Made by a program: the position numbers and the translations under genes. The notes beneath the pieces were generated by a model. The model saw only the letters and a program-made list of their open reading frames with translations. It was not told the origin of the DNA and did no database searches. DNA of 64,000 nt from the NCBI GenBank assembly GCA_963666735.1, contig OY762926.1, positions 1,536,001 through 1,600,000 on the forward strand. The letters run 5' to 3'. Below, piece after piece: positions 1 through 64,000 of this stretch (the stretch's first letter is position 1; each line of letters starts with the position of its first letter). The stretch comes from Gemmatimonadota bacterium (GTDB taxonomy: Bacteria > Gemmatimonadota > Gemmatimonadetes > Palauibacterales > Palauibacteraceae).

Positions 1-414
1 CGCCTCGGAGTGGCTCCGGCCCTCGGGATAGATCTGGATGGCGCCACCCGCGCGCAGCGCGTCGACCGCGGACCGAAACATCCGCTCGTTGCGGTGCGTC
101 GCCTCGGGATCGTCCTCCCTCCGGTAGACCGGTATCCCGCCCAGCGCGCGCAGCACCGGACCCAGAAGGACCCTGTCGAAGAGGGGCGCGCGACCCAGCG
201 GCCGCGTGATGCGGTCGCTGCAGCGGAAGATCAGCAGCGCGTCGACCAGGCTGTTGGGGTGGTTGGCCGCCACGATCAGCGGCCCTTCGGGGAGTGGAGG
301 CCCGTGCCGGTCGACGCGATAGAAGAGCGCGGCCGCGGTTCCGGTGATGCCGGCGAGCAGCCTCGGGGTCCGGTCCAGGTCTGCGCCTCGACCTCCGGTC
401 GCGGACCTCGGCAA
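1..414 (-). CDS. Lysophospholipid/glycerol-3-phosphate acyltransferase (PlsC-like), runs off window start
   Basis: Manual minus-strand translation: PLIVAANHPNSLVD (HX4D motif), GGIPVYRRED, IQIYPEG; TTG at 414 directly after the stop of the upstream gene. Not in the ORF track. Confidence 0.85.
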   Translation of the reverse strand, partial: MPRSATGGRGADLDRTPRLLAGITGTAAALFYRVDRHGPPLPEGPLIVAANHPNSLVDALLIFRCSDRITRPLGRAPLFDRVLLGPVLRALGGIPVYRREDDPEATHRNERMFRSAVDALRAGGAIQIYPEGRSHSEA

Positions 415-415
415 G

Positions 416-715
416 TTATCCCGGCTCCCGTCCCTGGCGGCTCGCGGCGCGGAGATAGCGCCGTCCCAGGCGAGCCATGCGCTCGTCACTCAGCCCCTCC
501 GCCTCCCGGATGAGATCCTCGATATGGGGAATCAGGGCGGGGGCGCCCCAGTCGTAGCCGGTCGCGTCCTCGGCGCTCCGCGTGTTCCCGATGTGGGCGC
601 CCTCGAGCAGGGCGCGCGCCGCGGCGGCGTCGAAGCGGGGCGACTCACGCGATGGGAGGCCGTACCGAGGCTCGGGTTCGTGAACGGCGTCTTCGTTGAC
701 GAATGCGCGTGACAT
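416..715 (-). CDS. Small hypothetical protein (99 aa); N-terminus MSRAFVNED resembles the start of some GreA/GreB-family proteins
   Basis: ATG-started ORF with protein-like composition, co-oriented with neighbours. Confidence 0.65.
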   Translation of the reverse strand: MSRAFVNEDAVHEPEPRYGLPSRESPRFDAAAARALLEGAHIGNTRSAEDATGYDWGAPALIPHIEDLIREAEGLSDERMARLGRRYLRAASRQGREPG

Positions 716-806
716 GACGTGTCGATGTGTGCCGGTCTGCCCTCGATCCGCACGTGCCGGCGCCCCGGGCCGACCCGGGCCAGGCCGGTCCGGTGCGGTC
801 AGCCCG

Positions 807-2375
807 TCAGTGGACGAGCGCCCCGGCCCGCGCCTGCACCGGCGGCTTGCCCCCGGTGCTCTTGATGTACGCGTAGGGGTCGTGTTCGATCGCGCCTTCG
901 GGAAGAAACTCCCACAGCGGTCCCAGATCGTGCTTCACGCGGTCGATGTAGAACTGCGGCAGTTCCTGCGTCTCCCCCTCGAAGTAATCCCGGAACTTCC
1001 GGTCCGACTTGAGCTTGTCGCGCACGGTCGTGTAGTACGCGATCCTCCCGTTCCCCTCCGACGAGAGGGCCCGCACCGCGTTCAGGAGTCTCGGGATCCC
1101 GCCCCGGTTGGCCCGGAGCCGACGCCAGACCGCCCGCTTCGAAAAGCTGTACTGCGTGAGGTCGATCACGCGGTCGTAGAACTCGATCCACTCGTAGTTC
1201 TTCGGCTTGAGGTTCATCGCGTGATTGTTGTTGAGGAAGTGGAACGGGAAGCCGAGCACGCGCCCTTCCTGCTGGTACTCGAGGTTCAGCGGCGCCGCCT
1301 CTCCGAACGACGTCAGCAGCGAGTAGCCGGGGAAGGCCGCGGGCGAGGCGTCGAGGAATCGCTTCGTCAGTTCGAACGGCTCGGGGCCTTCGTCGCAGTC
1401 CAGGCCCATGACGAAGTTGGTCTGCAGATATGGAATGTAACTGGTGATGAGATTCGAGTGTTCGGACACCTGCCGGACCTTCTCGATGCCGTGACGGTTC
1501 CGCGACTTCGACTTGTTCCCCAGCATGTACCACGACTCGATGCCGGGGAGCATCGCCCGGAACCCGGCCTTCGCGAGGCGCTTGAGCCGCGGCTCGGGCA
1601 GGAGCGAGAGGCTGCTCTCCGCGATGAACTCGATCGTCCCGGGGGCGACGGCCTCCTCGATAGCCCCCAGCACATCGTCGAATCGGACCCCGAAGTTGGG
1701 GTCGTGCCAGCCGACGATGGGTCGCTTCATCTTCTTCGCGAGAAAGCGGAGGTCGTCCCGCATCTCGTCGAAGTCGAGCGGCTGGTAGGGGATGACCGAA
1801 TCGATGCAGAAGCTGCACGTGTACGGGCACCCGAGGCTGCCGAGCATGGGGACGATCTTGAACAGCGGCGCCTTCTCGAGCGTCGCCTCGATGAACTTCC
1901 AGCGCGCGCGCACCCCGGGCAGCGAGACCGGCTGCGTCTCGGCGGTCACGTGGCGCCCCAGCGGGCGTTGTGGCCGGCAGTCGTCCAGGACCCCGTTCAG
2001 CACCGCCTTGTCCGTGAATCCGAACACGTAGTCGAAGTACTTCTGCGCATCCTGGGGATAGCACCGCGCGTGCGGACCGCCGATACAGGTGACGGCGCCC
2101 CGGCGGCGGAACATCTCGCTGATCGCGTAGGCGAGTTGGGCTCCCTGCGAGAACGCGCTCACGAAGAGCAGATCGATGTCCTGCGGGAGTTCCTCGACGA
2201 GGTCCTCGAAGCCGGTGTAGCAGACGAGGCTCACATCATGCCCGGCTTCCTCGCACCACGCGCCGAGAACCTGCGGCATGATGCTCGCGAGGTTCGCGTG
2301 CATCACCTTGGCGTACAGTGCCTTCGTGGGTCCCTTCGAGACGAGGTCCACGATACCTACGCGGAGCTTGCGCAA
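807..2375 (-). CDS. B12-binding domain radical SAM protein
   Basis: GCPYTCSFC (CxxxCxxC); N-terminal IGGPHA cobalamin-binding-like segment; GIES motif. Confidence 0.88.
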   Translation of the reverse strand: MRKLRVGIVDLVSKGPTKALYAKVMHANLASIMPQVLGAWCEEAGHDVSLVCYTGFEDLVEELPQDIDLLFVSAFSQGAQLAYAISEMFRRRGAVTCIGGPHARCYPQDAQKYFDYVFGFTDKAVLNGVLDDCRPQRPLGRHVTAETQPVSLPGVRARWKFIEATLEKAPLFKIVPMLGSLGCPYTCSFCIDSVIPYQPLDFDEMRDDLRFLAKKMKRPIVGWHDPNFGVRFDDVLGAIEEAVAPGTIEFIAESSLSLLPEPRLKRLAKAGFRAMLPGIESWYMLGNKSKSRNRHGIEKVRQVSEHSNLITSYIPYLQTNFVMGLDCDEGPEPFELTKRFLDASPAAFPGYSLLTSFGEAAPLNLEYQQEGRVLGFPFHFLNNNHAMNLKPKNYEWIEFYDRVIDLTQYSFSKRAVWRRLRANRGGIPRLLNAVRALSSEGNGRIAYYTTVRDKLKSDRKFRDYFEGETQELPQFYIDRVKHDLGPLWEFLPEGAIEHDPYAYIKSTGGKPPVQARAGALVH

Positions 2376-2493
2376 CGGCGATCCTCTCGGAATGGGTGCA
2401 CGCGCAGCCGGGTTAGCGCACCGCGGAATCGCATAACTTAGGTCTCCGCCGCGCCCGGCGGCAATCGGCTAGCGGGGTTCCTGTCACGGCCCG

Positions 2494-3072
2494 CTAGCAC
2501 GAATCCGCGTTGACGCGCGCGTATTCGCGCACGAACTCGTCCAGCATCCTGGCCACCAGGTTCGTGACGGGATCCCCTTCGCGTCCAAGATAGAAGCCGA
2601 TTCCCTGCTGCGGCGTTTCCCACGTCGGCGCCCAGTTCAGCCAGTCCGGCGCGGCGCCGGGGGAATCCGCCGGGAGGCGCCCGGCCTCTCCCGTCCGGGG
2701 GTCGCTCTGATGGTCGTAAAGGAGCTTCAGGAGACGCAAACGGATGACGTAGACCGTCACGACGGCGCTCGCGGAAAGGCTCTGTGCGCTAACGAAGACG
2801 GAAAGTTGGAGCGTGGAGGACCCGCCCGGCGCGCCGGCGGGAGCGAGGATGCCGGCCGCCTGCAGCCGACTCGTCGCCATGCTCTCCACGGAGGGGGTCG
2901 TGATGCCGGGCGGGCCGCCGGTGTTGGTGACGAAGACCTCCACCGGAATGGGGCGGCAGGCGGTAAACAGGGCAAACCGGTCCCGGTTCGAGGGAGATCC
3001 CTGGGCGGCCGCTTCGGCAGGCGCCCACAGACCGAAGACGACGGCTGCAGGGAGCAGCTTCCGGGAAATCAC
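2494..3072 (-). CDS. Secreted hypothetical protein
   Basis: GTG at 3072 gives signal peptide ISRKLLPAAVVFGLWAPAEAAAQ; the upstream part of the track ORF is antisense to a real gene. Confidence 0.65.
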   Translation of the reverse strand: MISRKLLPAAVVFGLWAPAEAAAQGSPSNRDRFALFTACRPIPVEVFVTNTGGPPGITTPSVESMATSRLQAAGILAPAGAPGGSSTLQLSVFVSAQSLSASAVVTVYVIRLRLLKLLYDHQSDPRTGEAGRLPADSPGAAPDWLNWAPTWETPQQGIGFYLGREGDPVTNLVARMLDEFVREYARVNADSC

Positions 3073-3255
3073 GAACGATTCACGATCGAGGGAGTATCCT
3101 TGCCCGACGAGTCGCCAACCATCTACGAATGGACAACCTGATCCCGCGGGTTCCCTTTGCGCCAGCTTCGCCGCAGAATCTCGGCGCCGGACTCCACCCG
3201 GGATTATGCCCGGGATTTTGCGCCGGATCCGCCCCAAACGCCGAGGAGACTTCAG

Positions 3256-3696
3256 ATGACCGCTTCCGCCGATCGACGCTGCCGCGTCCGGAGAGTGATC
3301 CCCGCGCCTCGCGAGGCGGTGTTCCGGGCCTGGACCGAACCGGACCGGATCCGGCAGTGGTCCTGCCCTCCGGGCGCGACGATCCGTGAATCGGAGGTCG
3401 ATCTTGTGCCCGGCGGGGCCTACCGCCTTCTCATCGAGGCGGAAGCGGGAACGCTTCATACGGCGTTCGGAGTGTACCGCGAGATCGCCTCTCCGGGCCG
3501 GCTCGTGTATACCTGGGACTGGGAAGAGCCGGAAGCCGCGGTCGGCGAGACGCTCGTCACGGTCGAGTTCCGGGACGACGGAGCGTCGACCGAAGTCATC
3601 GTCGCGCATGAAGGCTTCCCCGCCGCCGAGGCCGCCGAGGGACACCGCCTCGGGTGGACGTGGTCGCTGGAGCGCCTCGAGGATCTCTTCCGCTGA
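3256..3696 (+). CDS. SRPBCC/AHSA1-like (START fold) domain protein
   Basis: RVIPAPREAVFRAWTEP...DLVPGGAY...RLVYTWDW...GWTWSLERL; GAGGAG RBS before ATG 3256. Confidence 0.88.
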   Translation: MTASADRRCRVRRVIPAPREAVFRAWTEPDRIRQWSCPPGATIRESEVDLVPGGAYRLLIEAEAGTLHTAFGVYREIASPGRLVYTWDWEEPEAAVGETLVTVEFRDDGASTEVIVAHEGFPAAEAAEGHRLGWTWSLERLEDLFR

Positions 3697-5201
3697 CCGC
3701 CTCCACGGACCCTTCCCCCCGCCGGATCTTCGCCTTCTGGGCTCCGCTGGCCGCCACATGGTTGATGATGGCCGTCGAGGGACCCTACCTGGCGGCGGTC
3801 GTGGCGCGGCTGCCGGAGCCCACGCTGGGGCTGGCGGCGTACGGCGTCGCGATCGCACTCGCGGTGCTGGTGGAGGCGCCGGTTATCATGCTGCTGAGCG
3901 CCTCCACGGCCCTTGTGGAGGACGCCGTCTCCTACCGTCGGCTGCGGACGTTCGCGCACGGGCTGAACGCCTTCTCCACGCTGATGCTGCTCGCCGTGCT
4001 CGTGCCGCCGGTGCACCGCGGACTCATGCTGGGGGTGCTCGGGCTTCCCGAGGACCTCGCGAACCTGACGTACGGGGCGCTGTGGTGCTTCCTGCCCTGG
4101 CCGGCGGCCATCGGCTACCGGCGCTTCTGGCAGGGCGTGCTCATCCGCTCCGGGCGAACGCGGCTCGTGGCGGGGGGGACGATCGTGCGGCTCGTCTCGA
4201 TGTCGGTGGCCGCGCTCGCCCTCGCCCTCGCCACGGATCTCCCCGGCGCCGCCGTCGGGGCCTCCGCGCTCTCGTTCGGCGTGGTGATGGAGGCGGCGGT
4301 GGCGCGCTGGATGGCCCGGGACGCCATCGGCGCCCTGCTCGTGCCCGCCGGCCGGCCGGCGGAGGCGGCGGACGCGGCGGACCCGGCAGACCCGGTGACG
4401 GTCTCGGCGGACCCCCACGACATCGCGGAGATCGGCCGCGTGGGCGTCTCGACCGCCGATCCGGAGTCCGGCGCGGGGACCGAAGGCGGCGAACTGCGCT
4501 TCGGCGAAATCGGACGCTTCTACGTTCCCCTGATGCTCACGTCGCTGATCGGGATCGCGATCCAGCCGATGCTCACCTTCTTCATGGGTCGCGCCGCGTC
4601 GCCGGTCGAGTCGCTCGCCGTGTTCCCGGTCGTACACTCGCTCGGGTTCATCTTCCGCTCCGTGGGTCTCAGCTTCCAGGATGCGGTCATCGCCCTCCTG
4701 GGCCGAAGAGACGAGGGCTACGAGGCGATCCGTCGCTTCGCGCTCGGCCTCGGCGCGACGCTGTCCGGCATCCTCGCGCTCCTCGCGTTCACGCCCCTCT
4801 CTCACCTCTGGTTCGTCCACGTGTCCGGCCTCACGCCCGAACTCGCCTCCTTCGCGATTCCGGCCGCGCGGGTGCTGACTCCGGTCCCCTTCCTCGGCGT
4901 CCTCCTCTCGTTGCAGCGGGGCACGCTGATCCGGCACCGGACAACGGGTCCGATCATCATCGGGACCGCGGCGGAGATCTCGGCCGTGGCCATCGTCTTC
5001 GTCGCGGTCGGCTGGGGGCTGGGCTGGGTCGGCGCGACCGCCGCCTTCACCGGCTTCCTGGTGGGCCGTCTGATGGCCAATATCTACCTGACGCCCAAGG
5101 TGCGGGCAGCGAGGCGGAAAGCGGCCGGCGCCGGGACGGACGGAAAGTCCGGGACACCCCGGGAATCAACGGATTCGCGGCATCGGGGGTCATCTGAATA
5201 G
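3693..5201 (+). CDS. MATE/MOP-superfamily (ANKH-like) multi-pass membrane transporter
   Basis: Two repeated hydrophobic halves (FWAPLAATWLMMAVEGP / FYVPLMLTSLIGIAIQP); start uncertain (CTG overlapping the previous stop). Confidence 0.7.
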   Translation: MTASTDPSPRRIFAFWAPLAATWLMMAVEGPYLAAVVARLPEPTLGLAAYGVAIALAVLVEAPVIMLLSASTALVEDAVSYRRLRTFAHGLNAFSTLMLLAVLVPPVHRGLMLGVLGLPEDLANLTYGALWCFLPWPAAIGYRRFWQGVLIRSGRTRLVAGGTIVRLVSMSVAALALALATDLPGAAVGASALSFGVVMEAAVARWMARDAIGALLVPAGRPAEAADAADPADPVTVSADPHDIAEIGRVGVSTADPESGAGTEGGELRFGEIGRFYVPLMLTSLIGIAIQPMLTFFMGRAASPVESLAVFPVVHSLGFIFRSVGLSFQDAVIALLGRRDEGYEAIRRFALGLGATLSGILALLAFTPLSHLWFVHVSGLTPELASFAIPAARVLTPVPFLGVLLSLQRGTLIRHRTTGPIIIGTAAEISAVAIVFVAVGWGLGWVGATAAFTGFLVGRLMANIYLTPKVRAARRKAAGAGTDGKSGTPRESTDSRHRGSSE

Positions 5202-5280
5202 CGTGCGCGGCCGGCTGGACGCGAGGGGTCGGCGGCTTCCGGTGACGGTGCTCGGTGACAGTGCTCCAGGAGGTACGGAA

Positions 5281-6324
5281 ATGATCCATCGAATTCAGGC
5301 CGCGACGCTGGCGGCGGCGGCGACCTTCGTCGGCTCCGCGGAGGCGGCGGCGCAGGACCATACCGCGACGACGGATGTTCTCACCATCGAAGAATGGACG
5401 GTGCCCTACCCGGAGAGCCGTCCGCGCGACCCGTTCGTCGGACCCGACGGCCGCGTCTGGTTCGTGGGACAGACCGCGCACTACGCCGCCGTGCTGGACC
5501 CGGCCAGCGGCGAGTTCAAGCGCTACGACATGGACGACGGCACGGGGCCCCACAACCTGATCGTCGACGACGACGGGATGGTCTACTACGCCGGCAACCG
5601 GGCGAACCACATCGGGATCATCGACCCCGCCACGGGCGAGATCGACAAGATCATGATGCCGGACGAGCGGGCGAGGGATCCGCACACACTGATCTGGGAC
5701 GAGAACGGAGACATCTGGTTCTCGGTGCAGGGCGGGAACCTGATCGGCTTCCTCGACAAGGAGTCGAGAGAGGTGCGGCTGGTGGAGGCGCCCGAGGTCG
5801 AGACCCGCCGCGGCATGGGTTCGAGCCGTCCGTACGGGGTCAAGCTGGATTCCGAGAACCGACCCTGGATCGCGCACTTCAACACGAACCTGATCGGGAT
5901 GGTGGAGCCGTCCTCGTTCGAACTCATCGGCTACGACCTGCCCGAGGGCGCGCGGCCGCGCCGCCTGGTCATCGACTCGCAGGACCGGATCTGGTACGTG
6001 GACTACAGCCGGGGGAAGATCGGTCTCGTCGTCGAGGGTGGCGGATTCCAGCGGGAATACGACCTGCCGGCGGGCGAGGAGTCGCGGCCGTACGGCGTGG
6101 CGATCGACAAGTACGATGTCGTGTGGCTCGTCGAGACGGGAATCCAGCCGAACCGGTTCGTCGGCTTCGACACGGACTCGGAGGAGTTCGTGGGCACGCT
6201 CGACGTGCCGAGCGGGGGCGGCACGATCCGGCACATGTACTACGATCCGGCCACCGACTCGATCTGGTTCGGGGCGGACGTGAACACGGTCGGGCGGGCG
6301 GTGGTGTCGCCGCGCTCGCGCTGA
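5281..6324 (+). CDS. Secreted virginiamycin B lyase (Vgb)-like beta-propeller protein
   Basis: Signal peptide; repeated P(H/Y/R)-x-L/V...D-G-x-V/I-W blades; AGGAGG RBS. Confidence 0.82.
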   Translation: MIHRIQAATLAAAATFVGSAEAAAQDHTATTDVLTIEEWTVPYPESRPRDPFVGPDGRVWFVGQTAHYAAVLDPASGEFKRYDMDDGTGPHNLIVDDDGMVYYAGNRANHIGIIDPATGEIDKIMMPDERARDPHTLIWDENGDIWFSVQGGNLIGFLDKESREVRLVEAPEVETRRGMGSSRPYGVKLDSENRPWIAHFNTNLIGMVEPSSFELIGYDLPEGARPRRLVIDSQDRIWYVDYSRGKIGLVVEGGGFQREYDLPAGEESRPYGVAIDKYDVVWLVETGIQPNRFVGFDTDSEEFVGTLDVPSGGGTIRHMYYDPATDSIWFGADVNTVGRAVVSPRSR

Positions 6325-6956
6325 TGTCCCTTCCGGGGTCCGCGGCCGCTCTCTGCGCCGCGGGCCTCTTCTCGCTGGTCACGGCGGCCGCGGTCTCCTC
6401 GGGGGACTCCGACGCCGGACCGCGCTCCCCGCCGCACTCCGAGGGGCCGCCGCCCGGCCACACGGGGGGCTTCGGTGAACCGACCTGTGCCGCCTGTCAC
6501 TTCGGGGCGCCGCTCAACCAACCGGGGGCCACGCTGGAAGTGATCGGACTCGACGCCAGCTATCGTCCGGGGCAGCGCCACCCGGTGACGATCCGCTTCG
6601 AGAGTTTCGACATGCTCGCGGCCGGCTTCCAAGGGTCGTTCCGCTTCAAGAACGGGGATCAGCGCGGCGCCGGGGCCGGTCAGGTCCGGCCGCTCGACGA
6701 CCGGGTCACCGTCGTCCCCGGGGGGGACGGGGGCCCGGAATACGTGCAGCACACACGCGCCGGTTCCGCGCCTGCGGACGGCGCCGCGGAGTGGACCTTC
6801 GAGTGGCGGGCTCCCGACGCGGAGGCACCGGTCGTCTTCCACCTCGCCGCCAACTCGGGGGGTGGGGACGACTCCCCGCTCGACGACCTCGTCTACACCC
6901 TCTCCGTCACGCTGACTCCGGTGGCTGGATCAGCATCGAAACGCCAGTCGCGTTAG
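6324..6956 (+). CDS. Secreted Reeler-like (choice-of-anchor V type) protein with CxxCH motif
   Basis: Signal peptide, GHTGGFGEPTCAACH, WTFEWRAP, FHLAANS; ATG overlaps previous TGA. Confidence 0.7.
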   Translation: MSLPGSAAALCAAGLFSLVTAAAVSSGDSDAGPRSPPHSEGPPPGHTGGFGEPTCAACHFGAPLNQPGATLEVIGLDASYRPGQRHPVTIRFESFDMLAAGFQGSFRFKNGDQRGAGAGQVRPLDDRVTVVPGGDGGPEYVQHTRAGSAPADGAAEWTFEWRAPDAEAPVVFHLAANSGGGDDSPLDDLVYTLSVTLTPVAGSASKRQSR

Positions 6957-6986
6957 GTTGGCGGCAGGGATCGTGCGCCGCCGCAG

Positions 6987-7018
6987 TCCGATTCAGGTCG
7001 GATCCGACCTGAATCGGA
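6987..7018. repeat. Perfect 32-bp palindrome TCCGATTCAGGTCGGA/TCCGACCTGAATCGGA
   Basis: Read directly; 16-bp arms with no spacer. Confidence 0.95.
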
Positions 7019-7043
7019 GCAACGAGGGCTCCTCAAGACGACC

Positions 7044-8546
7044 ATGGGCAGTCACGAGAGCGACTATCTTCGGCTAACGGCCGAGAACTTCGGACCCATC
7101 GCCGCGGCCGACGTGGAAATGCGTCCGCTCACCGTCTTCGTGGGTCCGAGCGGCTCGGGCAAATCCTACCTTGCCAAACTCATCTATGCCCTTCACCAGA
7201 CCTTCGGATGGCACCGTAGCTTCCGTGGCCGTCGGTGGAAGAGAGTTGATTTTCTTGACCGAACGAAGACTCCGATAGATTTGGATGCGGTGGCTGAGTG
7301 GTTGGAGGAATACCTCGCAGTTGACGTGACGGACGATGAACTCACGCCTCCCGAAGATGTCGTCGTTCTGGCAAGAGAGGCGCTCAAGCTACCAGATGTG
7401 GGACAGTTGGTAGCCGCACAACTGCGGCTGGTTTTCGGTGCCGAGACTCTTGGCGACTTCATCCTGACGTCTCGACCCGCAGGAGAGTTTGCCTTCGAGC
7501 ATAGCCCGGCCGATACCACACGACAGCCGGTACAGTTTCGCTATGACTTCACGATAAGACCGGACCAACTCATTGCTGATATCACGACCGACGACGATGC
7601 GCCCATTCGCTTGGATCGCAGCAAGTATGTTTGGCGAGTCTCGCCTGGTCGCCGTCTCTTCCACCACTGGCCGGATGCACCGCCCGATCCCTCGCGGATC
7701 AACCGCTGGCGGCTAAAGACCGTGCTCGCCGATCTTGCCGAGGCCCACGCCGTTGGACCACTCTCGCGCCCGGCCCACTATCTGCCCGCAGGACGCTCCG
7801 GCGGTCTGGAGGTGCAGCAGGTGGCCATGGGCTCGGCGCTCGACCGGCTGACTGCCGACGGGCAGCGTGCATCGTCGACGAATCCTCTATCGGGCGTATT
7901 GAGAGACTATCTGGCTGCAACATCGATCGACCTCCGTACCAAACCTTCGAGTTGGAGCGGGGGCAAGGTCCTTGCGAACCAGATCGAAGAGTCCATGCTA
8001 GGGGGGGCGGTGCGGGTCGAGGAAACGGAGAACGGCGTGCCGTCGGTGCCGTTTCGCCCGGCTGCGTGGAAGCGTGATCTCCCGCTTGCACGGGCATCGT
8101 CCATGATCAACGAGATGATTCCGGTCGTGCTCTATCTTCGCCATCACGTGAGTCCTGGCTCGACGTTGATCATCGAGGAACCGGAGGCCCACATGCACCC
8201 GGCAATGCAGGTTCGGCTCGCTGCCGAACTTGCGCGCCTTGTCTCCGCCGGCATCCGAGTGATAGTCACCGTGCACAGCGACTGGATTCTCTCGGCGCTG
8301 GCGAATATCTGCCGCATGGCTGAACTCCCTGAGGACGACCGCCGCGACATGGCCGGCGGTGACGTCAAGCTTCCCGCTAGCCAAGTGGGCGTGTGGGAGT
8401 TTCTTCCGAACGAGAATGGAGAAACCGAGACACGGGAGATCGTGCTTGACTCGGACAACGGGATGTACGACGCCGGATATCCCCGGGTCGCACAAGCGTT
8501 GTATGACGATTGGGCCACGATCCACAGCCGCTTGCAGGAGGATTGA
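7044..8546 (+). CDS. ABC-type AAA ATPase (AAA_15/AAA_21-like, defence/TA-associated)
   Basis: ENFGPI, Walker A GPSGSGKS, degenerate signature ASSM, Walker B/D-loop IIEEPEAHMHP, H-loop TVHSD; less GC-biased than flanks. Confidence 0.85.
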   Translation: MGSHESDYLRLTAENFGPIAAADVEMRPLTVFVGPSGSGKSYLAKLIYALHQTFGWHRSFRGRRWKRVDFLDRTKTPIDLDAVAEWLEEYLAVDVTDDELTPPEDVVVLAREALKLPDVGQLVAAQLRLVFGAETLGDFILTSRPAGEFAFEHSPADTTRQPVQFRYDFTIRPDQLIADITTDDDAPIRLDRSKYVWRVSPGRRLFHHWPDAPPDPSRINRWRLKTVLADLAEAHAVGPLSRPAHYLPAGRSGGLEVQQVAMGSALDRLTADGQRASSTNPLSGVLRDYLAATSIDLRTKPSSWSGGKVLANQIEESMLGGAVRVEETENGVPSVPFRPAAWKRDLPLARASSMINEMIPVVLYLRHHVSPGSTLIIEEPEAHMHPAMQVRLAAELARLVSAGIRVIVTVHSDWILSALANICRMAELPEDDRRDMAGGDVKLPASQVGVWEFLPNENGETETREIVLDSDNGMYDAGYPRVAQALYDDWATIHSRLQED

Positions 8547-8549
8547 CGG

Positions 8550-9058
8550 CTGCCGGGCTGGATAGCAGACGTCCGGCAAAACCTCCCGACAGGGTGCGTG
8601 ACGGAATCCTGCCAGGACGAGGGCTGCGCGCTCCAAGTCGCTCAGCTGCCTCAAGAACGATGCCTGACGCGAGTGGACCACTGCGACCAACTCGCTCCCG
8701 CGGATCGCAAGCGTTGCGACTTCCTCCTTCTCGTCGAGTCGCGAAGCCGCAAGGGACACTGGGTGGCTCCCATCAAGTTGAAGGGCGGCACCGTGAAGAG
8801 GGCGGCACCGTGAAGAAGGACGACCTCGACGGAATCCGCCGACAGCTTCAGACCGGCGCATGCGTCGCGGCTCGCGTGGTCATGTCCTCTGACGCTCCGC
8901 CCGCTCGGTTACGTCCAATCCTCGGTCACGGGAAGGCATTGCCGGCGTTGGTGGGCCGACTCCTGACTACACGCGATTATCACGTGACGCTCGGCGGAAG
9001 GCGGGAGATCATTCGAACCCTGGAGTGTGGCGACAAAGTTGCGGACGTGCTGAAGTAG
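8550..9058 (+). pseudogene. Small PD-(D/E)xK-like partner of the ATPase, frameshifted by a 17-bp tandem duplication
   Basis: AGGGCGGCACCGTGAAG at 8782-8798 and 8799-8815; removing one copy joins KRCDFLLL...PIKLKGGTVK to KDDLDGIRRQLQ...ADVLK; start uncertain. Confidence 0.7.
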
Positions 9059-9063
9059 GAACC

Positions 9064-9085
9064 CGACGTTCCCGCCGGAACGTCG
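9064..9085. terminator. Hairpin between convergent genes, possible bidirectional terminator
   Basis: CGACGTTCC-CGCC-GGAACGTCG; no strong U tract. Confidence 0.45.
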
Positions 9086-9093
9086 TTCGCCTC

Positions 9094-9591
9094 TCACTCC
9101 GGACGGAGCCCCTTGGGGCGCCAGAAGCCGATCAGGCGGCCGCGCCGGGCCGAACCCAGTTCCGTCCAGTCGTCGATGTCCAGTTCCACCGCGGCGAGGG
9201 CGGCGGTCGGCATGTGCTCGCCGTCGCCCGTCAGGTGCCAGACGAGCGCGGTGATGCCGGGATTGTGTCCGACGACCATGAGGCGCGCCTCCGCTCCCCC
9301 CATCGCCTCCACGACATCCAGGTAGTTGTCGGGAGACGCGAGATAGAGATCGCTCGTCGGCTCGATTTCCACCTCTCGATCGAACTCTTCGGCGGCGAGT
9401 TCCGCGGTGGATCGCGCGCGGACGGCGGTCGAACTCACGATGCGCTCGGGCACGAGGTCCCGTTCGACCAGAAACCGGCCCATCCGGGGCGCGTCGCGGC
9501 GGCCGCGGGGATTGAGGGGCCGGTCGTGGTCGCGGAGCCCGGGATGGTCCCAGGACGACTTCGCGTGCCGGAGGATGAGCAGAATCTTCAC
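9094..9591 (-). CDS. sixA: Phosphohistidine phosphatase SixA
   Basis: LRHAKSSW...DHDRPLNPRG, SSTAVRA, VGHNPG. Confidence 0.9.
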   Translation of the reverse strand: MKILLILRHAKSSWDHPGLRDHDRPLNPRGRRDAPRMGRFLVERDLVPERIVSSTAVRARSTAELAAEEFDREVEIEPTSDLYLASPDNYLDVVEAMGGAEARLMVVGHNPGITALVWHLTGDGEHMPTAALAAVELDIDDWTELGSARRGRLIGFWRPKGLRPE

Positions 9592-9631
9592 GCGGTCACC
9601 AGCCTCCCGAACGTCACGAGCGTCACCAGCG

Positions 9632-11023
9632 TCACCAGCGGATCGGGATCACGAGCATGGTCGCGACGCCGACGAGGATCGTCGCCAGCCAGAGGAGGAA
9701 CGCGTACCCGAACACCTCCCCGAAGCGGCGCCGCGTCACGGCGAGGATGGGCAGCGCCCAGAACGGGTGGATGAGGTTGAAGGCGGAGTCCCCGTACGCG
9801 TAGGCGAGCAGCGTCGTCATCACGGAGACGTCGAGAACCTCGCCGGCGGGGATCACGTACGGCGCCTCGATCATCCACTTGGAACCCGCCGACGGGACGA
9901 ACATGCTCATGATCCCCGAATAGACGTAGACCACCAGCGGATAGAGCCGGGTCGTGGCGACTTCCGCGAACTGCTCGCCGAGCCAGCTTCCCAGGTTCGT
10001 GTTCTGGATGACGCCGAAGATGCCGGCGTAGAACGGGAACTGGAGGATGATCCCCCACGCCGAGGCCACGCCCTCGCGGCAGGCCCTCAGGAACGACGTC
10101 GGACGGCCGTGGAGGAGGAGCGCCACGACGAGGAAGACCGTGTTGTACGCGTTGATCGTCCAGCTCGCGCCGAAACCGCGCGTGACGATCGAGTGGATGA
10201 GCGGATACGCGAGCAGGACGGCGGCGAGCAGCGTCCAGCCGCGGAAGCGGTCGAGGCGCTCGGCCGGCGTCGTGCCGGGGCGCGCCGGAGGCGGTGGCGC
10301 GGGCAGGATCTCGTCCACTTCGGCCGGCGTGAGCGTCACGACATCCCGGCGCGGGTGGAGCACCATGGCGGCCACGAGCCCCACGAGCAGCATGACGGCG
10401 GCGTACCCGAGATTGAAGGGATGGAACAGCGTCTCGGTGACCGGATAGAGACGGTCGACCACGGGGGCGCCGGTCCCGGGCTCGAGCAGGGGGTTGCCCG
10501 GCGTGGCGAGGATGAGGGGCGCGGAACTCGAAAGGCCGCTCTGCCACACGGTTCCGATGCCCATGTACGCGGCCGCGATGACGAGACGGAGGTCGGCACG
10601 CGGGTTGCGCTTGAGGATGAACGGGACGAAGAGCGCGGATCCGATGAGTCCGAACGCCCAGTTGAGATAGCCGGCCGCCATCGAGAATCCTGCGGCGAGG
10701 GCCACCGCCTGGGCGGGGCGCTCGGGGTTGGGGAGACCCGCGAGGCGATCGAGCAGCCGGTACATCGGGGGCGATGAAGCGCACGCATGGGCAGCCACCA
10801 TGATGATCGAGAACTGCATGGCCAGCTCGAGCAGCGTCCACACCCCGGCGCCCCACGCCAGCCCGGCTTCCGGGACCGTGGCCCCGCCTCCGGTCACGGC
10901 GAGGAGGAGGGCGACCAGGGTGAGCGACATGAGGATGACCCACGCGTCGGGCACCCAGCGCTCCGTGACGCGCGAGAGCGCCGCGCCGCTCTCGCGCAGC
11001 CGGTCGAGCGCGATCCCGCTCAT
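9632..11023 (-). CDS. atoE: Short-chain fatty acid transporter (AtoE family)
   Basis: ERWVPDAWV, LAMQFS, GLSSSAPL, IILQFPFYAGIFG, FVPSAGSKW, PFWALP. Confidence 0.85.
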   Translation of the reverse strand: MSGIALDRLRESGAALSRVTERWVPDAWVILMSLTLVALLLAVTGGGATVPEAGLAWGAGVWTLLELAMQFSIIMVAAHACASSPPMYRLLDRLAGLPNPERPAQAVALAAGFSMAAGYLNWAFGLIGSALFVPFILKRNPRADLRLVIAAAYMGIGTVWQSGLSSSAPLILATPGNPLLEPGTGAPVVDRLYPVTETLFHPFNLGYAAVMLLVGLVAAMVLHPRRDVVTLTPAEVDEILPAPPPPARPGTTPAERLDRFRGWTLLAAVLLAYPLIHSIVTRGFGASWTINAYNTVFLVVALLLHGRPTSFLRACREGVASAWGIILQFPFYAGIFGVIQNTNLGSWLGEQFAEVATTRLYPLVVYVYSGIMSMFVPSAGSKWMIEAPYVIPAGEVLDVSVMTTLLAYAYGDSAFNLIHPFWALPILAVTRRRFGEVFGYAFLLWLATILVGVATMLVIPIRW

Positions 11024-11041
11024 GCCGTTCGGCGGATCAGG

Positions 11042-12298
11042 CTACGACTCGGACGCGGAGTCTTCCGGCGCGGCAGCGGCGTCGCCGGCCGCGGCGTCCG
11101 GCTCCGACGATGCGGCTTCCGGATCGGGCGCCGCGTCGACATCCGGCTCCGGCGCCGCGGCTTCCGGCTCTCCGGCGCCGGGCCGCGCGGGCGACGGCGC
11201 GCCGAACGCGGTGGCGGGCAGGATGTCCCGGAAGGATTCGCCGTAGAGTTCCCACACGGTGATGAACAGCGCCGCGACGATGGGGCCGATGAGCACGCCG
11301 GCCATGCCGAAGGCGATGAGCCCGCCGAGGGTGCCGAGCAGGATCATCAGGTCCGGCATCCGGGTGTCGCGCCCGACGATCCAGGGGCGCATGAGGTTGT
11401 CCAGCGTACCCACCACGAGGCCGCACCACAGGATCAGCCCGATGCCGGCGACGACCTGGTCGGAGGCGAGGAGGTAGATCGCGGCGGGCAGCCACACGAG
11501 CGCGGATCCGATCCCGGGGACGATCGAGAGGACCGCCATGACCGTGCCCCAGAAGGCGGCGGACGGAATCCCCACCACCCAGAAGGCGAGCCCGGCCAAA
11601 GCGCCCTGCACGATGCCGATGAGAAACGTCCCCTTCACCATCGCCCGCGTCACTGAGACGAAGCGGTCGAGCATGCGGCGCTCGTCTTCGTCGGACAGCG
11701 GGAGGTAGTAGAGGGCCTTGTGCAGCACGCCGCGGCCGTCCTTCAGGAAGAAGAACATGGCGTACAACATCAGCAACAGGAGGAAGACGACCCGCACGGT
11801 GGCCGTCGTGACGCCGGCGAGCCGGTCGACCACCAGAGCGCCGACGGATCCCGCGACTTCGCCGAGCTTCCGGAGGAGTTGCTCCTGGTACGGCCGCAGC
11901 GAATCCAGCCAGGGAATCCGGTCGAGCAGTTCGTCGAACCCTCCGGGCTGCCGCAGCTGAGCCTGCATGTCCTCGATCCAGGGACCCGCCGACTGCGTGA
12001 CGTGCACGGCCTGGTTCGCGACGATGCCGAGGAACGCCGTGAACGGTGCGATGAGGAGGATGGCGAACAGGACGACCGCCGCGAAGGAGGCCAGTCCCTC
12101 CCGTCTCCCGAACCAGCGGCGGAGGGTCTGGTACGCCGGGTACATCAGCCCGCTGAGGATCGCTCCCAGAAAGAGGGCCGTGAGGAACGGCCGGATCATG
12201 TCGAGGAAGAGGAGGCTGATCCCGAGGACAAGAAGGAGAAGGAAGATGGCGCTGAAACGCCCGGGATGAAGGGGCGGGCTCCCGCCCGCGTCAGCCAT
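11042..12298 (-). CDS. AI-2E family transporter
   Basis: FFFLKDG, SIVPGIGSALVWLP, LDNLMRP, GGLIAFGMAGVLIGP; ATG 12298 overlaps the torD-like stop. Confidence 0.9.
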   Translation of the reverse strand: MADAGGSPPLHPGRFSAIFLLLLVLGISLLFLDMIRPFLTALFLGAILSGLMYPAYQTLRRWFGRREGLASFAAVVLFAILLIAPFTAFLGIVANQAVHVTQSAGPWIEDMQAQLRQPGGFDELLDRIPWLDSLRPYQEQLLRKLGEVAGSVGALVVDRLAGVTTATVRVVFLLLLMLYAMFFFLKDGRGVLHKALYYLPLSDEDERRMLDRFVSVTRAMVKGTFLIGIVQGALAGLAFWVVGIPSAAFWGTVMAVLSIVPGIGSALVWLPAAIYLLASDQVVAGIGLILWCGLVVGTLDNLMRPWIVGRDTRMPDLMILLGTLGGLIAFGMAGVLIGPIVAALFITVWELYGESFRDILPATAFGAPSPARPGAGEPEAAAPEPDVDAAPDPEAASSEPDAAAGDAAAAPEDSASES

Positions 12299-13220
12299 TG
12301 TGGGTGTCGGCGCTGGTGCCGGCGCTGGTGTCGTCGTGGGTGTCGGCGCGGGTGTCGTCGTTGACGGCGGCGCGGGTGTCGGCGCTGAGTTCGCTGAGAA
12401 GGCGACCTGTCGCGGTCGCGCGTTGCGTCCAGAAATCCGCGACCTCGGGCGCCGTGGCCCCGCTGCGGTCGTGGAGGTGCTCCCAGTCCCGCGCCTCGCG
12501 CCCGAGCCAGTCCAGGGTCGCACGCGGGCCCTGCGACATCATGGACCGGAGGATGTAGGCGCGTTCGCCCACGCGGAGACCGAGACCGAGGTCGCGCGCG
12601 GCTCTCGCGAGGTCCGCGCGCGTGAGGACGAGTCCGCTGCGCACCGGGCTCAGGAGGGCGTTGAAGAAGCTCTCCCCGCCGGTCTCGCGCGGGTCGGGCA
12701 CCGGTTTCGCCTCGCGCAGCGCGAGCGGGCGGCGCGTCGGCGGCCCCAGGCGGGCCGATTCGCTGAACAGGAGGGCCTCGAGCGTGTCCGCCCACTCCCG
12801 GTAGAACGGGGGCGCGATCTGCCGCAGCTTGGTGAGAAAGGGGAGGACCCACGAGAGCAGGTGCTCCCACAGAAAGGCGTGCCGGGCGTCGCGACAGGCC
12901 TGGGTCGTCTTGCCGTTCCCCCTCTGCTGGGCGTCCACGAGCCAGGCGTAGCCCCCGAGCAGGGCCCGCAGGTGGTCCGGATCCTCCGGGGGCGTCGTCC
13001 CCAGCGCGCGCCAGAAACCGGCGACACGGTCGCGCGCCTCCCCGCCCATGCGGCCGTCCGTACCCAGAAAGGCGGAGGCGTACGGATAGAGCTGGAAGAG
13101 GAAGATGTCGTTGTGGGTGGGCTCGTCCGGCACCGGTCCCAGCTCGAGGAGGTGGCCGATGAGCCGATTCTCCCCGCACGGACCATCGAGAAGCGCGCCG
13201 AGGGCGCGAAAAAGCTCCAT
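12291..13220 (-). CDS. TorD/DmsD family molybdoenzyme chaperone
   Basis: YPYASAFL, EDPDHL, FLWEHLLSW; directly downstream of the Mo enzyme. Confidence 0.85.
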   Translation of the reverse strand: MELFRALGALLDGPCGENRLIGHLLELGPVPDEPTHNDIFLFQLYPYASAFLGTDGRMGGEARDRVAGFWRALGTTPPEDPDHLRALLGGYAWLVDAQQRGNGKTTQACRDARHAFLWEHLLSWVLPFLTKLRQIAPPFYREWADTLEALLFSESARLGPPTRRPLALREAKPVPDPRETGGESFFNALLSPVRSGLVLTRADLARAARDLGLGLRVGERAYILRSMMSQGPRATLDWLGREARDWEHLHDRSGATAPEVADFWTQRATATGRLLSELSADTRAAVNDDTRADTHDDTSAGTSADTHNG

Positions 13221-13269
13221 GTCCTAATGTCCCGCGCCGGCGGCGCGTGCGGCACTGGTCACGTTCACA

Positions 13270-16200
13270 TCATGAAGTAGATGGGGGCCTCGATTTGCTG
13301 TCAAGTTGCGCCCCATCGGCATTGCGCGAGTCCGGGCCGGGCGACTCCGAGTCCCGCGGTTCCGGGAGGTCGTACGCCGTGCGCACCGGGCGCACCGGGC
13401 GGATGAGCCAGTGCGGCCGCCGCGTCCCGTCGGGCGAATGCCGCCGGGCTCCGCGCGTCTTGTCGAGCCAGCGCCGGTACACCTCGTGCGACCGCTCGGT
13501 GTCGACGTGAATGTCGCCGTGCCGGTCACGCCGCGACGCCTTGACCACGCGCACCGCCTGGTGCCAGCAGTGCATCCCGGACACCGGGTCGGGGTGCACC
13601 GGAAAGGTGAGGTTCTGATGGACGCCCACATCCGTCCACCAGATCCGCGACGTGTCCGGATCATCGGTCTCGTACGGCGCCGCCCCCTGCTTGCGCGACA
13701 GACTCCAGTCGCCGCTTTTCTCCGTGAGGGAGACCGTCGCCATGAGTTGCCGCTGACCGGCGACGCGTTCCCGCTCGCCCCGCCCGGCGTGCCCCGGCTC
13801 GGCGGCGTCCGGACCCGAGTCGGCGGCGTCCGCCAGCTTCCAGCGCCCCATGTGGTGGCTGCACGCGACGACGCCCGGCTTGATCCCCTCGGTCACCCAC
13901 GCCTTGAGGACGAAGTAGCCGATCTCGGTCTCGACCCGCACGAGATCTCCCGTCCTCACCCCCTTCCGCGCCGCGTCGGACGGGTGGAGCCACAGCGGGT
14001 TGGTGTGGGCGATCTCATCCAGCCACTTGGAATTGGCTGAACGCGTGTGGATCTGCACCGGGAGCCGGAACGTGGAGATGAGGCACATCTGATCCGGCTC
14101 CATCGCGGCCGGATGCACGTGGCTCCGGATGTAGGCGGGAACGGCGTACTCGGGCCAACCCCAGCGGACGAGCGTGGGGGAGTAGAACTCCAGCTTGCCG
14201 CTCGGGGTCGGGAATCCGCGGAGAATCGTGTCGTCCACTCGGACCCCCACCGGGCGCCGCCCCTCCGGATCCGAGTCGGGGGCGCCCATGGGCGCGAGGT
14301 TCTCCGCGGCGGGGCCGGGCGCCCGCGTATAGATGCGACCGAACTCGCCCTCTCGCGCGTCCTCGAGTTCCTCGGCGGGGACGGGCCGCTCGTGAAGCGG
14401 GCCGATGTCGCGCGCGATCTCGAAGGCGCCGTAGCGGCGCATGTAGTTCAGCGGGGAGAGTCCCTCGGCCGCGGCCGCCTCCGGCAGGCCGGGCACGGAG
14501 TGCTCGAACATCCAGCCGTAGTACTCGTCCACCGTGAGGCGCTGTCCGGGATTCTCCCTCGACTCCACGAACTCGCGGATCCCGCGGCTACCGTCCGGGT
14601 CGATGCGCCAGGAGAGTTCGAGCCAGAACTCGTTCTCTTCCCACACTTCCCCCGGGTTCGTGTGGCGCGTGTCCGCCACCCGCTCGCCAAGCCGCTCGCG
14701 CGCGGAGCGGAGGACCGGCTGCCGGAAGCCGATCCACTGGCCGTCGTGCGTCTCGTAGGAGTGCAGGTCGTGCCGCTCCGGGCCGTGTCCCATGGGAAGG
14801 ACGTAATCCGCGAAGTAGGCGGACTCGTTCCAGGTCGGCGTGAGCGCGACGTGGAGGCCGACCTTCTCCTCATCCGTCAGCGCCTCGATCCACGTGAACC
14901 CGTCCGGATTCGTCCACACCGGGTTGTACACGCGGGTGAAATAGACGTCGAGCTTGCCGCGTCCCTCCCGGAGGAGATGCGGGAGGAGGAAGGAGACCTC
15001 GTACATCGCCAGCGGAAACTCGTCGGGCCAGGTGAGGTCGTTCCAGTGGTCGGGGTGGCGGGGCATCCGGATCGGCTTCGGGATGAACTTGTTCCACGTG
15101 CTCGGATAGGTGCCGCCGGGCGTCGCCACGGAACCCGTGAGCGCGTTGAGGAAGAAGAGGGTCCGCGCCACCTGCCAGCCGCCCTCGTTGCCCGATGCGG
15201 CGCTCCGCCAGTTGTGCGTGGAGAGGCGCGAACCGGCCCGGGCCACGAGTTCGGCGACCTCGCGGATCTGCTCCGCGTCCACGCCGGACTCCTCCGCCGC
15301 CCACTCGAAGGTGCACGCCTCGTACAACTCGCGGAGGGCGGTCTCGAACGACTCGAACGTGCGGGGAAGGTCCGGCTTCTCGGCGGCGAGATACTCCTCC
15401 CAGTTGAACCAGCGCCGGACGAAGTCGCGGTTCCAGGCCCCGGTCGCGATCAGGTGGTTCGCGATCGCGAGCAGAACGGCGGCCTCGGAGCCGGGTTGCG
15501 TGGGGAGCCAGTGGTCGGCGTGCGTCGCCGTGTTCGACAGGCGCGTGTCGAAGACGATGAGCCGCGCCCCCTTCTTGACCCCGTCCATGATGCGCTGGGC
15601 GTGGGGGTTGAAGTAGTGTCCCGCCTCGAGGTGCGCACTCACGAGAAGGATGACGTCCGCGCGGGCGTGGTCGGGACTGGGGCGGTCCATGCCGAGCCAG
15701 AACTGGTAGCCGGCACGCGCGCTCGAGGAGCAGATGTTCGTGTGCGAGTTGTGGCCGTCGATGCCCCACGCGGCGAGCAGCCGCTCCGTGAACCCGTCCT
15801 CGCCCGGCCGCCCCACGTGGTACATGACTTCGCGCTGGCGACCCTCGTCGATGGCCTTGCGGATCCGCGCCGAGATGTCGTTGAGCACCTCCTCCCACGA
15901 GACGCGCACCCACTTCCCCTCCCCGCGCTCGCCGGCGCGCTTGAGCGGGTAGAGGACGCGGTCGGGGTCGACGATCTGGTTCAGCGTGGCCGGGCCCTTG
16001 GCGCAGTTCCTGCCGCGGGAGCCGGGATGCTCGGGGTTCCCCTCGAACTTCCGCACCTGGAGCGTGTCGCGGTCGACGTAGGCCAGGAGCCCGCAGGCGG
16101 ACTCGCAGTTGAAGCAGGTCGTGGGGACGAGCATGTAGCGCCGTTCGCGCCGTTCCGGCCACGCCTTCGAGTCGAGTTCGACCCAGTGATCCCAGCGTTC

Positions 16201-16392
16201 CCGCGGGGGGAAGGCGGCGAGCTGGGTGCGGCTGGGGCCGGGATAGAAGGTCTCGCCGCGACTCTCGGTCGCCGAGCGCGCCGCGCTCACGCGCTCGCTG
16301 AGTTCCTGGAGCCGTCGCGAAACACCGTCCGGGCCGGAGCCGTCGCCGCCGGAGCCGGAGCCGTTGCGGCCGGAGCCGCTCGGATCGCTCAT
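13270..16392 (-). CDS. Molybdopterin-dependent oxidoreductase (DMSO reductase superfamily) catalytic subunit, no Tat signal
   Basis: CFNCESAC...NCAKG Fe4S4 motif, RVLYPLKRAGERGEGKW, HTNICS, C-terminal Mo-bisPGD-binding domain; ATG 16392 overlaps previous stop. Confidence 0.9.
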   Translation of the reverse strand: MSDPSGSGRNGSGSGGDGSGPDGVSRRLQELSERVSAARSATESRGETFYPGPSRTQLAAFPPRERWDHWVELDSKAWPERRERRYMLVPTTCFNCESACGLLAYVDRDTLQVRKFEGNPEHPGSRGRNCAKGPATLNQIVDPDRVLYPLKRAGERGEGKWVRVSWEEVLNDISARIRKAIDEGRQREVMYHVGRPGEDGFTERLLAAWGIDGHNSHTNICSSSARAGYQFWLGMDRPSPDHARADVILLVSAHLEAGHYFNPHAQRIMDGVKKGARLIVFDTRLSNTATHADHWLPTQPGSEAAVLLAIANHLIATGAWNRDFVRRWFNWEEYLAAEKPDLPRTFESFETALRELYEACTFEWAAEESGVDAEQIREVAELVARAGSRLSTHNWRSAASGNEGGWQVARTLFFLNALTGSVATPGGTYPSTWNKFIPKPIRMPRHPDHWNDLTWPDEFPLAMYEVSFLLPHLLREGRGKLDVYFTRVYNPVWTNPDGFTWIEALTDEEKVGLHVALTPTWNESAYFADYVLPMGHGPERHDLHSYETHDGQWIGFRQPVLRSARERLGERVADTRHTNPGEVWEENEFWLELSWRIDPDGSRGIREFVESRENPGQRLTVDEYYGWMFEHSVPGLPEAAAAEGLSPLNYMRRYGAFEIARDIGPLHERPVPAEELEDAREGEFGRIYTRAPGPAAENLAPMGAPDSDPEGRRPVGVRVDDTILRGFPTPSGKLEFYSPTLVRWGWPEYAVPAYIRSHVHPAAMEPDQMCLISTFRLPVQIHTRSANSKWLDEIAHTNPLWLHPSDAARKGVRTGDLVRVETEIGYFVLKAWVTEGIKPGVVACSHHMGRWKLADAADSGPDAAEPGHAGRGERERVAGQRQLMATVSLTEKSGDWSLSRKQGAAPYETDDPDTSRIWWTDVGVHQNLTFPVHPDPVSGMHCWHQAVRVVKASRRDRHGDIHVDTERSHEVYRRWLDKTRGARRHSPDGTRRPHWLIRPVRPVRTAYDLPEPRDSESPGPDSRNADGAQLDSKSRPPSTS

Positions 16393-17966
16393 GCGAGGGG
16401 CACGGACTGGCCGGCTTGCACGTACGCGTGCTCGTGCGCGAGAAGTCCCGCGAGGGCGGCGACACCGATCACCGGGGCGACCCAGACGCCGCTGGCCGGG
16501 ATCACCGTGAGGGCGGCCGCCAGCGTCACGAGCAGGATGCCGCTCCAGAACCATGGAGCGTAGCGGCCGCGCACCATGTTCCGGGCGGCGAGCGCGGCGT
16601 GGGCCGTCGCGTGCGTCAGCGTCAGTTCGGCGAGCACGAGCAGGAGGTGCGCGGCGGCCGTGAGCCCCACGAGCCGGCCCAGCGCGGCGGAGCCGCCCAG
16701 CGACGGGAAGAGCATCAGCGCCGCGCCGCCGGCGAGCACCGCCTGGACGAGAAAGTGCGGCGGCAGGAGCGGATTCTGCCACAGGTCGCGCGCCTTGGCC
16801 TGCGCGAAGAGGTAGGCCGTATAGACCGCGGTCATGGCGGCCAGGGGCGCCCCCGCCCACGCCATCCAGCGCGTCGTCTCCACCGCGCCGGCGCCGCCGA
16901 TGAGCGCCGCCGCGAGGTGCGCGGTCAGGGCCAGGCCGTAACCGGCGATCACGAAGGCGCCGCGCACGAGCCAACTCTTCATGTGGGGTCTCGTGAAGAT
17001 GAGGAGGAAGCGCTTCGGGTGCTCCAGGTCCCAGATCAGCAGCCCGCCGGTGAGCGCGAGCGCGGCCAGACCGAGGAGCGGCGTGAGCGTGAGCCAGGTC
17101 CCGCCCGACCACGCAAGCCCGCCCAGCAGGCAGAGGAGGAGCACCGCGAGGTACACGCCGGCGGAGACTCCCTTGGTGAGCGTGTACAGGCTCACGCGCC
17201 AGTCCCATGGCGCGGTGTGCGAGACGTCGTAGGAGAGAATCGCGGCGGCCGAGGAGTTCGGACCGTGCCGCCCGTCCGCGCCCATCGGGTGCGGCTGGCC
17301 CGAGCCGACCTCGTGCGAACCCGCGGGCTGCTCGCTCCACATGTACAGCCCGCCTCCGGGACGGACGGCGGCCAGCGGATCGAGCGTCGCCTGGTGCGCC
17401 CCCTTGTAGAACAGCTTCGGGTGAGTCTCCTTCTCCGGTCTCCGGACGCTCACCGGGTCGCGCCCCACGTACTGCGAGACCTTCGATTCGGGGTCGTCGA
17501 GGTCGCCGACGATGATCGCCTCCGTCGGGCACACCGTGACGCAGGCAGGCTCCAGCCCCATGTCGATGCGGTGAGCGCAGAAGTTGCACTTCTCCGCGGA
17601 ATGGTCGTCCGGGTTGATGAAGATCGCGTCATAGGGACAGGCCGCGATGCACGCCTTGCAGCCGATGCAGATCGACTTGTCGAAGTCCACGATCCCGTCC
17701 GGGCGGCGGAACATGGCCTGCGTGGGGCACGCGGTCGTGCACGGCGCATCGTCGCACTGGTTGCAGCGCGTGACCTGGAAGGCGCGCCGCGTGGCCGGGA
17801 ACGTCCCCACATCGGCGTACTTCACATAGGTGCGCGTGACGCCGAGGGGGACCTCGTTCTCCGACTTGCAGGCCGTCGTGCAGGCGTGGCAGCCGATACA
17901 GCGCGTGTGATCGATGACTTTCGCCCAGCGGGCCGTTTCGGCTCCTGTCTCTGAGGACTCCGGCAT
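16389..17966 (-). CDS. 4Fe-4S dicluster (NrfC/DmsB-like) fused to NrfD/PsrC membrane anchor
   Basis: CIGCHACTTAC, CNQCDDAPC, CIGCKACIAACPY, CNFC..PACVTVCP, then multi-TM domain with DLEHPKRF, SWLVRGA. Confidence 0.9.
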   Translation of the reverse strand: MPESSETGAETARWAKVIDHTRCIGCHACTTACKSENEVPLGVTRTYVKYADVGTFPATRRAFQVTRCNQCDDAPCTTACPTQAMFRRPDGIVDFDKSICIGCKACIAACPYDAIFINPDDHSAEKCNFCAHRIDMGLEPACVTVCPTEAIIVGDLDDPESKVSQYVGRDPVSVRRPEKETHPKLFYKGAHQATLDPLAAVRPGGGLYMWSEQPAGSHEVGSGQPHPMGADGRHGPNSSAAAILSYDVSHTAPWDWRVSLYTLTKGVSAGVYLAVLLLCLLGGLAWSGGTWLTLTPLLGLAALALTGGLLIWDLEHPKRFLLIFTRPHMKSWLVRGAFVIAGYGLALTAHLAAALIGGAGAVETTRWMAWAGAPLAAMTAVYTAYLFAQAKARDLWQNPLLPPHFLVQAVLAGGAALMLFPSLGGSAALGRLVGLTAAAHLLLVLAELTLTHATAHAALAARNMVRGRYAPWFWSGILLVTLAAALTVIPASGVWVAPVIGVAALAGLLAHEHAYVQAGQSVPLA

Positions 17967-18039
17967 GAATGCTCCCCGTGGGAGGTTCGGTGCGGTCGCG
18001 ACGGCGCTCGCGCGCGGGCCGGCGGTCTCCGGTCACATG

Positions 18040-18078
18040 GCGCTGCTATGTTCCATCGTCGCGCCGAACCGGGCAAGC
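18040..18078 (-). promoter_or_regulatory. Conserved 39-bp promoter-like element, copy 1 (upstream of the Mo-oxidoreductase operon)
   Basis: Minus strand TTGCCC-N17-GAACAT-AGCAGCGC; 31/39 identical to copy 3. Confidence 0.6.
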
Positions 18079-18118
18079 CTGTTCCGTCGGTCGATCCATC
18101 GGTCGATCCGTCGGTCCG

Positions 18119-18982
18119 TCAGTCGGTCAGCACGATTTCGAGGCCCGGGAGGTCCGCGCCCCTCGCCTCCACCCGCCACACCTCGCGGGGAGACAGCGGT
18201 TCGAGCGGGGTCATCGTCCCCGTGCTCACGACCATGCCGGACTCCGGGATCCCGGCCTCGCCGAAGCGCGGCCACAGCCGCGGCACGACCTCCAGCGCCT
18301 CGAGGGGATGCCCGAGGACGTCGCTTCCCCGCCCGCGCGCCACGAGCGTCTCGTTACGCAGGAGCCGGACCTCGAGCCGGTCGAGGCGGGCCACACGTTC
18401 GTCGAAATCCCGCACACGCCGGTTGACCGGACGGCCGGCGATGAGCGCGCCGTGGAGCCCGAAGTCGGCGACCGAATCCGCCGGTGTGAGACGCCAGTCC
18501 GGATAGTGACAGTCGACGATCTCGAACCCGAGCGCGATCCAGCTCGGCCGACCCCCGTTGGGCGCGTCACCTCCAGGCTCGATGCCGAAGATGACCTCCA
18601 CTTCCATCATCGGGGCGCAGAACGTCGCCAGCGAAATCTCTGCTACCGGTCTCGCCAGGCGTAGCGTTCGAGCGTAGATGGGAGCGAGGATCGGCTCATC
18701 CAGCCCGAGTCGCGGCCAGATCGCCCGGTTCGTGAACCCGACCTTGCAGCCCAACAGACCGTATTCCCGTTGCCGAAGACGGCGGTCGAGGTCCGCCGCG
18801 ACGCGATAGGCCCGATCGAGCCCGAACTCTCCCGTGCGTTGTGTGGGCGGCCGGATCGTTTCGCGCCTGTCGCGGGCGGCAAGCAGGTCCCGTGCGAGAT
18901 CCGCCTCGAAGGCTTTCGCGGCAGCGGAGGGGTCGGCCACAGGGTCGGCCACGGTGTCGGCCACAGCGTCGGCTTCGGTCAT
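18119..18982 (-). CDS. 2-keto-4-pentenoate hydratase / FAH-family protein
   Basis: GCKVGFTN, PMMEVEVIF, LGFEIVD, DSVADFGLHG, VLGHPL, VSTGT. Confidence 0.85.
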   Translation of the reverse strand: MTEADAVADTVADPVADPSAAAKAFEADLARDLLAARDRRETIRPPTQRTGEFGLDRAYRVAADLDRRLRQREYGLLGCKVGFTNRAIWPRLGLDEPILAPIYARTLRLARPVAEISLATFCAPMMEVEVIFGIEPGGDAPNGGRPSWIALGFEIVDCHYPDWRLTPADSVADFGLHGALIAGRPVNRRVRDFDERVARLDRLEVRLLRNETLVARGRGSDVLGHPLEALEVVPRLWPRFGEAGIPESGMVVSTGTMTPLEPLSPREVWRVEARGADLPGLEIVLTD

Positions 18983-19097
18983 GTACGGCTCCGGGGCAGG
19001 TCGGCCGGGGCTTGCGGGTCGCGCGCCGAAACCGGACGATTTCGCTTCGCATGGCGTGCCTATGGTAACGTCTCGTGAGAGAGGACGAGATGCCCTC

Positions 19098-20465
19098 ATG
19101 CCCTTCGAAAGCATAGATCCGACCACGGAGGAACGGCTCGCCGCGTTTCCGGCTCTGGATGGGGGCGGCATCAACGCCGCGCTCGAGCGGGCCCGGGGCG
19201 CGTTCGACGTGTGGAGGCGGGTCCCGGTGGCCGAGAGGGCCGCACGCCTCCGCGCGCTGGCGGAACTCGTCGAGCGGGGCAAGGCCGCGTACGGTCTGCT
19301 GATGACGCGCGAGATGGGCAAGCCGCTGGCCAGCGCCGTCGCCGAGGCGGAGAAATGCGCCTGGGTGTGCCGGTACTACGCCGAGCACGGGCCCGCGCAC
19401 CTGGCGCCCGAGCCCTTCGAGTCCACCGGCACGCACTGCTGGGTCGAGTACCATCCCCTGGGCGCGGTGCTCGGGATCATGCCGTGGAACTTCCCGTTCT
19501 GGCAGGCCATGCGCTCCGCGGTGCCGACCGTGCTGGCAGGCAACGTCTTCCTGCTCAAGCACTCGCCCAACGTGCCGCAGTGCGCGGTCGCGCTCGAAGG
19601 ACTGTTCTCGCGCGCCGGATTCCCCGAGGGCGTACTCCAGAACGTCTTCGTCGAGATCGAGGACATCCCCCGCGTGCTCGACGACCCGACCGTGCAGGCC
19701 GCCTCTCTCACGGGCTCCGTCGCGGCCGGTTCCGCGCTCGCGGCCGAGGCGGGACGCCGCATCAAGACGACCGTGCTCGAACTCGGCGGCAGCGATCCCT
19801 TCATCGTCATGGAGAGCGCGGATCTCGACCGGGCCGTCGCGACCGCCGTCGATGCCCGCATGTGGAACAACGGCCAGTCGTGCATCGCCGCCAAGCGGAT
19901 GCTCGTCCAGAGTTCGATCGCCGGCGAGTTCACGGAGCGGCTCATCGAACGCGTAGCCGCGCTTCAGGTCGGCGACCCGAAGGAGCCGGAGGTCGAAGTC
20001 GGACCGCTGGCCCGTCGCGACCTGCGGGACACGGTAGCGGAGCAGGTCGAGGCCACCGTGGCGGCGGGCGCCCGGGTGGCCGCGGGCGGACGCGTCCCTG
20101 ACCGGCCCGGGTGGTTCTACGAGCCCACCGTGCTCACCGATGTGCCGGACGGATCCCCGGCCTCCGATGACGAGATCTTCGGTCCGGTCGCCAGCATCTT
20201 CCCGGTCGCCGACATCGACGAGGCCATCGAGCGCGCGAACGCGACGGAGTTCGGCCTCTGCTCCGCCATCTGGACGAACGATCCCGGGGAACGGGCCCGG
20301 GCCGTGCGCGATCTGGAGGCCGGCGGCGTCTTCATCAACGGGATGTCCGCTTCCGATCCCCGCGTCCCCTTCGGCGGCGTCAAACGCTCGGGGTACGGGC
20401 GGGAACTCGGCCCCCACGCGATGCGCGAATTCGTGAACGTGAAGACGGTGTGGGTGGGCGACTGA
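19098..20465 (+). CDS. NAD(P)-dependent succinate-semialdehyde dehydrogenase-like aldehyde dehydrogenase
   Basis: GIMPWNFPFWQ, LTGS, LELGGSDP, NNGQSCIAAKR, EIFGP, PFGGVKRSGYGRE. Confidence 0.92.
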   Translation: MPFESIDPTTEERLAAFPALDGGGINAALERARGAFDVWRRVPVAERAARLRALAELVERGKAAYGLLMTREMGKPLASAVAEAEKCAWVCRYYAEHGPAHLAPEPFESTGTHCWVEYHPLGAVLGIMPWNFPFWQAMRSAVPTVLAGNVFLLKHSPNVPQCAVALEGLFSRAGFPEGVLQNVFVEIEDIPRVLDDPTVQAASLTGSVAAGSALAAEAGRRIKTTVLELGGSDPFIVMESADLDRAVATAVDARMWNNGQSCIAAKRMLVQSSIAGEFTERLIERVAALQVGDPKEPEVEVGPLARRDLRDTVAEQVEATVAAGARVAAGGRVPDRPGWFYEPTVLTDVPDGSPASDDEIFGPVASIFPVADIDEAIERANATEFGLCSAIWTNDPGERARAVRDLEAGGVFINGMSASDPRVPFGGVKRSGYGRELGPHAMREFVNVKTVWVGD

Positions 20466-20484
20466 CGAGCCTGCCGCCTCCGTC

Positions 20485-21108
20485 CTAACCCGCTTCCGGT
20501 GCCAAGGTCCGCACGATCCGGTCGATGCACTGCGGGGGAGACAGTGACTCGGTGTCCACGCGCAGGTCCGGGCGCTCGGGCGGCTCGTACGGGCTGCCGA
20601 CGCCCGTCAGGTTCCTGATCTCGCCCTTCTCCGCCTTCGCGTAGAGGCCTTTCGGGTCCCGGGCCGCGCACACGTCCAGCGGGGCGTCGACGAAGACCTC
20701 CATGAAATCGGCGGGCTCGAACAGGCCGCGGGCAGAATCCCTGTCCCTCCGAAAGGGGCTGATGAGCGCCACGATCACGATCAGGCCGGCGTCGACCATG
20801 AGACGGCCCACCTCGGCCACCCGGCGGATGTTCTCCGTCCGCTCGGCTTCGCTGAACCCCAGGTCGCGGTTGAGGCCGTGGCGGAGATTGTCGCCATCCA
20901 GGACGCACGTATGACGCCCCGCCGCCATGAGACGCTTCTCGAGCAGGTTCGCGAGGGTGGACTTCCCGGACGCCGGCAGCCCGGTCAGCCACAGGCAGCG
21001 GGCGCGCTGCAGCTTAAGATCCTCGCGCGCGCGACGCGTGACGTCGAAGTCCTGCCACTCGATGTTCGGGGGCTTCGCGAGACCGCCCGTCCGGACCGAT
21101 GGAGCCAT
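20485..21108 (-). CDS. cysC: Adenylyl-sulfate kinase
   Basis: WLTGLPASGKST, LDGDNLRHGLNRDLGFS, ISPFR, RDPKGLY, TGVGSPYE. Confidence 0.92.
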   Translation of the reverse strand: MAPSVRTGGLAKPPNIEWQDFDVTRRAREDLKLQRARCLWLTGLPASGKSTLANLLEKRLMAAGRHTCVLDGDNLRHGLNRDLGFSEAERTENIRRVAEVGRLMVDAGLIVIVALISPFRRDRDSARGLFEPADFMEVFVDAPLDVCAARDPKGLYAKAEKGEIRNLTGVGSPYEPPERPDLRVDTESLSPPQCIDRIVRTLAPEAG

Positions 21109-21115
21109 GTCCGCC

Positions 21116-24100
21116 TCAGGTCCGGACGGGTGACGCGGGCTCGAGCCCGCCGCCGGCCAGACCCAGTTCCGGCTCGGGTGCGCGACCGCGGCCGAGCCGG
21201 CGCTTGACCCGCTGCGTGAGCGTGTGGTTCATCATCGCCAGCGCGGGCACCGCCAGCATGATGATGAAGGTGGCGAACAGGATCCCGAAGCCGAGACTCA
21301 CCGCCATGGGGGAGAGGAACTGCGCCTGGGTGCTGCGCTCGAGGATGATCGGCGACACCCCGAGGAAGGTGGTCACGGAGGTCAGCATGATGGGGCGGAA
21401 GCGGACCTTGGCCCCCTGCACGATGGCCTCCGACATGGGGAGCCCCGCCCGATGCCGTTCGTTGATGAAGTCGATGAGGACGAGCGAATCGTTCACGACC
21501 ACGCCCGACAGGCCGACGAGGCCGAACATCGAGAGCATGCCGAGGTCGAGCCCCATGATCAGGTGCCCGATCGCGGCGCCGACGAGCCCCAGCGGGATGG
21601 AGGCCATCACCACCAGCGGCTGCACGTACGAGCGGAAGGGAATGGCGAGCAGCGCGTAGATCGCAAGCAGTGCGAGCAGGAAGCCGCGCGCCATCCCCTC
21701 GAACGCCAGCGTCTGCTGGCGCTGTTCCCCGCCGAACCCGTAGCGGAGGCCCGGGTATCGGGCCTGTAACTCCGGCAGGATCGCCGACGTGATCTCCGTG
21801 TTGACCTCCTGGCCCGTGATGACCGCGGCATCCACATCCGCCGTGACCGTCACGATCCGTCGCCCGTCGATCCGGTTGATCGTCGACGAGGCGATGCCGA
21901 AGGACACGTCCGCGACCTCCGACAGCGGCGCCTCCCCTCCCGTCGGCGTGCGGATCCGGTAGTCCTGGAGGTCCGCGAGCGTGTTCCGCTCCGACTCGGG
22001 CAGCCGGACGTAGACGCGCACCTCGTCGCGACCCCGTTGCAGCCGGTAGACCTCGTTCCCGAAGAACGCCCCGCGCACCTGGCGCGCCAGGTCGTCGAGC
22101 GTGATCCCGAGCGTGCGGGCGGCGGGCTTGAGCTCCAGCTCCAGTTCCCGCTTGCCCCGGCCCCGGTCGTCCCGGACTTCCGTCACGCCGGCGATGCGAG
22201 ACAGGCGGCCGGTCAGGTCCGGGACCGCCGCGCTCAGCATGGCCGTGTCCGGATGAGAGAGCTCCACCTGCACCGGCGACCCGAGATCGATGAGGATGGA
22301 GCTGAAGGTGAGTTCCCGCGCGCCCGCGACCGGTCCGACCCGTTCCCTCCAGGCCCGCTCGACTTCGATGGCCGGCAGGCTCCGGATCTCGGGGTCCGAC
22401 AGGCGCAGACTGACCTCGGCGATATTGGACCGGACGAAGCTGGCCTCGGCGGCCATGCCCGGCCCGCCCGCCTGCGAGGGGCGCTGTCCGACGCTCGTGA
22501 AGATCGCTTCGACCAGCGGCGGTTCGTCCTCCGGCATCTCCGCTTCCAGCCCCGCGATCGCAGCGTATCCCTGCCCCTCCACATAGCTGGCCACTTCCAG
22601 GGTGCGCTCGCTCGTCGTGCCCTCGGCCATCTCGATGTAGGCGACGACCTCCTCGCCCTCGATGACGGGCAGCAGGCTGAAGCGGAGATGCCGTCCCGCC
22701 ACGAGTCCCCCGACGATCATGAGTGAGGAGATGGCCCCGAGCACCGTCAGCCCGGGGCGTCGCACCGCGAAGCGCACCGAGCGCTCCAGCGGACCGTCGA
22801 CGAAGCGCTGCAAGCTCGTCTGTACCAGCGCCTGCAGGCGGTAGACGGGCCCCAGCAGCCCTCCCTTGCCACGGTCCGAGCCCGGCGCCGGCAGGTGCGA
22901 GAGATGGTAGGGGAGGATGAACAGGACCTCGACGAGCGACAGGAGGAGCACCGAGATCACGATCGCCGGGATCACGTAGAGGAACTTCCCGAGGCTGCCC
23001 GGCACGAAGAGCAGCGGAGTGAACGCCGCCACGGTCGTGAGCACGGCGAAGATCACCGGCACGGACACCCGTCTCGTGCCCTTGATGGCCGCGCGTAGCG
23101 CGCGCGTCCCCTTTTCCCGCTCCGCGAAGATGTTCTCCCCCACGACGATCGCGTCGTCCACCACGATGCCGATCGCGAGGATGAACCCGAACAGCGCCAT
23201 CATGTTGATGGAGATGCCGGCCCACGCCATCACGGCGAACACGCCGGCGAAGGAGAGGAAGATCCCGACCGCCGTCCAGAACGCGAGCCGCAGGTCGAGA
23301 AAGAGGGCGAGCGCAATGAGCACCAGAATCAGACCCAGGCGGCCGTTCTTGATGAGGAGGTCGATCCGGCTCTGCAGGTATGAGGCTTCGCTGCGCCAGA
23401 TGCTGTAGTCGACACCCCGCGGCAGGGAGCCGGCCAATTCCTCTTCCAGGTAGCGGTTGACTTCGTCGGAGATCTCCAGGACACGCTCGTCCCCCGTGCG
23501 CAGAACCTGCACGAAAGCCGTCGGCTGCCCGTTATAGGCGTTGATCAGGTCGACGTGCTCGAAACCGTCCTGGATGTCCGCGATATCGGACAGGCGGAGC
23601 ATCGACCCGTCGACGCTGGCCCGCACGACGACGTCCGCGAAGTCCGCCCGAGTGTAGTTCTGGCCCCGGATGTGAACGAGAATCTCCTCGCGGTCGGTCT
23701 CGACGCTCCCGCCGGGAAGGTCGAGGCTGCCGCGCCGCACCGCCGCGGCCACCTCGTCGAGCGTCAGGCCGTGGGCGCGCAGCGCGTCCTTCGACACTTC
23801 GATCGAGATCTCGTACTGCCGGACGCCGGAAACGCGGACGAGGGAGATCGTCGGCAGCGAGGTGAGGTCGTCCTTGACCCGGTTCGCGATCTCCTTGAGG
23901 GTCCGCTCGGGAGCGTCGCCGAAGATCGCGATCTCCATGACGCGGCCTTCCGCGGTCAGCGCCACGACCTCCGGCTCCTCGGCATCGACGGGAAAGCTCG
24001 TGATCCGGTCGATGGCGGACTTGATCTCGTCCAGCGTCTTCGACTGGTCCGTGCCCAGCGACAGTTCGGCGAGCACGACGCCGACGTTCTCCGAGGCGGC

Positions 24101-24349
24101 GCTCGTGACGCGGTCGACGCCCTGGATGCCCGTGATGCGCTCCTCGACCCGCCGCACGATCGCCTGTTCGACTTCGTCGGGCGACGCGCCGGGGTACTGG
24201 ACCTGCACCTGAATCGTGTCGAGGGAGATCTCCGGGAACGTCTCCTGGGGCAGGCTGATGAGACTCACGAATCCCGCCAGGATGATCAACACCATGAGCA
24301 GGTTGGCGGCGACGCCGTGCCTGGCCATCCACCCGATCGCCCGCCTCAT
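21116..24349 (-). CDS. RND efflux permease (AcrB/AcrD/AcrF family)
   Basis: GIVVDDAIVVGEN, GVVVNDSLV, RFRPIMLTS; 1077 aa; ATG overlaps the MFP stop. Confidence 0.93.
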   Translation of the reverse strand: MRRAIGWMARHGVAANLLMVLIILAGFVSLISLPQETFPEISLDTIQVQVQYPGASPDEVEQAIVRRVEERITGIQGVDRVTSAASENVGVVLAELSLGTDQSKTLDEIKSAIDRITSFPVDAEEPEVVALTAEGRVMEIAIFGDAPERTLKEIANRVKDDLTSLPTISLVRVSGVRQYEISIEVSKDALRAHGLTLDEVAAAVRRGSLDLPGGSVETDREEILVHIRGQNYTRADFADVVVRASVDGSMLRLSDIADIQDGFEHVDLINAYNGQPTAFVQVLRTGDERVLEISDEVNRYLEEELAGSLPRGVDYSIWRSEASYLQSRIDLLIKNGRLGLILVLIALALFLDLRLAFWTAVGIFLSFAGVFAVMAWAGISINMMALFGFILAIGIVVDDAIVVGENIFAEREKGTRALRAAIKGTRRVSVPVIFAVLTTVAAFTPLLFVPGSLGKFLYVIPAIVISVLLLSLVEVLFILPYHLSHLPAPGSDRGKGGLLGPVYRLQALVQTSLQRFVDGPLERSVRFAVRRPGLTVLGAISSLMIVGGLVAGRHLRFSLLPVIEGEEVVAYIEMAEGTTSERTLEVASYVEGQGYAAIAGLEAEMPEDEPPLVEAIFTSVGQRPSQAGGPGMAAEASFVRSNIAEVSLRLSDPEIRSLPAIEVERAWRERVGPVAGARELTFSSILIDLGSPVQVELSHPDTAMLSAAVPDLTGRLSRIAGVTEVRDDRGRGKRELELELKPAARTLGITLDDLARQVRGAFFGNEVYRLQRGRDEVRVYVRLPESERNTLADLQDYRIRTPTGGEAPLSEVADVSFGIASSTINRIDGRRIVTVTADVDAAVITGQEVNTEITSAILPELQARYPGLRYGFGGEQRQQTLAFEGMARGFLLALLAIYALLAIPFRSYVQPLVVMASIPLGLVGAAIGHLIMGLDLGMLSMFGLVGLSGVVVNDSLVLIDFINERHRAGLPMSEAIVQGAKVRFRPIMLTSVTTFLGVSPIILERSTQAQFLSPMAVSLGFGILFATFIIMLAVPALAMMNHTLTQRVKRRLGRGRAPEPELGLAGGGLEPASPVRT

Positions 24350-25668
24350 GAGCCGTCTCCTTCCCGCTCGTCGCCTTCCTGCCCGTCGCCGTTGGCGCCC
24401 GGCTGCCACGGCTCCGCGCTCTCCAGCAACTGGACGGGCCGCACCGTCATCCCCTCGGTGACGAAGAGGAGCATCGAGACGATGACCGGCGTGCCGTCGG
24501 CGATCGATCCGAGAACCATGGCTTCATCGTCCACCTCCTGGATCGGCTCGACCGGGGTCATCACGAGCAGGGTGTCGTTCTCCACCGTCCACAGGACATC
24601 GCCGTCGCGGACGGCGCCCGCCGGGACGACGGCGTATTCCTCGAAACTCGCGCCTTCGATGTCCACCGTCGCGTAGCTGCCGAGCAGGAGCGGCGGGCGG
24701 CGGGTATCGTCCTCCGGGGCCGCGAACGGCTCGGGCACGGTGACCACCACGTCGACCGTTCGCGTCTGCTCGTCGAGCGCGGATTCCGCCCGGTCCACGT
24801 ATCCCGACCAGGCGTACTCGATCCCGCCGTACTCCGACGTGATCGCGACCGGGATGCGCGTTGCCGCATCGCCCGCCCGCGCGCTCCACAGGCGCTCGAT
24901 CAGCGCCGCCTCGTTGTCGCTCAGCGGCACGACGATCTCCACCGCGTCCGTCGCGTACAGACGGCCGACGGTCTGGCCCGCCGCGACGAACTGCCCGAGA
25001 TCGACCGTCTCCTCGCGCACGATCCCGTTGAAGGGGGCCCGGATCCAGGTCCGTTCCAGCGCCAGACGCGCGTCTTCCAGCCTGGCCCCGGCGCTTCTGA
25101 GGGCCGCCGCGGCCGCATCGAGTTGTGGCTGCCGCGTGACGAGGGCGTTCGGCGGCGTCGGATCGAGGTTCTCGCGGGCCGCGAGCCGCCTCCACTCATC
25201 CAGCGCCAGCCGCGCATTCTCCTCCGCTTCCAGCAGTGCGACCTCGCGCTGGGCGACATCCGCCTCCGCGGCCTCGACCGCGTTCTCGTAGTCCGCCGGG
25301 TCTATCCGCAGGAGCGGCTCGTTCTCGAGGAAGCGCCCGCCGCTCACGAGAGCGGGCGAAGTCCAGACGACACGTCCGCCGACCTGCGACGCGATCGTGA
25401 CCTCGGCGCTGGGCCGCACCGTGCCGCCGCCCCGCACCTTGATCGCGCCCTGCGTCACGCGGGCGGGCACCGTGCTGACCGTGGGGATCACGCGCGGAGG
25501 CTCCACTTCCGCCGGTTCGGCGCGCATGCCGAACAGGAGCGCAAAGCCGAGCACTCCCACGCCGATAATGATCGTCCCCTGCACCAACCGCCTCAGGAAC
25601 CCCGGCAGCGCGACGGGCGCCTCCGTGTCCTCCGGTTCGTGCGGCGTCTGCCGCGTTCCGTCTTCCAT
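24346..25668 (-). CDS. RND efflux membrane fusion protein
   Basis: Single TM, VGGRV, coiled hairpin, IRAPFNG. Confidence 0.9.
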   Translation of the reverse strand: MEDGTRQTPHEPEDTEAPVALPGFLRRLVQGTIIIGVGVLGFALLFGMRAEPAEVEPPRVIPTVSTVPARVTQGAIKVRGGGTVRPSAEVTIASQVGGRVVWTSPALVSGGRFLENEPLLRIDPADYENAVEAAEADVAQREVALLEAEENARLALDEWRRLAARENLDPTPPNALVTRQPQLDAAAAALRSAGARLEDARLALERTWIRAPFNGIVREETVDLGQFVAAGQTVGRLYATDAVEIVVPLSDNEAALIERLWSARAGDAATRIPVAITSEYGGIEYAWSGYVDRAESALDEQTRTVDVVVTVPEPFAAPEDDTRRPPLLLGSYATVDIEGASFEEYAVVPAGAVRDGDVLWTVENDTLLVMTPVEPIQEVDDEAMVLGSIADGTPVIVSMLLFVTEGMTVRPVQLLESAEPWQPGANGDGQEGDEREGDGS

Positions 25669-25677
25669 CGCTCCGCC

Positions 25678-27270
25678 CTATCTCCGATCGGGGGGCGCCG
25701 ACGCGCCCTCCGGGTCTTCACTCGTCTCGGTATTCCCGACGTCCCCGGTGTCCCCGGTGTCCTCGACGTCCTCCGCCACCCACGCGCCGCCCAGGGCGCG
25801 GTGCACGGCGAGCCGCGCCTCTCCGATGCCGCGTTCGGCGAGAACCCGGGTGGTTTCGGCGCCATTCAGGTTGACCCTCGCGTCCAGGTACTCGACGTAG
25901 TCCCCCACGCCGCTCTGGTAGCGCTCGAGCTGGTTCTCCAGCGAGGCGCGAGCATCGGCGACCTGTTCCATGACCTGCGCGTAACGCTCACGCTCGTTCT
26001 CGAACTGCCGCAGGCTCGTGCGCACCTCCCGGTAGGCGTCGAGCACGGTGCGCGCATAGGCGATCAGCGCCTGGTCGTACTGGGCCCACGCGGCCCCGAG
26101 GTTGGCGCGCAGGCGGCCGCCCTGGAAGATCGGCGCAACGAGGCCGCCGATCAGGTTCGTGAACCATTGGTCGATGAGTTGCAGATCCGCGAGGTCGCCC
26201 GCCTGGCGGCCCACGGCCCCGTTGAGGGAAATCGTGGGAAGCAGTTCGGCCCGGCGCGCCCCCACCCGGCGGCGCGCCGCCTCGACGCGCTCGAAGGCGG
26301 CCATGACGTCGGGCCGGTCCTCGAGCAGCGACACCGGCAGCCCGCCGGGAATCGGGGTCGTATCGACCGCCGGCTCCAGCTCGGGCGGCAGCAGATCCTC
26401 GATCATGCCCGCGTATCGTCCCACGAGGAGGGCGAGGCGCCCTTCCGCGTCGTCCGCCGCCGTGCGCAGGCCCGGCAGGTTCGACTCGGCGGTCCGGTAC
26501 TGCTGCCGGATCGCATAGAGTTCGAAGGTGTTCGTGACGCCGGCCTGATACCGCTCCCGCGTGAGTTCGGCGCGCTCCCGGAGTAGATCGACGTTGTCCT
26601 CGGCGATGGCGAGCTGGGCCCGCGCCGAGACGACTTCGAGATACGTCGCGATGGTGGACGCGATGACGGTGAGCCGCACGGTCTCCGCGTCCGCCCGGGA
26701 GGCCAGGAAATCGCGCACCGCCGCCCCGGACTCGTTGCGCAGCCGGCCCCAGAAATCGAGTTCGTACGCGAAGCCGAGCGAGGCCGAGTACGTCGTGAAC
26801 TCGAACCGGTCGGGGAAATTGAAGCTGATCCCGGGAATCGGGCCGCCGCCGTCATCGCCGTCGCCCCCGAACTGCGACCCCAGGCCCGTATTGGCGGGGG
26901 TGCTGGACCGGGTGCCGTTCGCATCGAGCGTCAGCGCCGGGAAGAGCGGCGCCCGCGCGATCCTGTACCGGTGCCGCAGTTCCTCGAGCCGCGCGACGGC
27001 TTCGTGCAGATCCAGGTTGGCGACGAGCGCCGTCTCGATCAGGCGGTCCAGCGTCGCGTCATCGAACGCCCGCCACCAGGTGCGGGGCTCGGGCGCCGCC
27101 TCGGCGGCGGGAGCCTCCGCCTCGTACGCCGCGGGGAGCTCGGCGACCGTGGCCGGGACCCGGGGACCCGGGGCGAACGAACACGCGCCCGCCACCGTGA
27201 CGAGAAGCAACCCGCCGGCTCGCCAGGGACGGCGCACGCCGACCCCGGACGCCATCGTGGCGGCGCTCAC
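25678..27270 (-). CDS. Efflux outer membrane lipoprotein (NodT/TolC family)
   Basis: Lipobox AGAC, WWRAFDDATL, YELDFWGRLR, RPDV, PIFQGGRL, ALGGAW. Confidence 0.9.
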   Translation of the reverse strand: MSAATMASGVGVRRPWRAGGLLLVTVAGACSFAPGPRVPATVAELPAAYEAEAPAAEAAPEPRTWWRAFDDATLDRLIETALVANLDLHEAVARLEELRHRYRIARAPLFPALTLDANGTRSSTPANTGLGSQFGGDGDDGGGPIPGISFNFPDRFEFTTYSASLGFAYELDFWGRLRNESGAAVRDFLASRADAETVRLTVIASTIATYLEVVSARAQLAIAEDNVDLLRERAELTRERYQAGVTNTFELYAIRQQYRTAESNLPGLRTAADDAEGRLALLVGRYAGMIEDLLPPELEPAVDTTPIPGGLPVSLLEDRPDVMAAFERVEAARRRVGARRAELLPTISLNGAVGRQAGDLADLQLIDQWFTNLIGGLVAPIFQGGRLRANLGAAWAQYDQALIAYARTVLDAYREVRTSLRQFENERERYAQVMEQVADARASLENQLERYQSGVGDYVEYLDARVNLNGAETTRVLAERGIGEARLAVHRALGGAWVAEDVEDTGDTGDVGNTETSEDPEGASAPPDRR

Positions 27271-27935
27271 GCGAGTTCCCCACGCCGAACGGGTTCGGCC
27301 GGCCGGAGACCCGCGAGCAGGAGGTCGACGATGTGCGCCTTCCGTTCCTGCAGGAAGCGATCGAAGTCCTCTACGGCCCGGGAGTGGAAGAGGCGCACCG
27401 TCGGGAGGGCGACGAACGGAAACAGACAGGCCGACACGATCGTGAGCAGCGTGTGCCGGAGGTCGATCTCGCGGATCTCGCCCGCTCCGATGGCCGCGCG
27501 CAGCCGGTCCTCGAGCAGGAGTCCCGGCACCTCCTCGCGCGCCTCGATCGCGGCGGCAAGATGTCGCTCCAGGACGCCGCCGCCGCACAGGCACTCGTTC
27601 AGCATGAGGCGGGCCATGTCCTGATGCTCGTAGATGTAGTCGATGTAGCCGTACACGAACGCGCGCAGGCTGTCCTCGACTCCCTCCTCCGCCCGCAGCG
27701 ATTGGCTGAGCCCGGCCATGAACTGCCGGCACCCGTGCTCGAACACGGCCTCGTACAACTGTTCCTTGGTGCGAAAATAGTAGTGCAGCAGCGCGCGATT
27801 TATCTCCGCGTGATCCGCGATCTCCTGCAATCGCGCGCCGTCCCGTCCCTTGCGGGCAAACACCGTCAGGGCGGCGTCGAAGATCCTCTGTTCGGTATCC
27901 GGCGGTCGCGTCGCGGCCGGAGCTTGCGGTACCAT
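27267..27935 (-). CDS. TetR/AcrR family regulator
   Basis: IFDAALTVFARKG...LQEIADHAEINRALLHYYFRTKEQL. Confidence 0.92.
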   Translation of the reverse strand: MVPQAPAATRPPDTEQRIFDAALTVFARKGRDGARLQEIADHAEINRALLHYYFRTKEQLYEAVFEHGCRQFMAGLSQSLRAEEGVEDSLRAFVYGYIDYIYEHQDMARLMLNECLCGGGVLERHLAAAIEAREEVPGLLLEDRLRAAIGAGEIREIDLRHTLLTIVSACLFPFVALPTVRLFHSRAVEDFDRFLQERKAHIVDLLLAGLRPAEPVRRGELA

Positions 27936-27946
27936 CGCGAGCCTCC

Positions 27947-27988
27947 GCGTTATCCAGCGTTATCCAAATCGTTTAACAGTCTTGTCAA
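27947..27988 (-). promoter_or_regulatory. Putative tetR promoter/operator
   Basis: Minus-strand TTGACA inside the imperfect inverted repeat TTAACA-GTCT-TGTCAA (27973-27988), plus direct repeat GCGTTATCCA x2 (27947-27966). Confidence 0.55.
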
Positions 27989-28077
27989 GAGGACCCGGAC
28001 CCTAGTCACGGCTCGTAGCGGGCGCAAGTTTCTCGCCGGGGTTCCGCGACCGGGACCACAAAACCGACGGAGGATCC

Positions 28078-29802
28078 ATGAGGCCAGGCATTCGGGTGTA
28101 CGGCACGATCATGCTCGCGGTCATCGCGTTCGCGGTCGTTCCACTTCGAGTCGGCGCGCAGAGCGCTCCCCAGGTGGCGCGGTCGGCGGACGGGGTCGTC
28201 GTCGCTGCCCAACCGCTCGCCGCCGCGGCGGGCGCGCGGATGCTGGAACTCGGGGGGAACGCCGCGGACGCGGCGGTCGCCGCCGCGTTCGCCATCTCCG
28301 TGGTCGAGCCGAGCATGAACAGCATCGGGGGACGGAACCAGATTCTGATTCGGACGCCCGAGGGCGGGATCGCGGGGATCGACGGGACGACCTCCGTCCC
28401 CCTGGGATACGACCCGTCCACGGCGCCCCGCGCGGCCTACGGCTATCCGACCATCGGCGTGCCCGGATCGGTCGCGGGCCTCATGCGCCTGCACGAGGAA
28501 TACGGCTCGCTTCCGCTAACCACGATCATGGCTCCGGCAATCGACTACGCGGCGCACGGGTTCCGGCTGCTGCCGGGGGAGGCGCGCCGCCAGGCGGGAT
28601 CGCGCGGCCAGGTCGCGGAGTCCGAAGGCGCCCGGCGCTACTACCTGAAGGCGGACGGATCGCCCTACAGTCCGGGCGACCGGCTCGTGCAGTCCGACAT
28701 GGCCGCGACGCTGAGGACGATTTCCCTCGGCGGCGGCGACGCCTTCTACCGGGGCGAGATCGCCGGCCGCATCGCCGACGACATGGCGGCGAACGGCGGC
28801 TTCCTGACCCGGGAGGCGCTGGCGGCCTACGAGGCGGAGGACTCGCGGATCGTCCGCGGGTCCTACCGCGGGTTCGAGATCGTCGGCTCCGACATCCCGG
28901 CCTCGGGCGCGGTCGCGATCCTCGCCCTCCAGATCGCCGAGGTCTTCGATCCCGACAGCATGGGCGACGAGGCGTGGGCTTCGGTCATCGCCCAGTCGCT
29001 CGCCCTCGCCATGGCGGAATACCGCCGGCCGAGTTCGGACTCCTCCGCCGTGCGCGTGACATCGAAGGCGCTCGCCCACGAGCTTTCCGAGCAGGTGAGG
29101 GTGCCCGCGGAGGCGACGATGGAATCCGGTGCGGCGGAACCCTGGGCGGCGGCGGGAGCCGGAGGTTCAGGACTCGCCGGCGTGGTCGAGGGCCTGGACC
29201 TGCCGCCGGAGGATGGCCACACGACGCATCTTTCCGCCGCCGACGGCAACGGGATGGCCATCGCGCTCACGCAGACCATCGGCCCCGGCATGGGGGCGAA
29301 GGTCGCCACCCCCGGACTCGGGTTCCTCTACGCCGTGACGCTGGGCGGTTATCTGGGGATCAGCGAGCCGGGCGAGCGCGCGCGGTCCGGCATCACGCCG
29401 TTCATGGTCCTCGACGACGGCGAGCCGTTCCTCGTCCTGGGGGCCGCCGGCGGCATCCGGATCATTTCGGCGGTCGTCCAGGCCGTGACCCGGGTCATCG
29501 ATGACGGTCTGGCGCTACCCGCCGCCCTCGCGGCGCCGCGCGTACACCCCGACATGGGCCCCGAGGGCCTCACCGGCTTCTCCGTGGAAGCGGGTCCCGA
29601 GGACGGCTGGTCGGGGACTTCGGTGGAGGAGTTCCGGGAGATGGGATTCGAAATCACGGCCACGCCGCGGCAGGGCGCGTTCGGACGCATCCACGGGCTG
29701 CAGTACGACGCGGCCACGCGCACCTGGATCGGGGCTGCCGACCCCGACTGGGAGGGCGCCGCCGTGGCGCCCCGCCCCGCCGGCGTGAACGGCCGGAACT
29801 AG
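28078..29802 (+). CDS. ggt: Gamma-glutamyltransferase family protein (secreted)
   Basis: Signal peptide, GGNAADAAVA, GVPGSVAG, catalytic HTTHLS, GAAGG. Confidence 0.9.
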   Translation: MRPGIRVYGTIMLAVIAFAVVPLRVGAQSAPQVARSADGVVVAAQPLAAAAGARMLELGGNAADAAVAAAFAISVVEPSMNSIGGRNQILIRTPEGGIAGIDGTTSVPLGYDPSTAPRAAYGYPTIGVPGSVAGLMRLHEEYGSLPLTTIMAPAIDYAAHGFRLLPGEARRQAGSRGQVAESEGARRYYLKADGSPYSPGDRLVQSDMAATLRTISLGGGDAFYRGEIAGRIADDMAANGGFLTREALAAYEAEDSRIVRGSYRGFEIVGSDIPASGAVAILALQIAEVFDPDSMGDEAWASVIAQSLALAMAEYRRPSSDSSAVRVTSKALAHELSEQVRVPAEATMESGAAEPWAAAGAGGSGLAGVVEGLDLPPEDGHTTHLSAADGNGMAIALTQTIGPGMGAKVATPGLGFLYAVTLGGYLGISEPGERARSGITPFMVLDDGEPFLVLGAAGGIRIISAVVQAVTRVIDDGLALPAALAAPRVHPDMGPEGLTGFSVEAGPEDGWSGTSVEEFREMGFEITATPRQGAFGRIHGLQYDAATRTWIGAADPDWEGAAVAPRPAGVNGRN

Positions 29803-29815
29803 GCGGTCGGGACTA

Positions 29816-31034
29816 GTGTCATGTCACACATCAAACGTCGGATAGAGACGCTTGAGCTTGACACGTGCGTCGTCGGTGGTGAACTGCCAGTCGACCTTAG
29901 CTCGGATTCGGTCTCTGGCCGCCTGCCAGGCGGCGACTTCGGCGCGCAGGGTGTCGATGGAGTCGATGCGGCGGTTGAGGCACTGGCGGATCATGACGTT
30001 GAGTTCGACCTCGGCGACGTTCAGCCAACTGCCGTGCCTGGGGGTGTGGACGAACTCGAAGCGATCCCAAAGCGCCTTGGCCTCGGCGGGTTCGAAGGTT
30101 TCGTAGAGCGCGCCGGGGCGGTGCGTGTTCAGGTTGTCCATCACCAGCGTGATCCGGGTGGCGTCGGGGTACTGCGCGGCAATGTCGTGCAGGAAGCGGG
30201 CCCAGTCGGTCTTCGTTCTGCGCTCGGTCACCTTGGTCCGGCGCCGGCCGGCCAGCGGTTCGGTGGCCATGAACACGTTGCAGGTGCCGAGGCGCCGGTA
30301 CTCGTAGTCTTCGCGGGCCGGCCGTCCCGGTGCCGGCGGGACGGGCGTGCGCGTCTCGCCGATCAGCTGGCGCGGCGTCTCGTCCATGCACACCACCGGG
30401 AAGTTCGCATCGTACGGACGCCGGTAGACGTCGAGCACCCGCTCCATCCCCGCCGCGAAGTCGGCGTTGCGCCGCGGCGGGATCACCCAGCCGATGCGCC
30501 GCCAGGGTTTGATGGCGTTTTTTTTAGCACGCGCCGCACCGTCTCGTGCGAGACGCTGTCGATGTAGCCGAGTTCCACCGCGCGGTCCGCCAGCAGGCGC
30601 AGCGACCACTGCGCGCGCCCCTCGGGCGGATCGCCGCAGCTGAGCGCGACCAGCCGCGCCTCGAATTCGCCGTCCGCCTTGCGAAGGTATTTCGCGCGAC
30701 GACCCTGCCGGGCCCCAAGCGCCGCTTCCAGACCGTCCTCCACAAACCGCTTCCTGACCCGGTCCACCCTGCGCGCGCTGATCCGCAACACCCCGGCGAT
30801 CTCCCCGCCGGTCGCGCGCCGCTCGTTGAACTCGCCCTCGTCGCAATTGAGCAGAACCAGCGCGTTGACCACCCTCTGGGAACGATGCGACCCCTTGCGC
30901 GTGATCGCCCCCAACGCCTCGCGCTCCCCCGCCTCCAACTCCACCAGATACCGTTTCATGCCAGCCTCCCCGCCATTGTGGACCGGCGGGAAACCTATCA
31001 GGATACATGCGACATATCACATGTGACATGACAC
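29816..31034 (-). mobile_element. IS630 family insertion sequence
   Basis: 13-bp terminal inverted repeats GTGTCATGTCACA (29816-29828 / 31022-31034), TA duplication (29814-15 / 31035-36), CTAG target. Confidence 0.92.
29824..30959 (-). CDS. IS630 transposase, orfA (30483-30959) + orfB joined by probable -1 frameshift at an A8 run (30518-30525)
   Basis: HTH orfA ending VLKK; orfB NAIKPW...CMDE...MDNLNTH...HGSWLNVAEVE (DDE). Confidence 0.88.
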
Positions 31035-31918
31035 TAGCAGGTTCCGTTGGAACCCGGCTGCATTCCGGGGCAGCCGGCCGCCTCCGCCACGGCGCGCGCG
31101 CTCAGCACCTGCGCGAGGTGGAGGCGATACTCCGAACTCGCGTTCTCGTCCGCCGGGGGCGTCTCCAGTTCCGACACCTTCGACGCCGCCGCCAGGATCT
31201 GCGCCTTCTCGGACGCGCCGGTCAGAGCCGCTTCGACCCCGCCCGCCCGCAACGGCGTGCCGCCCATGTTCGTGAGCCCGATCGCGGCACCCGCGATTCC
31301 GTCTTCGGTCCAGTTCACGACCGCGGCCACGCCGACGATCGCCCAGTCCTGCGCCCGGCGCTGGAACTTCCGGTAGGCGCTGCCCCAGCCCTCCCGCTTC
31401 GGCACCCGGACGCCCGTCACGATCTCCCCATCCGCCGCGGCCGACATGAACGGGCCTACGAAGAAGTCCGCCGCCGCGACCGAGCGCGCGCCATCCCGTC
31501 CCGCGAGGGTGACCTCGGCATCGAGCGCGAGCAGCGCGGCCGGCAGATCCGAGGCCGGATCCGCGTGGGCGACGGAACCGCCGAGCGTGCCGCGGTGCCG
31601 CACCTGGGGATCGCCGATCCCTTCCGCCACCTTCGCGATGAGACCGCTGCCGCCCGTGAGCGCCGAGGCGGCGGCCACCTCGTGGTGCGTCGCCAAGGCA
31701 CCGATCACGACCGAATCGCCCTCGTCGTGCACGCCGCGCAGTTCGTCGATGCCGCCGATATCCACCAGCAGCGAGGGCCGGGCCAGGCGCAGCCGCATGA
31801 GCGGAAGCAGCGAATGTCCGCCGGCCAGCGGCCGCGCGTCCTCGCCGCCCTCGGCGAGCAGGCTCAGCGCCTCATCGAGAGACGAAGCGCGCTCGTAGTC
31901 GAAAGACGCGGGAATCAT
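31034..31918 (-). CDS. Xanthine dehydrogenase family FAD-binding subunit (CoxM-like)
   Basis: LAGGHSLLPLMRLRL, VRHRGTLGGSVAHADP. Confidence 0.9.
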   Translation of the reverse strand: MIPASFDYERASSLDEALSLLAEGGEDARPLAGGHSLLPLMRLRLARPSLLVDIGGIDELRGVHDEGDSVVIGALATHHEVAAASALTGGSGLIAKVAEGIGDPQVRHRGTLGGSVAHADPASDLPAALLALDAEVTLAGRDGARSVAAADFFVGPFMSAAADGEIVTGVRVPKREGWGSAYRKFQRRAQDWAIVGVAAVVNWTEDGIAGAAIGLTNMGGTPLRAGGVEAALTGASEKAQILAAASKVSELETPPADENASSEYRLHLAQVLSARAVAEAAGCPGMQPGSNGTC

Positions 31919-34281
31919 GCCTCACCTCCCTGGGCCGCCTGAATGGCTCGCCAAACCCGCTCCGGACTCGCCGGCATCGGGACGTCCGTCACGCCGAGGT
32001 GCGAGAGCGCATCCACGACCGCGTTGATCACGGCCGGCGCGGACCCGATCGTCCCCGCCTCGCCGATCCCCTTCACCCCCATCGGGTTCGAGGTGCTCGG
32101 CGTCACCGTCCGGTCCGTCTCGAACGACGGGAACTCCGCCGCGGACGGTACGAGATAGTTGACCATCGACGCCGTCTCCAGCGTCCCGTCCTCCGCGTAC
32201 GTCGCCTCTTCGTACAGCGCCGCCGCGATTCCCTGCGCCACGCCGCCGTGCACCTGGCCGTCCACGATGACGGGGTTGATCACGGGCCCGCAGTCGTCGA
32301 CCGCGATGTAGCGGACGAGATCCACGGCGCCGGTCTCCGTGTCCACTTCGACCACGGCCACGTGCGTGCCGAAGGGGAAGGTGAAGTTCGGCGGATCGTA
32401 CACGCAGTGCGCCTCGAGCCCGGGCTCGGAGTCCTCCGGCAGGCTGTGGGCCGTCCACGCCGCGAACGCGAGTTCCGGCATCGACTTCGTGCGGTCCGGG
32501 ACGCCCTTCACCGAGAAGGTCCCCGCCTCGTACTCGAGGTCCTCCGGCGCCACCTCGAGCAGGTGCGCCGCGAGCCCCCTCGCCTTGTCGACGACCCGGT
32601 CGCACGCGTTGTGCACCGCGACCCCCGCCACCGCGAGGCTGCGGCTGCCGTACGTGTTCATCCCGTGCGGCGCCACGTGCGTGTCTCCGTGGAGGACCGT
32701 GACGTCCTCGTACGGGATCCCGAGCATGTCCGCCGCGATCTGGGACCAGGAGGTCACGTGCCCCTGCCCGTGTGGCGAACTGCCCGTCACGACTTCCGCC
32801 TTTCCGGTCGGCAGCATGCGCACCGTGGCCGCGTCCCAGCCGCCGGCGGCGTACTTGAGCGAGGCCAGCACCTGCGAGGGCGCGAGCCCGCAGATTTCCA
32901 CGTAGGACGAAAACCCGACCCCGATCTGCTTGCCCGCCCCGCTCTCCCGGCGCTCCGCCTGGTCGCTCCGGAACCCATCGTAGTCCAGCAGTTCCAGCGC
33001 GCGGTCGAGCGCGGGCTCGTAGTTGGCCGAGTCGAAGGCGAGGCCGCCAGGGCTCTGGACCATGTCGCCGGCCGGGAGGAAGTTCCGCCGCCGGATTTCC
33101 GCCACGTCCACGCCGACCTTCCGCGCGAGCGCGTCGATCGCCCGCTCGATGGCGTAGGTCGCCTCGGGCCGTCCCGCGCCGCGGTAGGCGTCCGTCGGGG
33201 TCGTGTTCGTGAACACGCCCGTGCACTCGAAGTGATACGCCTCCCCGCCGTAGCAGCCGCAGTAGAGGAAGGCGCCCAGGAGCGGAACCCCCGGCGCCAC
33301 GAGCTGCAGGTAGGCGCCCATGGCCGCAAGAATGTTGACGCGGTATCCGAGGATGTCGCCGTCGACCGTGGCGGCGATCTCGATCTCCTGGACCTGGTCC
33401 CGGCCGTGGATCGTGGCGAGGTAGCCCTCGCTCCGCCCGGCGACCCACTTGACCGGCTTCCCCAGACGGCGCGCGAGGGCGATGCAGAGCGCCTCCTCCG
33501 CGTACACGTTCAGCTTCGAGCCGAAGCCGCCGCCCACGTCGGAGGGGGCGATGACCCGGATCTGAGACTCGGGAATTCCGAGGGTGAGCGCGAACAGCAC
33601 CTTCGCGACGTGGGGAATCTGCGTCGTGGACCACACTGTGAAATCGCCCGTCGAGGGGACCGACTGCGCGACGACGGCGCGCGGCTCCATCGCGTTCGGG
33701 ATCAGCCGCGGCTGCGTGTAGCGCTCCTTGACCACGACATCCGCCTTCGCGAAGGCCGCGTCCACGTCGCCGTTCGTCAGCGTCCACGTGTAGCTCTTGT
33801 TGTCATCGAACGACTCGTGCACGCGCGGCGCGTCGTCGGCCAGCGCCGCCTCCACGTCCACGACCGCGTCCTGCACCTCGTAGTCAACCTCCACGAGTTC
33901 CGCCGCGTCGAGCGCCGCGTTGCGGCTCGTCGCGACCACGACCGCCACCGCGTCGCCCACGTAGCGCGCCACATCCTGCGCCACCGGCCAGTGGTCGGGG
34001 ATCCTGATGTCGTCCGTCACGGGCCACGCCATCGGCAGGCCCGCCGCCCACTCGTCGGCCAGGTCCGCCCCACTGTACGCTGCGACCACGCCATCCGCGG
34101 CGGCGGCGGCGGACACGTCCACCGACTCGATGCGCGCCGATCCGTACGGACTTCGGACGAGTGCCGCATGAAGCATGCCGGGCAGCGTGAGGCCTTCCAG
34201 GAACTGGCCCTGCCCCGTGAGAAGCTTGGGATCCTCTTTACGCGGGACCCCGCCGCCAACGTATTTCTCGGCCGTCGCCAT
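31915..34281 (-). CDS. Xanthine dehydrogenase family molybdopterin subunit (form II CoxL-like)
   Basis: VGGGFGSK, active-site loop AYRGAGR, HGQGH, GVKGIGEAG. Confidence 0.9.
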   Translation of the reverse strand: MATAEKYVGGGVPRKEDPKLLTGQGQFLEGLTLPGMLHAALVRSPYGSARIESVDVSAAAAADGVVAAYSGADLADEWAAGLPMAWPVTDDIRIPDHWPVAQDVARYVGDAVAVVVATSRNAALDAAELVEVDYEVQDAVVDVEAALADDAPRVHESFDDNKSYTWTLTNGDVDAAFAKADVVVKERYTQPRLIPNAMEPRAVVAQSVPSTGDFTVWSTTQIPHVAKVLFALTLGIPESQIRVIAPSDVGGGFGSKLNVYAEEALCIALARRLGKPVKWVAGRSEGYLATIHGRDQVQEIEIAATVDGDILGYRVNILAAMGAYLQLVAPGVPLLGAFLYCGCYGGEAYHFECTGVFTNTTPTDAYRGAGRPEATYAIERAIDALARKVGVDVAEIRRRNFLPAGDMVQSPGGLAFDSANYEPALDRALELLDYDGFRSDQAERRESGAGKQIGVGFSSYVEICGLAPSQVLASLKYAAGGWDAATVRMLPTGKAEVVTGSSPHGQGHVTSWSQIAADMLGIPYEDVTVLHGDTHVAPHGMNTYGSRSLAVAGVAVHNACDRVVDKARGLAAHLLEVAPEDLEYEAGTFSVKGVPDRTKSMPELAFAAWTAHSLPEDSEPGLEAHCVYDPPNFTFPFGTHVAVVEVDTETGAVDLVRYIAVDDCGPVINPVIVDGQVHGGVAQGIAAALYEEATYAEDGTLETASMVNYLVPSAAEFPSFETDRTVTPSTSNPMGVKGIGEAGTIGSAPAVINAVVDALSHLGVTDVPMPASPERVWRAIQAAQGGEA

Positions 34282-34296
34282 GTTCTCTCTCCTCGC

Positions 34297-34764
34297 CTAA
34301 GAGCCCATGTCGTCGGCGGCCGCGAGCACCGCCTTGACGATGTTGTGGTAGCCCGTGCACCGGCAGAGGTTGCCCTCCAGCGCGAGCCGGACCTCGTCCT
34401 CCGTGGGCGCCGGGTTCTCATCCAGGTATCCCACCGTGGCCATCATCATGCCGGGAGTACAGAACCCGCACTGCAGGCCGTGGTTCTCGTGGAACGCCTT
34501 CTGGACCGGGTGCCAGTCGCCGTTCGACGCGAGCCCCTCGACGGTGGCGACCTCCGCGCCATCCGCCTGGACGGCGAGCACGGTACACGACTTCACCGAC
34601 TGACCGTTCATCAGAATCGTGCAGGCGCCGCACGAGGACGTGTCGCAGCCCACGTTGGTGCCGGTCAGTTCGAGTTGTTCGCGGATGAAATGAACGAGGA
34701 GGGTGCGGGGTTCGACGTCCGCCTCGTGCCGAACGCCGTTCACGGTGACGGAGATGCGCTTCAT
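34297..34764 (-). CDS. (2Fe-2S)-binding subunit (CoxS-like)
   Basis: [26 protein letters not shown]. Confidence 0.92.
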
Positions 34765-34980
34765 GCGGCCACTCCTGATCCTGTGCCGGCGGGAGCGCCG
34801 GCGGAGCTCCCGGAACGGGACTCATCCGGCCGCCCGTCGGCCGGGGGAACCCAGTCTAGAACGGGCCGCGGGGCCGGGGCAACCGGGCAGGCCCGGGAGT
34901 CGGGGGGAGTGGCCGGTGCGCGGGGTCCGGCGGCGCCATCCCGAGGGCGAGACCCCGAGCGACGACCGTGGGGAGCCGCA

Positions 34981-35358
34981 TCAGCGCATCATGCCGGGAT
35001 CCCGGCGTCCGCTCGCGTATTGCAGGACAAGCCAGGCGATCGAGGCGAAGCCGAGGATCAGGAAGCCGACGATGGACGAGCCCAGGGTGACCTGGATCCC
35101 GCTCCACACGAGCGGCGTGCTTACCTCCCCCGCCCGCGAGATCGCCTCGGCCGCCATCCACACGCCGACCAGCGATCCGAGCACGCCGAGGCACGCGGCG
35201 AGGGCGCCGAGAATCAGGATCGAGTGGATACGCAGGCCCACCGCCGGAGCGCCGGGGCGGACGAGGTCGACCGTCGTGCGCACGATCTGCACCAGCATGG
35301 GAATCAGGACGATCCAGATCGGATACTGGATGAATCCGAGCGATTCGAAGAAGGACAT
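34981..35358 (-). CDS. Small membrane protein, MotA/TolQ/ExbB-like 3-TM domain
   Basis: LGALAACLGVLGSLVGV...GIQVTL; GGAGG RBS. Confidence 0.65.
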   Translation of the reverse strand: MSFFESLGFIQYPIWIVLIPMLVQIVRTTVDLVRPGAPAVGLRIHSILILGALAACLGVLGSLVGVWMAAEAISRAGEVSTPLVWSGIQVTLGSSIVGFLILGFASIAWLVLQYASGRRDPGMMR

Positions 35359-35361
35359 CGG

Positions 35362-36126
35362 TTACCTCCGGCTTGATGAAGTCGGTGTGAGGGGCGCAGC
35401 AAAGAACGTCGATATGCGGTGCTCCATCGTCTCGTCGTCGATCAGGCGCGGCGTGATGGCGAGCCAGCCGAAGAGTCCGAAGATGGCCGCGCCGAACCCG
35501 AGTGCGGCGCAGGAGACGATGCGGCCGACGGCGTCCCACATGGCCGGCATCGCGAAATCCTCGACGTCGAGCGCTTCGAAGGCGCTGTAGCCCTCCAAGG
35601 ACGCGCCCAGCGCCCCGAGGGCGACCGCGAAGACGATGAGCCCGACCTGCCGCTCCCACAGCCGGCGCCGCAGGTCCGGCCGCAGGTCGCCGTCGATCCA
35701 GAGACGCGTCGCGGCCCGGGTCCAGTTCGCGGCGAGCAGGGCGACCACGATGACCTGGGGCCACGCAAGCACGGCCGCGGAGCCGAGTGGGCCCGACCCG
35801 ATCATCGTGATGCACGCGACCGCCCCGGCCAGGCCTGTGGCCGCGAGAATGCCGAGGCGCTCCACCCGGTCGATCCACCCCGTGCCCCGCGCCCAGCGGC
35901 CCAGCGGCGGCGCATGCTGCGCTTCGAGCTGAGCGAGCGTCTCCGTGCCCGGCACGAGCTGGCGAAGGGCGGCGCGGCGTGCCTGGGCCGGTCCGTATCC
36001 GCGACGCTCCAGTTCCGCCTGCAGCGCCTCCGCGTCGGCGTCGACTTCCTCCAGCAGATCGAGGCGGCGGCGCGGCGGCACCGCAAGATTCCGTTCGATG
36101 TCTGCAAGGGGATGTTCAGGCCGCAT
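35362..36126 (-). CDS. Hypothetical membrane protein of a PadR-linked operon
   Basis: N-terminal helical domain (RLDLLEEVDADAE...RGYGPAQA), then 4 TM segments similar to the downstream gene. Confidence 0.65.
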   Translation of the reverse strand: MRPEHPLADIERNLAVPPRRRLDLLEEVDADAEALQAELERRGYGPAQARRAALRQLVPGTETLAQLEAQHAPPLGRWARGTGWIDRVERLGILAATGLAGAVACITMIGSGPLGSAAVLAWPQVIVVALLAANWTRAATRLWIDGDLRPDLRRRLWERQVGLIVFAVALGALGASLEGYSAFEALDVEDFAMPAMWDAVGRIVSCAALGFGAAIFGLFGWLAITPRLIDDETMEHRISTFFAAPLTPTSSSRR

Positions 36127-36436
36127 GGGTTGCCCCGAAGAGTTCCAGCAGCACCCGGAACTGTCGCTCCAGTTGCGCCGCTCCCGCCGCCAGTTCGGCA
36201 CGACCCGCGCCGGTGAGTTCGTACGTCTTCCGCCGCCGCCCGTCCCCGCTCCATTTCCCGCGCACGTGCCCGTCCGTCTCGAGCCGGTGCAGGATCGGGT
36301 AGAGGGTCCCGTGCTGAAACGAAAACGCGCCCCCCGTCCGTTCCTCCACGGAGAGCGCGATCTGGTAGCCGTGCGCGGGTCCTCGCTCCAGGACCGCGAG
36401 CACGAGCAGTTCGTTGATGCGCTTCGAGAGTGTCAT
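36116..36436 (-). CDS. PadR family transcriptional regulator
   Basis: HGYQI...HGTLYPILHRLE...RRKTYELT. Confidence 0.92.
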   Translation of the reverse strand: MTLSKRINELLVLAVLERGPAHGYQIALSVEERTGGAFSFQHGTLYPILHRLETDGHVRGKWSGDGRRRKTYELTGAGRAELAAGAAQLERQFRVLLELFGATHAA

Positions 36437-36442
36437 GCGCAC

Positions 36443-36471
36443 ATGATATAAAGATGGTCTTTATATCGCAA
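36443..36471 (-). promoter_or_regulatory. padR promoter (TTGCGA-N17-TATCAT) overlapped by a perfect operator-like palindrome; probable leaderless transcript
   Basis: GATATAAAGA-TGG-TCTTTATATC at 36445-36467; ATG begins 7 nt after the -10 box. Confidence 0.75.
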
Positions 36472-36597
36472 ATCTGCATACCGGGAAGAGCGGCTACGGT
36501 CGCGGGTATCCCCGGCCAGAGCAGTCCGCGACATTGGAGACGGCGGGACCGGGCCGTCCGCGGATAACCGCCGCCAGGGAAGCGATCGAGAAACGAA

Positions 36598-37695
36598 TTG
36601 TACACGACCTGCATCTTCTGCCACGGCGACCTCGCCCGGAACGAGGCCCTCGAGGAGTTCCCGGTCGGCCGCCGTCTCGCTTTCGACGGGGCAAGGGGAC
36701 GGCTCTGGGTCGTGTGCCGGCGCTGTGAGCGCTGGAACCTCTCCCCGCTGGAGACGCGCTGGGAGGCGATCGAAGCCTGCGAACGCGCCTTCGAGACCAC
36801 CCGCATGCGGGTCGCCTCCGACAACATCGGCCTTGCGAAACTCAAGGAGGGCCTCGAACTCGTCCGCGTCGGCGATCCCGTCCGCCAGGAGTTCGCGGCG
36901 TGGCGCTACGGCGACCAGTTCGGCCGCCGCCGCAAGCGGGCCATGCTCATCACCGGCGCCGTCGCGACCGCAGCGGGGGCCCTCGTCGTGGGAGGCGTGG
37001 TCTCGCTGGGCTCGCTCTGGCTGACGAGCAGGTGGTCGAAGACCTGGTACCTCAATCGTGTCATTCACCGGACTCGAGATGCTCGCGGAGAGCCCGTGCG
37101 GGTCCTGCGGAGACACCTCTATACGTCGCGTCTCGTGCCGGATGTCGAGGGAAGTGGCTGGGGACTTCAGGTTGATCACATCCGGGGCTGGGACAAGCGA
37201 TCGGGCAGGGCGTTGCGGACGATGATGATTCAGGGCCCCGACGCGACCGGGATGGCCGGACAGTTGATGGCGCGAGCCAACCGCCGCGGCGGCGCCGAGC
37301 AGGTGATCCGCCAGGCCGTAAGGCGGATCGAAAACGCCGGCCACCCCGAGGCTTTTCTTCCCGAAGCCGCGGACATGGCGCAGCGCGCTTTTCGGCGATC
37401 CGCCAAGGACCATCCGCCCGTACACCGAATCGAACGGCTGCGGAAGCCGTTGCCCGGCACGCTCGCGGGCATGACCGACAGTATGCGTCTGGCCGTCGAG
37501 ATGGCGACGCAGGAGGCGACCGAACGCGAAGCACTCGAGGGAGAACTGAAGGAACTCGAGGCGCGGTGGCGCGAGGCGGAAGAGATCGCCCACATCGCCG
37601 ACAACCTCTTTGTCCCCGAAGGCGTCGACAGCTTCATCGCCGGCGAGCGCGGGCGAACCGGCGCCGGCGCCGCGAACCCGTCGCGGAACGCCTGA
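36598..37695 (+). CDS. Hypothetical Zn-ribbon protein with one hydrophobic segment, paralogue 1
   Basis: CIFC...CRRC; TTG start aligns with the ATG of paralogue 2. Confidence 0.8.
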   Translation: MYTTCIFCHGDLARNEALEEFPVGRRLAFDGARGRLWVVCRRCERWNLSPLETRWEAIEACERAFETTRMRVASDNIGLAKLKEGLELVRVGDPVRQEFAAWRYGDQFGRRRKRAMLITGAVATAAGALVVGGVVSLGSLWLTSRWSKTWYLNRVIHRTRDARGEPVRVLRRHLYTSRLVPDVEGSGWGLQVDHIRGWDKRSGRALRTMMIQGPDATGMAGQLMARANRRGGAEQVIRQAVRRIENAGHPEAFLPEAADMAQRAFRRSAKDHPPVHRIERLRKPLPGTLAGMTDSMRLAVEMATQEATEREALEGELKELEARWREAEEIAHIADNLFVPEGVDSFIAGERGRTGAGAANPSRNA

Positions 37696-38820
37696 ATGTA
37701 CACGACCTGCATCTTCTGCCACGGGAACCTCGGCAGGAACGAGGCCATCGAGGAGTTCCCCGTCGGCCGCCGGCTCGCCTTCGACGAGGCGAAGGGACGG
37801 CTCTGGGTCGTGTGCCGGCGCTGCGAGCGCTGGAACCTCTCCCCGCTGGAGACGCGGTGGGAGGCGATCGAAGCCTGCGAGCGCGCCTTCGAGACCACCC
37901 GCATGAAGGTCGCCTCGGACAACATCGGACTCGCGAAGCTCAAGGAAGGCCTCGAACTCGTCCGCGTGGGCGATCCCGTCCGGCAGGAGTTCGCGGCGTG
38001 GCGCTACGGCGACCAGTTCGGCCGCCGCCGCAAGCGGGCCATGCTCGTCACGGGCGCCGTGGGGGCGGCGGCGGGCGGGGTCGTCGTAGGCGGCACGATC
38101 GCCGGGTTCGCCATGGGCGGCATCTTCGCGCCGCTCTTCCAGGGGGCTCAGGCCTGGTATCGGGACCGCGTCCTGCTTCGTCTCAGGGACGAGCACGGCG
38201 ACCCCATCCGGATCCAGCGAAAGCACCTCTACACCTCCCGTCTCGTGCCGAGCGCGGACGCCTCGGGCTGGGACCTTCGCGTCGATCACATCCCGGGGTG
38301 GGATAAGCGGGACAGGACGAACAAGCGCAAGAACCACCGACATACGATGATCGTTCACGGGAGCGAGGCGATCGGGCTCGCGGGCCAGCTCATGGCCCAG
38401 GCCAACCGGCGCGGCGGCGCACGGAAGGCGGTTCGTGACGCGGTCCGGAAGATCGAGGAGGCCGGGCACCCGGACGCGTTTCTCCCCGTGGCGGCGCGCC
38501 ACGCCATGAGCGACTTCTCCGGTTCGGGGAAAGCAGATCTCCCGGCGAAGAAGATCGAGGGATTGATGAAGCCCCTGCCGGGCACCCTGGCGGGACTCAA
38601 GGTGGACATGCGGCTGGCGATCGAGATGGCGACGCACGAGCAGGCCGAACGCGAGGCACTCGAAGGGGAACTGAAGGAGCTCGAGGCGCGCTGGCGCGAG
38701 GCGGAGGAGATCGCCCACATCGCCGACAACCTGTTCGTCCCCGAGAGCGTGGACAGCTTCATCGCCGGCGAACGTTCGCAGATCGACGACGACCCGGCGC
38801 AGGGAGCCCCGACCGGCTGA
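37696..38820 (+). CDS. Hypothetical Zn-ribbon protein with one hydrophobic segment, paralogue 2
   Basis: Near-identical N- and C-termini to paralogue 1; starts immediately after its stop. Confidence 0.82.
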   Translation: MYTTCIFCHGNLGRNEAIEEFPVGRRLAFDEAKGRLWVVCRRCERWNLSPLETRWEAIEACERAFETTRMKVASDNIGLAKLKEGLELVRVGDPVRQEFAAWRYGDQFGRRRKRAMLVTGAVGAAAGGVVVGGTIAGFAMGGIFAPLFQGAQAWYRDRVLLRLRDEHGDPIRIQRKHLYTSRLVPSADASGWDLRVDHIPGWDKRDRTNKRKNHRHTMIVHGSEAIGLAGQLMAQANRRGGARKAVRDAVRKIEEAGHPDAFLPVAARHAMSDFSGSGKADLPAKKIEGLMKPLPGTLAGLKVDMRLAIEMATHEQAEREALEGELKELEARWREAEEIAHIADNLFVPESVDSFIAGERSQIDDDPAQGAPTG

Positions 38821-38859
38821 GAGCCTGTCCGGGGCCGCCCCGGTTCCCTATCGTGCCGA

Positions 38860-39255
38860 ATGAGCGAGAAGAGACTCATCGTCGTCGGCGACCGCGTGCT
38901 CATCGAGCCGCTGGAGGGCGAGGACCGCACGAACGTCGGCCTCTACCTCCCGCCCACCGCGATCGACAAGCAGGCCGTGCAGGCGGGGACGGTCGTGGCC
39001 GTCGGCCCCGGCACGCCGGTCGGGCCGCCCGCCGAACTCGACGACGAACCGTGGAAGATCGGCGCCACCGAAGCCCGTTATCTTCCCATGCAGGCGCGGC
39101 CGGGAGACTACGCCCTTTTCTTCCGGAAGGCCGCGGTGGAGATCACCTTCGAGGGCACCCGGTACCTCGTCGCACCGCAGGGCGCGATCCTCACCCTCGT
39201 CCGCGAGGAGGAGGGCGAGAAGGCCGCCGAAGGCTTCGATCCCTCGTTCCTCTGA
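38860..39255 (+). CDS. GroES/Cpn10 family co-chaperone (no adjacent groEL)
   Basis: VGDRVLIEP...GLYLP...GTVVAVGPG. Confidence 0.8.
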   Translation: MSEKRLIVVGDRVLIEPLEGEDRTNVGLYLPPTAIDKQAVQAGTVVAVGPGTPVGPPAELDDEPWKIGATEARYLPMQARPGDYALFFRKAAVEITFEGTRYLVAPQGAILTLVREEEGEKAAEGFDPSFL

Positions 39256-39282
39256 AGACAGCCGCTGGCCGCGAGCTGGCCG

Positions 39283-39414
39283 TACGGCGGACGTTACCCT
39301 CATCTCATAGGGATCGTTGCACGACATCGCTACCTGCACCGATTTTACGTCACCGACGCCTTGAAGCTGCTGGACCTGCTGGATACTTTGAGGGGCGAGG
39401 AGGAACAATGTTGA
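39283..39414 (+). pseudogene. Probable C-terminal remnant of a HicA-like toxin
   Basis: YPHLIGIVARHRYLHRFYVTDALKLLDLL, stop overlapping the hicB start; no ATG/GTG/TTG start or N-terminal half. Confidence 0.45.
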
Positions 39415-39734
39415 AGACACTAAATTATTACATGACTCTGCCTTACACGATCGACGTCGTGTACGAGGAATCGGGTAAGGCTCCTCCCTACGTGGCTAGG
39501 ATTCTGGAATTGCCTGGTTGCATGGCTCAAGGTCGGAGCCATAACGAAGCGGTTCGAGAACTGCGCGAGGCTCAGGCCCTTTTCGTCGAAGCAATGCTCG
39601 AAAGCCGCGTTCCTATCCCGGAGCCCGCATACACTTCGGAGTCCACGGTGACGAAGGTCACTTGCGCTTTTTCGATCCCCGAGAGCCCTCTCAGTACGTC
39701 GCCCCCGGTAACATCTCGACTCGTTCCCGCCTGA
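39408..39734 (+). CDS. hicB: HicB family antitoxin
   Basis: YYMTLPYTI...[15 protein letters not shown]...[23 protein letters not shown]. Confidence 0.85.
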
Positions 39735-39804
39735 TCCCGCCCTCCCGGCGGCCCTGGAGCCGCGCCAACCCCAGCGCCCCGGCCCACCTCGACGCCAGCT
39801 TGGG

Positions 39805-40344
39805 CTAGCGGTTGACGGGGCCGATCCGGTTGGGGCGCAGGGAATGGCAGTTCACCTCCCAGGACGTCGCCCGGGCCTGAACCGGGGCATCACCGGTCGA
39901 GGAGACGGCGGCCGTCTGCCCCCGGAGCCGCGCCACCGCCCGTCCGACCATGTCCCCGCGGCTGCTGCGCAGCGCCACGGCCCCCCGCACCTCGGGACTC
40001 GACCACACGACCCAGAGCGTGTCGGCCCGCGTGAACCAGCGCGTCTCCATGCGGGAGAGATCTCCGTCGCCCTCGAGCGGGACGGCCTGATAGGCGGTCA
40101 TCTCCCGCCCGTATGCATCCACCGAGTCGGCGAACAGCATGAGCGACCGCACGACGGGCGGGTCGGTCTCCGGAGCCTCCCCGCCGTTATCCGCGAGCCA
40201 CGTGTCGAACCGGAGATGCCGGCAGCCGAGGAAATCCCACAGGCGAAGGTCCGCAGGTTCGGGCGGGGGCGGGGCCTCGACCTCCCGGAATCGGAACCAG
40301 ATCGAGACCCAGACGAAGACGACCGACACTCCGGCCACCGCCAT
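39805..40344 (-). CDS. Hypothetical membrane-anchored protein
   Basis: N-terminal TM, Pro-rich linker, two Cys; start uncertain. Confidence 0.6.
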
Positions 40345-40561
40345 CCAACGTTTCGTTCTCGCCAGCGGACTCTCCGTTGCCGGGCTCCATGCACCGCGCG
40401 ACCCAGCCCGACGACGCCGGGCCGCACCACGTCGCCGGCCAACCTAGCCCGGCCCTCGCCGCCACGCACAGCTTTTGATCCGGAGCCGGCGTCGGTAGAA
40501 TGTCCCCGCGATTCCCCGCCGTTTCCCCCCAACCACGCGTACCGCGGAAGTCGAGGCCTGC

Positions 40562-42427
40562 TTGGCGCCCCCGCCCCGGAAGATCAGGAACATTGCGATC
40601 ATCGCCCACGTCGATCACGGGAAGACGACGCTCGTCGACCATATGCTGCGGCAGGCGGGCGCCTTCCAGTCGCACGAGCGGGTCGAGGAACGCGTCATGG
40701 ATTCGAACCCGCTGGAGCGCGAGCGCGGCATTACGATCCTGTCGAAGAACACCGCCGTGCGCTGGGGCGAGACGAGGATCAACATCGTCGACACGCCGGG
40801 CCACGCGGACTTCGGCGGCGAGGTCGAGCGCATCCTGCGGATGGTGGACGGCGTGCTCCTTCTCGTGGACGCGGCGGAGGGGCCGATGCCGCAGACGCGC
40901 TTCGTCACGCGGAAGGCCCTCGCGCTCGGCCTCGCGCCCATCGTCGCGATCAACAAGGTGGACCGGCCGGAGCAGCGCGCGGCGGAGGTACACGACGAGG
41001 TGCTGGAACTGTTCCTGGAACTGGACGCGACCGAAGCCCAACTCGACGCGCCCTTCCTGTACGCGAGCGGCCGGGACGGCTGGGCGTCGCCGGACATCGA
41101 GGCGCGGGACGGCGACCTGGAGCCGCTGTTCGAGACGATCGTGGCGGCGGTCCCCTCCCCCGCCGGCGACCCCGAGGGACCCTTCCAGATGCTCGCCTCG
41201 ACGCTGGACCACTCCAGCTACCTGGGACGCATCGCGATCGGCCGCATCGAGCGGGGCGCCGTGGCCGAGGCGGATCGCGTGGTGCTGCTGCCGCTCGGGG
41301 AGCCCGGACCCGTGCCCGCCGACGAGGCGCTCCCGGCCCGCGTGCTCAAGATCTACGGCTTTGACGGGCTGAAGCGTGTCGAGGCGCCCCGCGCGAGCGC
41401 CGGCGACATCGTGGCGCTGGCGGGACTCGAAGGAGTGGAGATCGGCCAGACGATCGCCGACCCCGGCCACAGGGAACGTCTGCGCGGGATCGCGGTCGAA
41501 CGGCCCACGCTCTCGGTGGATTTCCGGGTCAACGACGCCCCCTTCGCCGGGCGGGCGGGCAAGTACGTCACGACCCGGCAACTGCGCCAGCGCCTCCTCC
41601 GCGAACTGGAGCGGAATGTCGCCCTCCGCGTCGAGCCCACGGACTCCCCCGACACCTTCTCCGTCTCGGGCCGCGGTGAACTCCACCTCACGATCCTCAT
41701 GGAGACGATGCGCCGGGAGGGGTACGAGTTCTCCATCTCGCGACCGCGCGTCATCCTGCGCGAGGGCCCCGACGGGGAGATCCTGGAGCCGTACGAGGAG
41801 GCCGTGATCGAAGTCCCGTCCGGGATGGTCGGCGTGGTGATGGAGAAGATGGGGAGCCGGCGGGCCGAACTCCTCTCGATGCGGCCGACGGACCAGGGTC
41901 CGGTGCGGCTCGACTTCAGACTCCCGTCACGCGGGCTGTTCGGATACCGCTCCGAGTTCCTCACGGACACGCGCGGCGAGGGACAGTTGCACCACCGCTT
42001 CCTCGAGTACGGCCCCCGCGCGGGCCACCTCGAGCACCGGCGGAAGGGGGTGCTCGTCGCCGACCGCCCGGGGACGTCGGTCGCCTTCGCCCTCTTCAAC
42101 CTGCAGGAGCGGGCCGAGATGCTGATCGGCCCCGGCGTCGAGGTCTACAGCGGCATGATCGTGGGCGAGCACGTCCGCCCCGGCGATCTCGAGGTCAACG
42201 TGTCGAAGGGCAAGAAGCTCACGAACATGCGGGCCGCGGCCGCGGACGAGAACGTCCGGCTCGAGCCGCCACGCGAACTGACGCTGGAACTGGCCCTCGA
42301 GTTCATCAACGACGACGAGTTGATCGAGGTCACGCCCGACGCGATCCGGCTCCGCAAGCGCAAGCTCGACCCGGTCGAGCGCAAGAAGGCCATGCGCCGC
42401 GCCGCCGCGGAGGCCCGCGAGGGCTGA
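40562..42427 (+). CDS. typA: Translational GTPase TypA/BipA
   Basis: [45 protein letters not shown]. Confidence 0.96.
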
Positions 42428-42529
42428 CGCCACGGCGCGAGGAGGGAAACGTAAGCGTTTTGACAATCGATATTTCGATCTTCAATTGGCATAAGGCTCC
42501 ACAGGGGACTTCGGACTGCCCGCGATTGG

Positions 42530-43147
42530 TTAGCCGGCTTCGAGTGCTCCGCCGACCATTCGTCCACTGCCCAAGTCCAGGCGGTCGAGAAACTCGAAAT
42601 AGTTTGCCATGAACTCGCGGAGGTCTTCCGGCTCAACAGCGACAAAACGGAAGACCGGGTATTTCTTTTCGGAGAGGAACATGACGTCGTTGATCTCCCG
42701 ATCCTTGGTCCTCGTCACGATGTTGCCGTGTGCCAAGGCGTTGCGCATGATCGCCCCGACTACGGTCCCCGCCTTGACGTTGGGTTGTATGGGCTTGGCG
42801 CTGGCAAATGCCGGCACAAAGTCCGGTTCTTGTGCTCTAACATCTCGGACCTTGCCCTTCCGCCAAGTCGATGGCTCGGCGCCCCAGAGTTGAGACGAAA
42901 GGAAGGGTTCCTCAAGGAGTCTGTTGTACTCGGAGGCCGCCCTCTTGTAGCGGCGACGATCATCCGATGGATGCGGGGTTCGACTTCCCTTTCTGAGTCG
43001 GTCGTAGGGAACGGTCAGACCGACCGTCGTGATCGAGAGCAGGTGGGTCACCTCCAAACCCATATCTTGCGTCGTGGAACCAAGCTCCCCGAGCAGCCTC
43101 GAACAGCGCTGAGGAAAGTCGCTCACGTAATCCTGGTACATAACCAT
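42530..43147 (-). CDS. HEPN-motif protein (putative RNase, pEK499_p136-like)
   Basis: RNALAH (Rx4H) motif; N-terminal EVTHLLS...GLTVP helix; lower GC. Confidence 0.6.
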   Translation of the reverse strand: MVMYQDYVSDFPQRCSRLLGELGSTTQDMGLEVTHLLSITTVGLTVPYDRLRKGSRTPHPSDDRRRYKRAASEYNRLLEEPFLSSQLWGAEPSTWRKGKVRDVRAQEPDFVPAFASAKPIQPNVKAGTVVGAIMRNALAHGNIVTRTKDREINDVMFLSEKKYPVFRFVAVEPEDLREFMANYFEFLDRLDLGSGRMVGGALEAG

Positions 43148-43248
43148 TCCGATGTCCCATTTTTGAGGGTCTTCAGAGCACTACCGGACCGCAGAACCTC
43201 CGACAATCGTTGTCCGTGCGCACCAGATGATAAGAGTTGCGAGGGACG

Positions 43249-46200
43249 TTACGGAGCGAGGAGGGTCTCCATGTAGCGGTGGCCGGAGTCCGGGAAGAGG
43301 ATGTTCTTCCGGGCAAAGTCGTCGGGGCTCCAGGAGCCGTCGTCGTAGCGGGGGCGGAGGTCGGCGTGGGAGGTGGCGGACACGATATATGAGTCCAGAG
43401 ATACCGTGCCGGCGGGGACGCCGCTCCGTTTCGCGATTGCGTCCGCGAGATCCGCGAGCCGCTCGTGTAGGCGGGCCTTCTCATCCTCCGCGTAGGCGCG
43501 GGCGTGGAGCATGCCGTGCGGCTCGACGAACACGACGCGCTGGTGCCCCCCGTCCATCAGCCACAGGATGAAGTCCGGATAGAAGCCGCGGCCCTCCAGC
43601 GAGAAGCCCACGCCGCGTCCGCGAGCCTGGTTTCGGAGCAGGAAGAGTTCCGCTTTGGGGTGGAGAGTGCTCCCCGAGTCCCGCCACCATTCGCGCAGGT
43701 CGCGCACGAATCGCTTCTCGCTCTCGTTGAGGGGCGGCGGGGAGATCGTCACGTCGGCGTTCGAGGACTCGATGAGCAGTGGCTGGTACAGGTGACGGTC
43801 GAAGTGGATGCGGGCCAGCGGGCCGAGTTCCTGCTCGTAGAGCTTACCCCGCTGTTCGATGAGTTCCACGATCTCGTCGCGCAGAGCGCGGTCGGCGTGC
43901 GGGATCGTCACGACGTAGTGGGGCTCTGGCCCGGCGGGCCAGGCGCTGGCCGCCTCCAAGTCCACGTTCAGCTGAAGGTTGGGATCGGCGGCGTCCACCT
44001 CGCGGTACCTCATGCGCTCGGCCTCCCACGTCCGCTGCTCGGTCTGCCAGCACCGGTCGGCGGTTCGCCGGAGCACCGCGTGCACGATCGCTTGCAGATC
44101 CTCGCGGTCGTGCCAGCTCCGGGGCTCGAAGACGTGCTCGTCGGCCGATACCGTCGCGGCCCCGTCCTCGACGTGCGACCGCAGGCCGGCAGGGCCGGGG
44201 ATGGCCAGGGGCCGCATGCTCTTCTGCCGTCGGTGTTCCATGAGGTCGAGGTACGCCCGCTCCCAGTCCACCAGCCCCAGCGGTAGTTCGGCGGCGGGTC
44301 GCGTGTGCCCGGCTGCGCCCTCCATCGCCTCACTGCTGCGGGCCCCGCTCTCCCAGGAGGAGGCCCGGGTGGCGCGGTCGATCTTCACCGGAAGCCCCAT
44401 TCCAGCATCGAGCGCGAAGTTCGCCTCGGTCTCGAAGTCGCTGCCCACCGGGAGGACCGGAACCACGAGTCCTCGGCCCAAGAACTCCTCGTTGGCCCTA
44501 ACCGGTACGCGCAGCGTCACGCTGTCCCGCGCCTCAAGTCCCTCCCGTTCGAGGTAGGTGCGGAACTTCTTCATATAGTCGGCGCGCACGGCGAAGATGT
44601 TGAGCGTTTCCAAGAGCCCCACCTTGTCCGGGTGCGGTCCCTTCAGATAGGCGCTCCGCTTGAGGGACATCCCCCTGCCCTTGAGCCGCACGCCGCGGCC
44701 GAAGAGCTGGATGATCTCGGAACCCTCGGCCCGTCCCACGTTCATGAGGCCCATGTTCGACACGCGCCACGAGTTCCAGCCCTCCACGAACTTCTTGGCG
44801 CCGATGAGGACGTTGACCGTGGCCCCGGCCTCGTTCACCCGGCCGAACATCGAGCCGCCAACGGCGTCTTTTTCGAAGATGATCCCGGCATCGGCCGCCC
44901 GCGCCAACTTCTTGAACTTCGACGTGTCGCCGATGTAGGTGAGGCCGAAGTACTCATCCGACCCGAATGCCTTCAGGCCGATCTCGCCGGGAGCGCCGCG
45001 AATATCGCACAGGCGCAGCCCGCCGGGGCCCTCGGCGCGGAACACGGTGCGCAGGATGTCGGCGTAGATCTGGTCCGGGGACTCCCCGAGCTTCGCCAAC
45101 TCGTTGAAGCGGTCCGCGAACAGATCCACGTTCCACGCCGCATACAGCCCCGACTCGCCCCGTAGCAGCTTCGCGATCGTCTCCCGTGCCCAGTTGGGCT
45201 CGTTGAGCACACGGTGGAGGAAGAGTTGCACGGCAAGCACGTCGCTCGTGTCCCGCCCGCGCCGCCTGTAGACCGCGTTCACGCTCCCGCCCACAAACAC
45301 CCACAGCGGCTTCTCCAGATTGTAGACGCGCAGCGCGGAGGCGTTCTCACGGTGGGCGCGGAGCTGCTCGTAGAAAGAGAGGAGGTTGCCGAACAGAAGC
45401 TGGTCGGCGAGTTCCGGCGGCGGGTCCTTGCCCGACACGTTGAGGACGCGGAAGTCCTTGCCGAACCCGTCGCGGTGGAAGTAGGGGTACGAATAGTCGA
45501 ACAGGATCGACTTGCCGTAGTCGAGCGTGAGCTGGTTGTCGCGCGCAGCCGCCAGCGCCTGCCCGAAGGTCGCGCTGTACTCGAAGGTGAAGCCCCGGGC
45601 GGCCACGGCATCGCGCACCGCCCGCCACGCCTCCCCGCTCGCGCCCCGGTGACCCTCGTCCACGAATACGAGGTTGCGGTCGCCGAGCGCGGCCACTTCG
45701 ATGCTGACGCCCGTCCCCCTCCCGCGCCGCTTGTCGACCAGCTTCGTGATCTCGGTCACCCTCACGGTGCGGCGCCCGCCCGCCAGGAGTCCCGCCTCGC
45801 CGAAGCGCGCCGACGGGATGCCGGACGCGGCCATCTCCTCCATGTGCTGGGCGCTCAGTCCCTCGTTGGGCGTGATGAGGATGATGTTGTCCAGCCCCTC
45901 CGCCCCGCCGTAGTGGAGGAACTGGAGGTAGTTGAGGTGCATGATGAGCGTCTTGCCGCTGCCCGTCGCCATCCAGAAAGCGAGCTTGTTCAGGTCGTCC
46001 GGCGTGATCTCCCGGAGCGGGTACGAAGTGCCCAAGCCGTGGACCTTCTCCCGAACGTAGCGGTGGATCTCCCTCGCGAGGGCTTCCGGGGCGGTGGCCC
46101 GCCGGTCAAGGAAGAGTTCCGCGTACAGCGCCGCGAGTTGCTGGAAGTACCGTAAGGTGATCGGCTCGCGCCGTCCCCTGTTTATGGAGTCGAGGTGGCG

Positions 46201-46434
46201 TCGCACGTTGTCGTCGTACCGAGCCAGGTCGCCGGGCTCGACCAACAGGCTTTCTCGGCTCGCGAGCGTGCGGGCCACATGGCTGCGACCGTCCTCGTAC
46301 CCCTCGCGCGCATCCTTCAAGGCGTCGAAGAGCGCCTGGTTGGTCTCGAACCCGAACTGCCGGTTCGCCCAGCCCAGGAGCAGGAGTTCCGCCTCGAGTC
46401 GGCGGAGAATGGTGCTGGGGCGGCTAGGGGTCAT
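43249..46434 (-). CDS. res: Type III restriction enzyme Res subunit (SF2 helicase + C-terminal nuclease)
   Basis: FWMATGSGKT, FVDEGH, EYSATF, EGWNSWR, QLFGRGVR, FYPDF...VEPHG; ATG overlaps the mod stop. Confidence 0.9.
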   Translation of the reverse strand: MTPSRPSTILRRLEAELLLLGWANRQFGFETNQALFDALKDAREGYEDGRSHVARTLASRESLLVEPGDLARYDDNVRRHLDSINRGRREPITLRYFQQLAALYAELFLDRRATAPEALAREIHRYVREKVHGLGTSYPLREITPDDLNKLAFWMATGSGKTLIMHLNYLQFLHYGGAEGLDNIILITPNEGLSAQHMEEMAASGIPSARFGEAGLLAGGRRTVRVTEITKLVDKRRGRGTGVSIEVAALGDRNLVFVDEGHRGASGEAWRAVRDAVAARGFTFEYSATFGQALAAARDNQLTLDYGKSILFDYSYPYFHRDGFGKDFRVLNVSGKDPPPELADQLLFGNLLSFYEQLRAHRENASALRVYNLEKPLWVFVGGSVNAVYRRRGRDTSDVLAVQLFLHRVLNEPNWARETIAKLLRGESGLYAAWNVDLFADRFNELAKLGESPDQIYADILRTVFRAEGPGGLRLCDIRGAPGEIGLKAFGSDEYFGLTYIGDTSKFKKLARAADAGIIFEKDAVGGSMFGRVNEAGATVNVLIGAKKFVEGWNSWRVSNMGLMNVGRAEGSEIIQLFGRGVRLKGRGMSLKRSAYLKGPHPDKVGLLETLNIFAVRADYMKKFRTYLEREGLEARDSVTLRVPVRANEEFLGRGLVVPVLPVGSDFETEANFALDAGMGLPVKIDRATRASSWESGARSSEAMEGAAGHTRPAAELPLGLVDWERAYLDLMEHRRQKSMRPLAIPGPAGLRSHVEDGAATVSADEHVFEPRSWHDREDLQAIVHAVLRRTADRCWQTEQRTWEAERMRYREVDAADPNLQLNVDLEAASAWPAGPEPHYVVTIPHADRALRDEIVELIEQRGKLYEQELGPLARIHFDRHLYQPLLIESSNADVTISPPPLNESEKRFVRDLREWWRDSGSTLHPKAELFLLRNQARGRGVGFSLEGRGFYPDFILWLMDGGHQRVVFVEPHGMLHARAYAEDEKARLHERLADLADAIAKRSGVPAGTVSLDSYIVSATSHADLRPRYDDGSWSPDDFARKNILFPDSGHRYMETLLAP

Positions 46435-49139
46435 CAGCCGCCTGTGCCGCCCGCTGGCGCGAACATGCGCTGCTTGAAGAGGTTGTCCAGCGGACGCGCG
46501 TCCTCCACCATCGAGTCCCCGTTCATCCAGATCTCGTCCGCCCCCGCCGTCAGGTCGTGCTTCGCCACGAAGTCCCGATCCCGCTCCCGGTCCTCCGCCG
46601 TCCACCCCTCGGTGGTCCGCCAGATGACGACCGCTGATCGCCCATCCCGCGTGTCGCCGGTGTAGACGAGATAGCGGCGGCCATCGTCGTCGTACGTCCG
46701 CCGCGTGCGGACGGCGAGCCCGAGCAGGTAGTTGAAGGTCTCCGCGAGATCCACCCTCTCATCCGACCCGTCCCCGTTTCCACCTAGGCGGAGCTTGTAA
46801 TCGAACGGCCGTTCCAGTGCCGCGACGTTGAGCAGGGTGGCGCTCCCCTTGGTCTCCCAGCGGAGCATGTAGCGCAGCAGGTAGTCCTCCAGCTCGAACA
46901 GACTCTCCTCCGCCTCCTCGAACTCGATGTTGTTCAGCGCGTCTTCGTAGCTCTCCAAGCGGAAGTACTTGATGATGCGCGGGCCACGCTCGGACTCCTC
47001 CGCCGTGGCCTCCCGCTTCGCCACCCCGTTCTTCCACTCCGGGGAGAACGCCACCTTCTTCAGCCGTGGCATCACGACGGTGTCGAAGTGCTCACCCATC
47101 TCCACGAGGATGAACTTGCGGCGGCCTCCGTCCTCACGATTGAGGTTGATGACGGCGTGCCCGGTGGTGCCCGATCCCGCGAAGTAGTCGAGGGTGGTGG
47201 ACGAACCGTCCATGCCGCAAACCCGCAGGCAGTCCTCGACTAGCCCCACCGCCTTGGGATAGTCGAAGGGTTTGGCTCCGAACAGATCCTTGGAGGTCCG
47301 GGGACCGCGATTTGACGAAGCGTAGCGCGGTTCACCCCACCAAGTCTTGGGAATCGCCTTCGTGTCCATCCGGATCATGAAATCTACGCTTATGGTCCCA
47401 TTCTTCCGCCGAACACGGTATTGTTCCGGGTTGCTGGTGATCTTCTCCGGACCGTGGTGCCAGTTCTTCTCTATGATCTCCTCTCCCTCGCCTCTGACAG
47501 GCAGGATCTCGACTTCGTCCTCTTCGGGAGCTTCGAGCACGTCGTATCGGCGCTCGGCCGCGATGTACCGAAGCTTCGGCACGCGGATCCGATCGTCCTT
47601 TGCGACATAGATCGGGAAGAACAGCTTGGGCCGGTCCTCACGACGGTCGTTGGAGCCGTGCCGTATCAAGTTGTTCCAATCGTAGCGACCGATTTCGTCC
47701 TCGAATCGGTAACGCGCGAGCTCCCGCTCCGTCTTCAGTAGCGATCCCGGCGCCGCCTGTTCGTTTCCGAAGAACAGCGCGAATTCGTGGCTCGGCGAAA
47801 GCTGCCCTCGCGACTTGCGGCCAGCCGGATTGGAGCGCACGACAACGGTGCCGAGCTCCTTCGGCAGGAGATCCTGCATGAGCATCCGCAGCCGGGAGAC
47901 CTCTTCGTCGTCGATCGCGCAACTCAGGATGCCTGTTGGTCCAAGCAGTTCCCGGGAGAGCGACAGTCGGTCCGAGATCAGCGACAGCCAGGAGGAGTCC
48001 TTGTAGTTGTTCTTATACAGAATCGCCGAGGCGGCCGTATTGTACGGTGGATCGATGTAGATGCTGGAAAGCCCTGCCCGGTATCGTTCCTCCAGCAGAT
48101 TCAAAGCCTGCCAACTCTCGCTCTTTACGAGTAGGCCGTCCGTCTTGTCGTCGACATCGTCGAGCGCGGCGAGCAACTCGTCAACGACCTCCGGATCGAA
48201 GTGTCGGGTATCGACGAGGATGCCCGGATTGCGCGACAGGAAGTCGCGCCTGGTAGCTGCAGAATCGTCAACACGGTCGAACAGAGATTCGTCGTTCGGG
48301 AGGCATCCCAAGGCCCGCCATTCGTTCCACTGTTCATCGCACTCCAGCACGTACGGGTGAAGCTCCTCCGGCAGCAGCCTTGCGGCCACGCAGTACTGAA
48401 CGTCAACGACGAACTTCCGTTTCTCCCAGAGCATCTTCTGGAAGCCCTCGATCTGCGCGAGGAATTCGATCACGTTCCGGCCGACCTCGCGGATCACGCG
48501 CATTTTGTCGAGCCAAGCGTCGGCTCCCCGCTCCCCGCCTGCCTCGATTGCGTCGAGACTCAGAACCTCCGACTTGAGATAGAAATCCAACTCGCGTGCG
48601 AGGAACCCCATCAGATCGCGATGCACGAAATAGTCCGAAGTGATCCGGCGGGCAAAGCGACGGGCGTGGTGCGTGAACAGCGTCGGTGCATCGTCGGCCC
48701 CCGCTCCTCCCCAACGGTCCAGCAGTGCCTGCGCTGCTTCCGGGTTTCCGGTCAGCGATTCGAGGATCGCCGCCTCGGCACGCTCCAGGATGGCGTCTTG
48801 CTGCCCGTTCCTGCCCATCTCCCTTGCCTCCGCGGGAGTGAGCGGACGGTGATCGAAAGGCAGATCGAGCGTGCGGCTCGCGTCATGCCATTCGGCGGCG
48901 TCCAGGCGGGGGAAGAAGAAGCGCCTCTTGCCTTTGACGTCGTTCTGGTCGATGTCCGCCGTGCGCAGGAAGAGACGGATCGAGACTCCAGACGGCGTCC
49001 GGTAGGTGTAATCCTTGAAGTGCTCCGCCGACTTCACGTAGTACTGGTCGCGGTTCGCCCAGTGGAAGTGGATCTCCTCGCCGTTGTAGGGGACGACGTA
49101 GGGGCGGAACCTGCCAACGAATGTGAGACACTTTCCGAT

Positions 49140-50177
49140 TCAGTTTAGTGAGGCCTCCTTCCTCCCGTTGGCCGACTCCGATCCATCAACCGGCGTGACG
49201 GGGAGTGCGCGGTTGATCCAGACTTCCTCCGGGAGTTCCACAGCCCTCGGCGGGCCGACGACGAAGCGGTCGGGGCGGGCGGCGTAGGCCGCGGCCAGCA
49301 CGTTCCGCCGTTGCTCGATCACCTCGGGGGCGCGGCCGAGGTGGACCTGCTCGGGGGTGAGCAGGCCGATGCCGCCGTGGCGGTGTTGGGTGTTGTACCA
49401 CTGGAAGAACTCCCGGCAGAAGTCCTTCGCCTCCTCGATGCAGCCGAACCGACCGGGGAAGCCCGGGTGATACTTGAGGGTCTTGAAGTGCGCCTCCGAG
49501 TACGGGTTGTCGTTCGAGACCCTGGGGCGGCCCAGCGACTGCGTGACGCCCAGGTCGGCCAGGAGCTGCGCCGTGCACTTGGCCGTCATGGGGGATCCCC
49601 GATCCGAGTGCAGCGTGAGGACCCGGGGCCGCACACCGTGCCTGAGACACGTCTCGCCGACCAAGTGTCCGGCCAGGCCTGCGGTCTCGCGCTCCGCCAC
49701 CATCCATCCGGTGACGTAGCGGCTGTAGATGTCCAGGATCACGTACAGATAGAAGTACCGCCACTTCTCCGGCGCCAGCAGCCGGGCGATGTCCCAAGAC
49801 CACACCTCGTTCGGTGCCTTGGCCACCACCTCGGGCTTCGGGTGGTTGGGATGGCTGCGCTGAGCCCGGCGCTCGCGGACCGCCCGGTTCTCGGCCAGGA
49901 TCCGGTACATCGTCCGCTCCGAACACAGATAGACGCCCTCGTCCAGCAGCGTCGCGTACACCTCCGCCGGCGCGCGGTCGGCGAAGCGCGGCGAGCACAG
50001 CACGCCGAAGACCTCCGCCCGCTCCGCCGCGTCCAGGGCCCGGGCGGGAGCCGGCCGGGGCCGCCGCCGCCCGGTCTTCGGCCTCCGGCGACGGTAGAAC
50101 GTGGCGCGCGCGACCCCGAGGGCCTCGCACGCCGCGCGTACGCCCACGTGCCCGGCCAAGCCTCCGGCCGCGCTCAA
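49140..50177 (-). CDS. IS3 transposase OrfB (rve/DDE)
   Basis: VWSWDI, ILDIYSRY, LHSDRG, NDNPYSEAHFKTLK. Confidence 0.92.
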   Translation of the reverse strand: MSAAGGLAGHVGVRAACEALGVARATFYRRRRPKTGRRRPRPAPARALDAAERAEVFGVLCSPRFADRAPAEVYATLLDEGVYLCSERTMYRILAENRAVRERRAQRSHPNHPKPEVVAKAPNEVWSWDIARLLAPEKWRYFYLYVILDIYSRYVTGWMVAERETAGLAGHLVGETCLRHGVRPRVLTLHSDRGSPMTAKCTAQLLADLGVTQSLGRPRVSNDNPYSEAHFKTLKYHPGFPGRFGCIEEAKDFCREFFQWYNTQHRHGGIGLLTPEQVHLGRAPEVIEQRRNVLAAAYAARPDRFVVGPPRAVELPEEVWINRALPVTPVDGSESANGRKEASLN

Positions 50178-50608
50178 GAGCGCTTCCCGTCCCCGGGGCT
50201 CACGCCCGGCAGCCCCGCAACTTTTCCCTGGACATCGATGATGATGCGCGCCTTGCGGAGTTCCTCGCGCAACCGCGCGTTCTCCCGCTCCAGCTTCCGC
50301 ACCCTCCTCGCCTCACGCTTCCCGCCCGAGGGCTTCGGTCCGCGTCTCTTCGCCAGCCCCCGCAGCGATCCCTCCCGCGCCGCTTTCCGCCACGCCGACA
50401 GGTGCGAGCCGTACAATCCCTCGCGCCGAAGCAACGCTCCGATCTCGCCCGACGTCTCGCAGGCGTCCGCCTCCTCGACGATCGACAGCTTGTACGCCGC
50501 CGTGAAGCGCCGCCGCGTCGCCTTCGCCGACACCTCCGGATCCGCCGCGGAAGCCGCCGCGCTTCGCCCGCCCTCCCCTGAAGAGAGGGGCGTTCCGTTC
50601 ACCTTCAT
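50174..50608 (-). CDS. IS3 transposase OrfA (HTH + leucine zipper)
   Basis: RRRFTAAYKL...LRREGLY...LERENARLREEL. Confidence 0.9.
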   Translation of the reverse strand: MKVNGTPLSSGEGGRSAAASAADPEVSAKATRRRFTAAYKLSIVEEADACETSGEIGALLRREGLYGSHLSAWRKAAREGSLRGLAKRRGPKPSGGKREARRVRKLERENARLREELRKARIIIDVQGKVAGLPGVSPGDGKRS

Positions 50609-51429
50609 TCCTTCTCCTCGTTCCATCCTCAATCTCTCTGTCTCGCCCTACTCTAATCTCTTGCTCCTCTCGTGTCTCGCGCGTGTTGGCAGAGAGGGGA
50701 TGCTCCCACGAATAGCGTCGCTTCGGAACGAAGTCGCCGTCCTGGTAGTACCGGCTGAAGAAGGCGTACAGGTGGTTGTAGATGTCGCGCCGCACGTCTC
50801 CGGCCGACTCGGCGTGGCGTGCCCGCTCGCGCCACAGGATGTACTTCTTCCCGAGCGGAGTCTCCTCGTACTTGACGAGTTCTCCGTTCGGCGCGATCAC
50901 ATTCTCGCCGAAGGAGTCCACAACCTGCTGCCGCGTTTCCTCGAAGGTGTCGGCCCGCTTCCCCTCGGTCTCGAGGGCCCCTTCGCTTACGGCCTCCTCG
51001 ATGGCGCCCGGCAGATCCCGGTCGATGTAGCGGTCGATGACCTCCCGCTTGTGGTTCATGATCCGGTAGATGCCGAAATCCAGATCCGCGCAGTCGAACT
51101 GGAACAACTCGCGCAGGAGCCCCTGGAACCGGGCCTGCTCCTCCGGCGGCGGCGAGGCCTGTGTCGAGGCGTTCTTCGGTGCCCACCGCTTGTGGAACGG
51201 TGTTCGTGTCAACCTACGGCTCCCGGTCCGGTGGAACGGGTCGGCAGGGATTCGACGGGGTCCGTGTACCGAGTAGCATGGCACGGAGTTTGCGCCAGAA
51301 CGTGGCTTGAGGCAATGCGCCCGGCGGCAGGCCCCGGTGCAAGAGCAAAGCTGTTGCCCGGAACGTCCACGCTTCTATTGCGTCCACGGTGCGTCGGGAC
51401 ACACGGTTACCGAGGATCGACCCCATCGA

Positions 51430-51590
51430 GTCCAGAGAAAACGGGTGCGCAAGCCCGATGGCGGAGGGTCGTGCTTCAGCTGCTTCAGGGCCGGGGGCAC
51501 CGGAAGGTGCAGGCGCGCTTGGCGGCGAAGCGGATCCGAGCGCGCAAGAATCGGGTCTTGCGGCCAACGCAGGAGCACGGGTTGCCGGCA
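51430..51590 (+). mobile_element. Degenerate, internally deleted IS3-like remnant
   Basis: Translates as VVLQLLQG (orfA-like) followed by GHRKVQARL...RARKNRVLR...EHGL (orfB HTH-like). Confidence 0.5.
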
Positions 51591-51697
51591 ACTGCCGCCC
51601 CAGCACCCTCCCATGTTCACCGACCTTAGGTGGTTCCAGATGGCCGTGTCGAGTATTCTTAGGTGGGTGATGCGGCGGTACATCAGGGGTGGCTCCG

Positions 51698-53149
51698 ATG
51701 GAAATCCAAGAGATTCACAACAGAATCCGTGATCGATTTGCGTACCTTTCCGCTACGGTGGAAGGCGCGTCTGCGATGGGGCAGAGCGACATCCACCGCC
51801 TGTCCGAGGCCATCGTTTGCCCTGTCCTCAAGATCGTCCTGAAACTCCCGGCTCTTCGCAATCTCAACTCGGTTGAGCGAGACAACTTCCCCGGCATCGA
51901 TCTTGGAGATCCCGTAGCCGGCGTTGGCATCCAAGTCACCGCCCGCGCGGATGCTCCGAAGATCCGGAGCACGATCAAGAAGTGCATCAGCCACGGCCTT
52001 CATCAGACCTATCCGCACCTTCGCTTCTTTGTGTTGACCAAGAAGCAGAGTACGTACCGCCTTAACGTGAAGCCTGATCTCAGCGGCAAGCTAAGATTCG
52101 ACCCCCGTGTGGACATTCTCGACTACACAGATGTTCTTAAGGTCCTCGCGAAGCTCCCCACAGCAGACCTATCGGCCGTGGAAGAAGTTCTTGAGGCCGA
52201 TCTCGGCATACGCTCCGCACCCAGCATACGCAGCTCCTGGACTTCCACGGAGGAGCACGGCTGGCTCAACCTACTCCCAATCACTTTCCCTTCTCGATTG
52301 TATCTCGGAGAGGTGATTCCAGAGGCGCGACCCAGGAGCCGCTCGCGGCACCGCAATCCTCGCCATCTTGCACGAAAGTATTTGTCTGACAACAGGCTAA
52401 CGTTCTCATCCGATTGGAGTATCTACGATGGTCAGGTCATCACTTTTCACGACCTCCGGCAACGTGATCTGCCGCTATCGCGACTGGTCGATCCTGGCAC
52501 GGTGACCGATTTCGCCACCGAGGAGTACCACAGCGTTGACAACAACTACCGTCACGCCTTCAAGCATCTTCTCCGCCTCTGCATGCAACAGATGCTCTAT
52601 CGCCGCGGGGTTTTCTGGCAACATAAGGTCGGGCTTTTCTGCTTCGGCCCTCCTGACGACGGACGCATGAAGCGATATGAGTCCTGGGGCGACAAGAAGA
52701 CTGCGACTCGATTGGTGTTCAAGCGCGTACCGAAGCGGGACGCGCCAGAAGAAATTTACCATTGCAAACATTTCGCTTTCCGTGCCACTTTTCACGTGCT
52801 CTCTTCGACTTGGTATGTGTCGATCCGACCTGAGTGGTTCTTCAGTTACAATGGTTATCACAGGTGGTTCCACGGCGCTGAGAGGGTCGACTACTTGAAG
52901 CGCCGCGAGAAGAACCAAACGGTGTTCAATCACGTCAAGTTTCTTGCGCATTTTCTCGGCGGGGGGACGCATCCCGACCTCTTCCGGACCCTGCCGACTT
53001 ATCCCTTTCTCACGTTTGGACCACTCGCATCCGTCGCCGGCCTTCCGCAGCTCGATGACAATCTTTGGCGATCTGCCGAAGTAGGGCCGATCCATGCGAC
53101 ACTTGTGGATCCGAAGGGTGTGATTCCCCTCGAGTTGGAGGGCTGGTGA
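51698..53149 (+). CDS. SMEK-like nuclease domain fused to an APAZ domain (short pAgo partner)
   Basis: N-term DIHRLSE...NLNSVERDNFPGIDLGD...IQVTA...KIRSTIKK (SMEK-like); C-term NLLPITFPSRLY...HFAFRATF...WYVSIRPEWFFSYNG...KRREKNQ (APAZ-like). Confidence 0.8.
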   Translation: MEIQEIHNRIRDRFAYLSATVEGASAMGQSDIHRLSEAIVCPVLKIVLKLPALRNLNSVERDNFPGIDLGDPVAGVGIQVTARADAPKIRSTIKKCISHGLHQTYPHLRFFVLTKKQSTYRLNVKPDLSGKLRFDPRVDILDYTDVLKVLAKLPTADLSAVEEVLEADLGIRSAPSIRSSWTSTEEHGWLNLLPITFPSRLYLGEVIPEARPRSRSRHRNPRHLARKYLSDNRLTFSSDWSIYDGQVITFHDLRQRDLPLSRLVDPGTVTDFATEEYHSVDNNYRHAFKHLLRLCMQQMLYRRGVFWQHKVGLFCFGPPDDGRMKRYESWGDKKTATRLVFKRVPKRDAPEEIYHCKHFAFRATFHVLSSTWYVSIRPEWFFSYNGYHRWFHGAERVDYLKRREKNQTVFNHVKFLAHFLGGGTHPDLFRTLPTYPFLTFGPLASVAGLPQLDDNLWRSAEVGPIHATLVDPKGVIPLELEGW

Positions 53150-54570
53150 AGCTTAGCGTGCTACCGGAGCCCAGTCTCGAGTTCGGGCGCGGGCAGCACG
53201 TCTGCCCTCGTGCCGGGATCTACGAACATGACGTGTACGATTCCGTTTTGGCGGTGCGTCGAGAACACTTGTGGGTCGGAGCAGTCGGAGTCAGCGACGA
53301 CCTCGAGACTCTTGCCACATGGATACAACGGTGCCAAGGCCCCATTCCGGCCAAACTCAATGCCCGGCAACCAACACTATTTCCTGCATTTTGCGGCTTC
53401 AATCGGGATGTCGGCTTCCGCGCAAACATGTCGTTGCAGGATGAGATCACACGCACGTTACCGAAAGCAGCTGTCCGGAACATCGTCCGGATCAAGCAGT
53501 TCAATCGGCGCGTGGAGGCTGCCGTTCAACTCTTCTTTCCTCACGTCAAGTTTCTTTGTCAGAATCGAACGGTCGATGTGGTCGTTTGCGTCATCCCAGA
53601 TGACCTCTACGACGTCATCTCCAAGAGGAGTACCGCCTCGGCGGACGATCACATAAAGGATTCGGATACCGATGACCTCGTCGAGGCGAATTTTCGTAGG
53701 GCTCTAAAGGCAGCTTGTCTGCATTTGGGTGTACCCTTGCAACTTGTCCGCGCGAAATCTCTCAAGCCCAATCCACCGGGCATGCAGGACGACGCGACCA
53801 AAGCTTGGAATTTCTGCACCGCGCTCTATTACAAGGCGAATCAGACGGTACCCTGGCGACTCCCCCTCGATGCGAATGCGCCGAGCACATGCTACGCCGG
53901 GATAGGCTTCTTCAGGAGCCGGGACAGGAGCGTGCTGCACACGAGCCTGGCTCAGATCTTTGACGAGCTCGGAAACAGTGTCATCCTTCGAGGTACGCCA
54001 GTTGGCGTTGACAAGAACGACAGGCGACCGTTCCTGCGGGCGGATCAAGCGGAGGAATTGCTGGCAAGAGCTCTGGGGGAATACCGGGATGCGCTGGGCC
54101 ACGCTCCGGCTCGTATGGTTCTACATCGGACGTCACGCATTCGACCGGATGAACTTGAAGGTTTTGAGTCTGCCACGTCGACGGCGGGGGTGTCCACGCT
54201 GGATTGTGTGATTGTGCGCGACACGGACGTACGATTGTTTCGTCAAGGACTCTATCCTCCGCCACGAGGGACGATGATGTCATTGTCGAAGGCGGAGCAC
54301 GTTCTATACACGCGCGGATCGGTCCAGTACTACCACACCTATCCGGGTCTATATGTGCCTCAGCCGCTACGGATTACCACGGAGCACACAGAGGGATCCC
54401 CCAGCATGATAGCTAAGGAAATCATAGCGCTCACCAAGATGAACTGGAACAACACGCAGTTCGACGGCAAGTACCCCATCACGCTCCACTGCGCCCGACA
54501 AGTTGGCAGCATCCTCAAATATCTGGACGAGGGCGAAAGACCACCGATCAGCTACAGCTACTACATGTAA
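53146..54570 (+). CDS. Short prokaryotic Argonaute (MID-PIWI, catalytically inactive), 474 aa
   Basis: LPEPSLEFG, NFRRALKA, QDDATKAWNFCTALYYKA, PWRL, CYAGIGF, YPPPRGT, YPGLYVPQP, LTKMNWN, PITL; GTGA overlap with partner. Confidence 0.93.
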   Translation: MKLSVLPEPSLEFGRGQHVCPRAGIYEHDVYDSVLAVRREHLWVGAVGVSDDLETLATWIQRCQGPIPAKLNARQPTLFPAFCGFNRDVGFRANMSLQDEITRTLPKAAVRNIVRIKQFNRRVEAAVQLFFPHVKFLCQNRTVDVVVCVIPDDLYDVISKRSTASADDHIKDSDTDDLVEANFRRALKAACLHLGVPLQLVRAKSLKPNPPGMQDDATKAWNFCTALYYKANQTVPWRLPLDANAPSTCYAGIGFFRSRDRSVLHTSLAQIFDELGNSVILRGTPVGVDKNDRRPFLRADQAEELLARALGEYRDALGHAPARMVLHRTSRIRPDELEGFESATSTAGVSTLDCVIVRDTDVRLFRQGLYPPPRGTMMSLSKAEHVLYTRGSVQYYHTYPGLYVPQPLRITTEHTEGSPSMIAKEIIALTKMNWNNTQFDGKYPITLHCARQVGSILKYLDEGERPPISYSYYM

Positions 54571-54624
54571 GTGTGACGCTCCGCGGTGTCGGATGCTTCC
54601 CGCCGCAGCTCGACGCCGGTCGAT

Positions 54625-55605
54625 TCAAGTCGGCAGGATACAGTGGTCCTTGAACAGACCCACGACGATACGGCCTTCGCGAAGCCCGGACGAACTCTCC
54701 GACGGCGGCTCGTAGAGAAAGTGAATCCGGTCAATGTTCGGTCGCAGTTTGACGTGCCACCAGAACACCTTCTCACGGCCTCGATGCCAACGAGTGCGGT
54801 CGCGCTGCGACGGAGAGTGTCGCTTGGTACGGCCATTCTCATCCGAGATTGGCGCACCAACGTTCGCAGACAAGACGTCTCCCAATTCGCCTGGGGCAGC
54901 CCGAAGCTCGCAAAAGCACGAGGCACCGTGATCGCTGAGGCCGCCTAAACAGTGAACGAGCTCATCTCGAACAGCAATATATGGACGGCTGAAGTCCCGG
55001 AGACCTCGCCAGATGTCGTCGGCCCAGCCGAGTGCCGGAAAAGCCGACCGCGCCAAGCTTGCGAACTTCGCCTCATCGGCGTTCTCCAGTCTGACGATTG
55101 ATCGAAAGAAGGCGACGTGGTGGGACTCGCGGGTGACAAAAAAGATTCCTAGCTTGGTGTCGGTTATGGTCACCGACACCCTCCCAACTGGCATTTCGCC
55201 GAGGGGAAGCGGAAGAACCGCTACCTGATGCCCCTCCCGGCACGAAGCGTGCGCCCATGCCGCTCCGGGAGCGCGACGCACATCCCCGTCGAATACCGCA
55301 TCGTATTCGGCTAACGTAGAGTCATCGAAGTCGTTGGCCCGGTCGAGGGCCAAGTATAGTTGGGAGGCGAGGTCGCGGTCGAGGCGTACAGGACAGCTTG
55401 AATCGAACAGCAGCGAGAAAAGCTGAAGGCCGCCACCAAGATCGGCCTCATAGTATTCCTTGTACTTCGCGACGCGTTCGCCTCGGCGTCGGGCCACTTC
55501 GAGTCGATCAAGCAGCCGCTCGATGGCATCGGTCAACACCCCGACAGGATTGGCTTTGCTCGCCCCGGCCCATGAGGACTCGTCTAGTACGAAGCGGATG
55601 CTCAT
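54625..55605 (-). CDS. Putative effector (NsnC-like position) with RelE-like C-terminal motif
   Basis: FWWHVKL...DRIHF...IVVGLFKDH; ATGA overlap with the ATPase. Confidence 0.65.
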   Translation of the reverse strand: MSIRFVLDESSWAGASKANPVGVLTDAIERLLDRLEVARRRGERVAKYKEYYEADLGGGLQLFSLLFDSSCPVRLDRDLASQLYLALDRANDFDDSTLAEYDAVFDGDVRRAPGAAWAHASCREGHQVAVLPLPLGEMPVGRVSVTITDTKLGIFFVTRESHHVAFFRSIVRLENADEAKFASLARSAFPALGWADDIWRGLRDFSRPYIAVRDELVHCLGGLSDHGASCFCELRAAPGELGDVLSANVGAPISDENGRTKRHSPSQRDRTRWHRGREKVFWWHVKLRPNIDRIHFLYEPPSESSSGLREGRIVVGLFKDHCILPT

Positions 55606-56723
55606 GAGTCACGTCGCCGCCGGGCGGCCAAGGCCGAGAGGTCGACCTGAGTTTGGTCAAAAAACCCGGCTGGCCAGTCGGTGAGCTGGCCGGTTCGCCG
55701 CAGCCCCAGCGACTCAACAGCCGAGCCCTGTTGATCCTCGGCTCTGAAGAAGTGGATCGCGGCCTGCCTCTCGCGAAGGACTGCGCTGCCTTGGGCGACC
55801 GCTACGCGGATGCCGTTGAGCACGTGATCGCTGTGGGTTTCGATGAAGACTTGCACGCCGTCGGCTGCGACTTGGGCCAGAAAGGCGCCGATAGCGGATT
55901 GGCCAGCCGGGTGTAAGTGGGCCTCGGGGTTCTCTACGAGGAGCAGCCCGCCGACTGGTGCGCGAAGAGCTGCGACGATGACCGGCAACGCATAGGAGAT
56001 ACCGAATCCGGCGTTAGGCGCGCGCATCCACTCGGTCCGAAGGCCCGGGGTCTTGAAACGCAGAAAGGTGACCGAAGTGTTGGGAAACCATCCCGCATCA
56101 ATCTGTGTCGGGCGAACGATCCTGCCGATCCAGCTCTCCGTCTGGTATAGGAGACCGGTAAGCGTCGTCTCCGCCGTGTCGATGGCCAGTCGGCCATCTC
56201 TCACGCGCGACCGACCGAAGGAGGCTAGAACCTGAGCTACGAACTCCCCGCGCACACCGACTCCGAGTTCTTCTATGTTGGCAGCACTCGCGCCGAGCAC
56301 GTCCCGCGGCCCCAGCCGCTCCGCGCACAAGTAGGCAAATTGCGGTGGCGGTTCAGCGATTGCTCCCTCGTAGTCGGGAGATCTGTCTACAACAGCTGCG
56401 TTCAAGGTCCGTTCGTTCTCAGGGGCACGAAACGACCAGCGCCAATGTTTGCCCTCGGCCTCAAGGACTTCGATGGCCGCAGGCTCGTCGCCGGCTTCGC
56501 GATGGATGACGTCTTCGGCACTACCCAGCTCCAAGCTATCGACGCCGTTCAACTCGACATGGCTCTGCCCGGATTGCCGCGTCATCTGTCGTGCTAGGAG
56601 CAGAGAATGCAGGACGGAGGTCTTTCCGGCGCCATTGGCACCTGTCAAGACGGTGAGTTCGGCGGTCCTCAGTTTCAACTCGTGAAACCGCTTGAAGTTC
56701 TCAAGCCGGATCTCAGCGATCAC
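55602..56723 (-). CDS. AAA ATPase with DUF3696-like C-terminus (NsnB-like)
   Basis: LENFKRF, GANGAGKT, GFGISYALP, VENPEAHLHP, ETHSDH, WPAGFFDQ. Confidence 0.88.
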   Translation of the reverse strand: MIAEIRLENFKRFHELKLRTAELTVLTGANGAGKTSVLHSLLLARQMTRQSGQSHVELNGVDSLELGSAEDVIHREAGDEPAAIEVLEAEGKHWRWSFRAPENERTLNAAVVDRSPDYEGAIAEPPPQFAYLCAERLGPRDVLGASAANIEELGVGVRGEFVAQVLASFGRSRVRDGRLAIDTAETTLTGLLYQTESWIGRIVRPTQIDAGWFPNTSVTFLRFKTPGLRTEWMRAPNAGFGISYALPVIVAALRAPVGGLLLVENPEAHLHPAGQSAIGAFLAQVAADGVQVFIETHSDHVLNGIRVAVAQGSAVLRERQAAIHFFRAEDQQGSAVESLGLRRTGQLTDWPAGFFDQTQVDLSALAARRRRDS

Positions 56724-57876
56724 CGGAGCACCTCGCGCGCCACTTCGCGTACACTGCCGAGCCGCGTCTTTACGTTGCGGACATCACCCGTACTGCCGCT
56801 GATGGATCCGACAAAATCGGAGTCGTGGGTCATCATCTCGCGTGCCCGGCGGACCAACTCCGCAGTTTCCGCCCGGACTGTGGTTTCACCATAGTCCGCC
56901 AGCACGGTCCCCCAGCTCTCGAACAAGGCCCGGTTGATTGGGTTGCGCCGTTGGGCGTCCCATGGCCATTTGCGGAAAGCATGGTCTTCGAACACGGCGT
57001 AGCAGTTGGTCATACCGCGGACGAAGTCGGCACGAAGCCGGTCAAGATTCTGGCAGGCCGGTCGTCGAGTTCCTGGGTCGCTGCTCCGAGGAAGTCGTCG
57101 AAGTTGCCATACTGACCGTACTCACTAGGTGTAAACAGGCGGAAGGCGACGAACCGTAACGTGACCTCTCGGTCCGCCATCCGCGGATGGCCACTAAGCG
57201 CACCTCCCGTGGCAAGCGAGAAGCTCTCATCGGTGGCCAACTCCTTCAAGAACCGGCGGGACCTAGCACCGCTCATGCAGTGGCGGATCTCCTGGGGACT
57301 CAGCGGACTTCCGCCTGTATTGATGCGTCGAAAAATGTCGAACTTCACCCGGTAAGGCGTCTGCGGGTCAATCACATGGGCCACGAACTGCGCACCGTTA
57401 AGCCTTCGACGAAATAGCGCAGCCAGATCGTCGAATCCTTGGCCCTCCAGATCATGCAGGTAGGCCACAGCGCCGAGCTTGAAGGCCTTCTGGTGTACGT
57501 ATCGGAAGATCGTTGTGAGGCGCTGGACCCCGTCGACCACCTGGAGCTGACCTGAGGCATTCTCGTTGAAGTAGAAGGAAGGCAGCGGGATGCCCAGCAG
57601 GAGCGACTCGATGAGGCCCCAACGCTGCCGAGGCTTCCAGACGTAGTGCCGTTGAAAATCCGGAGCTAGATCGATGTCACCGTCAGCGATCATGTCGACT
57701 ACTTGGCGCAGCGAGTAATGCTTCGTGTGAATCCGAATCTTCTCCGGATCCCAAGGCTCCGGATCGTCGGACGATGGTGGGGCTTGGGATTCGATCTCGA
57801 CGCCCGTTGCCTCGCTCTCGAAGTACTCCTCGCGTACCTCGTCTTCCGTCCCCAGGGACTTGTCACGGGTTGTCAT
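56720..57876 (-). pseudogene. DUF262 (ParB-like) protein (NsnA-like), split by a frameshift near 57050
   Basis: PDFQRHYVW, LIESLLLGIPLPSFY, VVDGVQRLTT, IFRRINTGG; protein-like sequence continues in another frame as QNLDRLRADFVRGMTNCYAVF...INRALFE. Confidence 0.8.
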
Positions 57877-58118
57877 GTATTCGGCTCCGTCCAAGTTTTT
57901 TCACTCGATCCCGGGTGGCACCGTGATCGGGCGGGCGTCTCGCTCTGGGGTCACACACCGGCGGCTTCTCCAACGACCTGCGACATCGACTGACGCTGCT
58001 TGAACCACGATAGCGATTCGCAGGCGCGTCTGCGACGGAATCTAACTCGATTCAACTCGTGCCTCCGTCTCTACGCCCACTTACAACGCCGCAGCCCACG
58101 AGGCCCGACGCTGCAGAG

Positions 58119-60047
58119 TTACCCAGCGCATCGTCGGTTGCCGCCGCGACGAGCGTGGAGGGCCAGTACCACTCCCCCCAACAGCACCCCGGCGACCCGC
58201 ACCGCGTCGTTCGGGATCAGGATGAGGGCCCCAGCCACCGCGAACAGGGCGCGCTCGGCGGCGCTGCACGCGGCCACCGCGAAGCCTTCGATCGCGTACG
58301 CGACGACCGAGATGAGCGCTACGGTGCAGACGATGGCGAAGACGAACGCCGTCACCGAGGTCCCGTCGACCAGGATGAGCGCCGAATAGGCCATCATCGC
58401 CGGCACGATGAAGAAGCCGAGGGAGAGCTTCACGGCCTGCGTCGCCGTCCGCATGGGCGCCGAACCCGCCACTCCCGCCCCCGCGAAGGCGGCGAGCGCG
58501 ATGGGCGGCGTCACGTTCGACGTCTGCGAGAGCCAGAAGATGATCATGTGCGCGACGAGAAGGGAGAGCCCCAGGCCCTCCAGCGCCGGCGCCGCCATGA
58601 CCGAGATCACGATGTAGGCCGCCGTCACGGGCAGTCCCATTCCGAGGACGAGCGCCGCGACGGCGATGAAGATGAGCGCAAGCCAGAGCAGCCCGCCCGC
58701 CGCCTGCACGACGGACTCCGTGAACTGGAGGCCGATCCCGGTCTGTCCGATCACGCCCACGACGATCCCGGCCGTCGCGCACGCGAGCGAGATCGGCAGC
58801 GCGAGCACCGCTCCCGCCCGCAGCCCCTCCAGGATCGTGCGCCATCCGACCCGCGTCCCCTTCCTCGCCATCCCCGTGACGACGACCGCGAGGCAGCCCA
58901 CCGCGCCGACCAGCGGGGGCGAGTAGTTGAGGAGGAGGAGCGCGACCACGAGCCCGAGCGGAAGGAGGAAGTGGACGCCCTCGCTCAGCGTGCGCCGCAC
59001 CGGCGGCGGGTTCTTCATCCCCCGCAGCCCCAGTTTCAGGGCCATGAGGTGGACGAAGAGGAGCGTGCACCCGAAGTAGAGGATCGCGGGGGCGATGGAG
59101 AGCGCCACGATCTCCCGGTACGGCGTGTTCGTGAAGTCCGCCATGATGAACGCGCCGGCGCCCATGATCGGCGGCATGATCTGGCCGCCGGTGGACGCGG
59201 CGGCCTCGATCCCGCCCGCCTGCTCGGGACGATAGCCGAGCTTCTTCATCATCGGGATCGTGAGCGCGCCCGTCGTCACGGTGTTCGCGATCGCCGAGCC
59301 GGAGATCGAACCCATGGCCGCGGAGGCGATGACGCTCGCCTTGGCCGGCCCGCCCCGGAAGCGGCCCGCGGCGGCGAAGGCGAGGTCGATGAAGAAGCGC
59401 CCCGCCCCCGTCACCTCGAGAAACGCGCCGAAGAGGACGAAGATGAACACGGTCCCGGCCGCGATCCCCAGCGGCGTGCCGAACAGCCCCGCCCCCGTGA
59501 AGATCTGGAAGCGCAGGATGCGCTCGAGGGTGAAGCCGCGATTCGCGATCACGTCGGGCAGCAGGTCCCCGAGCCCGGCGTAGAGGAGGAAGACGAGGCC
59601 CACGGCGACCATCACCCAGCCCACGGCGCGGCGCGTCGCCTCGAAGAGAAGGATCACGAACACGAAACCCGCGATCAGGTCGTGCGTCGTGAGCCCGTAA
59701 AGGATGTGGTCGACCCCGCGGTAGTCGAAGCCCACGATGACCCACCCGCAGTAGAGGGCGGCCAGCGCGAGGGCGGCGTCGAGCCACGGGCTCCAGCGGG
59801 GCGCGGGCCCTTCCCCCGTCCACGATGGCTTGGCGAGGAAGGTGAGGACGACGACCCAGGCGAGGTGGATGGGCCGGCCGAGCGTGGCCGAGAGCGTGCC
59901 GGTCGTGCTCTGCCAGAGCTGGAAGAGGGACAGTCCGACCGCAAGGCCGAAGATGATGCGCCGCCACGGCGGCCGCCGGATCGTCAACGCCCTGCGGGCT
60001 GTTGCAGCCCGTGGCAAGAACCCCGCTGCGTTCGAGCGACGCTGCAT
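58119..60047 (-). CDS. TRAP transporter fused 4TM/12TM permease (TAXI-type)
   Basis: RGGPAKASV, SGSAIANTVTTG, IEAAASTGGQIMPPIMGAGAF, GMGLPVTAAY, TPPIALAAF. Confidence 0.92.
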   Translation of the reverse strand: MQRRSNAAGFLPRAATARRALTIRRPPWRRIIFGLAVGLSLFQLWQSTTGTLSATLGRPIHLAWVVVLTFLAKPSWTGEGPAPRWSPWLDAALALAALYCGWVIVGFDYRGVDHILYGLTTHDLIAGFVFVILLFEATRRAVGWVMVAVGLVFLLYAGLGDLLPDVIANRGFTLERILRFQIFTGAGLFGTPLGIAAGTVFIFVLFGAFLEVTGAGRFFIDLAFAAAGRFRGGPAKASVIASAAMGSISGSAIANTVTTGALTIPMMKKLGYRPEQAGGIEAAASTGGQIMPPIMGAGAFIMADFTNTPYREIVALSIAPAILYFGCTLLFVHLMALKLGLRGMKNPPPVRRTLSEGVHFLLPLGLVVALLLLNYSPPLVGAVGCLAVVVTGMARKGTRVGWRTILEGLRAGAVLALPISLACATAGIVVGVIGQTGIGLQFTESVVQAAGGLLWLALIFIAVAALVLGMGLPVTAAYIVISVMAAPALEGLGLSLLVAHMIIFWLSQTSNVTPPIALAAFAGAGVAGSAPMRTATQAVKLSLGFFIVPAMMAYSALILVDGTSVTAFVFAIVCTVALISVVAYAIEGFAVAACSAAERALFAVAGALILIPNDAVRVAGVLLGGVVLALHARRGGNRRCAG

Positions 60048-60090
60048 CTCGCCTGAAACGCTGCGCTCTGCGTCGCTCCTCGGTCAAATA

Positions 60091-60129
60091 GCGCTGCTAT
60101 TCTCCCTCGTCGCTCCTTGTCAGGCGAGC
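60091..60129 (-). promoter_or_regulatory. Conserved 39-bp promoter-like element, copy 2 (upstream of the TRAP permease)
   Basis: Minus strand TCGCCT-N17-GAGAAT-AGCAGCGC; 34/39 identical to copy 3. Confidence 0.6.
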
Positions 60130-60132
60130 GCT

Positions 60133-61140
60133 TCACCGCTCTCGGCGCTGACGCGGGGTTTCGCCACGGACTGCAAGCACTTCGTCGAAGTAGCGCAGGG
60201 CGCCGGGGTGGAGCGGGAAGTCGCCCACGTCGCGCGCCGAGGGCGGCGTGATGAAGCTCGCCACGCCGGAGATGTTCTCGAGGTCTTCGCGGCGTTCGAG
60301 CATCGTGCGCGTGAGATCGTAGGCGAGGCCCTCGTCCATCGTGCGGGAGACGACGAGGAGGTTCCAGAGCGTCGGCGTGAGCACCGGCTCATCGACGCCG
60401 CGGTAGACGCCCGGCGGCACGCGGAAGCCGCTGTACGCGGGCTCCGATCCGACGATCGTCGCGATCTCGTCCTCCGAGAAGGGGACGAGAACCATGTACC
60501 GGGAGACGCCGATCTCGACCACGGCGGGCATGCCCACGCCGCCCGCGATGAATCCGGCGTCGAGCGTCCCGTCCTTGAGCCCGTTCGACATCTGCGCGTA
60601 GTTGAGCTGCCGGACGGTGAAGTCGGACTCCTCGATCCCCATCGCCTCGAGCACGTTCCAGGCGGTGACCGCGTTCCCCGACCCCGGCGGGCCGACGGAC
60701 ACGCGGCGCCCGCGGAGATCCTGCACGGATTCGATCCCCGTGCTCCGGGTCGTCACGAGGTGCACGACGTTGGGATAGAGCTTGCCGAGGGAGGCGAGCG
60801 GCATGGGCTCCGGGAAGCGGCCGCGGCCGGCGAGGGCGGCCGCGAGGGCGTCCGCCTGCGTGAACCCGACCTCGCTCTCCCCCTTGGCGACCTGGATGAG
60901 GTTCGTCACGGAGCCGGCCGTCGTCTCGGCCTTCATGTTCACGCCGTCCACGTGGCGGGACCAGATGGACGCGAGGCCCCCGCCGAGCGGGTAGTAGAGG
61001 CCGTTCGTGTTACCCGTGGCGATCGAGAGCGTCCTCTGCCCCCCACCGCCGCAGCCGGCAGCGACGAAGACCGCTGCGCCGCCGATGCTTCCTGCGACCA
61101 CTGTCACGAGACGACGCAGGACGATCCCGCGCCGCGTCAT
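60133..61140 (-). CDS. TAXI family TRAP solute-binding lipoprotein
   Basis: AAGC lipobox, IATGNTNGLYYPLGG, TAGSVTN, DLRGRRVSVGPPGSG, PLHPGALRY. Confidence 0.92.
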   Translation of the reverse strand: MTRRGIVLRRLVTVVAGSIGGAAVFVAAGCGGGGQRTLSIATGNTNGLYYPLGGGLASIWSRHVDGVNMKAETTAGSVTNLIQVAKGESEVGFTQADALAAALAGRGRFPEPMPLASLGKLYPNVVHLVTTRSTGIESVQDLRGRRVSVGPPGSGNAVTAWNVLEAMGIEESDFTVRQLNYAQMSNGLKDGTLDAGFIAGGVGMPAVVEIGVSRYMVLVPFSEDEIATIVGSEPAYSGFRVPPGVYRGVDEPVLTPTLWNLLVVSRTMDEGLAYDLTRTMLERREDLENISGVASFITPPSARDVGDFPLHPGALRYFDEVLAVRGETPRQRRER

Positions 61141-61177
61141 CTCGCTCTCCCAGTCACTGGCACCCGCATCAGCCGCT

Positions 61178-61216
61178 CCCCTCTGCGCTGCCCCTCTGCG
61201 TTGCCCCTCTGCGCTG
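61178..61216. repeat. Three tandem 13-bp repeats CCCCTCTGCG(C/T)TG in the TAXI leader
   Basis: Read directly. Confidence 0.85.
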
Positions 61217-61231
61217 CGCCTCCGTCGCACG

Positions 61232-61270
61232 GCGCTGCTATGCTCCCTCGTCACACCGTGTCAGGCAAGC
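61232..61270 (-). promoter_or_regulatory. Conserved 39-bp promoter-like element, copy 3 (upstream of the TAXI gene)
   Basis: Minus strand TTGCCT-N17-GAGCAT-AGCAGCGC. Confidence 0.6.
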
Positions 61271-61365
61271 GCCCACCCGCCCGGACGCCCGGCACTCCGC
61301 CTCCGGCTCGTCACCTCGGGCCCCCGTTTCCTCGGTGGCCGTTGCTTCACACTCCCTCAGTAACC

Positions 61366-61394
61366 TTGTAAATCCGGCACGGCATACCTAAAAT
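61366..61394 (+). promoter_or_regulatory. Sigma70-like promoter TTGTAA-N17-TAAAAT, probable leaderless transcript
   Basis: ATG 61401 begins 7 nt after the -10 box, no SD sequence. Confidence 0.6.
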
Positions 61395-61400
61395 GCAACC

Positions 61401-62615
61401 ATGAACAGTATGATGATCCCCCGATTGCTGCGGCCGCAGGTTGAGGAGCACCTCTCGCTCTTCCCCGCGGTCGGACTCCTCGGTCCGCGTCAGGCCGGGA
61501 AGACGACGCTGGCGAGGATGATCGCCGACGCCCGGGCCGAAACCCACCTCGGGGAGCCTGGCCGGTCGCCGGGCGGCCTGTACCTGGATCTGGAGAATCC
61601 CGCGGACCTCGCGCGGCTGGCCGAGGGATCGGGGTATCTTGAGGGAGTGGCGGACCGACTCGTCGTGCTCGACGAAATCCAGCGGGCGCCGGAGCTGTTC
61701 CGTGAGCTGCGGGGGATCATCGACCGGAGGATCCGGCGCGGCGAGCGGGCTGGACAGTTCCTCATCCTCGGATCCGCCTCGCTCGACCTGCTGCGCCAGT
61801 CCGGAGAGAGCCTCGCGGGCCGTATCGGCTATCTGGAACTCGGCCCCCTGGATGCGCGCGAAATCGAGGAGAGCCAACTCCTGCGCCTGTGGAGCCGCGG
61901 AGGTTTCCCGCCGAGCTTTCTCGCCCCGTCGGACGAGGCGAGCGCGCTATGGCGGGAGAACTTCATCCGGACCTATCTCGAGCGCGACATCCCTCAGCTG
62001 GGACCGCGTATCCCCGCCGAGACGCTGCGTCGCCTCTGGACGATGCTCGCGCACTCGCAAGGCGGGCTGTGGAACGCCTCGACCTTCGCGCGGAGTCTGG
62101 GCGTGGACGGAAAAACCGTCGCCCGGTACGCGGATCTGCTCGTCGATCTCCTCCTCGTGCGCCGGCTGCAGCCGATCCACGTGAACGTCCGCAAGCGGCT
62201 CGCGAAATCACCGCGCCTCTACCTCCGCGACAGCGGAGTCCTGCACGCGCTGCTCCGCATCCCGGACGTCGACTATCTGCTCGGCCACCCCATCGCAGGC
62301 GCCAGCTGGGAGGGCTTCGCGATCGAAACCCTGATCCGGGCGGCGCCGGACCGGCTCTCACGGCCGGGCTTCTACCGGACGGCGACCGGGGTGGAGATCG
62401 ACCTGATCCTGGAAGTGCCGGGACCCCGAAGGTGGGCCATCGAGATCAAGCGCGGGCTCGCGCCGCGGATCGGAAAGGGGTTCCGCATCGCGCTCGAGGA
62501 CGTGAAGCCCGACAGGGCCTTCGTCGTATACGGCGGTGACGACCGCTATCCGGCCGGAGGCGGAGTCGAGGTCATCGGCCTGCGGGAACTGGCGACCGAG
62601 CTGGCCGGTCTTTGA
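61401..62615 (+). CDS. AAA_14 ATPase with DUF4143-like domain
   Basis: GPRQAGKTT, LDEIQ, ESLAGR, KSPRLYLRDSG, EIDL...IEIK. Confidence 0.9.
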   Translation: MNSMMIPRLLRPQVEEHLSLFPAVGLLGPRQAGKTTLARMIADARAETHLGEPGRSPGGLYLDLENPADLARLAEGSGYLEGVADRLVVLDEIQRAPELFRELRGIIDRRIRRGERAGQFLILGSASLDLLRQSGESLAGRIGYLELGPLDAREIEESQLLRLWSRGGFPPSFLAPSDEASALWRENFIRTYLERDIPQLGPRIPAETLRRLWTMLAHSQGGLWNASTFARSLGVDGKTVARYADLLVDLLLVRRLQPIHVNVRKRLAKSPRLYLRDSGVLHALLRIPDVDYLLGHPIAGASWEGFAIETLIRAAPDRLSRPGFYRTATGVEIDLILEVPGPRRWAIEIKRGLAPRIGKGFRIALEDVKPDRAFVVYGGDDRYPAGGGVEVIGLRELATELAGL

Positions 62616-62967
62616 TCGCGACCACCCCGGGTGTACGTGGCGTCCAGTGATTCCCCAAGTAATGAGCCTTGGGCGACACCGGGCTCACCACCGGAACGAC
62701 CTAGTGCGCCGCCACCGCAGCCGCCCAAAGGATTCCGCCACCGGGCGACGCCCGGGCGCTGCGTGGCGGCCCGCCATCTGAAGGGTGCCCGGCCAAGACG
62801 CCGTCTGTCCCTACCTCCGGCTTCTCGTGCGGCTCCGGCCGATCCGCGTTGTGTCGAGCGCCCCGCTCGTTACGCCGCTAGCCCTAAAACAGGCGCGATC
62901 CACGCGCGAACCCTTGTTAAAAGGTACCGGAAAGGCTTATCCTGATTGTCGATAGCGGATTCGAACG

Positions 62968-64000
62968 ATGGACGCCCGATCCCAACCAGGAGGCCTTTCC
63001 GGTGAACGGAATATCGCACAGGCAGAGCCGAAGGAACAGTGCCGGCGGAAGCGGAGAGTGGAGTCGCGGCGGGCGGGGGCGAGGCGGCGGGGCTCCCGGC
63101 CGAAGCCCGTGTTTTCGGCGGGCGGGCTCCGCTACGAGATCGGGGCGCGGACGAGCGCGATGAGCTTCGGGGGCATCGGCGCCGTGCGGCGCCTGGTGTC
63201 GAAGCTTTCGCTGGCGCGGGAGATCGACCGGCGACTGGATCTTCTGAAGCGGCACCTGCCGTACCACGAGTCGGACCACGTGCTGAACATCGCCTACAAC
63301 CTGCTGTGCGGGGGCGCGCGGCTGGAGGATCTGAACGGCCTGCGCCACGACGCGGCGTACATGGACGCCCTGGGCGCGGACGTGATCCCCAGTCCGACGG
63401 CGGCGGGCGACTTCACGCGGCGCTTCTCCGAGTCGGACGTGGTCGAGCTCATGGAGTGCGTCAACGCGGTCAGGCCCAAGCTGTGGCGGGGCCGGGGCCG
63501 GGATCTGCTGGAGCCGGTGGCCCATATCGACGTGGACGGGACGCTGGCGCCCACGCTGGGCCGCAAGAAGGCGGGCATGGACATGTCCTACAAGAAGGTG
63601 TGGGGCTACCACCCGCTGGTCGTGTCGCTGGCCAACACGGCCGAGGTGCTCTACGTGGTGAACCGGCCGGGCAACGCGGTGAGCCACGCCGGCGCGGCGG
63701 AGTGGATCGACCGGGCCATCGACCTGGTGGCGCCGTACGCGGAGCGGGTGTGCGTGCGCGGGGACACGGACTTCTCGCTGACCGTCAACTTCGACCGCTG
63801 GAGCGAGCGGGCGGACTTCATCTTCGGCTACGACGCCCATTCGGCGCTGGTGCGGCGGGCCGAGGCGCTGGAGGAGGACGACTGGAAGCCTCTGGAGCGC
63901 AAGCCCCGCCACGTGTCCCGGACGGGGAAGACGCGGAGTGGGCGGGAGGACGTGAAGGGGCGGATCGTGCGCGAGCGCGGTTACGTGAACAAGCGGCTCA
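62968..64000 (+). mobile_element. IS1380 family transposase, runs off window end
   Basis: Manual translation: GGIGAV...HLPYHESDHVLNIAYNLLCGG...IPSPTAAGDFTRRF...IDVDGT...GYHPL...RGDTDF; start and left IR uncertain. Confidence 0.85.

Follow-up and report, generated by a model that had tools for sequence, protein, structure and literature searches.

The window, by which I mean the whole stretch of 64,000 nucleotides of DNA that was analysed, carries on its forward strand two adjacent genes, the first encoding a nuclease fused to an APAZ domain and the second a short Argonaute (pAgo). The open reading frame of gene 1 extends from 51689 to 53149, with a start codon at 51698 that gives a product of 483 amino acids, and that of gene 2 from 53065 to 54570, with a start codon at 53146 that gives 474 amino acids. 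Neither frame contains an internal stop. The TGA stop of gene 1 and the GTG start of gene 2 overlap by four nucleotides (GTGA at 53146-53149), as can be read directly from the sequence, and the two intact genes with a GTGA overlap described in the earlier note are indeed present. The features of the pair are as follows:

51698..52207, + strand: SMEK (Mrr-like PD-(D/E)xK) nuclease domain, gene 1 residues 1-170 (Pfam, NCBIfam, PDB 26bh_D, fold)
52208..52246, + strand: flexible SMEK-APAZ linker, 13 residues (171-183), with pLDDT below 50 at 172-182
52247..53149, + strand: APAZ domain, gene 1 residues 184-483 plus the stop codon at 53147-53149 (phmmer, Foldseek, PADLOC PNTD1-PNTD2 models)
53137..53149, + strand: translational coupling junction, with GGAGG at 53137-53141, GTG at 53146-53148 and TGA at 53147-53149 (read from the sequence)
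53146..53859, + strand: MID domain, about residues 1-238 of gene 2 (boundary placed by hand, using a phmmer alignment with NbaAgo, 9jsb_A)
53860..54570, + strand: PIWI domain, predicted to be catalytically inactive, about residues 239-474 of gene 2 plus the stop codon (PADLOC pAgo_I, PDB short pAgos)

Homologues of 480-483 amino acids align from residue 1, which supports the ATG at 51698 as the start codon of gene 1. The database gene call, which starts at M27 and gives a product of 457 amino acids, is therefore probably too short. Support for the GTG at 53146 in gene 2 comes from tblastn and from alignments to PDB chains, both of which begin at residues 1-5. A scan for sigma-70-like promoters, the one promoter type it covered, found none upstream of the operon. 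Two terminator-like sites were found, both within coding sequence and fewer than the mean of 3.2 in shuffled sequences.

The operon lies, as the earlier note had said, in a defence island; the island is of low GC content, and the operon has a type III restriction-modification (R-M) system on one side and a Menshen-like NsnABC system on the other. Its own GC fraction is 0.55-0.60, as compared to 0.69-0.71 in the flanks, a search of 40 relatives, 24 from its own genus and another 16 from its order, found no match to it, and the genome contains a single copy. For these three reasons I conclude that the operon was gained horizontally, into the island. The mod gene of the adjacent type III system is apparently split by an IS element; a repeat search for the inverted-repeat ends of such an element in the split gene gave only short and imperfect repeats. 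A tRNA integration site was also sought, and there is no tRNA within the window.

The product of gene 1

The N-terminal part of the gene 1 product belongs to the SMEK family. Pfam SMEK_N matches residues 9-148 (E 1e-33; 116.6 bits, as compared to a gathering score of 27 bits), the NCBIfam SMEK_N model matches with an E of 2.7e-20, and the PADLOC model Aga_REase-PNTD1-PNTD2 covers the full-length protein (E 8e-121). A PDB search gave a single solved match to this N-terminal part, 26bh_D, the Mrr domain of Kordia jejudonensis, which aligns with residues 19-164 (E 1.1e-15). Separately, DUF4365/DREN was tried as a candidate for this N-terminus and rejected: a Pfam scan extended to an E of 1 returned SMEK_N and no DUF4365, and the DREN chains in the PDB align solely to residues 186-457, within the APAZ part.

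All of the nuclease motifs named in the earlier note were found (E37, GIDLGD at 66-71, IQVT at 78-81 and K88), and its reading of the N-terminus as a SMEK-like domain, distinct from DUF4365/DREN and probably of the PD-(D/E)xK type, holds. Among 75 SMEK-APAZ homologues, with identities of 30-69%, E37, D68, D71, Q79 and K88 are invariant and T81 is conserved in at least 90%. The same five residues are invariant in a set of 64 homologues, and they remain so when 8 SMEK proteins lacking APAZ are added. Judged by conservation and motif, E37, D68, D71, Q79, T81 and K88 are candidate active-site residues. T81 stands in place of the canonical lysine of PD-(D/E)xK nucleases, a lysine that K88 may provide instead.

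The fold is consistent with this assignment. In the model of the SMEK domain (pLDDT 90.5), E37 is borne by a helix (31-47), D68 lies just ahead of a strand (69-71), Q79 and T81 fall on the next strand (76-81), and K88 is on a helix (86-98) that is followed by a further strand (107-112). A wide VIA-align search with this model gave nucleases of the restriction-endonuclease fold as the best matches, with Z scores of 8.0-6.5, in the middling range; the matches include AF1548, FokI, LlaBIII, NucC, AspBHI, MspJI and Avs4. Foldseek, run with the domain alone against a copy of the PDB, returned nothing at an E of 0.001 or below, the top hit being EcoT38I at 5.6e-3; 26bh was not among its hits. A complex prediction with two copies of residues 1-175 scored 0.00; it was run without controls and is neutral with respect to self-association.

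The remaining 300 or so residues were said in the earlier note to be APAZ-like, and both sequence and fold bear this out. With phmmer they match the DREN-APAZ chain 9jsb_D (E 2.1e-13) and, at greater distance, the HNH-APAZ chain 9om4_A (E 3.8e-6). The full-length AlphaFold2 model (mean pLDDT 87.3) has the APAZ chains of SPARDA as its top Foldseek matches (E 6e-19, TM up to 0.86 on the target). The only internal stretch of this model with pLDDT below 50 is residues 172-182, and the linker of which it is part sits where SPARDA has its 'bridging loop', a loop with a role described for NbaSPARDA (PMC12205087). By analogy, residues 171-183 may serve as the bridging loop here.

Gene 2 and its linkage to gene 1

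The product of gene 2 consists of MID and PIWI domains only, with neither N nor PAZ. PADLOC pAgo_I spans residues 2-474 (E 7.5e-170), and the protein matches solved short pAgos of 471-485 amino acids from end to end. The closest of these in the PDB are from SPARDA (E 6.7e-85 to 1.5e-72) and SPARHA (E 8.8e-70), followed by the pAgos of SPARTA (E 1.6e-32 to 3.4e-25) and the Piwi protein 8in8_C (E 4e-15).

The earlier note had also called this Argonaute catalytically defective, with the aspartates replaced, and the motifs are as it gave them: GIGF at residues 252-255 and HRTS at 327-330. For comparison with TtAgo, I take the catalytic positions to be D478, E512, D546 and D660, each of which is D or E in the TtAgo sequence. 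An hhalign alignment, with a probability of only 56%, places T329 opposite D546, R451 opposite D660 and D292 opposite E512, and does not extend to the first catalytic Asp, so that D478 is equated with G254 by motif likeness alone. The replacements are those of the family: of 62 family pAgos, all have S or T at 329, 60 have R at 451, and all have A, S or G at 254. By these alignments the PIWI domain is without the DEDX catalytic tetrad.

The residues that would hold the 5'-phosphate of a guide are well kept. Hand mapping from the alignment to NbaAgo (9jsb_A) places R184, K188, Q214 and K230 in the pocket of the MID domain for the 5'-phosphate, the NbaAgo residues being R183, K187, Q224 and K240 (PMC12205087). 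Of the four, R184, K188 and K230 are found in 62/62 family pAgos and Q214 in 61/62. Among the NbaAgo residues in contact with 2'-OH groups or phosphates of the guide, S447, N451 and R459 correspond to N436, D440 and H448 in gene 2; W159 and W201, which make up the NbaAgo pocket for the first base of the guide, correspond to S159 and R202, with R at position 202 in 53 of the 62. Since the first-base pocket differs, the preference of NbaAgo for 5'-AU need not hold for this protein.

The association of the two genes extends over many genomes. Among species-representative genomes, 399 of 447 pattern matches encode a relative, and of the best 80 loci, 68 have a pAgo homologue directly downstream on the same strand, with 44-79% identity in the best tblastn segment. 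The other 12 loci comprise three that are cut off by the end of a contig and nine that encode SMEK-only proteins. Clustering of the open reading frames around the same 80 loci, which puts the SMEK gene in 76 and the pAgo in 65, found no widely shared third gene; the next cluster, present in 29 loci, is antisense within the pAgo gene, judging from the coordinates of three of its members. One locus (L009), in which a stop codon interrupts the SMEK-APAZ frame, was for that reason kept out of the alignments. The closest relatives (63-65%) come from metagenome-assembled genomes of Longimicrobiales and 'Candidatus Multivorans'. In genomes other than this one, SMEK also occurs as the N-terminal domain of STAND NTPases, which have a NACHT or AAA_16 module and may or may not have TPR; such an arrangement fits a nuclease activated by oligomerisation.

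Relation to known systems

Taken together, these characteristics make it very probable that the pair is an intact short-pAgo system of the SMEK/Mrr-like-APAZ type, in clade S2B, and of the same class as KjAgo. Under the names SMEK-APAZ and Mrr-like-APAZ, this type has been catalogued as a branch of that clade (a 2023 preprint tallies 175 SMEK proteins), and SMEK and MRR are listed amongst nuclease-APAZ effectors in PMC12205087. The system of Kordia jejudonensis, KjAgo with its SMEK/Mrr-APAZ partner, has been named SPARMA (10.1101/2025.04.08.647717); PMC10899771 gives WP_046756490.1 and WP_046756489.1 as the accessions of KjAgo and KjMrr-APAZ. The earlier note knew of no characterised SMEK-APAZ example, but the Kordia pair was studied biochemically in 2020 and described as a heterodimer for RNA-guided DNA cleavage (Kim, Jung and Lim 2020, as cited in PMC10810196). 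As reported by two citing papers, the heterodimer uses RNA guides against DNA (PMC10810196) and has weak collateral nuclease activity on dsDNA and ssDNA (PMC12205087). The papers that cite this work differ in how they describe it, as "RNA-guided target DNA cleavage" in one case and as "weak collateral nuclease activity" in the other. The note's further suggestion of a different nuclease effector is right insofar as the domain is SMEK and not DREN; however, the effector was known already from a PADLOC model, the 26bh structure and SPARMA. Being catalogued, named and modelled in PADLOC, SMEK-APAZ is not unknown to the field.

The system most like the present one is that of Kordia, which shares both the two-gene architecture and the family of the effector domain. 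A hand count gives about 48 identical positions of 146 between the SMEK domain and 26bh_D, with E37, D68, D71, Q79, T81 and K88 all matched. An identity of roughly one third in the nuclease domain makes this a distant member, from another host lineage.

The SPARDA systems (Nba, Xau, Eae and Tmu) also belong to clade S2B and have close pAgos, a common APAZ fold, the same residues in the MID pocket for the 5'-phosphate, and a flexible loop between nuclease and APAZ. Their nuclease, in contrast, is DUF4365, a PD-(D/E)xK family separate from the SMEK/Mrr-like family found here; their third strand bears QxK, whereas here it bears QxT, with a conserved lysine seven residues further on; and the residues in the pocket for the first guide base are different. 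SPARHA, again of clade S2B and with a nuclease effector, has a pAgo and an APAZ related to those of the present pair (E 8.8e-70 and 3.8e-6, respectively), but the effector there is of the HNH (beta-beta-alpha-metal) fold and not of that of a restriction endonuclease. SPARTA and SPARSA, with TIR-APAZ and SIR2-APAZ, follow the same logic of a short pAgo joined to APAZ; however, they lie in more distant clades and their effectors are NADases rather than nucleases. The SMEK-STAND proteins, with their Avs-like architecture, have in common with gene 1 the SMEK domain and its invariant residues, but their sensor is a STAND NTPase in place of an Argonaute. No SMEK-STAND protein is known to have been tested.

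Mode of action and alternatives

The system is most likely a guide-activated collateral DNase that would cause abortive infection. This reading draws on analogy to SPARDA and SPARHA and on what is cited of the KjAgo work. By homology to solved heterodimers of APAZ and pAgo, binding of the MID-PIWI protein by the APAZ domain of gene 1 would give a heterodimer, in which R184, K188, Q214 and K230 would hold the 5'-phosphate of a guide, most likely RNA from transcripts of the invader. Once the guide had paired with complementary DNA of the invader, the complex would change its state of assembly, probably by oligomerisation to a higher order. Filaments are formed by XauSPARDA (10.1101/2025.04.08.647717) and by SPARHA (PMC12738770), and those of NbaSPARDA tetramerise the nuclease domain, with D41, Q60 and K62 as its catalytic residues (PMC12205087). 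Oligomerisation would bring SMEK domains together and switch on a metal-dependent nuclease of the PD-(D/E)xK type, with E37, D68 and Q79 in the candidate active site and K88 supplying the lysine missing from the QxT strand. The activated nuclease would degrade DNA indiscriminately, and the infected or transformed cell would die or stop growing.

The SMEK branch might depart from this scheme. Because the first-base pocket differs and the QxT strand has a displaced lysine, the choice of guide or the means of activation might also differ, and I hold it as a tentative, somewhat doubtful possibility that the branch selects other guides, or assembles or activates its nuclease in a manner unlike the DREN-tetramer filament, target-directed cutting included.

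The last of these, taken as an explanation in itself, would have SMEK act as a guide-directed nuclease that cuts the recognised strand, making up for the dead PIWI domain, with no collateral activity. The title of the 2020 paper on KjAgo, as cited, speaks of a "nucleic acid-guided nuclease", which accords with such a role. Nonetheless, KjAgo is reported as weakly collateral in PMC12205087, the nuclease-APAZ systems whose mechanisms have been solved (SPARDA and SPARHA) are all collateral, and both the flexible linker of 13 residues and the service of SMEK as effector domain in STAND NTPases fit activation driven by oligomerisation. A nuclease specific to its target is thus improbable.

It is less probable still that the operon is a decayed or silent remnant without current function. 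The adjacent type III mod gene seems to have been broken by an IS element and the scan found no promoter-like site, but both frames are of full length when compared to their homologues, all residues invariant in the family are kept, and nothing is missing from the coupling junction, GGAGG included. The idea that the pair is an ordinary SPARDA with a DREN/DUF4365-APAZ effector gains from the SPARDA pAgos being the best solved relatives of gene 2 and DREN-APAZ chains the best matches of the APAZ part, yet it is already refuted by an N-terminus that is SMEK_N, lies outside the reach of the DREN chains, and matches the Kordia Mrr domain. A categorically new class of short-pAgo effector, whose only recommendation is that the literature searched holds no detailed mechanistic study of the branch, is refuted by the catalogue entry, the name, the PADLOC model, the one biochemical study and the solved nuclease domain.

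The pair opens no new category. In the literature searched and the PDB, the SMEK-APAZ branch is represented by one biochemical paper, as cited by others, and one isolated nuclease domain, and neither a test of defence in vivo nor a structure of the full complex was found there, so that a well-behaved homologue could help. The conservation map offers targets for mutagenesis in both proteins: E37, D68, D71, Q79 and K88 of the SMEK domain and, in the pocket for the guide, R184, K188, Q214 and K230. Among the nuclease branches of short Argonaute immunity this one is the least studied, and the pair gives it an intact example of divergent sequence, from a host lineage far from that of the sole SMEK-APAZ system yet tested.

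The gene pair and its surroundings

The two genes lie in a tract of low GC content, running from about 42.5 to 58 kb, that also holds genes for a type III restriction-modification system, an IS3 transposase gene and a set of Nsn genes. Gene 1 encodes the SMEK-APAZ protein and gene 2 the short Argonaute (pAgo).

Genes of the low-GC tract and its surroundings, by position in the window
43249-46605, minus strand: type III restriction (res) gene, looks whole
46434-49037, minus strand: piece of the type III methylase (mod) gene, positions 250-1024 of PADLOC profile MTase_III PDLC03646
49140-50177, between the mod pieces: IS3-family transposase gene (NCBIfam, E 5.7e-54)
50313-51284, minus strand: piece of the mod gene, positions 11-133 of the same profile
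51698-53149, plus strand: gene 1, intact frame of 483 amino acids from ATG (ORF listing and translation)
53146-54570, plus strand: gene 2, intact frame of 474 amino acids from GTG (ORF listing and translation)
54625-57894, minus strand: NsnC, NsnB and NsnA genes (PADLOC, E 1.8e-67, 5.7e-98 and 1e-89)
61401-62615, plus strand: DUF4143 ATPase with AAA_14, PADLOC defence candidate PDC-S01 (E 5.7e-82), outside the low-GC tract

The earlier note had described two intact, overlapping genes in a defence island, and both parts of that description hold. The sequence reads GTGA at 53146-53149, so the stop codon of gene 1 and the start codon of gene 2 overlap, and a GGAGG motif (53137-53141) stands ahead of that start codon. 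The Nsn set adjoins the pAgo gene and is convergent with it. NsnB carries AAA_21 and DUF3696, and NsnA carries GmrSD_N/DUF262. The three Nsn genes, which together I take to make up the Menshen system, look like a complete system of that type. The mod gene (46434-51284, minus strand) appears to be split.

The ATG at 51698 is the likely start of gene 1, since homologues of 480-483 amino acids align with it from the first residue; the frame stays open up to a GTG three codons upstream. By the same alignment, the database protein for gene 1 (P0003, 457 amino acids, starting at M27) is probably truncated. It leaves out an N-terminal helix (residues 2-26, window 51698-51775) that is conserved in homologues and modelled with a pLDDT of 86-90. 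For gene 2, alignments by tblastn in most related loci and to PDB chains begin at residues 1-5, which supports the GTG at 53146 over the upstream TTG at 53065 as the putative start.

Domains and fold of the SMEK-APAZ protein

The N-terminus of gene 1 had been described as SMEK-like, and SMEK_N of Pfam matches it at residues 9-148 with E 1e-33 and a score of 116.6 bits, the cutoff being 27; a scan at E up to 1 gave no second significant Pfam family. NCBIfam gives SMEK_N at E 2.7e-20, and the PADLOC model Aga_REase-PNTD1-PNTD2 covers residues 1-460 (E 8e-121). Among PDB sequences, residues 19-164 match 26bh_D (E 1.1e-15), entitled "the Mrr domain from Kordia jejudonensis Mrr-APAZ pAgo". The C-terminus is APAZ, as had been proposed: residues 186-448 match the SPARDA DREN-APAZ chain 9jsb_D (E 2.1e-13), with weaker matches to HNH-APAZ and further DUF4365-APAZ chains.

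An AlphaFold2 model of gene 1 made with 75 homologues (mean pLDDT 87.3) has a single disordered internal segment, residues 172-182, between SMEK and APAZ. A Foldseek search with this model places SPARDA APAZ chains at the top (E 6e-19, probability 1.00), followed by SPARHA and SPARTA; the APAZ-only chain 9vx1_E gives TM 0.86 and rmsd 3.3. The SMEK domain modelled alone (residues 1-175; pLDDT 90.5, pTM 0.87) was compared by VIA-align with 48,161 representative chains, and the first 13 matches are all, I presume, nucleases of the restriction-endonuclease fold. They include AF1548 (Z 8.0), the FokI cleavage domain and the LlaBIII nuclease domain (both 7.9), NucC and BspD6I (both 7.2), AspBHI and EcoT38I (both 6.9), MspJI (6.7) and Avs4 (6.5), values that are "middling" on the tool's own scale. 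Foldseek with the same domain finds only EcoT38I (E 5.6e-3).

Nine residues (E37, N57, P65, D68, L69, D71, Q79, K88 and D142) are invariant across 75 SMEK-APAZ proteins having 30-69% identity to the query, in which T81 is at least 90% conserved; adding eight SMEK proteins that lack APAZ (64 sequences) leaves the nine invariant. In the model, helix 31-47 bears E37, strand 76-81 bears Q79 and T81, and D68 and K88 stand at the starts of strand 69-71 and helix 86-98, respectively. As modelled, this layout is that of a candidate PD-(D/E)xK site with a displaced strand-3 lysine, a role that would fall to K88. NbaSPARDA relies on D41 on strand 2 and on Q60 and K62 on strand 3 (PMC12205087).

The partner Argonaute

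PADLOC pAgo_I covers residues 2-474 of gene 2 (E 7.5e-170), and a Pfam scan gave no match. Solved short pAgos of SPARDA are the closest (E 6.7e-85, 4.8e-82 and 1.5e-72), followed by that of SPARHA (8.8e-70), those of SPARTA (1.6e-32 to 3.4e-25) and the Piwi protein 8in8_C (4.2e-15), which I take to be SPARSA. The catalytic positions of Thermus thermophilus Argonaute (TtAgo) were mapped by hhalign against 62 family pAgos, an alignment of 56% probability (E 1e-4, residues 288-465). It places D546 at T329 (S or T in 62/62), D660 at R451 (R in 60/62) and E512 at D292. D478 lies outside the alignment and has G254 as counterpart by motif likeness only (A, S or G in 62/62).

Guide-pocket residues were assigned manually from a phmmer alignment to NbaAgo, the numbering of which reproduces the residues named in PMC12205087. 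The counterparts of the 5'-phosphate ligands R183, K187 and K240 are R184, K188 and K230, all three invariant in 62/62, and that of Q224 is Q214, present in 61/62; judged by these residues, the family retains the phosphate-binding MID pocket. N181 and F182 are also retained. The first-base pocket has S159 and R202 in place of W159 and W201, and N436 and D440 take the places of S447 and N451, which contact 2'-OH groups in NbaAgo. Neither guide chemistry nor 5'-base preference is readable from sequence.

Distribution, acquisition and relation to known systems

A pattern scan over species representatives, one genome each, gave 447 stretches. A relative is encoded in 399 of these, which come from many phyla and include one archaeal MAG. 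The closest relatives are in a Longimicrobiales MAG (65%) and a 'Candidatus Multivorans' MAG (63%), with all remaining loci kept at 42% or less in the best matched segment. Among 1.84 billion cluster representatives, a search returned 2102 proteins at E <= 1e-3, 776 at <= 1e-10 and 95 at <= 1e-30. A pAgo homologue lies directly downstream on the same strand in 68 of the 80 best loci; of the rest, three are truncated by the end of the contig, and in nine the SMEK domain belongs to a different protein. Clustering of all ORFs in the 80 loci leaves only the SMEK-APAZ and pAgo genes widely shared. In one locus from a Pseudomonadales MAG (L009:5001-6368), the SMEK-APAZ frame has one internal stop near residue 200, which may reflect either pseudogene formation or an error in sequencing, beside a full-length pAgo neighbor.

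The 3.98-Mb genome carries a single copy of the gene, and a search of 40 relatives that are 83-98% complete (24 congeneric, 16 from the same order) did not find it. The G+C fraction of the operon is 0.55-0.60 vs 0.69-0.71 in its flanks (67.7% for the window overall). Taken together, these features mark the operon as a recent horizontal acquisition. Elsewhere, the operon is 96-99.97% identical in nucleotides among four loci (L061, L065, L070 and L072, at 5001-7867 in each) from a Proteobacteria MAG, a Stenotrophomonas MAG, Comamonas kerstersii and Ectothiorhodospira shaposhnikovii, a sign of very recent intergeneric transfer.

SMEK domains (E 1e-39 to 1e-46) also form the N-terminus of STAND NTPases of 1100-1550 amino acids in other genomes (L066:5001-9662, L071:5001-8315 and L079:5001-8930), with NACHT, AAA_16 or nSTAND and in some cases TPR. 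The architecture is Avs-like, SMEK being the effector, and such fusions support, by analogy, the view of SMEK as an effector that would be switched on by assembly. The steps by which the pair may act are borrowed from SPARDA, SPARHA and second-hand accounts of KjAgo, the Kordia short pAgo. On that analogy, the guide-activated collateral DNase or abortive action proposed in the earlier note is likely right.

The domain matches and overlapping genes bear out the proposed architecture of a short pAgo with a SMEK-APAZ effector. The suggestion that such an effector might be new is wrong. PMC10810196, citing Kim, Jung and Lim 2020, has a SMEK-APAZ/short pAgo heterodimer already shown to mediate RNA-guided DNA cleavage. 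PMC12205087 counts SMEK and MRR among effectors and describes KjAgo as targeting DNA by means of a guide RNA and as having weak collateral activity. One preprint (10.1101/2023.06.08.544223) counts 175 APAZ proteins annotated as SMEK, and PMC12738770 gives the S2B nucleases as DREN, Mrr-like and HNH. A second preprint (10.1101/2025.04.08.647717) names the Kordia system SPARMA, describes the apo form as a monomer, and models the system as compatible with filament interfaces. The Kordia accession numbers come from PMC10899771. Within the literature searched, no paper tested this branch for defence in vivo or gave a structure of its full complex. The system is thus a member of the already known SMEK/Mrr-like-APAZ type of short pAgo, and its interest lies in belonging to the least studied branch of the nuclease-type short pAgo systems.
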